64,000 nt of DNA from Mobula birostris (taxonomy: Eukaryota): assembly GCF_030028105.1 (NCBI RefSeq), contig NC_092390.1, positions 42,452,777 to 42,516,776 on the forward strand. Reading direction: 5' to 3'. The notes beneath the pieces are model-generated. The model saw only the letters and a program-made list of their open reading frames with translations. It was not told the DNA's origin and made no database searches. Positions within the stretch are counted from its first letter, which is position 1; every line of letters begins with the position of its first letter. The translations under genes and the position numbers were made by a program. Below are positions 1 to 64,000 of this stretch, one piece after another.

Positions 1-1399
1 AGATGTGTCCAGAAGAATCAGTAGATGTATGTACACAGTGAGTCTGATTTGTGGTGTAAAACATTACAACCAGTACTTGTACAGGAGAGAGTTTACCTTC
101 GATACTGATCATCAACCACTAGTGTCCATTTTTAATCCACAGAAGGGTGTTCCACTAACAACATAAGCATGAATGCAGAGAGGTTATTTGTTTCTTGGAG
201 GTCACAAGTACAAGATAGAATTCCCGAGAATGGCTAATCATGGAAATGCTGATGAATTGTTCCATTTACCTTTGGAAAAGTAAATACTAGAAAAAAGGAC
301 ACTCCTCTTGATGTACTCCTCCCTAATGCAAATTGAATTATTTCTATTACAGCAGAGATTATCAAAAGGGAAACTAGAAAAGACCCCTCACTGTTTCAGA
401 TCTACAAGGCCACCCAAAATGTCTGGAATCTGCAGCAGAAATTCCAGCTTCCCAATTTTTACCAGCACTAGTATGAACTTGTCCTTGACGGAGATTGTTT
501 ACTCTGGGGATTAAAAGTTATTGTACCATCCAAGTTGAGAGCTAAAGTGTTGGAGGAGGTACATGCTGGTCATCTGTGTGTGGTCAAAATGAAAACATTG
601 GCTTGAAGCTTTATCTGGTGGCCTGAGATAGATCAGCAGATCAGGCAACATTTGGGATGCCAAAATGCCTAAAAGATGCCAAGAGCAGTGCCTCTCTATC
701 TTTGGGGATGGCCTACATTGCCCTGGCAGTGGATTCATGTGGATTTTGCCAGACCATTCATGAGCACAAATTACTTGGTAGTAGTGCTTGCAGCTATAAA
801 TTGGCCAGAAGTGTTCCCAATAGCTTTGCACTACACCTTGCATATTGCTGATGTGTTGAGAAGCCTCTTCTCAAGGACTGGTGTTCCAGAACACCTAGTC
901 AGTGACAATGGACCACAGTTTGCTGCAGAGCTCTAATGCATTCCTGAAAACGTAAGGAAAGATATATTACATCTGCTCTGTACCACCCAGCCACAAATGG
1001 CGTGGTGGAGAGGTTTGTTGAGAATCCAAAGAATGCACTGCAAGCAATGTCAGCAGAACACACTACACTGACATTGAATTAGAAGCTCACCAATTTCCTC
1101 CTTGCACATCACAACACAGCACACTCCACAACCAACAATCACCAGCTATGCTGTTACTGGCCCATCTCTTGTGCTCACACCTGGATGTTAACCAAATTCT
1201 GTCTTCTAAGGAGTATGCAGGGCAAACAGCTGAGACAAACTGCGGGCTCCTCAAACAAGGAGGTGTGATATTACACTCTTGGACAAGCAGTCCTAGTGAG
1301 GGACTACAGAGGTAATCAAAAGTGGATACTTGGAAAGGTTAAAGACATAACATGAGATGCATTCATTTGAGTTGGAGTTTTTTGCTAAGCAGGGAGGAG
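1..1399 (+). mobile_element. Ty3/Gypsy LTR-retrotransposon pol remnant (RNase H + integrase), frameshifted
   Basis: Translations GVKHYNQYLYRREFTFDTDHQPLVSIF..HGNAD (RNase H), HAGHLCVVKMKTLA*SFIWWPEIDQQI (integrase zinc-binding domain), PWQWIHVDFARPF..LFSRTGVPEHLVSDNGPQF (rve core); multiple stops and frameshifts. Confidence 0.9.
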
Positions 1400-1647
1400 T
1401 GTTGTGTATTTAATATTTCAGTAATATTTGAGTAATATTGTGAATATATTGTTTGATTAAGCATTCTTTGTTGCTTAAATAATTCATTATGGGATATATG
1501 TAAAAGTACGTAAATGGCACATGTCATTATGCCACCACATCACGTGTGCACCTCACTAAAGCAAAAACAAAGCAAAGCACAAGCATCACCTAGGTCTGTC
1601 TTTTTTCCTTCAATTAGTTTTATGTTTTGGAGTTACAAAACTTATCA
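1400..1647 (+). repeat. Putative 3' LTR of the Gypsy element
   Basis: Polypurine tract AGCAGGGAGGAG directly followed by TGTTGTG at 1400; AT-rich; plausible ...CTTATCA end at 1647. Confidence 0.6.
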
Positions 1648-2513
1648 AGTTATAAGCAATTAATTGAAATCTGATGTTAATTATTGAATGCCCCATTCAA
1701 TTCTAATTAGTAACAGGCAATTAAATATAAATATTTTTGATTTTTTTCTTCAAGATATGACCAACGAAAAATGGTTTGTGCTTTTATACAAAATGGTGCA
1801 ATTTTTGTATTTGTGTCTTGTTTCCACCATTTTTAGTGACGTGTTGTTTTTGGCAAACCTAGCATTTATTAGATAAAGAGGTTTTATCGGACCTTCTTCC
1901 TGTGTCACTGAAACAGTGTGACTCTACTGAATGTGTTGTGGCTATTTAAGAGGGTAGTGGGGGAATAAGAGTGATGTACAATCAGGAAAGGGTCTGGCAG
2001 CTGCTGTTCTTTGATTAAAGCATATGCAGAACACGGCAGCCTCGGGATCAATTTTGTTGATGCTAATGTTTTATTCACAGATTTTTTTAAAAAACAATTC
2101 AGATTCCCACTGTGCAATTTGAGCTGTTGTTCTCTTAATGATTAATCCAGAAGTACAACAATGCACTGAGGTATCACGTTCAATAGCTGATCAAAATGAG
2201 CACTGACCAGTTTCCAGAGGTGTAGCATATTAGTCTTGGGTGCAATGGGATATAAATTAATATATTTGGTGTTTGTTTCTCTGTACATAGATCCAATGGC
2301 TGAATTTTACAAGGCTATTTCTTTGAGATCACTGAGCAAATTCAAATGGCTAGCATAGAATTTTAATTTATTGCTGTCAGCAAGGAATTCAGAAAGGAAG
2401 ACATTGATTTGTCACATGCACTTGTACTGCTATGTGGAAACTTATCTGGATATCCTAACCCCAGTTCCTTGGGTGGTGTCTCATCAAACAAATCTCTCCG
2501 CTAAGAGCAGCAA

Positions 2514-2915
2514 ATCATAAGAATGCGAGAAAAGAGCAGTAGGAAGAATCCACTTGGCCTGTCAAGGCTGCCCCATCCTTCAAAACAATCGTGACTGATC
2601 TGGTTCAGGGCTCCTCCCTTCTCTGCCAGTCCTCCACAGCCGTCAGTCGTCCAATCTTTCAAAGCTGTATCTACTTCTACTTTAAATATCTCCGATGATC
2701 TACTTTTCACAATCCTTTTGTAGAGAGAACTCTAAAGGTTTACCACCTTCTATGAGAAAACAATCCTACATTCCTCGGTTTTAAATGACCACCCCTGATC
2801 TTGTAACGATGTCCTCAAGCTCAAGGTTCTCCCACTAATAAATATCTACACTGTCATGTTTCCTAAGGATGCTGTATGTTTCAATAAAATCACCCCTTAT
2901 TCTTCTAAATTTCAA
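2514..2915 (-). mobile_element. Old CR1-type LINE 3' fragment
   Basis: Reverse complement resembles the 3' ORF end and UTR of the CR1 copies at 39500-39814 and 53600-53848. Confidence 0.7.
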
Positions 2916-3324
2916 AGAAGGAATTTAATTTTAAATTGGTCAGATGTAGATTCTGCACTATCATTGTAGGTTGTTTTCAATTTTCAATGGTGTACATTTC
3001 ATACCTTAATTACATGCTGTTCTTTTTCATAAAGAATGTTGAAAATAAATTAAATATTATAAGTAGTTTGTGGCTCATAAAGATAATTATTTTCATGAAT
3101 ATTGTGAAAACATAGATCCAGCAAACAAGGATTTGCTAAAGAGGACTGTGTTGTAAGTTACTACCATTGCCTGGATAAAAAGAAAATGTGATCTGTATGT
3201 GCTAAAGGAAAGAGAAAGAAAACTGAATGCCAGTAAAACCAGTAATTATATACAGCATCCATTAATAAAATAATTAAAATCATCAATTATATTGTTAAAT
3301 TAATCAGCATACGTTGCAAGATAA

Positions 3325-3532
3325 GCCGGCTGGTGGTATAGAGGCATCCACACCGGACTTCGAGGCGAGTGGTCCCGGGCTTGGATCTGGCCAGCTACTT
3401 GCACACTTTCCATCCGTGCTGGGTTGAGTGTTGAGCTTGCAATTTGGCCTCGTAAAGAACAGACAAAAGTTGCTAAGGAAATGGCAAGGTTGCTGCCAGA
3501 TGTGCCACAAGGCACGGAGAGGGACAGCAACA
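3325..3532 (+). mobile_element. tRNA-derived SINE
   Basis: tRNA-like head with A-box-like TGGTGGTATAGAGG and degenerate B-box GGCTTGGATC; (ACA)-type tail. Confidence 0.6.
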
Positions 3533-3544
3533 TTACAAGGAGTA

Positions 3545-4553
3545 CTCCCTACGCAACTCTCTTGTCCATTCATCCTTCTCTGCTGATCTCCCTCCTGGCA
3601 CTTATCCATGCAAGCGGAACAGGTGCTACATCTGCCCCAACACCTTGTCCCTCACTACTATTCAGGGCCCCAAACAGTACTTCTAGGCGAGGCGACACTT
3701 CACCTCTGAGTCTGTAGGGGACATCTATTGCATCTGGTGCTCCTGGTGTGGCATCTTGTGTATTGGTGAGACCTGACGTAGATTGTGAGACCACTTCGCC
3801 AAGCACCGCTTCTCCATCCACCAGAAAAAGTGGGGTGACCACTTCACATTCCCATTCTGACATGTCCATCCATAGCTTCCTCTGCTGTCACGATGAGGCA
3901 TACTCAGGTTGGAGGAGTAACACCTCATATTCCGTCTTGGTAGCCTCCAACCTAATGGCATGAACATCAACTTCCTGAACTTCCAGTGATGGCCTCCCAC
4001 TTCTCTATTCCCCATCCCCTATCCCTCTCTCACCTTATCCCTTTCCTGCCCTTGTGGCTAAAGGGATCAGGGGTATGGAGGGAAGGCTGGTACAGGGTTC
4101 TGAGTTGGATGATCAGCCATGATCATACTGAATGGCGGTGCAGGCTCAAAGGGCCAAATGGCCTACTCCTGCACCTATTTTCTATGTTTCTATGTTTCTA
4201 TGTTTGCCCATCACCTCATCTGGTGTTCTTCCCTCTTTTTCTTTCTCCCATGGCCTTCTGTCCTCTCCTGTCAAATTCCCCCTTCTCCAGCCCTGTATCT
4301 CTTTCACCAACCAACTTCCCAAGCCTTTGGTTCACCCCTCCTTGTTTCACCCATCACCTTGTGTTTCTTTCTCCCTTCCCCCCACCTTCTAACTCTGACC
4401 CCTCATCCTTTTTTCTGAGTCCTGCTGAAGGGTCTCGGCCCAAAATGTCGACTGTACTCTTTTCCACAGATGCTGCCTGGCCTGCTGAGTTCCTCCAGCA
4501 TTTTGTGTGTGTCGCTTGGATTTCCAGCATCTGCAGATTTTCTCTAGTCCGTG
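3545..4553 (+). mobile_element. Penelope-like element 3' part (GIY-YIG remnant + pseudo-LTR), interrupted by a CR1 tail
   Basis: Homologous to 32226-32860 (YIGET..DHFA, LGSLQPNGMNINF); tail AGATGCTGCCTGGCCTGCTGAGTTCCTCCAGC; degenerate hammerhead at 4418-4453. Confidence 0.85.
4048..4204 (+). mobile_element. CR1 3' terminus nested in Penelope
   Basis: Near-identical to 53694-53848; ends in (CTATGTTT)n. Confidence 0.85.
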
Positions 4554-4959
4554 ATTGGATTAGTCCACTATTACAGATTATTTCACTTTGGAATATATGT
4601 TGAAGGAAATTAAACATTCAATTGCATGATTATGGGATGACTGGCTTTCTGGAGACTCTGAACAGATAAAAGAAAGGTTCTGATGAAGTGTGACATTGAA
4701 TACTAAAAATATAAACATTGCGACATAACAAAAAATGTGTCATATTACGAAATCTGGATGTTTTGCAACTTGGAGAGAATCCTGTAGGCATTGGTGTTTC
4801 TGCGCATTTGTTGCCTTGAGGTTCTGGGTTAGTGACATGCTCAGAGTAAGGTAGGCAAATCAGTGTAAGTAAGTCTGTCCCGAGCCTTATAGGCTCATCA
4901 GGCGGGTGCTTATGCCGGTTTTGGCAAATAAGTGCAGGTGGTACAAACTGCAGCTACTT

Positions 4960-5960
4960 TGAGCCAGTGATGTAGAGCATGAATGAATAGAGAGGTGGTT
5001 GGTGTCAAGCTTTTGAGTCATCCAGTGCCAGATATCTGGTCTCAAACCTGCTCTTGTAGCTACAGTATTTGTTTTGCTGGTCCAGTTAATTTCTGATCAA
5101 TGGTCGGCCTAGGATTCTGATATTCGCATGCCAAACAATGGTAAAGCTGTGGAATCACCCTCCAGTTGGAAAAGGTTTTTGACTGGCACTTCTGCTGCAT
5201 GAACATTGCTTGCTGCACATTAGCCTGTATTTGAACATTGTCTAGGTCTTTCCACTTTAGCTGATTTGTTGTGAAGTAGGAATGGAATGGGACTCTGAAC
5301 ATCAGTCAACATTCTCATTCCTGATAATGGAAGGAACGCCATGAATAAAGCAGCTGAAGATGGCTGGACTGAAGACACTGCCCTACAGTGATGTCCTAGA
5401 GCTGAGATGATTGACTGCCAACAAACAACCACCTTGCTTATGCAAGGTACAGTCATAATCATTGTGACATCTACCCCTCAATCCCTATTGAGTTCAGCTT
5501 TACCAAAGCATGGGTTGTGATGCTCAAATCCTCCCTGGAATTCATCTCTTAGGGCCACAGTTAGATAAAATCTCTGATGAGTTCTAGAGCCAAGTTCTCT
5601 TGGCAAAACTCAAAATGGCCAGTAGTCTGCTGGTTATTTGTGAGCAGGTGTTACTTGCTGTCAATGGCAGCTACAACTTTTATCACTTTGTTGCTGATTG
5701 AAATTAAGACAAATAGGGCAGGAGATTAAACTGGATTTGCTTTGGCTTTTGTGAACAGCTCATAACTCGGCAAACTTCCACGGTGTCTGGCAGTAGATGC
5801 CAGTACTGTAACTGCATTAACAACTTAGCTGGAAAAGTGACTAATTTTAAAGTGCACGTCTCCAGTCGTAGTCCTGTAGCCTTGACTGTCTCCAGTGCTC
5901 TCAGCTATTTCTTGCTGTCATATGGCATAAATCAAATTTGCTAAGGATTAGCATCTATGG
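4960..5960 (-). mobile_element. Highly degenerate CR1/L2-clade LINE RT fragment
   Basis: Minus strand near 5320-5400 reads like ..GSVFSPAIFSCFI..PSIIR (VPQGSVLGP..F..FINDLP-type RT motif). Confidence 0.55.
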
Positions 5961-6234
5961 TAGTGGAGATCTCAGGATCTCCTTATGTCATTTTCACATT
6001 ATTTTCTTAAGAAGAATAATGACATTAAAAGTTCGTTGATATCTGCTGGTTTGTTTATATTTAATGCAACTAATACTAGCCTACAAGCTAACAAAGATTT
6101 TAAAAAGCTGTTCAGCTGTTCATTTGGGAGAGGTTAGTGCCGTTGTTCCCAGACTGAGTCATAAATAGAAGTCTTCAAATAATGTGATCCAATGAGATCA
6201 TAAAGTAACATATTCGGAGGACAAAATGATGAAA

Positions 6235-7030
6235 GAAAAACAGGAAGTATTGGAAATGCTCATCAGCAGCATATCCAGAGTGAGAAACAGTTTCATTTCA
6301 AGTCTATTCAACAAAACTACATAAAGTTAAAGATAAGGCTGTTTTAACCTGGAGAGAAAGAGAAAGGGAGGGAGGAAAGGACAAAGGGGGTTTAGGATGG
6401 AAGTTACATTAAATTGGAAAAGGAGTGATGGTGCGTCTGGTAAATTAGAAATGGTAGTGGGATAAATAAGTAACAAGCAATGGGTGTAGACAAGGATAAA
6501 TGACATTCATGGAAATTTTGACATTGTTCAACAAAATGTTGGGTCAGGGATGTAACATGATGTGTCTGGCTGATTGGAAAATGAAGTGTGGCTCCTCAAG
6601 TTTATGTTCAGCTTCACTGGGACTGTATAGGAAACTTAGGAATTAGAGATCAGAGTGGTAGTGAATTATAAAATTAATGTTAAGTGACTGAAAATGTGCG
6701 GCATTCACTTGAAGCTTTAACTAAAGCAGTTTGCAAACCTGGATCATGAATGGAGAGCACTATATTGATTGTTTCAGCTGGGAAGAGTTGCCTTGCCTTG
6801 CTAGAATGTAGGAAGGAAGGATATCAAAGAACAGGTATTTCTGCACAGTAAGAGACGGTTTGATAACAACTGAGGAGTGAACTATGATATCAAGGAGGGA
6901 ACAAACATTCCGTTTGAATCATTGTCTGGGTAGGAGAGGGAAATGTTGTTTGATGGGAACATCAGACTTGATGTAATGAAACTGGTAGAAGAAAATGGAG
7001 GCTCATAGTGTGGAACATCAGGATAAGGAA
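6235..7030 (-). mobile_element. Old Penelope-like element remnant
   Basis: Diverged similarity to the pseudo-LTR and GIY-YIG region of 42358-43255; purine-rich tract. Confidence 0.55.
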
Positions 7031-8409
7031 TGAGTTTCTTGGCTGAATATGGGCCTCAGTGTTTTACACACCAGAAATTGTCATCCTGTCCAATGAATTC
7101 ATCAGTATGAACAGATGGAAATTATACATCATCTGACTGAATATTGCCTGACTCAGTACCATTTTTCTAATTGACTAGTATTCTCAATAAAACTAAAATA
7201 CATGGAAACAGCATTTGAACCAGATCAGAGTTTACATAACCTGAGGTCTCTTGGAATCCAAGACAATTAGATTGCACTTGGAAAACTACATTCAGAGAAA
7301 TGCAATTCAGATAAGGTATCTAGAAAATGTTGGAAAATCCTCCCAAGTCTTATTTCCAGGAAGGTCTGGCAAATGGATAAGTGGGGGTGGGGGTTGGGGA
7401 GCTAGGAGGAAATAGAGTGCAAGGATTCAGAAGTTAAGAGTTACCTCATACCTGAATAGAATCAATCCCTTCATGCTCAGTGGTAACATTTTCTACAGGA
7501 GTGGAAGAGAATACAAGTGAGTATAACCCTGGACTAACAAGTAGCTTCTGTTATTTAATTCAAATTACGTTCCAATTGTAATGTTCAATTATATGCGAAG
7601 TGGAAGCTCCCAAAGAGGTTTGATTTATACTAATTTACGATTCAGCTTTCAGCAATTGAATGGGCTGATTTGACATGTAGCATGTAATATGGTCCAGATT
7701 TGCCAATGACCAACTTCTCTGCTGTTTAATATCTCAATAAACTTACTTTGCTTTTCTAACTTTATTAAACAAGCTTGGTAATAAACACTATCTTAGAGTG
7801 TCAAGGTACTGAAAGTGTATGTGCTAACCTTATTCATTTTCAGGTGTATATTTGTCCATATATGTGTAGGTACGCTACCCAGAGAATTCCAGCAGTTATC
7901 TTGTCAGGAAATCATTTTGTATTAATATAGAACTGAATATCACGTAAAGAATTTGACATACATTTGTTCCAATTTTACTGCCAGTTCTGAAGGAAGGTCA
8001 TCACCCTGAAACTTTAATTTGGTTTCTATTTCGACAGATGTTGGCTGACCTGTTAAATGCTTCTAGTGTTTTTTTAATATTTTCTGGCAACAAAGCTTTT
8101 TATTCCTGAGAGTTAATGCAAGAATAGTTGCTAGATGAATAATTGTATTCTCTTTATCCATTGCTGTTGGTAGGCAACAAAGAGCAACACTCAGACTGTC
8201 TGTGGAAGATGTTGGACTTTGTCCTAAAGCAGCCTCTATCCTTCCTTGGATGGCAGCTTGATGTCAAAACCAAATTCCCATGGCATTGACATAATGCAGG
8301 TTCTAAACTCCTCGCTGCCTCTAGGCAGTCCAAGATCACCTGATCTGGACACTGATCTAACTTGTAGAAAGATTGCTTTGAAAAGGATAAAGTAACCATA
8401 GGGAGAGGA

Positions 8410-8550
8410 GCAACATAAAAAGTGCTGGAAGAACTCAGCCTACATGAAGGGTCTTGACCTGAGATGTTACCTCCCCATTTCCCTCTGTAGATGCAACCTG
8501 ACCTATTGAGTTCCTTCAGTGTTTTATGAGTTGCTACACCTTGCAGCATC
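8410..8550. mobile_element. Old short Penelope fold-back remnant
   Basis: GCAACATAAAAAGTGCTGGAAGAACTCAG is inverted relative to TGAGTTCCTTCAGTGTTTTATGAGTTGC; degenerate hammerhead TGAAGGGTCTTGACCTGAGATGTT. Confidence 0.6.
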
Positions 8551-9134
8551 TGTAGCCTCTTGTGTCTCCACTGGGGAGGAGGTCCTAGGGCAACAGTGAT
8601 TCGTACTGTAGTATGAACTGGGACTTGACATATTAACTTTTTGTTTTACATGGGTGCTGCCTGATCTACTGAGTGTTTCCAATATATTCTGTTTTTTTTT
8701 CACAGATTCTCAGCATCTGTAGTTTTTTTTTCCAGTTTCATTTACTGAGTGATGTTTACTATTCTTGCAAGCCCCCCTGAATAGCACATTAGCTCTTCTT
8801 GCCTCCAGATAAAATTACCATCTTGGTTTATATCACTTCTCAGCAATGAGCTTTGTATTTTATAAATGCAATTGGATTCCCAAGATTGCAAGGGATGCTT
8901 ATTTACTAGAATAAGAGACCTAATGCCTGGACAATGTGAGCAGGCAAAGCAGCCTTAATATGACCTCAAGGAACCATGATGTCCTCTGTGATTCTCAACA
9001 TCTGGCTACCCTTCCCCACAGACACAAAGTGGGCACTTACCATTATGAATTTCTGACTCAGATTTCCACCACAAAAAGATCAGATTTAAAACTCAGTTAA
9101 TAGGAAATAATTACTGCCAGTGAAATAAGGGCAT

Positions 9135-9435
9135 TACAGTGGTCCAGCACATAGATTCGCTTCTTCATAGCTGTGGGGATCTGAGCTTAATTCTGACTTC
9201 TGGTGCTGCCTATGTAGAGTCTGCAATTCCCCTGATTGCTTCATATGTCTCCTCAAAGCGTCCTGGTGCTCCAGTTCCCTTCTCATTCATAAGGGTGTGA
9301 GGTTTGGAGGGTTAATTTTACATTGTAAATTGCCTCATGCAGGTTGGTGGTAGAATTGAAGGGAATGTGGGAAGAATTAATTACAGGGAAATGGCATTGC
9401 TCAATGAGCCAACATAGCCTCATTCAGCCAAGTGG
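9135..9435 (+). mobile_element. Degenerate V-SINE/HE1-like SINE
   Basis: GGTGCTCCAGTTCCCT..GGTTAATT..ATTGTAAATTGCC core shared with other SINE copies in the window. Confidence 0.6.
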
Positions 9436-9833
9436 AAATAAGGAAACATGGATATAATGCAACATGACAGAATGCTAAAAAGACTGGCAGGAAGATGATA
9501 GTCCTATTATCAACCTATTAGAATATGTCTATGAAGGTTCTCAATCACCCAGGTCATTGCATATCAAGCACTAGTAAATCAAGGCAACTGGAGTTGCTGT
9601 GTCATCTAGAAAGTGTTTCGCTACTCATCCGAGAGGCTTCTTCAACTCTGATCCATGGTAGGTAGTTTTCCAGCTTATTAACTCTGTGAGTTGTTTAAGG
9701 GCATTGCAATCACATGAGGGTTGTTAGGAATCATAGAGGTAATGAGAGCGTCATTAGTCTTATCTTTGCATGAATGAAGGTGTGAACTGTTGAGGAGACG
9801 CTGGGGTAAAGATGTGAGGACTTCATTGTAAGT

Positions 9834-10246
9834 CTCTTCTTTGGCTGTCCATCGATTTTGATGTTGACTATGCTGAGAGTTTAGTCTCTGCAGGCACATT
9901 TATGGGCCACAAGACCAGCATTGGATTGGCACTGTCTCCCACGTCGGTTGCATTTGTGATTTGACTGGTCTAGCACCGAATGTCTGCGTTCATGACCTGC
10001 TTCATATTTCTTCTGCCTTTTCTCCTCGATAGCTGGGATTGACTTCTTGACAATGCAGTGCCAACTTCTTCTGTCCAAAGTCAGTGTTCTTCATATGGTG
10101 CTTGAGCACGTCTTTGTAGAGCAGCTTCTGACCTCCATGCTTCCTCATTCCTTCATGTAGCTGGCCACAGAAACCAGCTAAGCGAGCATCACTCATTCTT
10201 GTGACATGACCAGTCCAACGCAGCTGAGAAGCTGTAATGAGTGATT
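9834..10246 (-). mobile_element. RTE-clade LINE 3' fragment
   Basis: [39 protein letters not shown]-terminal CNRRGRQCQSNAGLVAHKCAC, then a GATGGACAGCCAAAGAAGA tail. Confidence 0.85.
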
Positions 10247-10345
10247 CTCTCATTACTTCTATGACTCTTAATGACCCTCATGTGATTGCTATACCTTCAA
10301 ACAACTCTCAGAGTTTATCAGCTGGAAAACTAACCACCATGGATC

Positions 10346-10388
10346 AGAGCTGAAGAAGCCTCTTGGATGAGGGGGTGAAATGTCTTCT
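10346..10388 (+). ncRNA. Hammerhead ribozyme motif (second Penelope family)
   Basis: AGAG-CTGAAGA-A-GCCTCTT(GGATG)AGGGGGT-GAAA-TGTC-TTCT: stems I and II pair, core present, minimal stem III. Confidence 0.65.
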
Positions 10389-11058
10389 AGACCACACGGT
10401 AAGTCCAGTTGCCTCGATTTACCTCTGCTCAATATAACCTACTAGAAGGGTTCAAGCGCTGATGGATGGCAGATGCTAATGTTGAGTTATGGCAGAAAAA
10501 TAATCTGAATTCCAGATTCATGCTGACCATGATTTATGTGGATCATTGGGCAAAACTTTTATATTCAAGTGCATTGTGTCTTATGCTAGAATTGCTCACA
10601 ACCAAAGCACTTTCTGTGTGTCTCCCAATGATGACATTGGCAATGATTTGAAAATTTTGTGTTTCATTTATTGAGAGGAGACATAAAGACTAACAGAAGA
10701 CAAATAAAGTCTACTAGCAGTTTAAGCAAACACAGTTGATTTTTTATTGGTAGTTAACTGTCACTGGGAATTTATGTGAGAAGATTTGGAATTTATTTCA
10801 GAACAGGTCCCATTCACTTATCCACTTTGAGGCCAAAACCAAACAGTAAAGGCAGTCACTAAGGTCCTCACCATTTGGAATAATGCCAGCTTCAGAAAGA
10901 GGAACAGGAGCCTGAAGACTCACTCAACCATTCAGAAACATCTTCTTCCCCTCTGCCACCAGATTTCTGAACAGTCCATAAATCCATGAATACTAGCAAG
11001 TCACATCAAAGTTGCTGGTGAACACAGCAGGCCAGGTAGCATCTCTAGGAAGAGGTAC

Positions 11059-11094
11059 AGTCGACATTTCGGGCCGAGACCCTTCGTCAGGACT
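11059..11094 (-). ncRNA. Minimal hammerhead ribozyme motif
   Basis: Reverse complement AGTC-CTGACGA-A-GGGTCTCGGCCC-GAAA-TGTC-GACT. Confidence 0.7.
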
Positions 11095-11112
11095 AGTTCG
11101 TCAGGCCTGGTT

Positions 11113-11148
11113 AGTCCTGACGAAGGGTCTCGGCCTGAAACGTCAACT
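11113..11148 (+). ncRNA. Minimal hammerhead ribozyme motif
   Basis: AGTC-CTGACGA-A-GGGTCTCGGCCT-GAAA-CGTC-AACT. Confidence 0.7.
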
Positions 11149-11289
11149 GTACCTCTTCCTAGAGATGCTGCCTGGCCTGCTGCGTTCACCAGCAACTTTG
11201 ATGTGTGTTGCTTGAATTTCCAGCGTCTGCAGAATTCCTCGTGTTTGCATCCATGAATACTAGTTCCTTTTTTGTGAAGATAATTTAAA

Positions 11290-12500
11290 TATATTCAATC
11301 AGGACTTCACCATATCTACCATGTTACCTTTTTGGTCTCTTATAGGTCCTATTCTTTCCACAGGGGTTAGTATCTTGTTCTTAAAGGAATTATGACACAC
11401 CTTTGGGTTTGATTTTAATTGCTGGTATTTATATGTCTTCAATTTTCGCTCCTGATTTGGTATTTCTACCATACTTCCGGGCTTGCTGCTGCATTAACTA
11501 CGCAATGTCTGAGTTAAAATTCTCTTTTTTGCCTTAACTTACCTTTTAACAACTGTGTCCATCAGGCTTTGCTGGATTTGGTAATCTCACCTTGGGGGAA
11601 TGTATTTACCCTGAAGCTCCTCCTTGAATCTCTGCCATTCCTGTGTGACAGACTAATCCTGAAGTAGCTGCTTCTGCTTTTAGTCATTCTCATCCTGATA
11701 AAATATGCTTTCCACAGTTCAGAACATAAATTTCTATGGTACCGTTGTCAATTTCCATATCCATACCTAAACTTAACTGAATTATGATCATTTCTACTAA
11801 ACACTTCCCATCTGCTGAACTTCATTCCCTAAAAATAAATCCAGACTTTCCATCACTCTCTTTTAGGCCTTGCTAAGTACAAACTGAGGATTTTTTCCTG
11901 AATGCAATTTGTGAATTCTGTGTCCTGTTTCTTTCACCCAGCCTGTATCCCTTTTAGTTCTGGGTAATTTAGATCCCATAATTTCTGTCCCATTTTATTA
12001 AGTTGTCAAATCTTTTACCATTTCCTTGGACAGTTTAAAGACAGAATATATTCCAGTGTATGGTGTCTGTTCTTTAACTCACCCATAACTCACACATAAT
12101 GCCTAATTAGATGATCTTTCAAACATATCATCCTTTTTCCCTGTGTATTGGCTTCTTTAGGAGTATTGTTATATACTGTACTTCCCAACTCAAGTTTCTA
12201 TCCCTCTCTACACCATTTGCAATCCTGTAACTACTGTATTGAACTAGTGGCCCTGTCTTTTTTGACTATGTATCAATAATTACTAATATATCATGCTCTC
12301 CCTTCTATCACTGGCTCAGCTTATCTGCATTGTTCACCATTTTACTTCCATTTCAAGTTTACCATTAGGTACCTCTTATGCTCATTGCTTTTCCTAACTA
12401 CAGACAGTGTATTTCTAGTTCTGTTTTACTCCCTTTTAAATTTATGCTTAGACTCCCTACTACCTAGCCAGTTTAAACTCTCCTCAATAGAAGAAGCAAC
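11290..12500 (-). mobile_element. Highly degenerate CR1-like LINE (endonuclease region)
   Basis: Pyrimidine-rich plus strand; minus strand near 11770-11790 gives an SDHN-like motif (..NDHNSVKF). Confidence 0.45.
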
Positions 12501-12687
12501 ATATATCCTTTAGTTACCTGCTTTACTCGCCTGAATACATCGACTCTGTCATCTGAGGGGCTACCCGTCTGGTTCACAGCTTCCAGCTTAGCCTAAACTA
12601 GCTGCTCTGTCCCACAAATCTGCACTGTCCCTTCAGCTGCATCTTCCTCTGCATTATCATCATATTTCTTTACCTATTGATCTTCAT

Positions 12688-13030
12688 AGCACAGTGGAAC
12701 AGCGGCACTGCAGTCAGTGGAGATCCTCACAACTCCAATGATACAGGTTTGATGCTGTCTGTGTGGGGCTTACATGTGACCATGTGATTTCTAACGAGAG
12801 AAGATCTGCAGATGCTGGAAATCCGAGCGACACACACAAAATGCTGGAAGAACTCAGTCGGCCAGGCGGCGTCTATGGGAAGGAGTACCATCAATGTTTT
12901 GGGCTGAAACTTTTCGGCTGGACTCAAGGGAATTGAATCCTGCTGAGTTCTGTGATCCCACATCCCAAAGACTTGCTAATTGTTGAGTAAACTGAACACT
13001 GTAAATGCAGGAGATTGTGGAAAGAGCTGG
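12688..13030 (+). mobile_element. V-SINE-like SINE interrupted by a Penelope end (12793-12925, minus)
   Basis: SINE core GCTGTCTGTGTGGGG..GTGACCATGTGATTTC resumes as CCCACATCCCAAAGAC after the Penelope tail. Confidence 0.7.
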
Positions 13031-13044
13031 GGGCGTCCCAGTTG

Positions 13045-13440
13045 GGTTTATTGTCTTTGCGCAAGTACAGTGAAGCAAGGTAAAATGAAAAACTTGCCTG
13101 AAGCAACATCACAGAGATGAAGGTTCTGACAACACACAGAACATAAATATACATAAATCATACAAGACAGTGAAGAAAAGAATACACTGTGCACAACATT
13201 ATTGGACAAACACAATCATAGGCAAGTCTAAGATAACGCACCAGGTAGTCTGCAGTGATCCATTGCTGAGATAGGATTAATGTGTACAGGTCAGTTCAAG
13301 AACTTAATGGTTGTCGGAAAGTAACTAATCCTGAGCCCTGTGGTGAGGGACTTCAAGTTTCTATGCCTTCTGTCTGATGGTAATAGTGGGAAGAGGGCCA
13401 TGAAGGTGCTAGTGAAAAATGGTGATGTTTTGCAGGCAGC
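13045..13440 (-). mobile_element. Rex1/Babar LINE 3' fragment
   Basis: Reverse complement matches the LPSGRR..RT.R..NS.FP C-terminal region and UTR. Confidence 0.6.
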
Positions 13441-15355
13441 TTACAAAACTTCTAAATATATTTCTTCTGAACTACTCTCACTGCAATCTGCAGCCTATAA
13501 TTTACCTTCAAGTAATGTACCTTTGAACCATCTTAACAAACTAGTGATTCCATGATCTTCAGAAGGACTCAGCGGACTTACCACCCAAGAGTACAGGTAC
13601 GGCACCTTTATGTGGATGGAGGTACATTGCCATGGCCATAAGCGAGGGAGGACTCCAAGCTAGACTGAAATGCCAGGGTATGAAACTTCCTCTACTCTGC
13701 ACCTTGTTAGCAAGTGTACTGTCGCTGGAGAACAAGATTGAGGACCTGAGGGCAAGATTGCTGTGTTGGAGAGAAATGAGGAATTGCTGCATTCTGTGTT
13801 TCACAGGGACATAGCTCAATCTAGGCACACCAGATCTGGTGATCAGAGCCAAGTCTTCTCAATACACTGGATAGAGCAACTGCTGATTTGGAGAAAGCAA
13901 AAGGTGGGGGTCTATGTTTCATGATAAACTCTTTCTGGTGCTCAGACACAACAGTCTCATCACACTCTTGTTCCCCAACTTGGAACATCTAATGATTAAG
14001 TGCTGGCTGTTCTATTTACCAAGGGAGTCCTTCTCTCTGATCTCGACCACAGTTTACATACTGCCAAAGGCCATTGTTAAGCAGACACCCGAGGTACTGA
14101 GTGCCACCATCTGCAAACAAGAAATAGTGACCCAATGCATTTCAAATCATTGTGGGGGACTTCAGCCAGGCTTGTTTGAAGAAATTTCTGCCCAATTATC
14201 ATCAACATACTGTTTCACTTATAGCACCAGGGGCCCCAACACACTCGACCTCTGCGATAATCCATAAGGAATGCTTACCGCTTGATCCCTTAGCTGCATT
14301 TTGGGAAATTTGATCATCTGGTTGTCCTCCTCCTATCTGCATACAGGCAGTGGCTACAGCAAGAACCCAGAAGTAGGGTAGTGAAGAGATGTACGGCAGG
14401 GGAGAGGCTCTGGGATTGCTTCGAGTCAGTGGACTGGACTGTGTTCAAGGACTCATCAGAGGATCTGAACAAAAGCACCATGGTGGTCACGGACTTCTTA
14501 AAAATAGTCGTAGGTGAGTGAATCCCCACAAAATCATTGAGAGTCTTCCCCAACCATGAACCATAGTCATTAAGGCAGTTTATTGAGGGTCAGATCAGTG
14601 GTATTCAGGTCTAGGGATAAGTAAAATACAAAAGGTCCATGTACAGTCTCTGGAAAGCCGTCTCACATGTGAAGTGACAATTCCAGACCAAGCTTGAGTC
14701 ACTGAAGGATGCATGACCGCTGTAGGAGGTAATGACATTGAAGCCCTGCCACAAAGTGAAAACAAGCAACAAAGGCGACAATGTTTTGCTCCCAGCTGAG
14801 TTCAATGTCTTTTATGCTCCCTTTGACCATCAAAGCACAGAGGCAATTCCAAGAACTTCCATAACTCCCGGTGACCCTGTAATTTCAGTCTCTGAGGCCA
14901 ATGTAAGAGTATCATTCAGGAGGGTGAACCCATGGAAAGCATCCTGCCCCGATGGGGTACCTAGCTGAGTATTAAAGACCTGTACTGATCGACTGGCTGG
15001 AGCGTTCACCAATATCTTTAACCTCTCACTTTGCCAGTCTGAGGTATCCACCTGTTTCATGCTGGCTTCAATTTTACCAGTGCCTAAGAAGAAAGTAGTA
15101 AAATGCCTCAATAACTATTGTCCAGGAGCACTTACATCCACTGATGAGTTACTTTGAGAGGTTGGTGATGACACCTGTCTGAGAAGCCACTTGGGTCTGC
15201 TGCAATTTGCGTACCGTCACAACAGGTCAACAGTAGATGCCAATTGGTTGACTCTTCACTCAACCCTGGAACATCTGGACTGTGATATGCATACATCAGG
15301 ATGCTATTTATTGACTACACCTTGGAATTCAATACTGTCATCCCCTCAAACCTAT
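13440..15355 (+). mobile_element. Rex1/Babar LINE, 5' half (AP endonuclease + RT start), decayed
   Basis: LASVLSLENKIEDL..CCILCFTGT, LEHLMIKC..FYLPRE, STRGPNTLDLC, VNPWKASCPDGVP, LQFAYRHNRSTVDA. Confidence 0.9.
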
Positions 15356-15374
15356 TGTACCAGCAGCACAAGAG

Positions 15375-15511
15375 TTAGATGGAGTTCTTAAAGATAGCAG
15401 AGTGAAGGGATATGGGGAGAAGGCAGGAATAGGGTACTGATTGTGGATGATCAGCCATGATCACAGTGAATGGTGGCCTACTCCTGCACTTATTGTCTAT
15501 TGTCTATTGTC
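15375..15511 (+). mobile_element. CR1 3' terminus
   Basis: Matches 39660-39814; (CTATTGT)n tail. Confidence 0.85.
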
Positions 15512-18009
15512 ACAAGAGTCCTTAGGCTGTGAAGTACCTTGACAGATCGGAACAATAAATCAAGTGATCTATAAATGCAAGCTTGCTTTTTTATTGGGTA
15601 TCAGAGCACTGTCACAATTCTGTACTCTGAAGTTATTTTGCCAAAGTAGGAGCTACACTATCTCTGAAGTCAAATTGATTCTAAAGTGCCCTAAAGAAAA
15701 TGAATCTCAAGGTTGTATGTGGTGACTTGTATATACTTTGAGAATATATTTTGAACTTTGACCTTGACGGTGGGAATCCTTAATGATAAATGCTGCCTCC
15801 TTCAGGCAGTGCCTACTGTAGATGCTTTCGATGGATCTGTGAGATTTTTCTAATATCAGCAATATTGATACAGATCACAACCTAGAATCATGGAGTTGTA
15901 CAGCACGGAAGAACGTCCTTCAGCAGGAACAACAAAGCACTCATTAAATCTATGCTAATCCCATTTTGTTCCTGCCACATTTCCAATAATTTCTCCAGAT
16001 TCCTGCACACCAGGGGTGGTGGCGATTGAACCTATTTGTCTCTGACTGCTTATCCTCCCTCTCCAGCTGCTCACTGATGTACTCAACATTGCCAACAAGG
16101 AGGCAGTGTACATCCTGGAATTTCTGTAGATATTTGGTATGCTTCCCAAATTATGAACCCACTCAACTAAAGTGCTTCTGACCTTCCTCCTCCTCTCTGA
16201 TATAGTGGAGTCACTCTTGGAGATGCGGATCCAGTGTTACAGGCAGGTGAATGGGAATGCCACCACGTGCAGGTTCCCCACTAAACTGTGAATCATCATG
16301 ATTCCACCATCGGGTCTAGACCTGACACTCTCTGCACCACAGCACCAGGGGAGTATCTTCTCTGGAAGGAAAGCAGTAGTTCAAGGAATCACCTCACAGC
16401 TACCTTCTCAAAAATAGTGAAAGGTCGGCCCTGCGGGTGGCAGTCAGATCCCAAAAATATATCCATTAAAAAATAAATTAACCAGACTGCAGGGAAACGG
16501 ATTGGCAGGGTGTAGGGAGAGGCTGCAGCAGGGGCATATAAAGGGCATTCCTGCCATATTCTAAATAGAAAGAAAAGCCAGGTCAGAATTATAACAACAC
16601 ATTGAACGTAATGTCACATCATAGTAGTTACCACAAAAATGTGTTTCTCTTTTTATTCTCTGAAAGCATCTTGCAAATGACCTTCACAAACAAACAATCC
16701 CCTAGAGCAAAGCTACACTGATGGTCAATTTCAACTCAAATTGCTACCTCTGTAACCAAGACAACTGCAATTTGTTTTTCTTAAGGAACATTTTTCACAG
16801 CAGGCAAATCTCAATGTTCAGCAAGCACCACATGAAGGAAGACATACTATCATTTTGGCAAAAATTCAACATGTTTTATTACAAAATTATTTTATTGTAA
16901 CATCTGTTCCTTCAACTTCTAATCTGAAGCAAGTGATTTTAGTCACATTACTTGGATAACAATTAGCCTGCATCCAGTTATGGAGAGTTTAAAATTGTGG
17001 AGAGTTCAAAAATAATTTATTTATAAACACAGAATGTAATGGATGTGTCCACTCCCAGGAAACACATTCAGAGGGATCTTGCAGTTCTTGCAAATCATGA
17101 GAAGATGGGGAACGGCAACAGAAAGAAAGGGTCACTCAGCTCAGCAGACAGCATCATCTTTTGGGACATTATAGGATATGAGAAAGACCATTTGGTCCCA
17201 AATCATCAAAACAGAAAAAAAAACTTACACACCTACCATCACAGCAGCCAATATTTCTTTCAGTAGCTCCAGAATATTTGTTTTACAACCCTACAAAGAA
17301 CTCTATTCCAAGTGATATTCAAATATTGTGATATCAATTCAACATCTGTTTTTAATAGTCTTAAATTTGCCTCATTAATACACAATCATGGTTCATTGTC
17401 CTGTTGTTACCAAACCAGATGTTCTTTTGCATCTCAGTAGGAGCACTATATGGATGCAGCAGCAGAATAGCAATGGTCCATATCAGACACAGATTCACCC
17501 ATGCCAAATTTCAACTGAGCTCAAGGACAGTGGGATGTACTATGTTATTTCAGCTGGCCTACGGTTGGAAAACTGAGTTCAGGATGAATGAGAACCTCAG
17601 GTCAATCAGACCAGTACTGAAGCCAATGGCATGGACTTCAGGAGGATGCTCATTGGGAGGAAAAGTGTCAGGATTATAGTACTCATACTTGGGTGGAGGG
17701 GTGGGGAGGAGACAAGATTACTCAACAATTTTGGATGACATTGTGGGGAAGTAGTCAGGGGGGCAGAGAATTTGTACACAGTGACAGAGATTTCTACGGT
17801 AAGGGTTGTAACATGGATAACCAGTAAGCTGATCTGGATATTAGAAGGTCTTAGGTGGGGTTTTAGGGACTGGAATACTAACTGCAGTTGGGGTGATGGG
17901 GTGTGGGGAACAGAGATACCAGCTGCGGATTAGATGGGAAGGATTGGGATAGTGCTGTGGTTTGATGATGGGATGTAGGGACTGGGACACCTATTGTGAT
18001 TTGGAGATC

Positions 18010-21000
18010 GCTTTCAAGATGGTGCCTGCCTACATCTTTTCTCGCTTTCCTCTTAAATATACTCCTTTTGAACTACTTCTGTTGCAACCTGCAGCATGCA
18101 AATTTTCTCTCAACATCATACTATGAAATTACATCAATGATCTTCAGATGTCGCATTCAACGGTTAAATGTGGAGTTAAGCACAGCTCCTTTAAGGGTTC
18201 AACACCATTGCCAAAAACACGACAGGAGAGGCGAAATTCAAAACGGGCTGAAATGCAGACAGATGAGGCCTCCTCTACCGAGCATCTTGTTGGCGAATGT
18301 ACAGTCACTTGTACATTCAATGTACAGATCAACTGTTGCTCTGGAACTTGGTTAGATGCGGATACACCAGATGCAGTGATACAACTGGAAGGTTTTACAA
18401 GTTTCAGAATGGATCAAACCTTGAACTCTAGTAAGGAAAAAGGGGGCAGCGTATGCTTTTTAGTCAATTCTCATTGGTGCATGAATGTCAGGGTTATGTC
18501 TACTTCTTGTTTCCCAACTAATGATTAAATGTAGACCATTCTACTTGCCTTGGGAATTCTCATCTGTGATCCTGACTGGAGTTTACATACCATCAGTAGC
18601 TGATTATAAGCAAGCACTAACAAAACTGCACAATGCTGTGTGTAAACAAGAAATGGCCCATCCTGGCGCATTTCAAGTTATAGTTGATGACTTTAACCAG
18701 GTCTGTTTGAAGAAAACCTTGCCCAATTATCACCAGCACGTAACCTGTTGCACCAGGGGTCCCAACACACTAGACCACTGCTACACTATGATAAGGAAAA
18801 CCTATCACATTTTGGCAAGTCAGATCATCTGTTTGTACTACTACCTGCATACAGACAGAGCCAAAAAATCAAGGCTCCAGAGATCAAGACAACTAAGAGG
18901 TGGTCAAGGGAGGCTGAGGAATGGTTACAGGATTGTCTTGATTTAATAGACTGGACTGTGTTCAAGAACTCATCTGAGGACCTGCATGACTACACCTATA
19001 ATGACTTTATTAAATCAGCTGTGGTTGAGTGTGTCCCCATGAAATCATTCAGGGTTTTCCCTAATCAGAAGCCCTGAATGAACAATGGAATCCTGAGTCA
19101 GATCAGAGGCATTCAAATCTGGAGATCAAGAATGCTACAAGAGGTGCAGGCATGATCTGTGGAAAGCCGTCTCTTGGGCAAGGTGGAGATTCCAGACTGA
19201 ACTGGAATCAATGAGGGATGCTTAACAGCTGTGGTACCGTTTGAATGCCATAACCTCCTAAAAATGTTATATCTTATGACATAGGAGACAGCATAACTTC
19301 ACTTCCAGATGAGCTCAATGCTTGCTTTGACCATCAGTACAGGGAGGAACCATTGCGCACCCCCAAGCCTCCTGATGATCTTTTGGTCTCAGTATCTGAA
19401 GGTGATGTGTGGGCTGCCTTCAAGAGTGAATCCAAGGAAAGCATCCGGTCTAGATGGAGTACCTGGCCAAGTATGGAAGACCGGTGCTGACCAGCTGGCT
19501 GGTGTATTCATGGATATGTTCAGCTTCTCGCTCTGGCAGTGTGTGGTACCCACCTGCTTCAAGAAGGCTGCAGTCATACTGGTGCCCAAAAAGAGCATAG
19601 TATCCTGTCTAAATGACTATCGCCCAGTAGCACTTACATACACAGTGATGAAGTAGTTTGAGAGGCTGGCATTGAAGCATATCAGCTCCTGTCTGAATGG
19701 TGACTTGGATCTGCTCCAATTTGCCTATCAAAGCAACAGGTCTACAGCATATGCTATCTCATTGGCTCTTCATACAACCCTGGAACACCTTGAAAACAAA
19801 GACACATGCATCAGGATGTTCTTTAATGATTACAGCTCATCATATAACACCATCATCTCCTCAAAACTAATCAGTAAACTCCAACATCTAGGCCTCAATG
19901 TCCCCTTGTGCAATTGGATCCTGAATTTCCTCACTTGTATACCAAAGTCAGTTCGGATTGGCAAAAACCTCTCCTCCACAATCTCCATCAGCACAGGAGA
20001 TCTGCAGGGATGTGTACTTAGCCCGTGCTCTACTCGTTTTATACCTATGACTGTGTGGCTAAGTACAGCTCCAACATCATATACATGTTTGCTGAGGACA
20101 CCACTGTTGTGGACTGTATCGACGGTGGGGATGATTCAGCATACAGGAGCGAGATTGAAAATTTTGCAGAGTGGTGTAATAACAACAACCTCTCACTCAA
20201 TGTCAATGAGACCAAGGGATTGATAGTAGAACAGGAGAGGGAAACCAGAGGTCCATGAGCCAGTAATCATCAGAGGATCAGAGAGGGTCAGTAACTTTAA
20301 ATTCCTGGTTGCTAATATCTTAGGGAATCTGTCCTCGACTTGTATTAAGTATTGTTGTGAAGAAAGCACAACAGTGCCTCTACTTCCTCAGGTGTCTGCA
20401 AAGGTTTGGCATGTCATCGAAAGCCTGGGCAAACTTCAATAGAAAGTCTGCAGATGCTGTGTGTGTTGCTCAAACTTCTATAGACATGTGGTGGAAAGTG
20501 TGCTGACTGTCTGCATTATGGCCCAGTATGACAACACCAATTCCTTTGAACAGAAAATCCTACAAAAAAATAATGGATTCAGCCCAGTACATCACGGGTA
20601 AAGCCTTCCTGACCATTGAGCACATCTACATGAAATGTTGCCATAGAAAAGCAGCATTCATCATCAAAGACCCTCACCAACCAGGCCATGCAGTTTTCTC
20701 ACTGCTGCCATCAGGTAGAAGGTACAGGTGCCTCAGGGCTCGCACCACCAGGTTCAAGAACAGTTACTGCCCCTCAACCATCGGGCCCTTGAACCAAAGG
20801 GTGATAGCTACACTCATTTCAGGACTCATTTAAAAACTCTTTTATATTGTTATTTCATGGTCATTATTTATTGCTATTTATTTATAGCTGCATTTGCACA
20901 GTTCATTTGCAGTGCCTGATGTTAACAGTTTACAGTTACTGTTCTATAAATTTGCTAAGTATGCCCGCAGAAAAAGAATCTCAGGGTTGTATGTGGTGAC

Positions 21001-21033
21001 CTGTATGTACTCTGATAATAAATTTTACTTTGG
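18010..21033 (+). mobile_element. Near full-length Rex1/Babar LINE, pseudogenised
   Basis: Starts TTCAAGATGGTGCC; [78 protein letters not shown]; tail CTCTGATAATAAATTTTACTTTG. Confidence 0.92.
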
Positions 21034-21282
21034 ATGGTGAAGAATGAGATTAGGGTATGGCTGAGGAGTTTGAAATGTTGACCGTGGTTGAGTTGGTGAG
21101 TTGTGGGGATCAGGATATCAACTGGAGTTGAGTTCATTTGGTGGGGATTGCGATACTAGCTGCATTGAGAGGAGGGTATCATTGTGGTATTGAGGATGTG
21201 ATGGGGGAGAGGTTCCCAAAGGATGAAGGTAAGATATTGACATGCCTGACAGCATTCCAGTCCAGAACTGCCTGGAAACTGG

Positions 21283-21565
21283 GTTGGCACGGTAACATAG
21301 TGGTTAGCACCATCTTTTACAGTACTGGTGACACAGGTTCAATTCCTGCCATTGCCTGTAAGGAGATTGTATGTTCTCCCTTGACTATGTGGGTTTCCTC
21401 TGGGTGCTCTGGTTTCCTCCTACAATTCAAAGACATGCCAATTGGTAGGTTAATTGGCCATTGTAAGTTGTCCTGTGATTAGGCCTGGGTTAAATCAGGG
21501 GTTGCTAGGTAGTGCAGCTCCAAGAGTGCAGAATAGGTCATTCTAACCCTATCTCAAATAAATAA
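21283..21565 (+). mobile_element. V-SINE/HE1-like tRNA SINE
   Basis: A box TAACATAGTGG, B box GGTTCAATTCC, core GTGGGTTTCCTCTGGGTGCTCTGGTTTCCTCC. Confidence 0.85.
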
Positions 21566-22349
21566 ACACTCTGTGATTTTAAAGTTCAAAGGAAGTTTGT
21601 TATCAAAGTGCATATATATCACCATAGACTACCCTGAGAGTTAGGAGTGCCCATTGTCCACATTGGCCAATATGGTGTAAAAGGACCATACCATAGGGGT
21701 TCATGTCATCTGAAATGGTCCTGATGCTGGGATCATGTCAGGCGTGCGAAGATAAAACACTCCTAGAGGCAACCAGTGAAACAAAATGATCTGCTACTTC
21801 ATGTTTTCCTAGCAAATTAGCACCATCATTGCTTTCAGATTCAAAGCCAAGGCCATAGTTGCTCTTGATTCAAAATATTGAATCCTGGCTCCATAGCAAA
21901 GCAGGGAATCTTCAATGAATTTTGCATTCACGCATTCACAGTAATTTCCTCCCAGGAGAGCCCTTTGCACAAGTATTCTGCTTCTGCATGCGTTTTTCTT
22001 CAGAGGCATATGCAGGTTTCTCTTCTGCACCCTGCCACCCTCTTCCCATTACTCTAATGGTCATTCCTTACCAGGACTCCTGTGGAGTTGGGAAAGTGTT
22101 GGTTGTTTTATGTTGTGATCCTATAATGGCTGGCTCTTGTAGGATAGACCAGTCTCACAGGTTAGACTGTGAAGAAAGGTATAACCAATGTAGGAATTTC
22201 ATCCCTGTATATTCACCGTTCTTGAAATGAAGATGTGTTGCAGAGAATCTGTTGGTGTCGCTTTGCAACTTGTTTGAAGAAATGGCATAATTTTTTTTTA
22301 AATTTTCAAACAACTCTAGGTAGATAACTAATTTAGAACCTTCCTCCAA

Positions 22350-22900
22350 CACCTCTTTTTGTCCATTTTCCAACTACTCTTTGTGAACAAAATTTCCCCC
22401 AAGGTTCCCCGTGGACCTCCTATTTTTCTCCCTACAACCATGCTCTCTTGTTTGACACATGTACACCATTGGAAAGTGATTCTTATGATCTACCAATCTA
22501 TCACACTCATAATTTTGTATGTCTCTTTTGGGTCAACCCATTGCCTCTTTCTCTCCAGGAAAAACAATCCCCACCTATCCAATCTCTCCTTATAACTGAA
22601 ATGACTGTCCAAGCAAAATCCTACTGAGCCTCCTCAGCATCCTTTCCAGTGTAATTATATCTTTCCTATAGCGTGTGACCTGAACTTCAAGTGTGGAATG
22701 TCCAGGCTATTCATCAACACTCTCTGGGGCCCTATTATTTTTTGTGTGTGTCCTATCTTCTAGAATGTATATTTGACCTTCCAGAATGTATCTTTTCATA
22801 CTTCAAAGATTAAATTCCAACTGGATTGCGCTGTCCAGCTGATCAATATCAAGCCTTTGACAATCCTCCTCACTATCTCAAACATCATAATTTTTTGTGT
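22350..22900 (-). mobile_element. Degenerate CR1 fragment
   Basis: Similar to the CR1 minus-strand copy at 29290-30000. Confidence 0.55.
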
Positions 22901-23149
22901 CATTACCATGAGCAAGACTAAGTATTTTTTAATTTCAAGTTATTATCTTCCTTATTCTTTGTTATTATTAGATCAGATAACTTAATCAGCAGAACTTAAA
23001 ATCCCTTCAGAAGTCTTGATAAGTTTGGAACTTGTATCTAAATTGAAAATCTTGTTTTTTGTATACTGTAATTATTTTGATAAGTTAAACATTGCACATC
23101 TGTTCTATTTCCAAGTCTGAAAATAACATTGTTACAACACAGAAGGTCA

Positions 23150-24465
23150 ATAGCTGATTAATTGGCTCTTCACTCAGCTCTGTAACATCTGGATAATGAC
23201 GATACATACATCAAGATGCTCTTCATTGACTACAGCTTAGCATTCACTGCTTATCATCCCCTCAAAACTAATCAACAAGTTTCAAGACCGAGGTCTTAAT
23301 AACTCTTTCTGCAACTGGAGCCTCAATTTCTTCACTTGCAGATCCCAGTCTTTATGGATTGGTAATAACACTTCCCACACAATCTCCCTCAGCACAGGTA
23401 CATCAAAAGTCTGTGTGCTTATCCTCCCACTCTACTCACTTAATACTTATGAATGTGATGCTAAGCAGAGCTCCAATGCCATATGCAAATTTGCCAGCAA
23501 CCTCATGCCTGTTGGCAGAATCAAAGTGGTGACAAATCAATACATAGGAAGGAGACTGAAAGTCTGGCTGAGTGATGTCATAACAACAACCTCTTACTCA
23601 ATATCAGCAAGACCAAGGAGATGATTATTGACTTCAGGGGGAGGAAACTGGAGGGTCCATGAGCCAGTCCTCACTGGGGGATCAGAGCTGGAGAGGGTCA
23701 GCAACTTTAAATTCCTCAGTGTTATCATTTCAGAGAACCCATCCTAGGTCCAGGACGTAAGTGCCACTTACAAAGAAAGCACAGCAGTGTCTCTACTTAT
23801 TTAGAAGTCTGTGAAGATTCGGCATGACTTCTAAAACTTTGACAAACTTCTATAGATGTGTGGTGGACAGCATACTGACTAGTATGGAAACACCAGTATC
23901 CTTGTAGAGAAAAACCTACGGCCAAGTCTATCACAGGTAAAGCACCCCCCCCCCCCCCAATCACTGAGCACATCTATACAGAGCACTGTTGCAGGAAAGT
24001 AGCATCCATCATCAATGACCCCCATTATCTCAGCCATGCTCCCATTTCACTGCTGCCATTAGGACGGAGGTACAGGAGCCTTAGATGCCACACCACCAGG
24101 ATCAGTAACAGTTATTACCCTCAAACTTCAGGCTCCTGAACTAGAGAGACTTCACTTACCCTATCACTGAACTGTTCCCACAATCTATGGATCCACTCTT
24201 CATCTCATATTCTCAATATTTATTGCTTATTATTTATTATTATTATTTCTTTTTTTCTTCACTTTCTTTTTTTCACCTTCTATTTTGTATTTGCAAAGTT
24301 TTATTTTGCACATTGGTTGTTGTCCATCTTGTTGGTTGTGATCTTTCATTGATTCTATTGTGTTTCTTGTATTGACTGTGATTGTCCATAAGAAAATGAA
24401 TCACAGAGTTGTACAGTATATGGTGATATATATTTTGATAATAAACTTACTTAAAACTTTGAACT
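23150..24465 (+). mobile_element. 5'-truncated Rex1/Babar LINE
   Basis: YIKMLFIDYS, LYSLNTYEC, FKFLSVIIS; tail TTTGATAATAAACTTACT..TTTGAAC. Confidence 0.88.
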
Positions 24466-26019
24466 CCAGTTTTAATGCAATAGCTCTCTTTGTAAATGAA
24501 ATTCTTAGCAACTAATGTAAGGATATGAAGTTTAAGATTGCATAATGGCAGATAAACATTGACCTAAAGGGAAATAATGTTAAATGAAATGTTTAAATCA
24601 GTCAAACCACAAGTGATGAAGCAAACGTTCCTCCCACACCTTGGTCTTACTGTTGTCAGCTTGCACAGAGCTGTCGGAATTAACTCCTCCTTTCAGCTGT
24701 CCTCACTACAACCTCCTCCCGCTGCTTCATGTTCCAACAGGTTGGCTCAAACTGTGTGCCCTCTGCTTATTCCCTGAATTATGTTGTATTCAAAAAGGAA
24801 AGCAGTTACACTTCAAATTTCATTTCTAGTGTCTAGTTAATGTTGGCAAGACAAAAAATGTTTTCCAATTCCTAATTGGTGATGAGTCGTCTTCTTGAAC
24901 CTCTGGAATTCTTCTGTTGAAAGTACTTCTACATTGATGCTGGGCCAGAAGTCCAGGATTCAGATCCAGAGATGATGAGGGACCAGCAATATATTTCCAA
25001 GGCATGATAGAGCACAACCCAGGGGTAGTTGTCAGTTGTCCTTATTCTTGTGGTAGTAGAGATCATTTGTTTGGGAAATGCTTGGGGTCTTTGCATCTCT
25101 TACCATATGTACATCGTACATATGGACTGCACGTCTCATATAATTTCAATGGATGCTTACTAACATCTTTCTTTCTTCCGGACTAAACCACATGTAACAT
25201 GATAGGGAGAACACAAAAGGCAGCAGCTCACAGCACAATCAAATTTTATACACCTTAGTCAAATTGTTTGCAGCTTTAACCATGTTGGTCTCTGGGCTGA
25301 TTTTCCAATTCAGTTTTTCTGTCCTACCACATAGACTGTTCAAATTTCTTATCAAAGCACATCTATGTCACCATTTGCGGGCATACTCAATAAATCCATA
25401 ATAGAATAATAACCTTCTCTCTCTGCAACAAGTCCCAATCCAGAAGCTTCTGCTGTACTTCAGCTGGTAAAATCCCTCTATATTGCTACATCACCAGCAG
25501 CCTTCACACTATAATTCTCCATTTTGGATTCTTATCCTTCATCTTCCATAAAACCTAAACACGTGCTGAATACATTCTGTCCTGGCTAAAATTTGCTCGA
25601 TAATGTCTAAGTTACAGACCATGGAAGAACATAGCAAGAAGTTCAAGCTCAAGTTTGTTGTCATTCAACAGTAAACATGCATACCCCCAAACAAAACAAT
25701 GTTTCTCCAAACCAAGGTGCACAACTTTGTATATATAACTCACACACAACACTAATGTAATATTACCACAAATAAACTAACAAATAATAAAACATAGAAG
25801 AATATAAGCTTGTTTAACAATCTGAAATATCTCTTGCTCATCATTAATATAATAGTAATAACTTGTGGAACAAACTTGATGGGCCAAATAGCCTAATTCT
25901 TCTGACATGTCTTTTGGTCTAATATCTGATTCAAATTGTTTGCAGCATTCCCATCTCAAGCTTTAAATATTCATCCACCTCTTCTAACCTCCTTAGGATC
26001 TTGCAGCATCCATCATTCT

Positions 26020-26563
26020 CCATAAGACATAGGAGCAGAATTAGGCCATTCAGCCCATCGAGTTTGCTCTGCCATTGCATCATAGCTAATCTCACTCAAC
26101 GCTATACTCCTTGCCATAACCTTTGATACCCCAACCAATCAGTAAACTATCAATGTTTGCTTTAACTATGCCTACGGTCTTGGCCTCCACAGCTGTCTGC
26201 GGCAGAACATTCCATAAATTCACTGCTGTCTGGCTAAAAACGAATTCCTCCTCAACTCTGTTCTAAAGAATTGCCCCTCAATTTTGAGGCTGCACCTTCT
26301 AGTTCTGGACATCCCTACCATAGGGAACATCCTCTCCACATCCACCATATCTAGTCCTTTCAACATTCGCTAGGTTTCAATGAGATCACCAAGCATTCTT
26401 CTAAATTCCAGTGAGTACAGGCCCAAAGCTGCCAAATGCTCCTCACATGTAAATTCCTTCATTCCCAGAATCATCCTTGTGAACCTTCTCTGGACTCTCT
26501 CAATGACAACACATCCTTTCTGAAATATAGATCTCAAAACTGTTGGCATACTCCAAGTGCGGT
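26020..26563 (-). mobile_element. CR1 3' fragment
   Basis: CATAAGACATAGGAGCAGAATTAGGCCATTCAGCCC is the reverse complement of a CR1 3' end. Confidence 0.85.
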
Positions 26564-26849
26564 TCTCCTTCTAACCCTTCTCAGAATGGTCCTTTCCTCG
26601 GGGTTGGGGATCAAATACATCTCCAGCAGAGATTTTAATTGCCTGAAGTCTATTCTCCATGGTCCTCCACTTCTGAGAAAATAGTGAAGAAGGTTGAAAT
26701 AGACAAAAAGAGAATATGCTGTATACATGGACCTATCTGGCTGAACTTTCAATCGCCCAGGTAATTTTTTTCCAGGTTCAGCGTTTGTCCTCTTCAAGCT
26801 AATCTATGAAGCTGTCAGATATCTAATTTTATATGAAACTGCTGAATAC

Positions 26850-27140
26850 TGGGCACAGAGGTCAGCGCAGCACTATTACAGCTCGGGGCATTCAGAGTTC
26901 AGAGTTCAGAGTTCAATTGCAATGCCGTGCTGTAAGGAGTCTCGGTAAATCCTCCCTGAGGCATGCGTGGGTTTTCTCCAGGTCCTCGGGTTTCCTCCCT
27001 CAGTCCACTGACGTACCATGTAGGTTAATGGGTCATTGTAAGTTGTCCTGTGATTAGGTTAGGGTTAATTGGGTTTTTGGGGGTTGCTGGCTTGGCATAG
27101 CTCAAGGGCCCTGCTCCACGATGCATTGTTAAAATAAAAT
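26850..27140 (+). mobile_element. V-SINE-like SINE
   Basis: Same core as 21283-21565. Confidence 0.8.
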
Positions 27141-28079
27141 GAACGGAATGCATAAGATCATTCAGAGAGTTATATGGCAGCAAGGTAAATAAATGCAAAA
27201 TATGAGTCCTGTATGTTCCACCTAAAACGAGGTTTAAAAACAACTTTAAAAACATTCTACAGCAATTTAATTGAGGGAGAGTTACATTTGTAGGGCTTTG
27301 ATGCAAATAAATCATCTTCCTGTTTGAAGTGTAATTAGACAGTAAATGATTACTGTACTTTGTAATATTGAAAAGAAGAATCTAATCATTTGCAATCTAT
27401 TTATTTTTGGTATTAACCAGAGGCTGTTCACAGCGCGAAGCAACTGAAAACAAGTGACACGGAAGCAAACATTTATTGAATTTGGAGAACATGAAAGCAA
27501 AGCTCAGTTATGATTATAAAGGACACGGAAAATATTCACTACCTTGAATCAGCTACTATATATAAAACAAGATATTTATCCCTTTGCTGGGTTATTTTCA
27601 GATCTGCTGGGTTCACTGAATGTATAAATCATGATCTCAACAAATAGCAGAAAATGTTGATATCCATGCCAAAATTTGTATTCTTCTCAGACTTGAAAGT
27701 CTATGCAGTAAGAATCTATAAAATACTGTTGAATTTGTTCTAATATAAATACATCTATATATGGTGTAAAGAATGTGTCTGGTGGCTTATTTGTTGAATC
27801 CTTTACTCACTGGTCACAATACACAATTATGGGGACTTCTTTCAGTAAACTGCATGTAATATGCATTACAGTCACTATTTTAAACACAGCTTCATAAAAA
27901 GAAAGAAGAAAATACTTGTCTTGCAAACTCCAATACTTATATCCCTACACAGAAAAGGATTTAATTATTCAAGATGGTTAAAGCAGATCAGCACATCAGC
28001 AATCTCATTTCACTTGTCTGTTTCTTTATACTTGACAACCGCAAAACATTATCCACTTGATGCTAAGAGTTCAGTTATT

Positions 28080-28460
28080 AGATAGATACTTTATTGATCC
28101 CAAAGGAAATTACAGTGTCACAGTCGCATTGCAAGCACTCAGATATACAAATATTAGAAGAGAAGTAAGAAAGAATAAAAAAAATAAGTTACTTCAAACA
28201 GTCTAACAGGAGGGGATCATCACTTCCCCTGCTATAGGTTGACACATTTTTGAGCCTAATAGCTGAAAGTAAGAATGGCCTCATCTAGCTCTCTTTGGGC
28301 AGTGCAGTTGTCTAAGTATCACTAAAAATGCTCCTCTGTTCAGCCAAGGTGGCATGCAGAGCGTGAGAAACATTGTCCAGAATTGCCAGGATTTTCTGTA
28401 GGGTCTTTTGTTCTGCCACAGCCTCCAGTTTGACTCCTGTAACAGAGCCAGCCTTTCTAA
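28080..28460 (-). mobile_element. Rex1-like LINE 3' fragment
   Basis: (AGAT)n tail + ACTTTATTGATCCC; reverse complement encodes a Rex1-like C-terminus. Confidence 0.55.
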
Positions 28461-28579
28461 TCAGTTTATTGAGACTTTTCCGCCTGACAATTCTGAGGCT
28501 GCCCTTTGTCCCAGTTAATAGGTAGCTGAGTCCAACAAAGGGACAGGGATAAAGAAATACAGAATTATAACAGAAACGG

Positions 28580-30575
28580 GGTCATAGAGGCACAGAAAAC
28601 TACAGAACAGAAAAAAGCCCTTCACCACATCTAGTCCATGCCAAACAATTTAAACTGCCTTGTCTAAATGATCTGCACCTGGACCATAGCCCTCCGTACC
28701 CTTTCTATCCATGTACCTATCCAAACTTCCCTTAAACGTTGAAATTGAAGTCGCATTCGCCACTTGCACTAGCAGCTTGTTCCACAATCTCACCACCCTC
28801 TGAATGAAGAGGTTTCTCTTCATGTTCCCTTTAAACATTTCACCTTTCACCCCTAACCCGTGACCTCTAGTTGTAGTCTCTCCCAATCTCAGTGGAAAAA
28901 GCCTGCTGCATTTCATCATCATCATTATGAGCCATGTCGTATGACGTAGGCGATCATGGTCTTTATGATCATGATTGTTCTTGGCAAATCTTTCTACAGA
29001 AGTGTAGAAAATTTTTCTTCTGGGCAATGCCTTTACAATATGGGAGACCCTAGACATTATCAATATTTTTCAGAGATCGTCTGCCTGGTGTAGTTGCATA
29101 ATCTGGATTTGTAATATGCACTAGCTGCTCATATGACCATCTACCACCTGCTCCCATGGCTTCATGTGACTCTGATCGTGGGGCTAAGCAGATGCTATAC
29201 CTTGCCAAAGGGTGACCTGCAGGCTAATGGAGGGAAGGAGCACCAGACATCTCCTTAGGTAGAGAAATATCTCTACCTTGTCACCAAGTGCTTGCATTTA
29301 CCCTATCCATACATAAAATAATTTTGTATACCTCTGTTAAATCTCCCCTTCATCTTCTACATTCTAGGGAATAAAGTTCTAACCTATTCAATCTTTCCTT
29401 ATAGCTCAAGTCCTCCAGTCCCAGCAACATCCTTGTAAATTTTCTCTGTACTCTTTCAATCTTATTTACATCTTCCCAGCTTGTGCGTGGGAGGGGGGAG
29501 GGATCTTTGGGTTTCTGATGTTTCTGTCATTCATCTTTTGTTTTTTTTTCTGTTTCATGGATGTCTGTGAAGAGTAAGAATTTCAGGTTGTATGTTGTAT
29601 ACATTCTCTGATATTAAATGGAACCATTGAACCTGTAGGTAGGTGACCAAAACTGCACACAGTACTCCAAGTTAGGCCTCACCAATGTCTGATAGAACTT
29701 TATCATAACATCCTAACTCCTGTACTCAATACTTTGACCTATGAAGGCTAATGTGCCAAAATCTTTATGACTTTACCTACCTGTGACAGCACTTTCAATG
29801 AATTATGGACCTGCACTTCCAGATGCCTTTGTTCTACTAATACTCAAGTGTGCCCCACCACTCACTGTGTAAGACCTACCCTGGTTGATCCTCTAAAGTG
29901 CAACACCTCACACTTAACTGCATTAAATTCCATCTGCCATTTTTCAGCCCAATTTTCCAGCAGGTCCAGATCCCGCTGCAAACTTTCCTAGTCTTCCTCG
30001 CTGTCCACTACACCCACAAGCTCAAGCTTTGTGTCATCCACAAATTTGCTGATCCAGTTAACCACAATATCATCCAGATCATTGATATAGATGACAAAGA
30101 AGAATGGATGTAGCACCGATCCCTGCAGCACTCCACTAGTCACAGGCCTCCAGTCAGAGAGGCCACCATCTACTACTGCTCTGGCTTCTCCTGCAAAGCC
30201 AATATCTAATCCAGTTTACTACCTCATCTTGAATGCCAAGCATCTGAACCTTCTCGACCAATCTCCCATGCGGAACCTTGTCAAATGACTTGCTGAAGTC
30301 CATGTAGACAACATCCACTGCCATGCCCTCGTCAACTTTCTTGGTAGCTTCCTCGAAAAACTCTATAGAACTAGTTAGACATGACCTACAGCATAAATAG
30401 CCATGCTGACGTTCCCTACTCAGTCCCTCTCTATCCAAATACTCATATATCTGGTCCCTTAGAATACCTTCCAATAACTTTTCGCTACTGATTCCCGGCT
30501 CACCGGCCTATAATTTCCTGGTTTATTCTTAGAGCCTTTTTTAAACAGTGGAAAAACATTAGCTATCTTCCAGTC
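28580..30575 (-). mobile_element. CR1 LINE (RT to 3' end) with two nested insertions
   Basis: DWKIANVFPLFKKGSKNKPGNYRPVS, VDVVYMDFSKSFDKVPHGRL, RGHGLGVKG..FIQRVVRLWN. Confidence 0.9.
28912..29288 (-). mobile_element. Short non-LTR element/SINE with (ATG)n tail nested in CR1
   Basis: (CAT)n on the plus strand; TGCATTT duplicated on both sides; CR1 resumes after it. Confidence 0.6.
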
Positions 30576-31238
30576 TTTCAAGGAAAATTTCATATAGAAG
30601 GCAAAACAACAGAGGAGCACAGTAAAGTGTGTAATTATTGTAGACATACTGCTTATATCGAATGCTATGCATTTGCTTATTGAATGAAAAATAAATATTT
30701 GATTATAGCCTGATTGAGTGAGCGTTCTTCTACCTGCAGCCATTGAAAATATGAATGCTCATGATGTGTCAGGAAATCAGATTCATTACCAAAGGATTTT
30801 TATTCTATGTACCTTCACAAACACTGCACTATTAAAAGCTCACCAGATTAACAGGGAATGGTCCACTTATGAAACTCACAAATAGGACATCTGCTGTAAA
30901 TTCAAAGATGCAAGACTCCATTTCCTCACTGTCAGAATAAGAAAAGTAATAAGATTATATTGTGGGTTAAAACAGAGATAGTGAAGTACATTATCAGAGC
31001 CTTTGAGTAACACTTTATTATTCTGAGCAGGGGGTAGGGCTACACTACTACAGCAACAAGCAATGTTATATCTGTATGCTCTTTACAGCAAAACTTGAAG
31101 ACAACTTAAGGAAAGAGGGAGCCAAGAGATGAAATTAAGCAAACACGAGGAAATCTGCAGATGCTGGAATTTCAAGCAACACACATAAAAGTTGCTGGTG
31201 AACACAGCAGGCCAGGCAGTATCTCTAGGAAGAGGTAC

Positions 31239-31274
31239 GGCCGACGTTTCGGGCCGAGGCCCTTCGTCAGGACT
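31239..31274 (-). ncRNA. Minimal hammerhead ribozyme motif
   Basis: Reverse complement AGTC-CTGACGA-A-GGGCCTCGGCCC-GAAA-CGTC-GGCC. Confidence 0.7.
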
Positions 31275-32763
31275 AACTGAAAGAAGAGCTAGTAAGAGAT
31301 TTGAAAGTGGGAGGGGGAGGGGAAGATCCAAAATGATAGGAGAAGACAGGAGGGGGAGGGATGGAGCCAAGAGCTGGACAGTTGATTGGCAAAAGGGATA
31401 TGAGATGAACATGGGACGGGAGGCCTAGGGAGAAAGAAGAGGGGGGGGGAAACCCAGAGGATGGGCAAGGGGTATAGTGAGGGGGACAGAGGGAGAAAAA
31501 GGAGAGAGAGAAAACAAATGTGTGTACATAAATAAAGAATGGATGGGGTACGAGGGGGAGATGGGGCATTAACCAAAGTTTGAGAAGTCAATGTTCATGC
31601 CATCAGGTTGGAGGCTACCCAGACGGAATATAAGGTGTTGTTCCTCCAACCTGAGTGTGGCTTCATCTTGACAGTAGAGGAGGCCGTGGATAGACATGTC
31701 AGAATGGGAATGGGATGTGGAATTAAAATGTGTGGCCACTGGGGGATCCTGCTTTCTCTGGCAGACAGAGCGTAGGTGTTCAGTGAAACGATCTCCCAGT
31801 CTGCGTCAGGTCTCGCTAATATATAGAAGGCCACATCGGGAGCACCAGATGCAGTATATCACCCCAGCCGACTCACAGGTGAAGTGTCGCCTCACCTAGA
31901 AGGACTGTCTGGGGCCCTGAATGGTGGTGCGGGAGGAAGCGTAAGGGCATGTGTAGCACTTGTTCCGCTTATCAGGATAAGTACCAGGAGGGAGATCAGT
32001 GGGGAGGGGTGGGGTGGACAAAAGGACAAGGGAGTCGCGTAGGGAGCGATCCCTGCGGAAAGCAGAGGTGGGGGAGGGAAAGATGTGATTAGTGGTGGGA
32101 TCCCGTTGGAGGTGGCGGAAGTTACGGAGAATTATATGTTGGACCTGGAGGCTGGTGGGGTGGTAGGTGAGGACAAGGGGAACCCTATTCCTAGTGGGGT
32201 GGCGGGAGGATGGAGTGAGAGCAGATATATTGGCGAGACCCGACACAGACTGGGAGATCATTTCGCTGAACACCTACGCTCTGTCAGCCAGAGAAAGCAG
32301 GATCTCCCAGTGGCCACACATTTTAATTCCACATCCCATTCCCATTCTGATATGTCCATCCACGGCCTCCTCTACTGTAAAGATGAAGCCACACTCCGGT
32401 TGGAGGAACAAAACCTTATATTCCGTCTGGGTAGCCTCCAACCTGATGGCAAGAAAATTGACTTCTCAAACTTTTCTGCTAACCCCCACCTCCCCCTCGT
32501 ACCCCATCCGTTATTTACTTATATACGCACATTCTTTTTCTCTCTCTCCTTTTTCTCCTTCTGTCCCTCTGACTATACCCCTGGGCTTCCCCCCCCTTTT
32601 TCCTTCTCCCTAGGCCTCCTGTCCCATGATCCTCTCATATCCCTTTTGCCAATCACCTGTCCAGCTCTTGGCTCCATCCCTCCCCCTCCTGTCTTCTCCT
32701 ATCATTTCTGATCTCCCCCTCCCACTCCCACTTTCAAATCTCTTACTATCTCTTCTTTCAGTT

Positions 32764-32799
32764 AGTCCTGACGAAGGGTCTCGGCCCGAAACGTCGACT
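32764..32799 (+). ncRNA. Minimal type I hammerhead ribozyme (intact consensus)
   Basis: AGTC-CTGACGA-A-GGGTCTCGGCCC-GAAA-CGTC-GACT: stem I AGTC/GACT, stem II GGG/CCC, palindromic ACGT in place of stem III, GTC cleavage triplet. Confidence 0.8.
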
Positions 32800-33569
32800 G
32801 TACCTCTTCCCAGAGATGCTGCCTGGCCTGCTGCATTCACCAGCAACTTTTATGTGTGTTAGATGAAATTAAGCACATGCTTTTAACAGTTGATATTATA
32901 ATTGATATTGTATCCTGAACTGTAAATCAAACTTCTAGTTCAATATCAGCCTATGATATCAACCAAGCGGGTTTCAGGACTTCTATAAAGCCATTTCAAT
33001 TCCCTTTTAAGAGATGCATGAGTTGAACTCGAATTGAGCAATTGACAACCACAGACCAATAATGACTAGAGTGGGAATTCCGTTTGCTTTCACGTGAAAG
33101 GTGACCAGATCATCTAGCCATGAGACTGTGAAAGCATTAAAAATTAAGTGGCTTGTAGTTCAGTGATGCAGCTACCTTGTGGCCGTTTACTCACTGATGA
33201 AGAAAATCCCTTAGCAAACTGGTGGAAGTCTCTGCCATTCAGGATCTAAGTTGCAAATAGATTTTCCAGACGAGTTAAATGGCTGAATGTTGAGAGGTCC
33301 CTTGCTGAATGAGATTATAGATTTTCCAAGGGTTTCTGGTTTAGTCTGGGAGTCAGTGCACCATGGTGAAGAACATATGTGAAATTGGTTAACGTTTTCC
33401 ATATAGTTTGGATCTGAGGAACTATAAATAGCTTTCCCCAGCTATCTCTATTTGCCTGATTTCATTACTGCTTTAGTTCCTTGTTATTAAAGCAGAGGTA
33501 TGATGAAACACCTAATTGTCAAATGGGTGTGCAGCAGGGAGGCACTGTGCTTCAGTACTGCGCCAATAG

Positions 33570-34040
33570 CCAACATACTGGTCTATTGATTCAGAAACAT
33601 GACTTTGAAAACCCACCATGGGAGCAGGGGAATTTAAATTCAGGCAATTAAATAAATCAAGGATTAAAAAGTCTGGCCTCAGTAGTAGAGACCATGAAAA
33701 TACCGGATTGTAAAAACCATTAAATTCATTACTATCTTCCAGGATATTCCTTTCAATTTTTCGTTGATCTCATTCTGGTTATTATTCTATTTTGGATTTA
33801 TTGAGTATGTCCACAAAAAATGAGTTTCAGGTTTGTATATGGTGACATATAGATACTTTGATAATGAATTTACTTTGAACTTAGGAAAGAGCGTGTTCCT
33901 CTTTACTTATTTGGGCTGTGTGCAGCTCTAGACAGAGCAATCTGCTACACTCTTAAGAGTCCTCTGAACTGACTTTGTAAGCCATTCAGTTGAGGGGCCA
34001 ACTGGGTACAGACAATAATCCCACTGCAGTCCACATTCTT
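33570..34040 (+). mobile_element. Old elasmobranch-type SINE interrupted by a Rex1 tail (~33745-33880)
   Basis: CCCACCATGG..GGAATTTAAATTCA..GACCATGAAA..GTAAAAACC..AAGCCATTCAGTT core. Confidence 0.6.
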
Positions 34041-35659
34041 TAGATGAGGACATTAAACCTATTTACCTACTGTAAAATGCCGAGACATTAATTAGGCCGG
34101 GCAGCACCTGCGGGATGAGAGACAGAAAACATGTAATTTACAATTTTAGTTCAGCATCTGCAGCTTTTTTGATGCTCTTAGTTTCTTACAAGTTTAGCTT
34201 CACTTGGGGAGTGCTATGGTTTGCTGTTGCCAAAGAAAGGATAATCAAGTATATTGACAGCTCAGTCCTCTTTCCAATGGAAGCAAACCTGGTGGATATT
34301 AATTTGAATTGAGGAGGTGACACCAGCCTCACCTTCTAACATGAAACATGATCATTGTTGGATGGGGAACAGAGTATGAGTTCCCAGGTGGCAGGTAGGA
34401 TTGGTGCTTGTCTCATATTAGACACCAGTGATCTGGATGACGTAGCTAAATGCAACATCTCAAGTTTGCAGATATCACAAAGATACGAGTGTGCTGAATG
34501 GTAGCATAGGCTCAAGGGCTGAATGGTCTCCTATTTTCTATGTTTATGTGCAACGTCAGAGGCAATCATCCAAAGACGCTTGATGTGGTCAGCCTCAACA
34601 TGAATGACTGTGAAGTATCTTCCCTCCTGTTGCTTGCATCATGTGTCACCACCCATTGAAACTGATGCAAATAGAACAATAGCTTATACGTGTAAAGTTA
34701 CATGGACATCTGCTTGTGTAAATTTTCCTGAAATTAGAAATGGGTTACTTCAACAGCAAAATATATGTGCTGGCTTTGTATGCTGCTCTCGTGATGAGTC
34801 AGTACCCTCTGGCTATTTATAATGTTTTAATTTTCAAGGACATACAAGCCTACTGTTATCCACAAAGTGTTCCCTTGTTTTCAAAGTAGGCCTGTACAGC
34901 TTCTTTGGTGAGGATATTCCATCAGCAATGTAGTACAAACACCTAGGTAAAGTTCAAGCTAACAGAGTTAATAAATCTAATCATTTCCAGGACGGATGTA
35001 TGACCAGAAGGGGTACACGTTATTGTGAATCAGTAGTTGTCCTGAGAAGGTGGAGAATGTTTTCTGCGTGACTCTCGTCAGTCCACTCTGTGCTGTCAGT
35101 TAGGGTGGTCCAAGAATTTCATCCAGCCAGAATCTGAGGAAGCTTATGTACAGTGCCTGTTGCAAATGGGTAGTGGCATGTTGAATAGTTACATCTTTCT
35201 TTCCACATTTACAGAGGTGTCCAAAGCTATTGGTAATGCTCTGAGCTTCTGCCAATGCAACCACTAATGTCCATTTCTAAAGACCAATAGTTAGAGAGAA
35301 GACGGATTCATGTTTAGGTTGTCCTGTGTAAAGAGAAAGCATTGTACCCAGGGGTGTAGAGGATAAGCAACGGAACACATTCCCACTTAGGCTCCAGTGT
35401 GAATGCTGAGGACTCTGATCAGGCATTACTTGCTGAATTGCACCAAATTGGGAAAAAAATGTTATCTGGGTCCAGATGTAGAGATTTTCCACAAGGATTG
35501 GCAGTCAAAAGCCTAGTCAAATAATCATAAGGAAATTGGTTTGTTGGGAAGGCGAGTATGGTAATCAATGTGGGGTTATCTGGACGTTAGAAGTAGGCAT
35601 TGAACATATCTTATATTGTCCTGGTTGGTCAGTATTGTGAAAAAAACCTGTAAGTGACC

Positions 35660-36572
35660 AAGTGTACTAGCCCCTCCTTTACTCTCTGTAGACCCATGAC
35701 TGTGTTGCCACCCACAATTCCAATCTGCTAACTAAATTTGCCGACGACACTGCACTGATTGGTCTAATCTCAAATAATAATGAAGCAGTTTACAAAGAAG
35801 TCACCACCCTGACACAATGGTGTCAAGGAAAGAACCTCTCCCTCAATGTCACAAAAACAAAGGAGCTGGTTGTGGATTACAGGAGGAATGGAGACGGGCT
35901 AACCCTTATTGACATCAATGGATCTGGGGTTGAGGGGGTAAACAGCTTCAAGTTCCTCGGCATCGTCATCACCGAGGACCTCACGTGATCTGTACACTTG
36001 TGGTGAAAAAGGCACAACTGCGCATCTTTCGCCTCAGATGGTTGAAGAAGTTTGGTGTGGGCCCCCAAATCCTAAGAACTTTCTACAGGGGCACAATTGA
36101 GAGCATCCTGACTGGCTGCATCACTGCCTGGAATGGTAACTGTACCTCCCTTAATCGCAGGACTCTGCAGAGAGTGGTGCGGACAGCTCAGCACATCACA
36201 TCAGTAGTTGCGAACTTCCCACTATTCAGGACATTTACAAAGACAGGTGTGTAAAAAGGGCCCGCAGGATCATTGGGGACTCAAATGACCCTAACCACAA
36301 ACTGTTCCAGCTGCTACCATCTGGGATATGGTACCGTAGCATAAAAGCCAGGACCAACAGGCTCCGGGACAGCTTCTTCCACCAGGCCATCAGACTGATT
36401 AATTCATGCTGACACAACTGTATTTCTATGTTATATTGACTATCCCATTGTATATACTATTTATTATAAATTACTATAAATTGCACATTGCATACTTAAA
36501 CAGAGACATAACATAAATATTTTTACTCCTCATGTATATGAAGGATGCGAGTAATAAAGTCAATTCAATTCA
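35660..36572 (+). mobile_element. 5'-truncated Rex1/Babar LINE
   Basis: KFADDTALIGLI, FKFLGIVITEDL, FYRGTIESILTGCITAW; tail AATAAAGTCAATTCAATTCAA. Confidence 0.9.
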
Positions 36573-37782
36573 ATAGCCACTGTCTGGGCAATGTGTGCTG
36601 ATCTCTCGTGTTGCATGGGGGATGACATAATTTGAGACTCATTTGATATTGAAGTTGCAATGAGCAATCTAAACAATGCTTGGTCAAATTTCCACAGTGA
36701 CACTCCGGAAACTGTCAGTACTACATGATTGGATTTCTAGGCCAATGTGTTTTCCCCACTACAGTAGGAAAGTGCTGGTGCATTAGAGCACGTTGGGAAG
36801 ATTATATTACATCCCTGCTTCCCAGCTGCAGACTACATCTCTGTAAAATAAAATTCTGTTTCAATTAACAATATTTTGTGGACAGGAAAATAAAGCAGCA
36901 ATTGCTAGCAACTGTCTTACTCCTTTGCTGAATCCTCAGTTTGAAGCTGCCAGTAATGCTTTGGGCAGGCTGCCCAGTGCAAAAGTGCTTAATGCCAGTG
37001 GATTATTAATTCAGAGTGAAAGATGCTAGTGTATGAAGGTTAATATGTTAATTAGCACTCATCTATTCTTGCACAAACCTGTTGCCTTGTGTGAGGCAAC
37101 GAGTATAAATGACGGGGCAGGAGATATAGGTGACAATCAGGGGTGGAACCCTTTTATGATTTTACAAATATGCATTTCCTCAGCCCTTTCATGGATAGAT
37201 TCAGCCAACACTGGAGAATGGAATAATAAGAGGATTAGACAGCCAGGTTTTCTGTAGAATTGGTGCAATCAATGAAGCTTTCCCTGCAAGAAAAGAGAGG
37301 TTAAGATCATTCCTGTTGTAACATTAAACTCCCTGCCACCTTTGATTTTTTGCATAATTTTCAACCTGGTAATCTGCATTTAGCATTTTTTCAAGTACTC
37401 TTCTTTGTGTTGCTTTTAGCTTAGAAACTGGATCGATGACAAAAAATACACTGTGAAGATTTCATTGTGAGAAAGGAAAGAGGCTTGTTTAACACTAAGA
37501 TCATGTCTAAGACAAGAGAATTGAATTCTTTTCCAGTAATAAATATGCTCTTCACTGGAACTCTGTCATAGCTGCTCTCTCTTTTGCACACAAGTAGAAA
37601 TTGACAGAGATATGTTGATTCTGTTTTATAAAAAGAAAGCCTGGAAGCTAGACTTGTGAACAACGCCACAATCTCTGCTGTGAATTAAGCAAAATGAGAA
37701 TCTTTCTTAAGAATTTAAAATAAAACAAGGAGACATGATCAAGGAAGAGTGATAAATCTTTAAACAGATACTGCATTGGTCA

Positions 37783-40021
37783 AGCAACACACACAAAATG
37801 CTGGTGGAATGCAGCAGGCCAAGCAGCATCTATAGGAAGAAGTACAGTCGATGTTTCGGGTTGAGGCCCTTCGTCAGGACTAACGGAAAAAAGAGATAGT
37901 AAAAGATTTGAAAGTGGGAGGGAGAGGGGAAGTCCCAAAATGATTCATCAGGACTAATGGAAAAAAGAGATAGTAAGAGATTTGAAAGAGAGAGGGGGAG
38001 GAAGAGACCCGAAATGATAGGAGAAGACAGGAGGGGAAGGGTTGCCAATCTACTTCCCAGCTCTTGGCTCCATCCCTCCTCCTCCTTTGAACAGGTACTT
38101 TGAATCTGTCTTCACTAGGGAAGACACAAACAATCTCCCAGATGTAATAGTGGCCAAAGGACCTAGGGTAATGGATGAACTGAAGGAAATTTATATTAGG
38201 CAGGAAATGGTGTTGGATAGACTGTTGGGTCTGAAGGCTGATAAGTCCCTGGGACCTGATGGTCTGCATCCCAGGGTACTTAAGGAGGTGGCTTTAGAAA
38301 AAGTGGATGCATTGGTAATCATCTTCCAATGTTCTATAGATTCAGGATCAGTTCCTGTGGATTGGAGGGTGGCTAATGTTGTCCCTCTCTTCAAGAAGGG
38401 AGGAAGAGGGAAAACAGGGAATTATAGACCGGTTAACCTGACGTCGGTGGTGGGAAAGATGCTGGAGTCAATTATAAAAGATGAAATTACAACACATCTG
38501 GATAGCAGTAACAGGATCGGTCCGAGTCAGCATGGATTTATGAAGGGGAAATTGTGCTTGACTAATCTTCTGGAATTTTTTGAGGATATAACTATGAAAA
38601 TGGACAAGGGAGAGCCAGTGGATGTAGTGTACCTGGACTTTCAGGAAGCCTTTGATAAAGTCCCACATAAGAGATTAGTGGGCAAAATTAGGGCACATGG
38701 TATTGGGGGCAGAGTACTGACGTGGATTGAAAATTGGCTGGCTGACAGAAAACAAAGAGTAGCGATTAATGGGTCCCTTTCGGAATGGCAGGCGGTGACC
38801 AGTGGGGTACCGCAGGGTTCAGCGCTGGGACCGCAGCTGTTTACAATGTATATTAATGATTTAGATGAGGGAATTAGAAGTAACATTAGCAAATTTGCCA
38901 ATGACACAAAGTTGTGTGGCAGTGTGAAATGTGAGGAGGATGTTATGAGAATGCAGGGTGACTTGGACAGGCTGGGTGAGTGGGCAGATGCAGTTTAATG
39001 TGGATAAATGTGAAGTTATCCACTTTGATGGTAAGAACAGGAAGGCAGATTATTATCTAAATGGAGTCAAGTTAGGAAAAAGGAAAGTACAACGAGATCT
39101 AGATGTTCTTGTACATCAGTCACTGAAAGCAAGTATGCAAGTTAAACAGGCAGTGAAGAAAGCTAATGGCATGCTGGCCTTCATAACAAGGGGGATTGAG
39201 CATAAGAGCAAAGAGGTCCTTCTGCAGCTATACAGGGCCCTGGTGAGACCACATCTGGAGTATTGTCTGCAGTTTTGGTCTCCAAATTTGAGGAAGGACG
39301 TTCTTGCTATTAAGGGAGTGCAGCATAGGTCCACAGGGTTAATTCCCGGGATGGTGGGACTGTCATATGTCGAAAGATTGGAGCGACTGGGCTTGTATAC
39401 TCTGGAATTTAGAAGGCTGAGAGGGGATCTTACTGAAACATATAAGATTATTAAGGGATTGGACACGCTGGAGGCAGGAAGCATGTTCCCGCTGATGGGT
39501 GAGTCCAGGACCAGAGGCCACAGTTTAAAAATAAGGGGTAGGCCATTTAGAACAGAGCTGAGGAAAAACTTTTTCACCCAGAGAATGGTGGATATATGGA
39601 ATGCTCTGTCCCAACAGGCTGTGGAGGCCAAGTCTCTGGATGTTTTCAAGAAAGAGATGGATAGAGCTCTTAAAGATAGCGGAATCAAAGGTTATGGGGA
39701 CAAGGCAGGAACTGGATACTGATTGTGGATGATCAGCTATGATCACAGTGAATGGCGGTGCTGGCTTGAAGGGCCAAATGGCCTACTCTTGCACCTATTG
39801 TCTATTGTCTATTGTCCTGTCTTCTCCTAGCATTTCGGGTCTCCTCTTCCCCCTCCCGCTTTCAAATCTCTTACTATCTCCTTTTTCCGTTAGTCCTGAT
39901 GAAGGGTCTCGACGCGAAATGTCGACTGTACTTCCTCCTATAGATGCTGCCTGGCCTCCTGCATTCCACCAGCATTTTGTGTGTGTTGCTTGGATTTCCG
40001 GCATCTGCAGATTTCCTCGTG
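37783..40021. mobile_element. Inverted Penelope pseudo-LTR pair with nested CR1, TSD-flanked
   Basis: ACTGCATTGGTCA (37770-37782) and ACTGCATTGGCCA (40022-40034); hammerhead motifs at 37846-37881(-) and 39892-39927(+). Confidence 0.85.
38088..39814 (+). mobile_element. Young 5'-truncated CR1 (HER1-like) LINE, RT pseudogene
   Basis: ORFs 38042-38998 and 38958-39722: GPDGLHPRVLKE, GNYRPVNLTS, LDFQEAFDKVPH, SGVPQGSALGP, KFANDTK, RPHLEYC; one frameshift; (CTATTGT)n tail. Confidence 0.95.
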
Positions 40022-40249
40022 ACTGCATTGGCCAGCGAGTTGCCCTGCAGAATGAGTTAGTTTATTACTGTCACAGGTATCAGGTTTTGCTTTAAATGCC
40101 ACCCAGACAGATCATTCTCTACGAAAGTACATCAAGCTGATGAACAAGTACAAAAAGAAAGAAAAAACAGAACGTCAAATATAGTGTTACAGTTACAGAG
40201 AAAGTTCAGTGCAAGTAAGCAAATAATATTTCATGAAGAAATATTATTC

Positions 40250-40745
40250 ATGAGAGTGTACAGAGGAGATTTACTAAAATGTTGCCTGGGTTTCATCTCC
40301 TAAGTTACAGAGAAAGGTTGAACAAGTTAGGTCTTTATTCTTTGGAGCGTAGAAGGTTGAGGGGGGACTTGATAGAGGTGTTTAAAATTATGAGGGGGAT
40401 TGATAGAGTTGACGTGGATAGGCTTTTTCCATTGAGAATGGGGGAGATTCAAACAAAAGGACATGAGTTGAGAGTTAAAGGGCAAAAGTTTAGGGGTAAC
40501 ATGAGGGGAACTTCTTTACTCAGAGAGTGGTAGCTGTGTGGAACGAGCTTCCAGCAGAAGTGGTGGAGGTAGGTTTGATGCTGTCATTTAAAGTTAAGTT
40601 GGATAGATATATGGACAGGAAAGGAATGGAGGATTATGGGCTAAGTGCAGGTCGGTGGGACTAGGTGAGAGTAAGAGCTCGGCACGGACTAGAAGGGCCG
40701 AGATGGCCTGTTTCAGTGCTGTAATTGTTATATGGCTATGTGGTT
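40250..40745 (+). mobile_element. CR1 3' fragment
   Basis: LSYRERLNKLGLYSLERRRLRGDLIEVFKIMRG. Confidence 0.9.
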
Positions 40746-40759
40746 ATACTGGGAGATCA

Positions 40760-41130
40760 TGAGTTCATGTTATAGCTCTGAGCAATCGTCTTATAACAGC
40801 AGGAAAGCAGTTGTGCTTGGGACAGTTGATACCTGTTCTCAAACTTTTTTATCTAACTGGGGGTGGGGGAGCAGGGAGAATGAGAGGGGTGAGGGATGGG
40901 TTGCCCTTGACTACTTTCCCCGTGCAGTGGGACGTGTAGACAAAGTCAATGGAAGGAAGCCGGGTTCGATGATGGACTGGACTGCAGTCACAGGCCTCTG
41001 CAATTTCTTGGTAGAGCCGTCGCTATACCAAGCTGTGATGTATCTGTGTAGGGTGCTGTCTGAGGTCCATCTGTAAAATGTGGTGAGGGTCATCGGGGAT
41101 GTGTTAAATTTCCTTAGCATTCTGAAGAAT
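40760..41130 (-). mobile_element. Rex1 fragment
   Basis: LTTFYRWTSDSTL..YITAWY. Confidence 0.7.
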
Positions 41131-41340
41131 CTACTCCCAGTAAGTTCTTACCTACCTGCTCAACAAGTGTCTTTTTGTTTCTTCTTCCTTAAAAATGATC
41201 AAAACACATTTATACTGTATCTGGAATAATCTGGTTGTCTTGGGAGTGAAGAATAGACAGGTGAATCTGGAGGTTAGGTGTCTGAAAAGGGACTTAATTG
41301 AAAGATGTTAGATCCTGAGGCATCTTTACAGGGGAGGTAA

Positions 41341-42036
41341 GGGGAGGAGAAGATGGCGGCACGACGCAGCACGCACGGCCACTCCGAAACGATACCGTAT
41401 TTGTTAAATAGGGGCCGTGCACAATCCTGATTTGATGGAGACAGATGTGAAGAAGCATAGAGGAGCATATCAAGAAACTTCTGAAATGCCTGCTTTGCTG
41501 CCGCTGCTGCTGTGCGATCGAGAATCTCTGGAGGGGAAGGCCCCAAATCCTTGGCTTTCCCTATAGCCTGTTGCCGGGGCCAGTGTCAAAGCGCTTGGCA
41601 GAGATGATGCTTGGTGCTTGGTGTTGGAGGGCTGGTCGGAGGCTCGAAATTTTCAGACGGACTCAGATTTGGACTGTGGTCGGGTGCTTCCAGGATGTTG
41701 CATCGGCAAGGTTGCAGCACTGGAAGCTCATGGCAGGGAGAGTTTCTCCCTTCAACCGTCTGTGTGAGATGATGGGACTTTCGAGAGACTTTGAGACTTT
41801 GTTTTACTGTGCCCATGGTCTGCTCTTCATCAAATTACAGTATTACTTTGCACTGTTGTAACTATATGTTATAATTATGTGGTTTTTGTCAGTTTTTTTG
41901 GTCTTGGTTTGTCTTGTGTTTCTGTGATATCATTCTGGAGGAACAAATTGTATCATTTCTTAATGCATGCATTACTAAATGACAATAAAAGAGGACTGTG
42001 TGTCCTGATAATCTAATCTAGTCTAACCTAATCTAA
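41341..42036 (+). mobile_element. Young non-autonomous retroelement
   Basis: Starts GGGGAGGAGAAGATGGCGGC, CpG-rich, no coding motifs, AATAAA and (TAATC)n tail. Confidence 0.7.
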
Positions 42037-42357
42037 AAGCATTGTTTCCATTGCTCTTTGATACCAGTTCCAAAGACTTATTGCTACCTTAAATGGAAAA
42101 CTCCTCAATCTTAAACAGTGATCCCTAGTTCTGTTATCTCCCACAAGAAACGTCCTCTCCATATCTACCCTGCCAAGATGCCTCAGACTCTAATATCTTT
42201 CAATTCACCTGTCTATTCTTCACTCCCAAGACAACCAGATTATTCCAGATGCAGTATAAAGCTAGTAAGCTTTCTCCAATCTGCTTCTTTCTTTTAATTA
42301 CAAAGCTTTCTTTCTTTCAATTACAACCTTCTTTAAATAAGGAGATCAATACAGTAA

Positions 42358-43255
42358 CAACAAACAGGAGAGAATCTGCAGATGCTGAGAGTTCGAGCAA
42401 CACACACAAAATGCTGGAGGAACTCAGCAGGCCAGCAGCATGTAGGAAAAGAGTACAGTCGACGTTTCAGGATGAAACCCTTCGGCAGGACTGGAGAAAA
42501 AATGCTGAGGAGTAGAATTAAAAGGTGGGGGGGGGGTGGGAAGAGGGAAACACAAGGTGGGAGGTGAAACCTGAAGGGGGAGGGCTGAAGTAAAGAGCTG
42601 GGAAGTAAATTGGTGAAAGAGACAGAAGGCCACGGAAGAAAGAAAAGGGGGGAGGAGCACCAGAGGGAGGCAATGGACAGGCAGGGAGATAAGGTGAGGG
42701 AGGGAAAAGGGGATGCGAAATGGTGAAGGAGAGTGGGGTGGAGGGCATTACTGGAAGTTTGAGAAATCGATGTTCATGCCATCAGGTTGGAGGCTACCCA
42801 AATGGAATATAAGGTGTTGTTCCTCCAACCTGAGTGTGGCCTCATCATGACAGTGGAGGAGGCCGCGGATGGACATATCAGAATGGGAATGGGAAGTGGA
42901 ATTACAATGGGAGGCCACTGGGAGATGTCACTTTTTCTGGCGGATGGAGCACAGGTGCTCAGCGAAGCAGTCTCTCAATCTACGCTGGGTCTCACCAATA
43001 TACAGGAGGCCACACCGGGAGCACCGGACACAGAATATGACCCCAACAGACTCACAGGTGAAGTGGCGCCACACCTGGAGGAACTGTTTGGGACCTGAAT
43101 GGTAGTGAAGGAGGAGGTGTAGGGGCAGGTGTAGCACTTGTTCTGCTTTCAAGGATAAGTGCCAGGAGGGAGATTAGTGGGGAGGGATGAAAGGACAAGG
43201 GAATCATGTAGGGAGCGATCCCTGTGGAAAACAGAAAGTGGGAGGGAGGGAAAGG
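42358..43255 (-). mobile_element. Penelope-like element 3' part
   Basis: FTCESVGVIFCVRCSRCGLLYIGETQRRLRDCFAEHL (GIY-YIG); pseudo-LTR with variant hammerhead at 42457-42492. Confidence 0.9.
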
Positions 43256-43349
43256 TTTGGCCAGCACGTGTTTGTCTAGGGGAAGGCAGCCTCTGGTGCC
43301 GTCAGACTTAGAAATCTCATTTGTGTGGATGCTGCGTGATGTGTTGCCC

Positions 43350-43821
43350 AGTTACAAATCCAAACCGCAAAATATCTCAGACAGTACACCGCATGCAACT
43401 AAATGATTGAACTTTACAAATCTTAATCTGAGTATAGGGTTAGTAAAGAAAATAAAAAGAACAAGGGCCCATTTTAAGGAAGAGGTCAAATGTGCACGTT
43501 GGAGCTCACAGATAAGGCCATTCGTCCACCATTGACATCCTCTGAGTGTCACTGACCTTCGGACCCTCTCTCCCCGTCCACACCGTCCGGTGGTCTACCA
43601 GCTCTCTCCACACGCGTCTTCCCTCTTCCTTCGCTGACAAAAGACTGCGAAATCCCTGCTCCCAGACCCACAAGAAAGAACAGCATCCCGCTCATTGGCC
43701 AACATGCCCCGTTATCTCTAGTCATAACCCAAACACTGCTGCTACAGAGAAACCATTACCTTAGCAGTGGAACATTACTGAGCGGCCATTACCTTAGCAG
43801 TGAAAGCTTACAGTACATTAC
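43350..43821. mobile_element. Possible solo LTR-like element
   Basis: Ends AGTTACA.. / ..CATTACA; internal direct repeat CCATTACCTTAGCAGTG x2; no coding motifs. Confidence 0.35.
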
Positions 43822-44015
43822 ACCTACAACCTTCCAAACCGAACAATATGTCTTCGGAATGTGAGAGGAAAGCAGAGCAGCCGGAGGAAACACATGCAGT
43901 CACGGGAATAACATACAAACTCCTTACAGACAGTGGTGGGAAGTGAAGCCTGATCCTCTGATCAATCACTGGCAGCCTAGAGCGTTACATTAGCCACCAC
44001 ACTACCCTGCCGCCC
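43822..44015 (-). mobile_element. V-SINE-like SINE
   Basis: GGAAAGCAGAGCAGCCGGAGGAAACACATGCAGTCACGGG..CAAACTCCTTACAGACAG is the reverse complement of the SINE core. Confidence 0.8.
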
Positions 44016-44639
44016 TAATGTTGTGGATTGAACCTCATCCTATGACCTTCTCCCTGCTTCCTGAAAAGCCACTTCGTGTGTCAGTCATTCTGTCTTCTTA
44101 TACCTGCAGACAGTCAAGCCTAGAAGGTGCAATCCATGGCAATATATTGGGGATTAGAGTATTAACTCTGAATGCTGTCAATTGTATACACATGAGACGC
44201 ATGAAAGGCCCTGGAGATAAATTATTGACTTTGTAGAATGCAATTTAACAAATCATTTCCTGACAAAATTGCATTGAGTAGCATTAACATTGTTTCACAA
44301 GATATAACGTGTCGTTTACTTTTGAATAATGCAAAACGTTCTACATAGTAGTGTCTCTTAATGACAGTACCAGAATACTGAGGACTTTCATTGGGATGTG
44401 GGGGGGAGTAACTGTTAGTACTCAGTGGTCAGTGGATGGGAATTTATCTTGTGGGGCCAAAGCAACTGAACAGATGGTTGTGTTACACATGCACAACTGG
44501 GTTAACAACTCCACTCAACGAGGGGTAACTGCGTCTCTCTGTTTATATTTTCTCCTTCCAATTCTCATGAGATGCTTATCTTCCAAATCAGAACAACTTT
44601 GCGACTAACATATTGATGTGGATCTCATGTGAACTAACT

Positions 44640-45110
44640 GTGCTAAGTTACATCAAACATTATGACACATCTCCACTGATTCTTTTGTCTGACAATTAAC
44701 AGCAGGCAAAAACTGTGACAGAAGTTGTAAGTGGCATCACATTTGTAGATCGTGAACCATGCAGCAGCAACATGGGGTTGAAAATGAACCAAATGAGTCC
44801 ATCTTGTCAGCAGGTATCGAGCACATACAGAGTCCAATCTTCTGGTGCCAGTGTAATGGCCCATTGCTTCAGGTAAAGCAGGAGACCAGAAGCTTTCCTT
44901 AAGCCTGCATAAGGCATCCATTAGACATTTTTTTCAATAGGTTAGTAAGAGACCCTCTCCCCTTTTTAGTACCCAAAGCCAGTAAAGCACACTGATGCCT
45001 CAACTTCTCAAAGGGCGAAGGAAATTGGGCATGTCCCAAGTGACTCTTACTGATGCACCACAGAAACATCGTGTCTATGATGTAGAGACGTTGTAATGAC
45101 GTGCATGATG
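44640..45110 (-). mobile_element. Ancient DIRS/Ngaro-like fragment (RNase H end + tyrosine recombinase start)
   Basis: Aligns by eye with 48085-48470; AQFPSPFEKLRH ~ AD.LSRFQ.FR; MQA*GKLLVSC ~ Y..AW..F..FC. Confidence 0.45.
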
Positions 45111-45642
45111 TTTTTGAGGATATACAGTACATGATACAAATAATATTGTGATGATCAACATGATGTGTGACGATCTACAGATATTTGTTATGAGGTGCAA
45201 AAGGCAAATATGTACAGCTAAGATTTTTGCACAGTACTGTAACTATATTATATATTTCACTGTACTGCTGCTGCAAGTAAAAACAAATTTCATGACATAT
45301 GTGAGTGATGATAAATCTGATTCTGATATGGCTCTCTATTGTGGACTGAGAATGGGAAGGGGGCAAGGAGAACGGGATCATGGTTGGGAAAAAGGGAATG
45401 GAGAGGGAAGTGAGCAGGAAGCACTGGAGAGAAATTCTGTAATGATCAATAAACTAATTGTTTGGAATCAAGTGACCTTGGCTGGTATCTCAGGGCTGAG
45501 TGTGTCTTCACCTGTGCTAACCCCACCCCTCACACTCCTTCTCTGCCACCTGTCTGACACCCCTCCCATGGTGCTCCATCCTCACTATTCCCAACATTCC
45601 CGCCAGATCTACAAACTTGCTTTCCACTCCGTGTTGATAAAT

Positions 45643-45712
45643 ACAGTACTGTGAAAAAGTCAGAGGTGCCCTAGCTATATATATATATGTGCCTAAGAAT
45701 TTTGAACAGTGC
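45643..45712. mobile_element. Short Tc1-type palindromic MITE
   Basis: TA-CAGTACTGTGAAAAAG...GAATTTTGAACAGTGC; a matching end TTTTGCACAGTACTG-TA lies near 45224-45241. Confidence 0.55.
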
Positions 45713-45995
45713 TTTAAATTAAACTACATAATGTGATAGTGTACATAATGCAAAAATCATATGAGCTCCAATTTAAGATGTTCGGAGAAGGTAAACGGCC
45801 CTTACAAGTCCTTCTTTACAAATCCCTGGACTGGTTGTTTCAAAAGTAATTTAAATATATTGCAACAAGTGGGACAAATTGGGCAAAGAAAGCAGAATGT
45901 TTTCCCCAAACACGTCCCCTGATACTGTATTCCTGTGGACTTTTATATGGACCTGCAGCCTTTGGGTTCATGACGCAGGAAAATACTTGTCCTTG

Positions 45996-46014
45996 TGGTG
46001 CCATCTGGTGTCGA
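45996..46014 (-). promoter_or_regulatory. Candidate CTCF site
   Basis: Reverse complement TCGACACCAGATGGCACCA matches CCASYAGRKGGCRS with one mismatch; lies in non-repeat sequence. Confidence 0.45.
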
Positions 46015-46250
46015 AACTCTCAGCATGAATCCTAAATATCAGAGCAGATTTGGCTGGAATTAATCACTGACCGCATAACATTTCCAAGTCTTCAAAAAGA
46101 AAGTTGTATTAATTTCCAAAACATAGTGCATCATGTGATGTTCTCCCAATGAACTCAACCCTTTCTTTTAACCAGAATAAAGAAATGGAAACAGGATGAA
46201 GGGAACTAAAGTGCCTCTTCCCATTGCCCACTTGCTATCATAGAGTTATT

Positions 46251-46790
46251 CAGAATCAGAATTAGATTTAATATCACTGAGATAGGTCATGAAATTTGTT
46301 GTTTTGCAGCAGCAGTACATTGGAAAACATATTAATAAAAACTGTGAATTACAGTAAGTATATATCAGAATCAGGTTTAATATCATTGGCATATATTGTG
46401 AAATATATTAACTTTGTGGCAGTAGTACAATGCAATGCATGATAAACATAAAATACTGAATTACAGTAAGTATCTATATGTATATTACATAGTTAAGTTA
46501 AAAGAAATTGTACAAGAACAGAAATAATTTAAAATTAGTGAAGTAGTGTTCATGGGTTCAATGTCCATCTAGAAATCAGATGGCAGAGCGGAAGAAGCTG
46601 TTCCTGAATCGCGGAGTGTGTACCTCCAGGCTCCGATATCTCCTCCCTGATGGTAACAGTGGGAAGAAGGCATGTCGTCGGTGGGGGAGGTCCTTAATGA
46701 TGGATACCACCTTCCTCAGGCACCACACCTTGAAGATGTCTTGGATACTACGAAGACGAGTACCCTTGATGGAGCTGACTGATTTTACAT
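46251..46790 (-). mobile_element. Rex1 3' end with tandemly duplicated tail
   Basis: LLPSGRRYRSLEVHTPRFRNSFF; CAGAATCAG..TTTAATATCA..GAATTACAGTAAGTAT occurs twice. Confidence 0.8.
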
Positions 46791-47829
46791 ATACATTAAA
46801 AAAGTTATGGAATTGAGCCCTTTGGCCCATCTGGTCGATGCTGACCATGATACCCCATCAAAGTTAGTCCCATTTTCTACCAGTTTTACATTTTCTTCTG
46901 TTATAATGCAGTCCTGATTTCCCAGGAGATTCTTTTGACAGCAATGCAACTTGAAGATTTCTGAATATGTTTAAATTAAAACTCAAATCGTCTCAATACC
47001 CATTAATTGAGCGTGCAGCCTCACTAATTTGACCCTACTTCTGCTTGCTAACCATGGGCTACACATGTCAAGCAGTTGTCCTGTTAAAAGCCTATCCTTT
47101 TTGACATTTTAAGTATTTGCACACACTGCTTGATGAGATCACAGTAAATGCTCTTAGCAAATTCCACATCCTGTGAATTAATTTTACTTTAAATGAAGTG
47201 CTCGGGTGGTTAAGATCCATTCTGAATTGTTCAGGGACATCTCACACAGCAACTGTTTTATTTTATGGATCCTCCAAGGAATCACATTCTGGAACTGGAA
47301 AGAAGAGGAGGAGAAATAGCAAAACAAAGCAAGCGGTGAAAGGTCTATAAATGGGAATCTTTACTTCATCACTTCCCAGTAAGCCCAAGTTCAATTCTCT
47401 GAAAATCAATGTGTAGGCCAGCTTCCCTTCTTGCAAAAGCAAGACAAAGTGAAGTGACACAAGAAACTGCGAATGCTGGACATCTGGACCAGCACACAAA
47501 AAGCAGGAGGAACTCTGAATCAGAATCAGGATCGTTATCATGGACACGTTACATAAATAATTCCTGAAAGTTACAACAAGAAATTCTAAAAAAATAAGTA
47601 AGTCGAGCAAAAAGAAAGCAAAACGTGAGGTGGTTTTCATGGTCCATTGAAAAGTCAGATGGCAGAAGGGAAGAAGCTGTTCCTGATCTTTGAGTGTGTA
47701 CCTTCAGGCTCCTGTACCCCCTCACTGATAGCAGCACTGAGAAATTAACAGCTCAGGTGGCATCTAAGGAGGGAAATGAGCATTTTGGATTGAAACCCTT
47801 TATCACGATTGTCAAATTTAAACTGGATC

Positions 47830-49260
47830 CCGTGGCAGACCTGCACTTAATATCTTGAGTTAAGTAGCACTACACCACACAATCAGAGTGCCTATAGTCC
47901 AATTCCTGAAAGTCTCCAACTGTTTACGGACTAAACAGGTAACCAATGCATTGTTCAGGAGAATAGAGTCATCACATAACGCATCATCAAGGAACTGAAG
48001 GACAGGGCTCCAGGGTCCAAAGGTCACCTCAAGTCTGAACTGTTCAGCAATAGCACATTGCAGTGAACTTTGAACTTTGTGGAGGTACATTAAACATTAT
48101 ATCTCCACTGATTTTCTTCCTTTGACAATAAACAGTTTGTGAATTGGTGTTCTGTTAATGACATCTCAGGTGTGATGATCATGAACCAAAAAGCAGAAAT
48201 GCAAGTGTGAAGATGAAGGAATCCACCTTTTGAAAAGTTATCAACCACACAGAGAGCCTAACATTCTGTGCCAGTATAATGATTGCTTGATCTAGATAAA
48301 CCAGTAGACCAGAAATTTCACCCAAGCCTGCGTAACACCGCCTTTCAATACATAAATATGTGACTGAGACTATTCCTCTCTCTTTAGGACCCATCTTGGA
48401 AACTAACTTGTCCGACAGGAGTGGAACAGGTGTTTGTCTACAGTGCTCAAGACCAATGCCCACTTTTCAAAAAGAGATTGATATCGGTATCAAAGTTTTA
48501 CCAGGGTACATAAACAGCTACACATTATTGGGTTGCTAATGTCCTTATTGGGTGATCCAAATGCCACTCTGGTACTACCTCGGCTTGCGACTGTAATTGG
48601 GCGGAGGAGTCCATTACGGCTTAGACAAGAGTTCATGAGCTGTTTGACACTGCAGCCTCCTGCAGCTTGTGTCTGAAGGGACTCACAAGAACATTGCAGC
48701 AGCTTAGAATCTAGTGAAGCTGTATCACCCAAATTTCTCTCTAAGTATGCTGCCCAATTAACTGACCACACCAAACATCTTCTGCCTTCATGTTTGATAT
48801 TGCATCCCCTGAACTGAAATGTCATACTCCCAGTCTGGGATAGACAGCTGTATGGATTTGTGAGACAATAGGTTCCAGAGGAGTCAAAATGCTGTTTGCA
48901 CTCTTGTTAGCAATCTGCACAGAGGAAAGACTTGAATCCAGAGCCCAGTGTAGTGTATACAAGAACCACGATCTGTGGCATCAGAGGAGACAACTTATTA
49001 CAGAATCTATCAAGGTAACAAGCCCTTCAGGATAGATCCACTGTCACTTCCTTGTGAGGAAATCTTCTTATTGAGCTCTACCATGCCACCTGGTGCACTG
49101 GAAAAATTTCCTGGCCTATAATTCAACCACTTGCACAATTACCAGACCACTGAAACAATCTCCAGTTAAATATTGAACCCCTAATTCAGTCTCTCAGTAG
49201 AGCTGGAAGATGAACAGGCCTTCCAGTTAGCAATCCTGTGGCCTTCTTTATGACCTTCAC
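47830..49260 (-). mobile_element. Ancient DIRS/Ngaro-like tyrosine-recombinase retrotransposon remnant (RT C-terminus, RNase H, YR)
   Basis: Ordered degenerate motifs across frameshifts: VQYLTG..VV..ARKFF, EVTVDLS*..YLDRF, VSSDATDRG, YVP(G)K..(A)D.IS, TPVP, QAWVKFLVYW, CISAFWF. Confidence 0.55.
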
Positions 49261-49824
49261 TTTCTTCAGCTCACCACCGCTCACAAATTTCTCAGTAAAA
49301 TTGTCCACTACGACATTTGTGAGAGGTGGTGAGCTGAAGAAGGCTGTACAGATGTTACTATGGTCTCCAATGACATTGCTGTATTTCTGATTCAAGTACT
49401 TTACCCTTAATTATGAAACCTGATTTATTTTCCAATTTCTGTGTGTTCATATTAATATCTGATCGGATGTGAGAATTGTGTGGCAGTCCTCCTTTTCAAT
49501 GGTGTAACAATGTGAGACCAGTTTAGTCAGTTGTTATCACTGCAACAGTTGTTACTTACCACAGTCTTATCAGTTTAGAACAGGCAAGTGTTACATTTGC
49601 CCAAAAAGAATCATATTTTCAAAATTTGCACAGCTATGAGAGTCATGACTTTGAATGAGCCACAAGGAGATCACAGCTGCAGACGTTAAAGGTCTTAATT
49701 CAGCACAACAAGCAGACTTAGAGGGGAGCAAAGTATAGGCAGCTGGAAGAACTCAACAGGTCAGGCAGCAGCTGTGAGTGAAAATGGTTGTCAAATTTAC
49801 AACGCGAGACCCTTCACCTGTATT

Positions 49825-50361
49825 AGCCGGGACATCCCATATATTGGGCTAAATTGGTTTATCCCATACGGGGCCGCCCTTGTCCCGTATTTCCCCCGCT
49901 AAGGTAGAGCGTTCCTATGAAACCGTTCGTAAGTGGAAATGGCGTAAAGCGAAGAAGCAATTACCATTAATTTATATGGGAATAATTTTTGAGTATTCCT
50001 AGACCCAAAAAATAACCTACCAAATCATACCAAATTACACATAAAACCTAAAAGTAACACTAACATATAGTAAAAGCAAGAATGATATGATAAATACACA
50101 GCCTATATAAAGTAGAAATAATGTATGTACAGTATAGTTTCACTTAATAGAATCAGGAAGATTAAACCAGAACTGATTTGTAGAAAAAAATCCGCATGTA
50201 TACGCATGCGCACGTCACGTATGTGCACATCACGCATGCGCACACAGGTGCCCGCACAAGGCTTCATGGTCATGGTAGTCTTTCTCGGGGTAAACACAAG
50301 TGTCCCGTATTTGACTGCTACTTTTGTCCCTTAGTTGGGAGTGAGTAAGTTGGCAACCCTA
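49825..50361. mobile_element. Non-autonomous hAT-type DNA transposon (left end lost)
   Basis: Ends in GTTGGCAACCCTA TIR; subterminal GTCCC motifs; right part shared with 58165-58288. Confidence 0.65.
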
Positions 50362-51702
50362 CCTGGAGACCATCTCAAAATAACAGGATCGCCTCTGGAT
50401 AGTCAAACACTTTTGCAAATTCGGACAAGCTTCTTTTATCACTATGTTGATGGATGGTTCTCTGGACAGAAAGAAAACACCCCAAATATTGACTGACTAT
50501 GTAATTGACCTTGTGTTAAGTGACAAGAAAACTAGCTGGTATCCTTTCCTGAACTCATCCTGGGGTTTTCAATACGTCCAATTAACATAGAACAGTATCC
50601 ATTGTTTTCCTGCATGATTTACAGAACAATGGATACTGTTCTATATTAACGGAACATATTAAAACCCCCATATTGAACAAACTCAAGATGTCCTATGCCT
50701 AATGTCTGGGTTCAGTGGGGTTAAGTAACAATGGTTGTTCTGTTTAAATAGTGTAAAAGCTATTTGTATTACTGGTTACCACTCCCATAACTCCTGATTA
50801 AAGTTACTTAATGATCCCTAAAAAAAGACTAGCAATTTTAATGGTATTTCTGATAACAACTGAGAGAAGTACTTGATAGTTCAGAAGTTTATTTGAACAA
50901 TAAGGAACTGGACAGTATATATGCCACTAGCAATACAGACTGCAAACAGACAGTGAGTTAAGCTACACAGAAAAATATGCTGTAGGAACTCAGCAAGTCA
51001 GGCAGCATCTATGAAGAGGAGTAAATAAACAGTCGATGTTTTGGGTCAAGATCCTCAGCTACTTTCAGATCCAGAATGAACTGGGAAAATGGGGTGATAT
51101 GGCTGGTGGTGGTAGATGTAGTCGCGATGGTAAATCCCAGGAGTCTGATGCTTGCCTATGACACACCAGTGTGTAACTATGCACCTTGGAGAGCAGGAAA
51201 AGAAAATGCCAAGAAACAGCTGTAGAAGGATGACGTTCCCCCATCTTCCATTACCAAGTGTCAGGGAAAAGAAAAACCTCATCTGTGCTGTTTTCCACCT
51301 TCCTGTTGTGTGCCAAATTCTGCTGCAAGAGCAGAAGTGTGTTCACACTCTGTCACAGACAAAGATTCAGGAACTGTACACCCAAAGCTTACAGACTTGA
51401 ATATCAAAGTGGCAGGAAGGACAATAACAGAACTTCAGTGCAAAACACAACTGAGTGCAAAGTGGTTCATGTTCTTCCAATGAGGACTCTAGACTTGGCA
51501 AATGATACACCTAGTGAAGTACTTGGATCAAAAAAAGGTGAAATGCTAGAAACACTCAGCAGGTCAGGCAGCATCTCTGGATAGAAAAACACAGTTAATA
51601 TTTCAGATTAAAGATCCTTTGATGAAACTGGGAACAGGTTTTTGACCTGAAATGTTAATCCTATTCCTTTTCCCATGCTACCTGACTTGCTGAATGTTTC
51701 AA

Positions 51703-51836
51703 CGCAAACAACAGGAATTCTGCAGATGCTGGAAATTCAAGCAACACACATCAAAGTTTCTGGTGAACGCAGCAGGCCAGGCAGCATCTGTAGGAAGAGG
51801 TGCAGTCGACGTTTCAGGCCGAGACCCTTCGTCAGG
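51703..51836 (-). mobile_element. Penelope pseudo-LTR end inserted in an older Penelope fold-back (51535-51700)
   Basis: Same family as the 11-kb element; truncated just past the hammerhead core (reverse complement CTGACGAAGGGTCTCGGCCTGAAACGTCGACT). Confidence 0.85.
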
Positions 51837-51959
51837 GTCCTCTTTTCTCTTTTCCTCTTTTCCATTTATATACATTAATTTAAAGCTGAGCCATCAGCAA
51901 ATTGTTCCTACTCTGAGCTTTTCCATGAATATTTGGATATTCGTTTGGTGCTAATTTGT

Positions 51960-53990
51960 GCCATCAGAAAAGGAGCTTGATTGCCAGGTTCGTGAACTGT
52001 TATTACCCCTCTGCCAGCAGGTCCTTGAACCGATGGGGATAACCTCCCTCAACTTCACTTGCCCCATCACTGAACTGTTACCACAACCAATGGACTCATT
52101 TTCAAGGACTCTTCATCTCCTGTTCTCGATATTTATTGCTTACTTATTTATTATTACTTCTTTTTTTCCTTTGTATTTACACAGCTTGTTCTCTTTTGCA
52201 CACTAGGGAAATACATGTTAGTAGGGAAGTGGTGTTAGGTAAATTGAAGGGATTGAAGGCAGATAAATCCCCCGGGCCAGATGGTCTGCATCCTAGAGTG
52301 CTTAAGGAAGTAGCCCAAGAAATAGAGGATGCATTAGTGATAATTTTTCAAAACTCTTTAGATTCTGGACTAGTTCCTGAGGATTGGAGGGTGGCTAATG
52401 TAACCCCGCTTTTTAAAAAAGGAGGGAGAGAGAAACCGGGGAATTACAGACTGGTAAGCCCGACATCGGTGGTGGGGAAAATGCTGGAGTCAGTTGTGAT
52501 GTGATAACAGCACATTTGGAAAGTGGTGAAATCACTGGACAAAGTCAGCATGGATTTGTGAAAGGAAAATCATGTCTGACGAATCTCATAGAATTTTTTG
52601 AGAAAGTAACTAGTAGAGTGGATAGGGGAGAATCAGTGGATGTGGTATATTTGGATTTTCAAAAGACTTTTGACAAGGTCCCACACAGGAGATTAGTGTG
52701 CAAACTTAAAGCACACGGTATTGGGGGTAAGGTATTGATGTGGATAGAGAATTGGTTGGCAGACAGGAAGCAAATAGTGGGAATAAACGGGACCTTTTCA
52801 GAATGGCAGGCAGTGACTAGTGGGGTACCGCAAGGCTCAGTGCTGGGACCCCAGTTGTTTACAATATCTATTAATGATTTAGAAGAGGGAATTAAATGCA
52901 GCATCTCCAAGTTTGCGAATGACACGATGCTGGGCGGCAGTGTTAGCTGTGAGGAGGATGCTAAGAGGATGCAGGGTGACTTGGATAGCTTAGGTGAGTG
53001 GGCAAGTTCATAGCAGATGCAATTTAATGTGGATAAATGTGAGGTTATCCACTTTGGTGGCAAAAACAGGAAAACAGATTATTATTTGAATCGTGGCCGA
53101 TTAGGAAAAGGGGAGGTGCAATGAGACCTGGGTGTCATTATACACCAGTCATTGAAAGTGGGCATGCAGGTACAGCAGGCGGTGAAAAAGGCAAATGGTA
53201 TGCTGGCATTCATAGCAAGAGGATTCGAGTCCAGGAGCAGGGAGGTACTACTGCAGTTGTACAAGGCCTTAGTGAGATCACTCCTCGAATATTGTGAGCA
53301 GTTTTGGTCCCCTAATCTGAGGAAAGATATTCTTGCCATAGAGGGAGTACAAAGAAGGTTCACCAGATTGATTCCTGGGATGGCAGGACTTTCATATGAT
53401 GAAAGACTGGATCGGCTAGGCTTATACTCGTTGGAATTTAGAAGATTGAGGGGGGATCTTATTGAAACATATAAAATCCTAAAGGGATTGGACAGGCTGC
53501 ATGCAGGACGATTGTTCCTGATGTTGGGGAGGTCCAGAACGAGGGGTCACAGTTTGAGGATAAAGGGACGCTTTTTAGGACCGAGATTAGAAAAAAGTTC
53601 TTCACACAGAGAGTGGTGAATCTGTGGAATTCTCTGCCTCAGGAAACAGTTGAGGCCAGTTCATTGGCTATATTTAAGAGGGAGTTAGATATGGCCCTTG
53701 TGGCTAAAGGGATCAGGGGGTATAGAGAGAAGGCAGGTACAGGGTTCTGAGTTGGATGATCAGCCATGATCGTACTGAATGGTGGTGCAGGCTTGAAGGG
53801 CTGAATGGCCTACTCCTGCACCTATTTTCTATGTTCCTATGTTTCTATCTGCCTGATTGAGTGTTTTTTTTTCATTGAGTCTATAATGGTTATTGGATTT
53901 ATTGAGTATGCCTACAAGAAAATGAATCAGGGTTGTAGATGGTGAGATATATATATATACTCTGATAAAAAAGTTACTTTGAACTTTGAA
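51960..53990 (+). mobile_element. Rex1 3' end split by a CR1 insertion
   Basis: Rex1 UTR 51960-52202 resumes at ~53850 and ends CTCTGATAAAAAAGTTACTTTGAACTTTGAA. Confidence 0.75.
52203..53848 (+). mobile_element. Young 5'-truncated CR1 LINE, RT pseudogene
   Basis: KSPGPDGLHPRVLKE, LDFQKTFDKVPH, SGVPQGSVLGP, KFANDT, EFRRLRGDLIETYKIL; several stops; (CTATGTTT)n tail. Confidence 0.95.
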
Positions 53991-56295
53991 TTTTATACCA
54001 ATCTCTACATCAAAAACTTACTGAAATCCTTGTTTACAAAGTTTCACTGATTGCAGATGCTTGTTTTTTCTTTAAATTGATCGCTGTTGCCCATTGAAGT
54101 AAAGGGTCATGTTTGCTTGTGTAATCAGGCTAATATAAGTAAGTTATGTCTTAAGCAGATGGTAAACAGGAAGCTATATCTATAATGTGGCTGAGTGGTA
54201 CTGGAGTGTTGGGTACCCGCCCCGCTTGTTGCTGCCTGCATAAAGTTGTTGACTGATTAGCCACAATAAAGCAACAAGAGTTTCTCCCATTGTTCATATA
54301 GCTTGCATTACATTATCTTATGTATCTCCAAGTCTATCACAGGAGAGATATTTTTTTACAAAATCTGCATTGCTCTTCCATTGTTTAACCAATTAATTTA
54401 ATTCACAGTGCTAAATTTCAGTTGAACATCAAACGAAGCCCTATCATCTTTCAACAGTAAACAAGTAGTCAAGATATTATTTAGAGCTAATTGCCATGAG
54501 AGAAATAGATAAACGCCTATTTTGGGATGGCATTGTTACAGCAAAGTAGAATGGCAGCTTTGCTCTGAAGTGTTTAATACCTGCTTTTGTATCCAACGTA
54601 AAACATAAAACAGTAAAGCTCAGGAACAGGGCTTTCGGCCTACAATGTGCTAAGCTAATTAAACAAATGCTCCCAATTCCTTGTGCCTGCACATAATCCA
54701 TATCTCTCTATCTCTGCATGTTCATGTTCCCCATCTCAGAGCCTCTTAATAACCTCTACTGTGCCTGCCTCCATCTTCACTGTATTCAGGGCATAGCAGC
54801 CAATTCTAACAAACCAATTGCCACTGCTGGCGACCCCCATGGATTTGTTATATTTGTATGACGCGCCCTCCACTCACTCCAGTAAAGATTGTTCCAAGAG
54901 TCAAAGAGCTGTATTTAATCCTTCATTAGCAACTGGCAAACATATAATCTTGAAGCAATGAAACTTAAGCATACTAAGCGCGAATGTAGCATATTTGAGT
55001 GTAACTAAGCGGTCAACAACAGATTTGACATCCGTCCGTCTCTAGCTACAAACTGCCCAGATCAAGGCATGGATACGAAAACTTATCCACTTTGTTTTAC
55101 CACGCCCCCCACTCACGGAACTGGTTGTCATAGTAAATGTGCCAGACATAATATAATGCAGATAGAGAACAGATGCATGGCTCCTAAATAGGAAATGCGC
55201 AGATAGAGAAGCGATGCTTGGCTCCTACACAGCGAATGTGCTGCCATGAATGGTGGTGGAGGTAACACATTGAAGTTTATTTCCGAGCCAACTTTTACAC
55301 AGAAAACGTTGCTAATCTCTGCTAGGATATAAATTACTTTGGACCAGTGTGATAAAAACAACTGTTTCATTGCAATTTGGAAGATAGAATACTTGCAGCA
55401 GATACTCAAAATAATTTGTTTTGCCACTCTCACTAGGTCTCATCTTTACTTAAGAATTGCCATAATATTCAGCTGCAGCTTGTCTTGAGAACAAGTACAC
55501 CAACTCACTAAAATCTAATTTAAAAAATGAAGCACTAAGGTGTACTGTACAGTACATGTACAATTGTGCTTCTATGTTATATTGACCTGTCGTACATACT
55601 ATTTATTACAAATTACTATAAATTGCAGTCTTAGACCGAGACGTAATGTAAAGATTTTTACTCCTCATGTATGTGAAGGATGTAAGCAATAAAGTCAATT
55701 CAATCCATTGGGAGGGATAAGAACAACAATTTTAAGTAATATCTTTAATGGAGCAAAGACCTTCAGGTGCTTTGCAGCACTGATATCTTGAGAAATTCAG
55801 CATCTAATCAAAGTAGGAGATGTTAGACCCTCAGAGGATTTGTCAGTAAGGTAGCTTTTAAGTGACGTCAGAAAGGCAGTGAATTTTACAAAAAGAATTC
55901 TGGAGCTTAAGGCCACTTTTGTTCAAGCCTTATCTGTAAGTAATGAAGCAATTAAATACAGGGAATCTGCAAATTTCTCTAAGGATGGATGGCTGGAGCA
56001 AATCACAGAGATGGAAAGGGGAATGGATAGCTGAAGAGGGATTCGTAAACAAGAGAATTTATTTCAAAATCTGCCTAAATGTAGGTCAGTGAGCACAGGA
56101 GTGGTAAATACTGGGATTTGCTGTTGCAGGAGCTAAAATCCTTAGTTTTAAGTGCTCTCTTCTTCCAATTACATAAATATACTAACAGAAGATTGCCTCT
56201 CTCCACTGTTGCTGATCTGTCACTGATATCCTTATTCAATTCATTACCTTCAGACCTGACTGTTCCAACACAGCCTTGGCTGGCCTCCCTCATTT

Positions 56296-56590
56296 TAGTG
56301 TAGTCATTAGCATACAGCTATGAGATCGGGGTTCAATTCCCACCACTGTCTGTAAGCAATTTGTATATTCTCCCCGTGACCGTGTGGGTTTCCTCCAGGT
56401 GCTCTGGTTTCCTCCCATGTTCAAAAGATACACATTTAGGGTCACTGAGTTATGAGCATGCTGTGCTGGTGTCAGAAGTGTTGTGACACTTGCAGGCTGC
56501 CCAATACAATCCTCACTGATTCGTCTTGATGCTAAAAACACATTTCACTGTATGCTTTGAAGTACATGTGACTAATAAAGCTAATCTTCA
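56296..56590 (+). mobile_element. V-SINE-like SINE with Rex1-type tail
   Basis: B box GGTTCAATTCC, V core, ends CATTTCACTGTATG..CATGTGACTAATAAAGCTAATCTT. Confidence 0.8.
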
Positions 56591-56876
56591 TCTCAAATTT
56601 AAAGACGATAAAAAGGAGATAAGAAAATTATTTTTTCACTCATTGTCTTAAAGGAGTTTGAAGACAAACATCACCACCACATTTGAGAAAACATCTGGAT
56701 AGCCCAAATCTTGGAAGGCTGCAATTTACCGAAAGTCCATTTTTTGCCTGGTATGGATCTCCTTCTGTGACATAAATTTATTTGATTCCACTATAAATGA
56801 ATACAGTCTTACTGTTGATACAAATATATATCCCAATGTGCAATATGCAGTCTGCTTCAATTTCAGGATGTGGCCT

Positions 56877-56932
56877 GGAGAAGGTTGACGTAGGGAGAAG
56901 GTTGACTTTCAGGAGAAGGTTGACGTAAGGAG
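56877..56932 (+). repeat. Short tandem repeat (GGAGAAGGTTGAC.. x3)
   Basis: Three 17-18 bp units seen directly. Confidence 0.85.
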
Positions 56933-57174
56933 CTGTAGATTTTAATGTGGGTCAGAATCAAATAGTTTTCAAAGCTCTGATATTTAGATTTCTATGTAGG
57001 AGGCTGGATGGCTGAAGGGAGATGGGAATAGCAAGATATAATTTGTGATGTGCTGCATATTCTATGTAAATGTAAAACAAAATATTGCAAGTCTTACTGT
57101 TGCCAAAAAGGTTATGTTCAAAAAGCTAATCCAAATGTCTCAAATAAAAGCAGAGGTTGATGTACAGTTTAAGT

Positions 57175-58388
57175 AAGTGGTCCCCAACCACCGGGCCGTA
57201 AAGCATATGCTACCAGGCTGCGAGGAAACCATATGATTTGCTGATATGAGTCAGCTGCACCTTTCCTCATTCCCTGTCACGGTCACTGTTGGAACTTGAA
57301 CGCACGCGAGGTCATTATGCATACGTCATCCATGTTAGCGCGGGAAGGAGTTCAATTCCTCGAGCCTGCAAATGACAGCGGGCTGAAAAGTATGTTTGAC
57401 ATAACATCTCTGCTGGCATTCTGGATCAAAATCAAGGCTAAATATCCTGAGATAGTCACGAAAGCACTGAAAACGTTGCTTCCATTTCCAACATACCTCT
57501 GCAATGAATGCAATGAAAACTAAATTGCGGAATAGACTGGACATAAGGAACCCCCTTCATGTATCGCTGTCTCCCATCATTCCTCAATGGCACCATCTTG
57601 TTGCAGGGAAACAAGCCCAGGGCTCCCACTGATTCAGCGATATTGGTGTGTTGCATTGATTTTATATGTTCATACGGGGAAAATATGTGCTGTGTGTTTA
57701 ATATCCAAACGTTACTTAAAATGTTATGATGTTATTGACTTATAAGTGACTTTTATAACCATATAACAATTACAGCACAGAAACAGGCCATCTCTGCCCT
57801 TCTAGTCCATGCCGAACGCTACTCTCACCTAGTCCCACTGACCTGCACTCAGCCCATAATCCTCCTTTCCTTTCCTGTCCATATACCTATCCAATTTTTC
57901 TTTAAATGATAATATTGAACCTACCTCTACCACTTCTACTAGAAGTTCGTTCAACACTTACTTCGAGCTCCCCTGTCCTCTCCTGATAATTGACTTATCA
58001 CTATATTCATGCGAGGAAAATATGCACTGTGTGTTTAATATTAAATTCGTTAGATAAACCCTTTTAGAAACGAAATTGAGTGTATTAGCCACTTATCACC
58101 TATATTCCAGTCGTGATTAACAATCCCCTCCCCCCAAACAGAATCGCCAAAAATTATGTGTAGGAAAAAAAATCCGCACGTACACGTATGCGCACACAGG
58201 TGCCCGTGCAAGGCTTCATGATCATTGTAGTCTTTCCTAGGGTAAACACAACATATTTGACTGCTACTCTTGTCCGTTGGCAACCCTACACCACCCGCGC
58301 CCCCCCCCCACCCCACCGGTTGGCCAGTCTGCAAGAATACTGTCAATATTAAACCGGTCCGCAGTGCAAAAAAGGTTGGGGACCCCTG
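57175..58388 (+). mobile_element. hAT/Charlie-type internally deleted DNA transposon (composite)
   Basis: TIRs AAGTGGTCCCCAACC / GGTTGGGGACCCCTG; 8-bp TSD GTTTAAGT/GTTTAAGG; dimerisation-domain remnant LAFWIKIKAKYPEIVTKALKTLLPFPTYLC..KTKLRNRLD..QAQGSH*; nested CR1 tail ~57755-57955. Confidence 0.9.
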
Positions 58389-58559
58389 GTTTAAGGTGTG
58401 CATGTGTGCAGAGTGGTGTGGTGTGTACTGGTTGAGGGCTGGGAAGGATTGATCTTTAAGATTAGAATTCTGAAATCAATGTGCGGATCATGTTAACTGG
58501 GGATGTGAGATGGTAGTCTGTTCAGCACAGCATTGGGATAGTGGAGTCTGGGAGTTAAA

Positions 58560-58905
58560 GGATGAATCATACAGCATGTATCCACGTCAACCATCAAGCA
58601 CCCATTTATGTGCTTCCTATTTTCCCTCTTGCTTTCCCATCATCTCTATTGCACCTCTTTCACCCATCACCAATTCAAACAGTTGGATGGTTCAACCAAT
58701 AAAGTAGGCAATATACTGAGACCAATTAACCTACCAACCATCACGTCTTCTGCAAGAGGAGGAAGCTAGAGCACCTGGGGGGTGGGAGATGCACACAGTT
58801 GCACAGAAAATGTGCAGACTCCCCGCAACACCTAAAGTGAGGACTGAACTCAGGTCACTGGAGCTGTGGGACAGCTATGCGAACTGCTGTGCCATTGGGA
58901 CACCC
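58560..58905 (-). mobile_element. Degenerate V-SINE-like SINE
   Basis: CCAATTAACCTACCAACC..GGAGGAAGCTAGAGCACC..GAACTCAGGTCACTGGAGCTG. Confidence 0.7.
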
Positions 58906-60019
58906 AGAGCTATAAGGGTTTGTTTGCAAATTGGCTGAAGGTGTGTGAGAGGTTTAAAAATAGTTTTGTGCAGGAATCTCTCATGTGTATTTTCCAGAAG
59001 GCTCCATTGTCAAATAAAACTGGCATAAAGCATTTCTCTCACCCATTTCCCACCAGTTATATACCCAAATAATACTTTGTTTGGTCAGTCCTTTTATTAT
59101 ATTACAAGATAAAACTTCACAGTTTTACTTCTGCTAGTTAACATCTCTCTCCTGTATCAGGAATTAAAATATTGTATACCTTTAAAAACAGCCAATCAAC
59201 ACTACAGCAAAAAAGTCACAATTTTCTAAAGAACAAAATGAACACAGAGAAATTGTTGATAGCTAAGTCAAATGGAATTTTGATTCCCTACATGTTCACA
59301 AAGCATTCTTCAGTATGCAGGAAATCCAGTGCAAGTATAATATATAAACAGTGTCGTGATAAAAGCAACAAATGTAGAAATGGATTGTTAATTGTTTAGA
59401 CTTTTGAAATACATCCTAACAATTCAATGCTTCACTTGACTGACCTCAGTTCTGTTGCTTTTTATACATTAAACCACAGAAAATTTGTCATTTTTAAACT
59501 GAGAAACTACTTTACACAGTGCTTGCTTTGAAGTGGCAATGTCAATGAAATCATCAGCATTTGAGGTAAAATAAAATTTTGTCACAGGAGAGGAAATCAC
59601 TCCTGAATCTACAGTAAGTTAGAACCAAATCATTCTGGGTAGTAAAATTTCAAGCTCCCTGTTGCTGCTCCTAGGACAGTGAGCTTCAAGTGTGGCAGAA
59701 TTGGATCGGCACCAATGGCAGCAGAGAATTACATGCCTTACGAAAGGTATCTTCCATCTTTGTCAAGAATATCAACAAGAGATCCTGGAATGGTACTGTA
59801 TCATTAGCCTTGTTTTAATTATCTGCCCATGCCACATGAAACCATCTGCATGGGCCCCCGTATTTATTGCTTGCTAAAATCTTTCAAGCTTCAGTACGTT
59901 CAGATTATGCTCATACAAAGATTATCATTGTAATTCCAGACACCGAGGGGCCTATACCAAACACTGGTCAGTGTAAATTGGTCACTCCTGACAGATTATA
60001 TAAGCATGACCTATATTAT

Positions 60020-60290
60020 AAGCAAAGGTGAAATGTTTAAGGGGAACATGAGGGGGAAAATCTTCCCTCAGAGGGTGGGATGAGTGTGGAATGAACTGCC
60101 AGTGTAAGTGGTGGATGTGGGTTCAAGTTCAGCACTTAAGAGAAGCTTTGATAGGTGCACGGACGGGAGATACATGGGCTGTGGTCTAGGTGCAGATCAA
60201 TGGGACGAGCGAGTATAATCGTTTGGCATGGAATAGACGGGCTGAGGCTGAAGGGCTGCTTCTGTGCTGTAGGCTTCTGCAATTCTATGG
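60020..60290 (+). mobile_element. CR1 3' fragment
   Basis: Matches the reverse complement of 28580-28850. Confidence 0.8.
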
Positions 60291-60529
60291 CCCTGGTCTG
60301 CAGTAAATACACAGCAGATGGAGTTCAATGCCATGTTCACAAGAGCATTCCAAAGAAATTGTGATTCTGATATGTAGTGGGATCAGGGATGAGTTGCACA
60401 GAATAACTTACATGAATAAGTGAATGAAGTAAATTTCAGAATAAGATGTAATTCAACCAGCAAGCTTCCAAGCATCACTTCAAAATCCATAAGGAAGTTT
60501 TTAAAAATTCCAAAACCTGTCCACAATTT

Positions 60530-61928
60530 ACTAAAAATTAAAAATCAAAAGTATTCATCCCCTTTGTAATTACACGCTAACTTTCCTCAGACGCAATATA
60601 CGTATTACCTTACCAATTCATCCAATTTATTGATGTAGAAAATTGGAGTATCACCACTTTTCAATGAATTCATAAGAATAAATAACCCCTCTCTTGGTAA
60701 GTTCCAGCAGTATGGTAGATTTTCAATAGGTCAAACCAAAATGAAGACAAAAGAGCATTCGAGACAAGTCAGAGGAATGATAGCAGAGAAGCACAAATCT
60801 GGGGAAGGGTCCATGAACATACCTCAGAGCTTAGTGCAGCCTATTGTGAAAAAGTGGTAAAAGTACAAAACCACAGCCACACTGCCTAAGTCAGACAGCC
60901 TCTCTAAATTTAGTCACCAGAGAAAAATGGCACGTGTAAGTGAGTCTACTGTGATGCCAACAGTCACTCTGAGTAAGCTGCAGGAGTCAATGGCTGCAAA
61001 TGGCTCCACAATCTCTAAGTCTTTGCAAAAAAATGGTACATATGGAAGAGCAACAAGAAAGAAGCCCTAGCTAAAAAAAAAGTATATCCTTGCCCGTAAA
61101 GACTTTGCAAAGCATCACTTAGAAGATACTGTAAAGATGTGGAAGAAGGTCTTGTGGTTGGATGAGACTAAAGTGGAACTTTTTCCCCTCAACTCTAAGC
61201 AGTAGGCATGGGGTAAATCTGATACTGTGGAATGTTCGGGTAACACCATCCCTACTGTAAAGGATGCTGGAGGTAGCATCATGCGATGGGGATGCTTTTC
61301 AGTAGTAGAGACTGAAAATCTAGTCAGGATTGATGGAAGATAAATGCTGCTAAATACAGAGAGATCATGGATAAAATCATGCTAGCCTCTGCCAGAAAGC
61401 TTAAACTGGGAAGAAAGTTCATATTTCAGCAGGATAACAACCCGAAGCATACTGCCAGACAACCATGGGGCAGATTCAAATGAAGAAACCTAATATCCTT
61501 GTGTGGCCCAGCCAGAGTCTTGTCCTTAATCCGGTCAAACATCTCTGGCAAGATCTCATGATTGCTGTCCACCATTGCTTCCCAACTAACCTGGCAAAGC
61601 TTGAGCAAGGAAATAAGGGCAAATCTCGCTCCATCAAGTTGTGCAAAGCTATTAGAGACTCATCCAAGTTGGCTGTAGTAGCTGTAGGAGGTGGTTCAAA
61701 GAAATACTGAGGAAAAAGGGATGAATACTTTTGAACTGATGACATTTCAGTTGTTTGAATTTTTAGTTTTTCATGCTGCACAAATTTCCCTGATTTGGGC
61801 TTTACTGTGAAAAAAAAAGCATGAGATTCACAAATTAAAATTCTCAGTTAAATTGAGCAAAATCCCCAGTGTAATTCTCATTTATGTGAACAAAGGTTTG
61901 AGGGGCTGAATACTTTTACAAGGCACTG
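60530..61928 (+). mobile_element. Tc1/mariner (DD34E-type, IR/DR) transposon with decayed transposase 60741-61710
   Basis: [66 protein letters not shown]; right TIR ..GAATACTTTTACAAGGCACTG-TA; inner repeats AAAAGTATTCATCCC / GGGATGAATACTTTT. Confidence 0.92.
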
Positions 61929-62255
61929 TATTTCCTTTGCTCAGAGTAATCAGAAAGCATAAAGAAGGACTCATCTTATAAAATGTTTCAGAAACACAAA
62001 GGCAGTGTTTGTTAACAGATTTGCTGCAATGCCAGAACACCTCCTATGGAAGCACTGCTTGCCAATGATCATTGCATAAAATGCCTTTTATATTCTTCGG
62101 GTGAACATACATCCGCAAGCTCAGCAACCTACACAAAGGCTGCAAAGGATATCAATCTGTCAGCTGACGCAGATCTCAGTTTTATTATTTTTAATCCAAT
62201 TTAAGAGGTTACACAAAGTTAAATAAATCAGCTCCAATGAAAAGCCTGTTTCTAT

Positions 62256-62290
<35 letters not shown>

Positions 62291-62313
62291 CCACAAACAC
62301 ACACACATACACA
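62256..62313 (+). repeat. (CA)n microsatellite
   Basis: Seen directly. Confidence 0.95.
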
Positions 62314-62689
62314 GCCACAAGCAATTCCAAATATACATAAGATTATTAAATAATATCCATGACTACATTGTTTCCACTGTAAGGTTAGTTTTATACTTTA
62401 AGCAATTCTCTTGAGGGGAAATTTTATGGGAGGGCACATCGGAAGTTCAGCTATACCCAGTGTAATAGGCTCAAATTACAGTGCAGCATTTATAAAGAAC
62501 AATTCAGATGGGATCATAGAAAATTGACGTACAGAAACACATCTTTTTGTTTTAACTTTTATGGGGAACCTCATGAATGTTCCCTTTTTATCAAAGACAC
62601 TAATACGTCTTTGGGAGCATCAAGGGCTTCATAATGCATGTGAGGACTCTTAAGGTGATCCTGAATTTGATATGAAACCAGAATTAGAT

Positions 62690-63515
62690 GAGCTTAGGAG
62701 GGTTAATGGCACCTAAGGGCGACTCCTTTGTTTGTATCTACAGAAACAGCTCTATTGCCATCTTTAATATCTCTATTTTTCTCTTTCAAGGTTCCTTTGA
62801 AGACCCTGATCTGGAGTTACATGCTGACTACAGTTCTTTGCAGGAATGGGACCCGCTCTCGGGTTTCCATGGTTGGCCATTGTTGTTCAGCATGCCAAAG
62901 GCTCTGCCTAAGAGTCTGGCTTGGATTCAGAAGCCTGGGATCTCGGGGCTCTGGAGACGGGCGGTCCGATGGTTGGTGTCACAACAGGAGTCCTATGTGC
63001 CGTCGGGGGAGTCAGGTTATCTGTGACTGTGTGGCTGGAGACCCCGGATCTTTGAGATCTTCAGGCACGGAGCTCAAAAAAAGCGATGTAACGGACTTTT
63101 AACATTGTAAACTAGCGAGTTGTTTGTATTGTCTCTCTGCTCGCTGGAAAAATGGAGACACCTCTTCCTCCCTTATTAGGGAGAGAGAGAGAACCTGCGG
63201 TACGTCAAATACTGGGTAAAATGCAAAGTCTTTGGGGTAACTGCAAGTCTGTGTCTTTGCTATTGCTTTGCTCATGCCTGAGTGCTTGGTGGTGGTGCTG
63301 ATGCTTTTTTTGCAGGTGGGGGAGGGGGATTGTTGTTGACTGCCGCTTACTCGTGGGACGGAGGGGAGCTGGGGGGGTACTTTGGGGTTCTAACATTTAA
63401 CTGTCATTCATTCTTTGGGGCACTCCTCTGTTTTCATGGATGGCTGCCAAGGAAAAGCATTTCAGGATGTATATTGTATACATTCCTCTGACATTAAATT
63501 GTACCTTTGGACCTA
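62690..63515 (+). mobile_element. Non-autonomous retroelement with Rex1-like tail
   Basis: CpG-containing, non-coding; 3' end GGATGTATATTGTATACATTCCTCTGACATTAAA also occurs as a truncated insertion at 29478-29632. Confidence 0.65.
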
Positions 63516-64000
63516 ACATGTTTCTGCCTCAGGTAAAATCCAATCTAAATTCTCATCTGTAGTTCCCAACCCCTATGCCCCCCAGCATCTCCTCCTCAGC
63601 CCCCTTACTGCAACCATCCTCAGTAAGTCTGGAAAAAATTATGGAGCCAAATGCATCTGTTAGGTCAACAAAACTCACATTGGAACTGACAACATTCTAC
63701 TCTGATTTTCTTGACCAGCCATGGCAAATATCTCCAATGTGCACATGTTGAAGCTGGAGCCAACTACTGTGTTCATTTGCTCATCCTTGCAGTTTGGGAA
63801 TGCCTACAATTATTCCTAGATTACAACTCAGATTCATCACCACACATACCTCTTCCAGATGAATTGGCAACTTGAGACCATCACATTGTTGCACGTGGTT
63901 TCCGCTGACAGCTCTTTTCGGGTAAGTGTGAACTTAAAGGCAGATGTGACATAACCAATTGTAACATTTTAGATCAATATAAAGTCTCTGATACTCTGAT

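Follow-up and report, generated by a model that had tools for sequence, protein, structure and literature searches.

An intact minimal hammerhead motif in the inverted arm of a Penelope-like insertion of the ray Mobula birostris

Minimal hammerheads of Penelope-like elements and the motif at 32764

Minimal type I hammerheads in the pseudo-LTRs (pLTRs) of metazoan Penelope-like elements (PLEs) were described in 2014 by Cervera and De la Pena (PMC4209133), and Lunse et al. are also cited for them (via PMC6765202). The motif studied here lies in a 64,000-nucleotide stretch of Mobula birostris DNA (NC_092390.1, positions 42,452,777 to 42,516,776), hereafter called the window; it is real, correctly named and of this already known kind. 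It shares with the published minimal hammerheads the core boxes, the unpaired base between positions 9 and 10.1, the G10.1-C11.1 pair and the palindromic 15.2-16.2, as well as the lack of helix III, the pLTR site, the occurrence mostly as single truncated copies and the opposite-strand pairs (PMC4209133). In contrast to the motifs of that paper, helix II is short (3-5 bp), and the copy number seems one to two orders of magnitude above those of the coelacanth (about 4,000) and Xenopus (about 9,000), which are counts of descriptor hits (PMC4209133). Cartilaginous fish are unmentioned in the main text of the same paper; its supplements may list them.

The carrier resembles the EN+ PLEs of the Neptune and Nematis type in the CX2-5CxxC linker before GIY-YIG, in the CxxC between GIY and YIG, and in the inverted 5'-truncated copy with a tail at one end and a target-site duplication (PMC8557442); the PLE tail is reported to be 30-40 bp long (PMC8557442, PMC11167929). 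Unlike those elements, the two ray insertions with clear ends lie in unique sequence with 15-bp duplications and not in (TA)n (PMC8557442). Penelope of Drosophila virilis has a pLTR intron whose 3' end lies at the 5' end of helix I, which is also the arrangement predicted for the ray (PMC2377424, PMC4209133). Its 75-bp intron was found by RT-PCR, whereas that of the ray, of about 283 nt and with a donor overlapping the ORF stop, is predicted from gene models. Anolis Poseidon PAc is likewise a vertebrate PLE with a tail and a hammerhead and with no RNA ends seen at its cut site; it is of the Poseidon type and was assayed in vitro, whereas the ray motif is known from sequence alone (PMC11167929). 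Finally, Penelope repeats of lizards are heavily A-to-I edited (PMC5625713), a role as editing substrate that the ray repeats may share.

By direct reading of the letters, positions 32764 to 32799 of the + strand hold a complete minimal type I hammerhead of 36 bases, and both its sequence and the GUC ending at 32795 read exactly as a preliminary description of the window had given them. In the usual position numbering of hammerheads, the core boxes C3U4G5A6N7G8A9, G12A13A14A15.1 and U16.1H17 are all present. Helix I has type I topology, with four Watson-Crick pairs and one G-U pair, and in helix II the pair G10.1-C11.1 (G32776-C32787) follows A32775, which is unpaired after A9. Helix III is missing, and the palindromic 15.2-16.2 falls in ACGU at 32791-94. 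Within the pLTR, the motif is placed 285 nt past the end of the GIY-YIG frame and about 60 nt before the tail.

A structure descriptor comprising both helices and a palindromic helix III stub found four motifs in the window (10350+, 32768+, 31270- and 11090-), against a mean of 0.015 across 200 dinucleotide shuffles, by which a chance motif is ruled out. Only the 32764 motif combined a perfect ACGU palindrome with four Watson-Crick pairs in helix I (shuffle mean 0.005). The other half of the descriptor and Infernal check that had been proposed was negative: the Rfam search gave no hammerhead family at E<=1, and its eight matches were all miRNA or snoRNA models below gathering scores. Such a result would be expected, since the motif is without helix III.

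The carrying insertion and related copies in the window

The two inverted arms that surround the motif belong to one insertion, since an identical 15-bp duplication is found on both flanks (Table 1). Arm A carries the end of the RT thumb, the Cys linker, GIY-YIG, the pLTR and the tail, and is truncated before the RT core. Arm B consists of the end of the GIY-YIG domain, a pyrimidine-rich region, the hammerhead and 61 nt downstream of it. The arms differ by 48 mismatches in 634 aligned columns. This anatomy of pLTR, inverted 5'-truncated copy, one-sided tail and target-site duplication was encountered in two insertions; of the seven insertions tried for a duplication, five yielded none of more than 7 bp.

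That the hammerhead is carried by a Penelope pLTR, as the preliminary description had stated, is borne out by the protein remnants, the homologues and the layout, and the kind is a known one (PMC4209133). The protein remnant of arm A is 86% identical to P0001 over 108 aa. P0001 shows the RT motif YIDD, a CX4CxxC linker and a CxxC between GIY and YIG, and matches PF01541 with an E value of 4.6e-4, below the curated cut-off; in the window copy the CxxC of the linker is kept and its first Cys is lost. Six PLE fragments of the window gave no direct Pfam match. Twelve homologues were found, and the 11 that are named all come from Mobula or Hypanus rays. Judged from these sequences, the element would be an EN+ PLE of the Neptune/Nematis type and Neptune-like, since a CX4CxxC linker means Neptune or Nematis by the definition of PMC8557442.

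Six ray RefSeq models that bear host-gene names (P0005, P0007, P0013, P0014, P0015 and P0018) are partly or almost wholly made of the element's ORF or pLTR. For host exons in the window itself, 109 crude AG..GT candidates gave four weak matches below the cut-off, none of them credible. A 20-base pattern from the downstream module returned 27 metagenome loci and one viral locus, none of which is an element copy, because blastn matched only 23-27 bases, in three of the 28.

Table 1. Features of the 31142-32860 insertion and of related copies, in window positions
Feature	Position	Strand	Remarks
Left 15-bp target-site duplication	31127..31141	+
Arm A: main body of 5'-truncated Penelope-like insertion	31142..32225	-	ORF broken
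36-nt tail, arm A only	31142..31177	-
Second hammerhead of same insertion	31239..31274	-	damage in helix I; would pair antisense to the 32764 motif in read-through RNA
Arm B: inverted, 5'-truncated, tail-less element 3' end	32225..32860	+	blastn and arm alignment
GIY-YIG endonuclease C-terminal remnant, arm B	32226..32480	+	begins at YIG; 89% identical to P0001, 83 aa
Putative 5' splice donor position, at ORF stop	32476..32484	+	GT lost in arm B, kept in 42457 and 4418 copies
Putative 3' splice acceptor	32742..32761	+	branch-like CTTAC, pyrimidine tract, CAG; ends 2 nt before helix I
Minimal type I hammerhead, intact	32764..32799	+	predicted cleavage after C32795
Helix I, 5' strand	32764..32767	+
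CUGACGA	32768..32774	+
Unpaired A	32775	+
Helix II	32776..32787	+
GAAA	32788..32791	+
CG-UC	32792..32795	+
Helix I, 3' strand	32796..32799	+
Right 15-bp target-site duplication	32861..32875	+	identical to left
Related motif	4418..4453	+	core broken (A6, G12)
Miniature insertion	10982..11263	.	tail-less arm on -, tailed arm on +; 15-bp target-site duplication (10982-96, 11249-63)
Related motif	37846..37881	-	palindrome broken
Related motif	39892..39927	+	damage in helix II and palindrome; closest copy on the same strand, at 7.1 kb
Related motif	42457..42492	-	A6 changed; end of ~900-bp copy
Related motif	51804..51839	-	copy truncated inside helix I
Older, heavily decayed copies	12889..12924; also 7983 (+), 8437 (+), 51031 (-), 47775 (-), 49789 (-)	-

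An ungapped scan (at most 14 mismatches in 36) recovered 12 of the 13 sites that had been listed earlier, whereas 20 mononucleotide shuffles gave 0-1 matches each; the missing site, 7983, aligns via its downstream module. Thus the claim of about a dozen related motifs stands as to their number, although 12 of the 13 are damaged and only the 32764 motif is fully intact. Nine of the 13 are within five mismatches of the 32764 motif. Two listed positions shift slightly (8445 to 8437 and 12890 to 12889), and the decayed copies at 47775- and 49789- are additional. RNAalifold on the nine close copies gave a covariation term of 0 for the hammerhead, and none for a downstream hairpin either.

The arms of the miniature insertion both start at the 5' edge of the hammerhead and contain the motifs listed at 11059(-) and 11113(+). 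At their junction (11095-11110) there is a short extra copy of the first nine bases of the core together with a small palindrome, which suggests template switching at the hammerhead 5' edge. Fold-back priming at helix I was considered for this insertion and rejected, because the whole motif is present in both arms.

Several other repeats share the window. A second Penelope-like family (9520-9995 on the - strand and 10242-10435 on the + strand) has inverted arms, separated by an unrelated LINE-like fragment, and carries a minimal hammerhead of its own, with the same core and other helices, including a longer helix II (core at 10350+); this copy and a more decayed one near 9640- are both damaged. 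The region 37765-38086 (-) is a partial tandem, in which the upstream unit breaks off within the core of the hammerhead and the following one sets in again 63 bases ahead of helix I, with a short inverted piece at the 5' end. An almost perfect 80-nt hairpin at 49259-49344, matched by several miRNA models below thresholds, is probably a small inverted repeat element. LINE RT remnants (RVT_1) and an integrase remnant lie at 38021-39722, 52043-53750, 19297-20833, 35692-36412 and 500-1300, and about 29% of the window's sequence recurs elsewhere in it.

A putative pLTR intron ending at the ribozyme

The AG at 32760-61 is preceded by about 95 nt that are AG-free and pyrimidine-rich, and a crude score places it in the top 0.5% of 8,797 AGs; a second AG is formed by the first two bases of helix I (32764-65). 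The branch-like and donor sites were judged by the general consensus for such sites. A search with the peptide encoded in the hammerhead frame returned three of four candidates, all of them ray RefSeq models. P0013 has host sequence joined to the hammerhead-frame peptide exactly at the point predicted for a phase-1 splice that uses the first AG, in P0014 the join lies no more than one codon from the predicted acceptor, and P0015 starts inside the hammerhead motif. An exhaustive peptide search gave P0014, P0013 and the chance repeat protein P0017, and no candidate was obtained with the second reading frame of the hammerhead as query. At the other end, P0007 and P0018, isoforms of one Hypanus locus, are identical to the last residues of the ORF and then diverge, and the putative donor was therefore placed at the stop codon.

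This evidence comprises four predicted gene models from three loci, seen as proteins only, in a region that is pyrimidine-rich anyway, and donor and acceptor are each used separately in ray gene models. On balance it speaks slightly in favour of a pLTR intron of about 283 nt that these sites would bound, from the ORF stop to the 5' edge of the ribozyme. Such introns have been suggested for other PLEs (PMC8557442); no literature on a ray pLTR intron was found among titles and the openings of abstracts, with subscription papers outside the scope.

Decay, folding and possible activity of the dispersed copies

Variation among copies was assessed from contigs of four runs: X1 is a DNA run, X5 comes from a second organism (organism B), and X17 and X18 were taken as RNA-type runs by guess (X18 'probably DNA'); the contig depths are unstranded and biased towards consensus words. 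On the repeat lie 55,595 contigs of X1, with a summed depth of 7.7 million over the motif against 5.66 in the unique flank, a depth that is not a copy number. Overlapping contigs may inflate the count up to 31-fold, and there are therefore at least about 4x10^4 copies. Nine close copies per 64 kb, scaled to the 2.4 Gb of X1 contigs, extrapolate to about 3x10^5. The copy number is thus roughly of the order of 10^5, and the earlier statement that the genome holds a very large number of these motifs is upheld.

Copies across the genome lose the motif mostly via CpG transitions. The motif has five CpGs in its 36 bases, in a window that is itself depleted of CpG (observed/expected 0.27). In X1, changed bases make up 10.2% of depth at G12, 11.0% at C15.2, 12.7% at G16.2, 8.9% at C17 and 10.9% at G1.1, compared with 9.5% and 12.6% at the dispensable CpG of loop II, and the X5 figures agree within a point. 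G8 (32773) is not among the variants listed (40 of 60) and may be less variable than the remaining CpGs. Counted over the nine window copies, 13 of 90 cells at CpG positions of the motif differ, against 11 of 230 at its other positions (p=0.008). The preliminary description had proposed to compare the conservation of the core with that of its flanks across copies. At CpG sites the core (9-13%) is no more conserved than loop II (9.5-12.6%), which is the outcome that the description had named as speaking against it; among the window copies the core is somewhat less changed than the rest, both at CpG (5/45 against 15/63 in the rest; p=0.13) and at non-CpG positions (2/81 against 35/517; p=0.21), neither of which is significant. 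At C11.1 (32787), T makes up 45-50% of the depth in each of the four runs, much more than the change seen at the remaining CpG sites, and a large subfamily accordingly has a G-U pair closing helix II.

In the RNA-type runs, G12 variants amount to 6.5% and 5.9% and loop variants to 2.8-9.0%. Variants that kill the ribozyme are not enriched there, and their drop relative to DNA is about that of the loop variants; this comparison is weak evidence, since the contigs are unstranded. Neither of these two runs covers the unique flank, and no RNA entry was listed for 30000-34500; both facts have no bearing either way. The same runs contain 9 and 11 A>G places, against 1 and 2 in DNA. At six A>G sites among those listed, the changed fraction is 5.5-11.2% in X18 and 0.2-2.2% in X1, which stem from the same sample. 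An excess of A>G is the signature of ADAR editing, and duplex RNA subject to A-to-I editing would be expected to show this pattern; alternatively, it could stem from a small number of loci with high expression. An opposite-strand joint from 32765 to 32807, at the 5' edge of the hammerhead, turned up in both RNA-type runs as a single contig each (depth 1673 and 1049) and did not appear in the two DNA runs; its source is either an inverted locus with high expression or an artefact of fold-back.

In the predicted minimum-energy fold of a 1.8-kb read-through RNA, 35 of the 36 bases of the hammerhead are paired to 31239-31274; the opposite strand and the miniature insertion are predicted to behave alike. 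The monomer is predicted to form an inactive rod in which G5-A6-C7-G8 pairs with C15.2-G16.2-U16.1-C17; the probabilities of these core pairs are 0.985-0.997 in the bare 36-mer and fall to about 0.5 when the flanks are longer. For the active double hammerhead the computed energy is -11.9 kcal/mol, whereas two monomers reach -23.8 and an inactive duplex -32.1. A nearest-neighbour model, whose energies ignore the tertiary core, tertiary contacts and proteins, thus places the active dimer about 12 kcal/mol higher than two monomers. These predictions would agree with the low activity published for PLE hammerheads. Minimal ones showed no activity as monomers and low cleavage as dimers in vitro (PMC4209133), the anole hammerhead was active only with the element's protein and had no RNA-seq ends at the cut site (PMC11167929), and one of nine dimers of Xenopus retrozymes cleaved strongly (preprint 10.64898/2026.07.22.740005).

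We consider it highly probable that the 32764 motif is the pLTR hammerhead of a Neptune-like Penelope element, situated in the inverted arm of one dead, 5'-truncated insertion, likely silent and intact by chance. A single insertion event left two back-to-back 3' ends, each with a hammerhead, on opposite strands. Read-through of the + strand would make the antisense arm first, and the hammerhead is predicted to end in a duplex of about 630 bp; alone, it would form the rod that pairs its core GACG with CGUC. Selection would keep the ribozyme only in active elements, with a tandem partner and probably the element's protein, while dispersed copies would decay neutrally. Their likelier effects on the host would be double-stranded RNA edited by ADAR and cryptic splice sites. 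Sequestration by an antisense arm is at odds, as a general rule, with the many copies that have no inverted partner.

The preliminary description had proposed that intact dispersed copies could cut host pre-mRNA if two motifs pair through ACGU. The partner would be a second motif on the same strand, and cutting would possibly occur only with the element's protein present. The density of copies, nine close ones in 64 kb, favours this idea, as does the share of depth free of the five damaging CpG changes (57% if these are independent), from which many intact motifs probably exist. The low dimer cleavage in vitro (PMC4209133) points in the same direction, and so does the switching on of the anole motif by its element's protein (PMC11167929), which leaves cutting a small probability; Xenopus tandem retrozymes are, moreover, depleted from introns (preprint 10.64898/2026.07.22.740005). 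Copies with a dead core (4418, 39892) can still offer an intact GUC-GACU substrate strand. Nevertheless, the 32764 copy is predicted to be sequestered or folded into a rod, with the active dimer disfavoured, its CpG sites decay genome-wide as the loop does, the window holds no intact partner on the same strand and no identified host exon that would place the motif in a pre-mRNA, and dead variants are not enriched in the RNA-type runs. The loose contig ends among those listed pile up at 32764-66 in four runs and not at the cut site, although contigs cannot show RNA ends. Silence of the 32764 copy is most likely and cutting of host RNA unlikely; as a general account of dispersed copies, we hold the proposal to be very unlikely. 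The pile-up also favours the idea that a non-autonomous unit of SINE-like or retrozyme-like kind, starting at the hammerhead and mobilised independently, accounts for the short copies. Five of the 11 hammerhead-bearing arms begin -3 to +9 bases from helix I (8446, 11095, 11110, 12924, 51836), and animal retrozymes have been reported as derivatives of PLE pLTRs (preprint). Yet the 32764 copy has 540 bases of upstream element and an ORF remnant, two of the five arms belong to one insertion, two others are old subfamilies whose upstream part has perhaps diverged, and the short copies have the tail and inversion of ordinary truncated PLEs. We therefore find such a unit highly improbable, and the starts near helix I may reflect a truncation hot spot, a transcript start or the divergence of older subfamilies. 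A retrozyme array was rejected, given motifs on opposite strands, an ORF remnant and no tandem array of motif-bearing units in the window, and so were 5' ends defined by cleavage, since none of the 11 arms begins at the cut site.

Even less credence, indeed almost none, is given to a domesticated ribozyme kept intact by host selection. The motif is the sole fully intact one of 13, and the second organism probably has the same insertion, as an X5 contig (32831-33300) reaches 30 bases into the element, one fewer than the rule for a bridging contig asks. However, judged from the divergence of the arms, a copy this old would remain intact under neutrality with a probability of about 0.25, so that at least one intact copy among nine has a probability of 0.93 and at most one a probability of 0.30, and one intact in nine is unremarkable. 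Elsewhere arm B has decayed like arm A, and no host exon was found in the window. A bolder reading, which we deem unlikely, would make the ray pLTR a splice-and-cut module in about 10^5 copies: the acceptor at the ribozyme edge would draw copies into host mRNAs as exons and free the hammerhead from its antisense arm, and the protein would activate it. If so, the cutting of host transcripts would be confined to cells in which the retrotransposon is expressed, and pairing into duplexes, together with editing, would neutralise inverted copies.

As a textbook feature of PLEs, the motif itself matters little. The parts worth following up are the editing signal and the possible intron. The tolerance of about 10^5 ribozyme motifs in a vertebrate genome may be explained by the five CpGs of the 36-base motif, by its self-inhibiting rod fold and by the antisense arms built into the insertions. 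Like inverted Alus, the Penelope ends of rays may serve as substrates for editing and as cryptic exons. Should the intron prove real, the link of a pLTR intron to helix I would hold from flies to a vertebrate element of the Neptune type, and the role of the PLE hammerhead would become testable via its spliced and unspliced forms.
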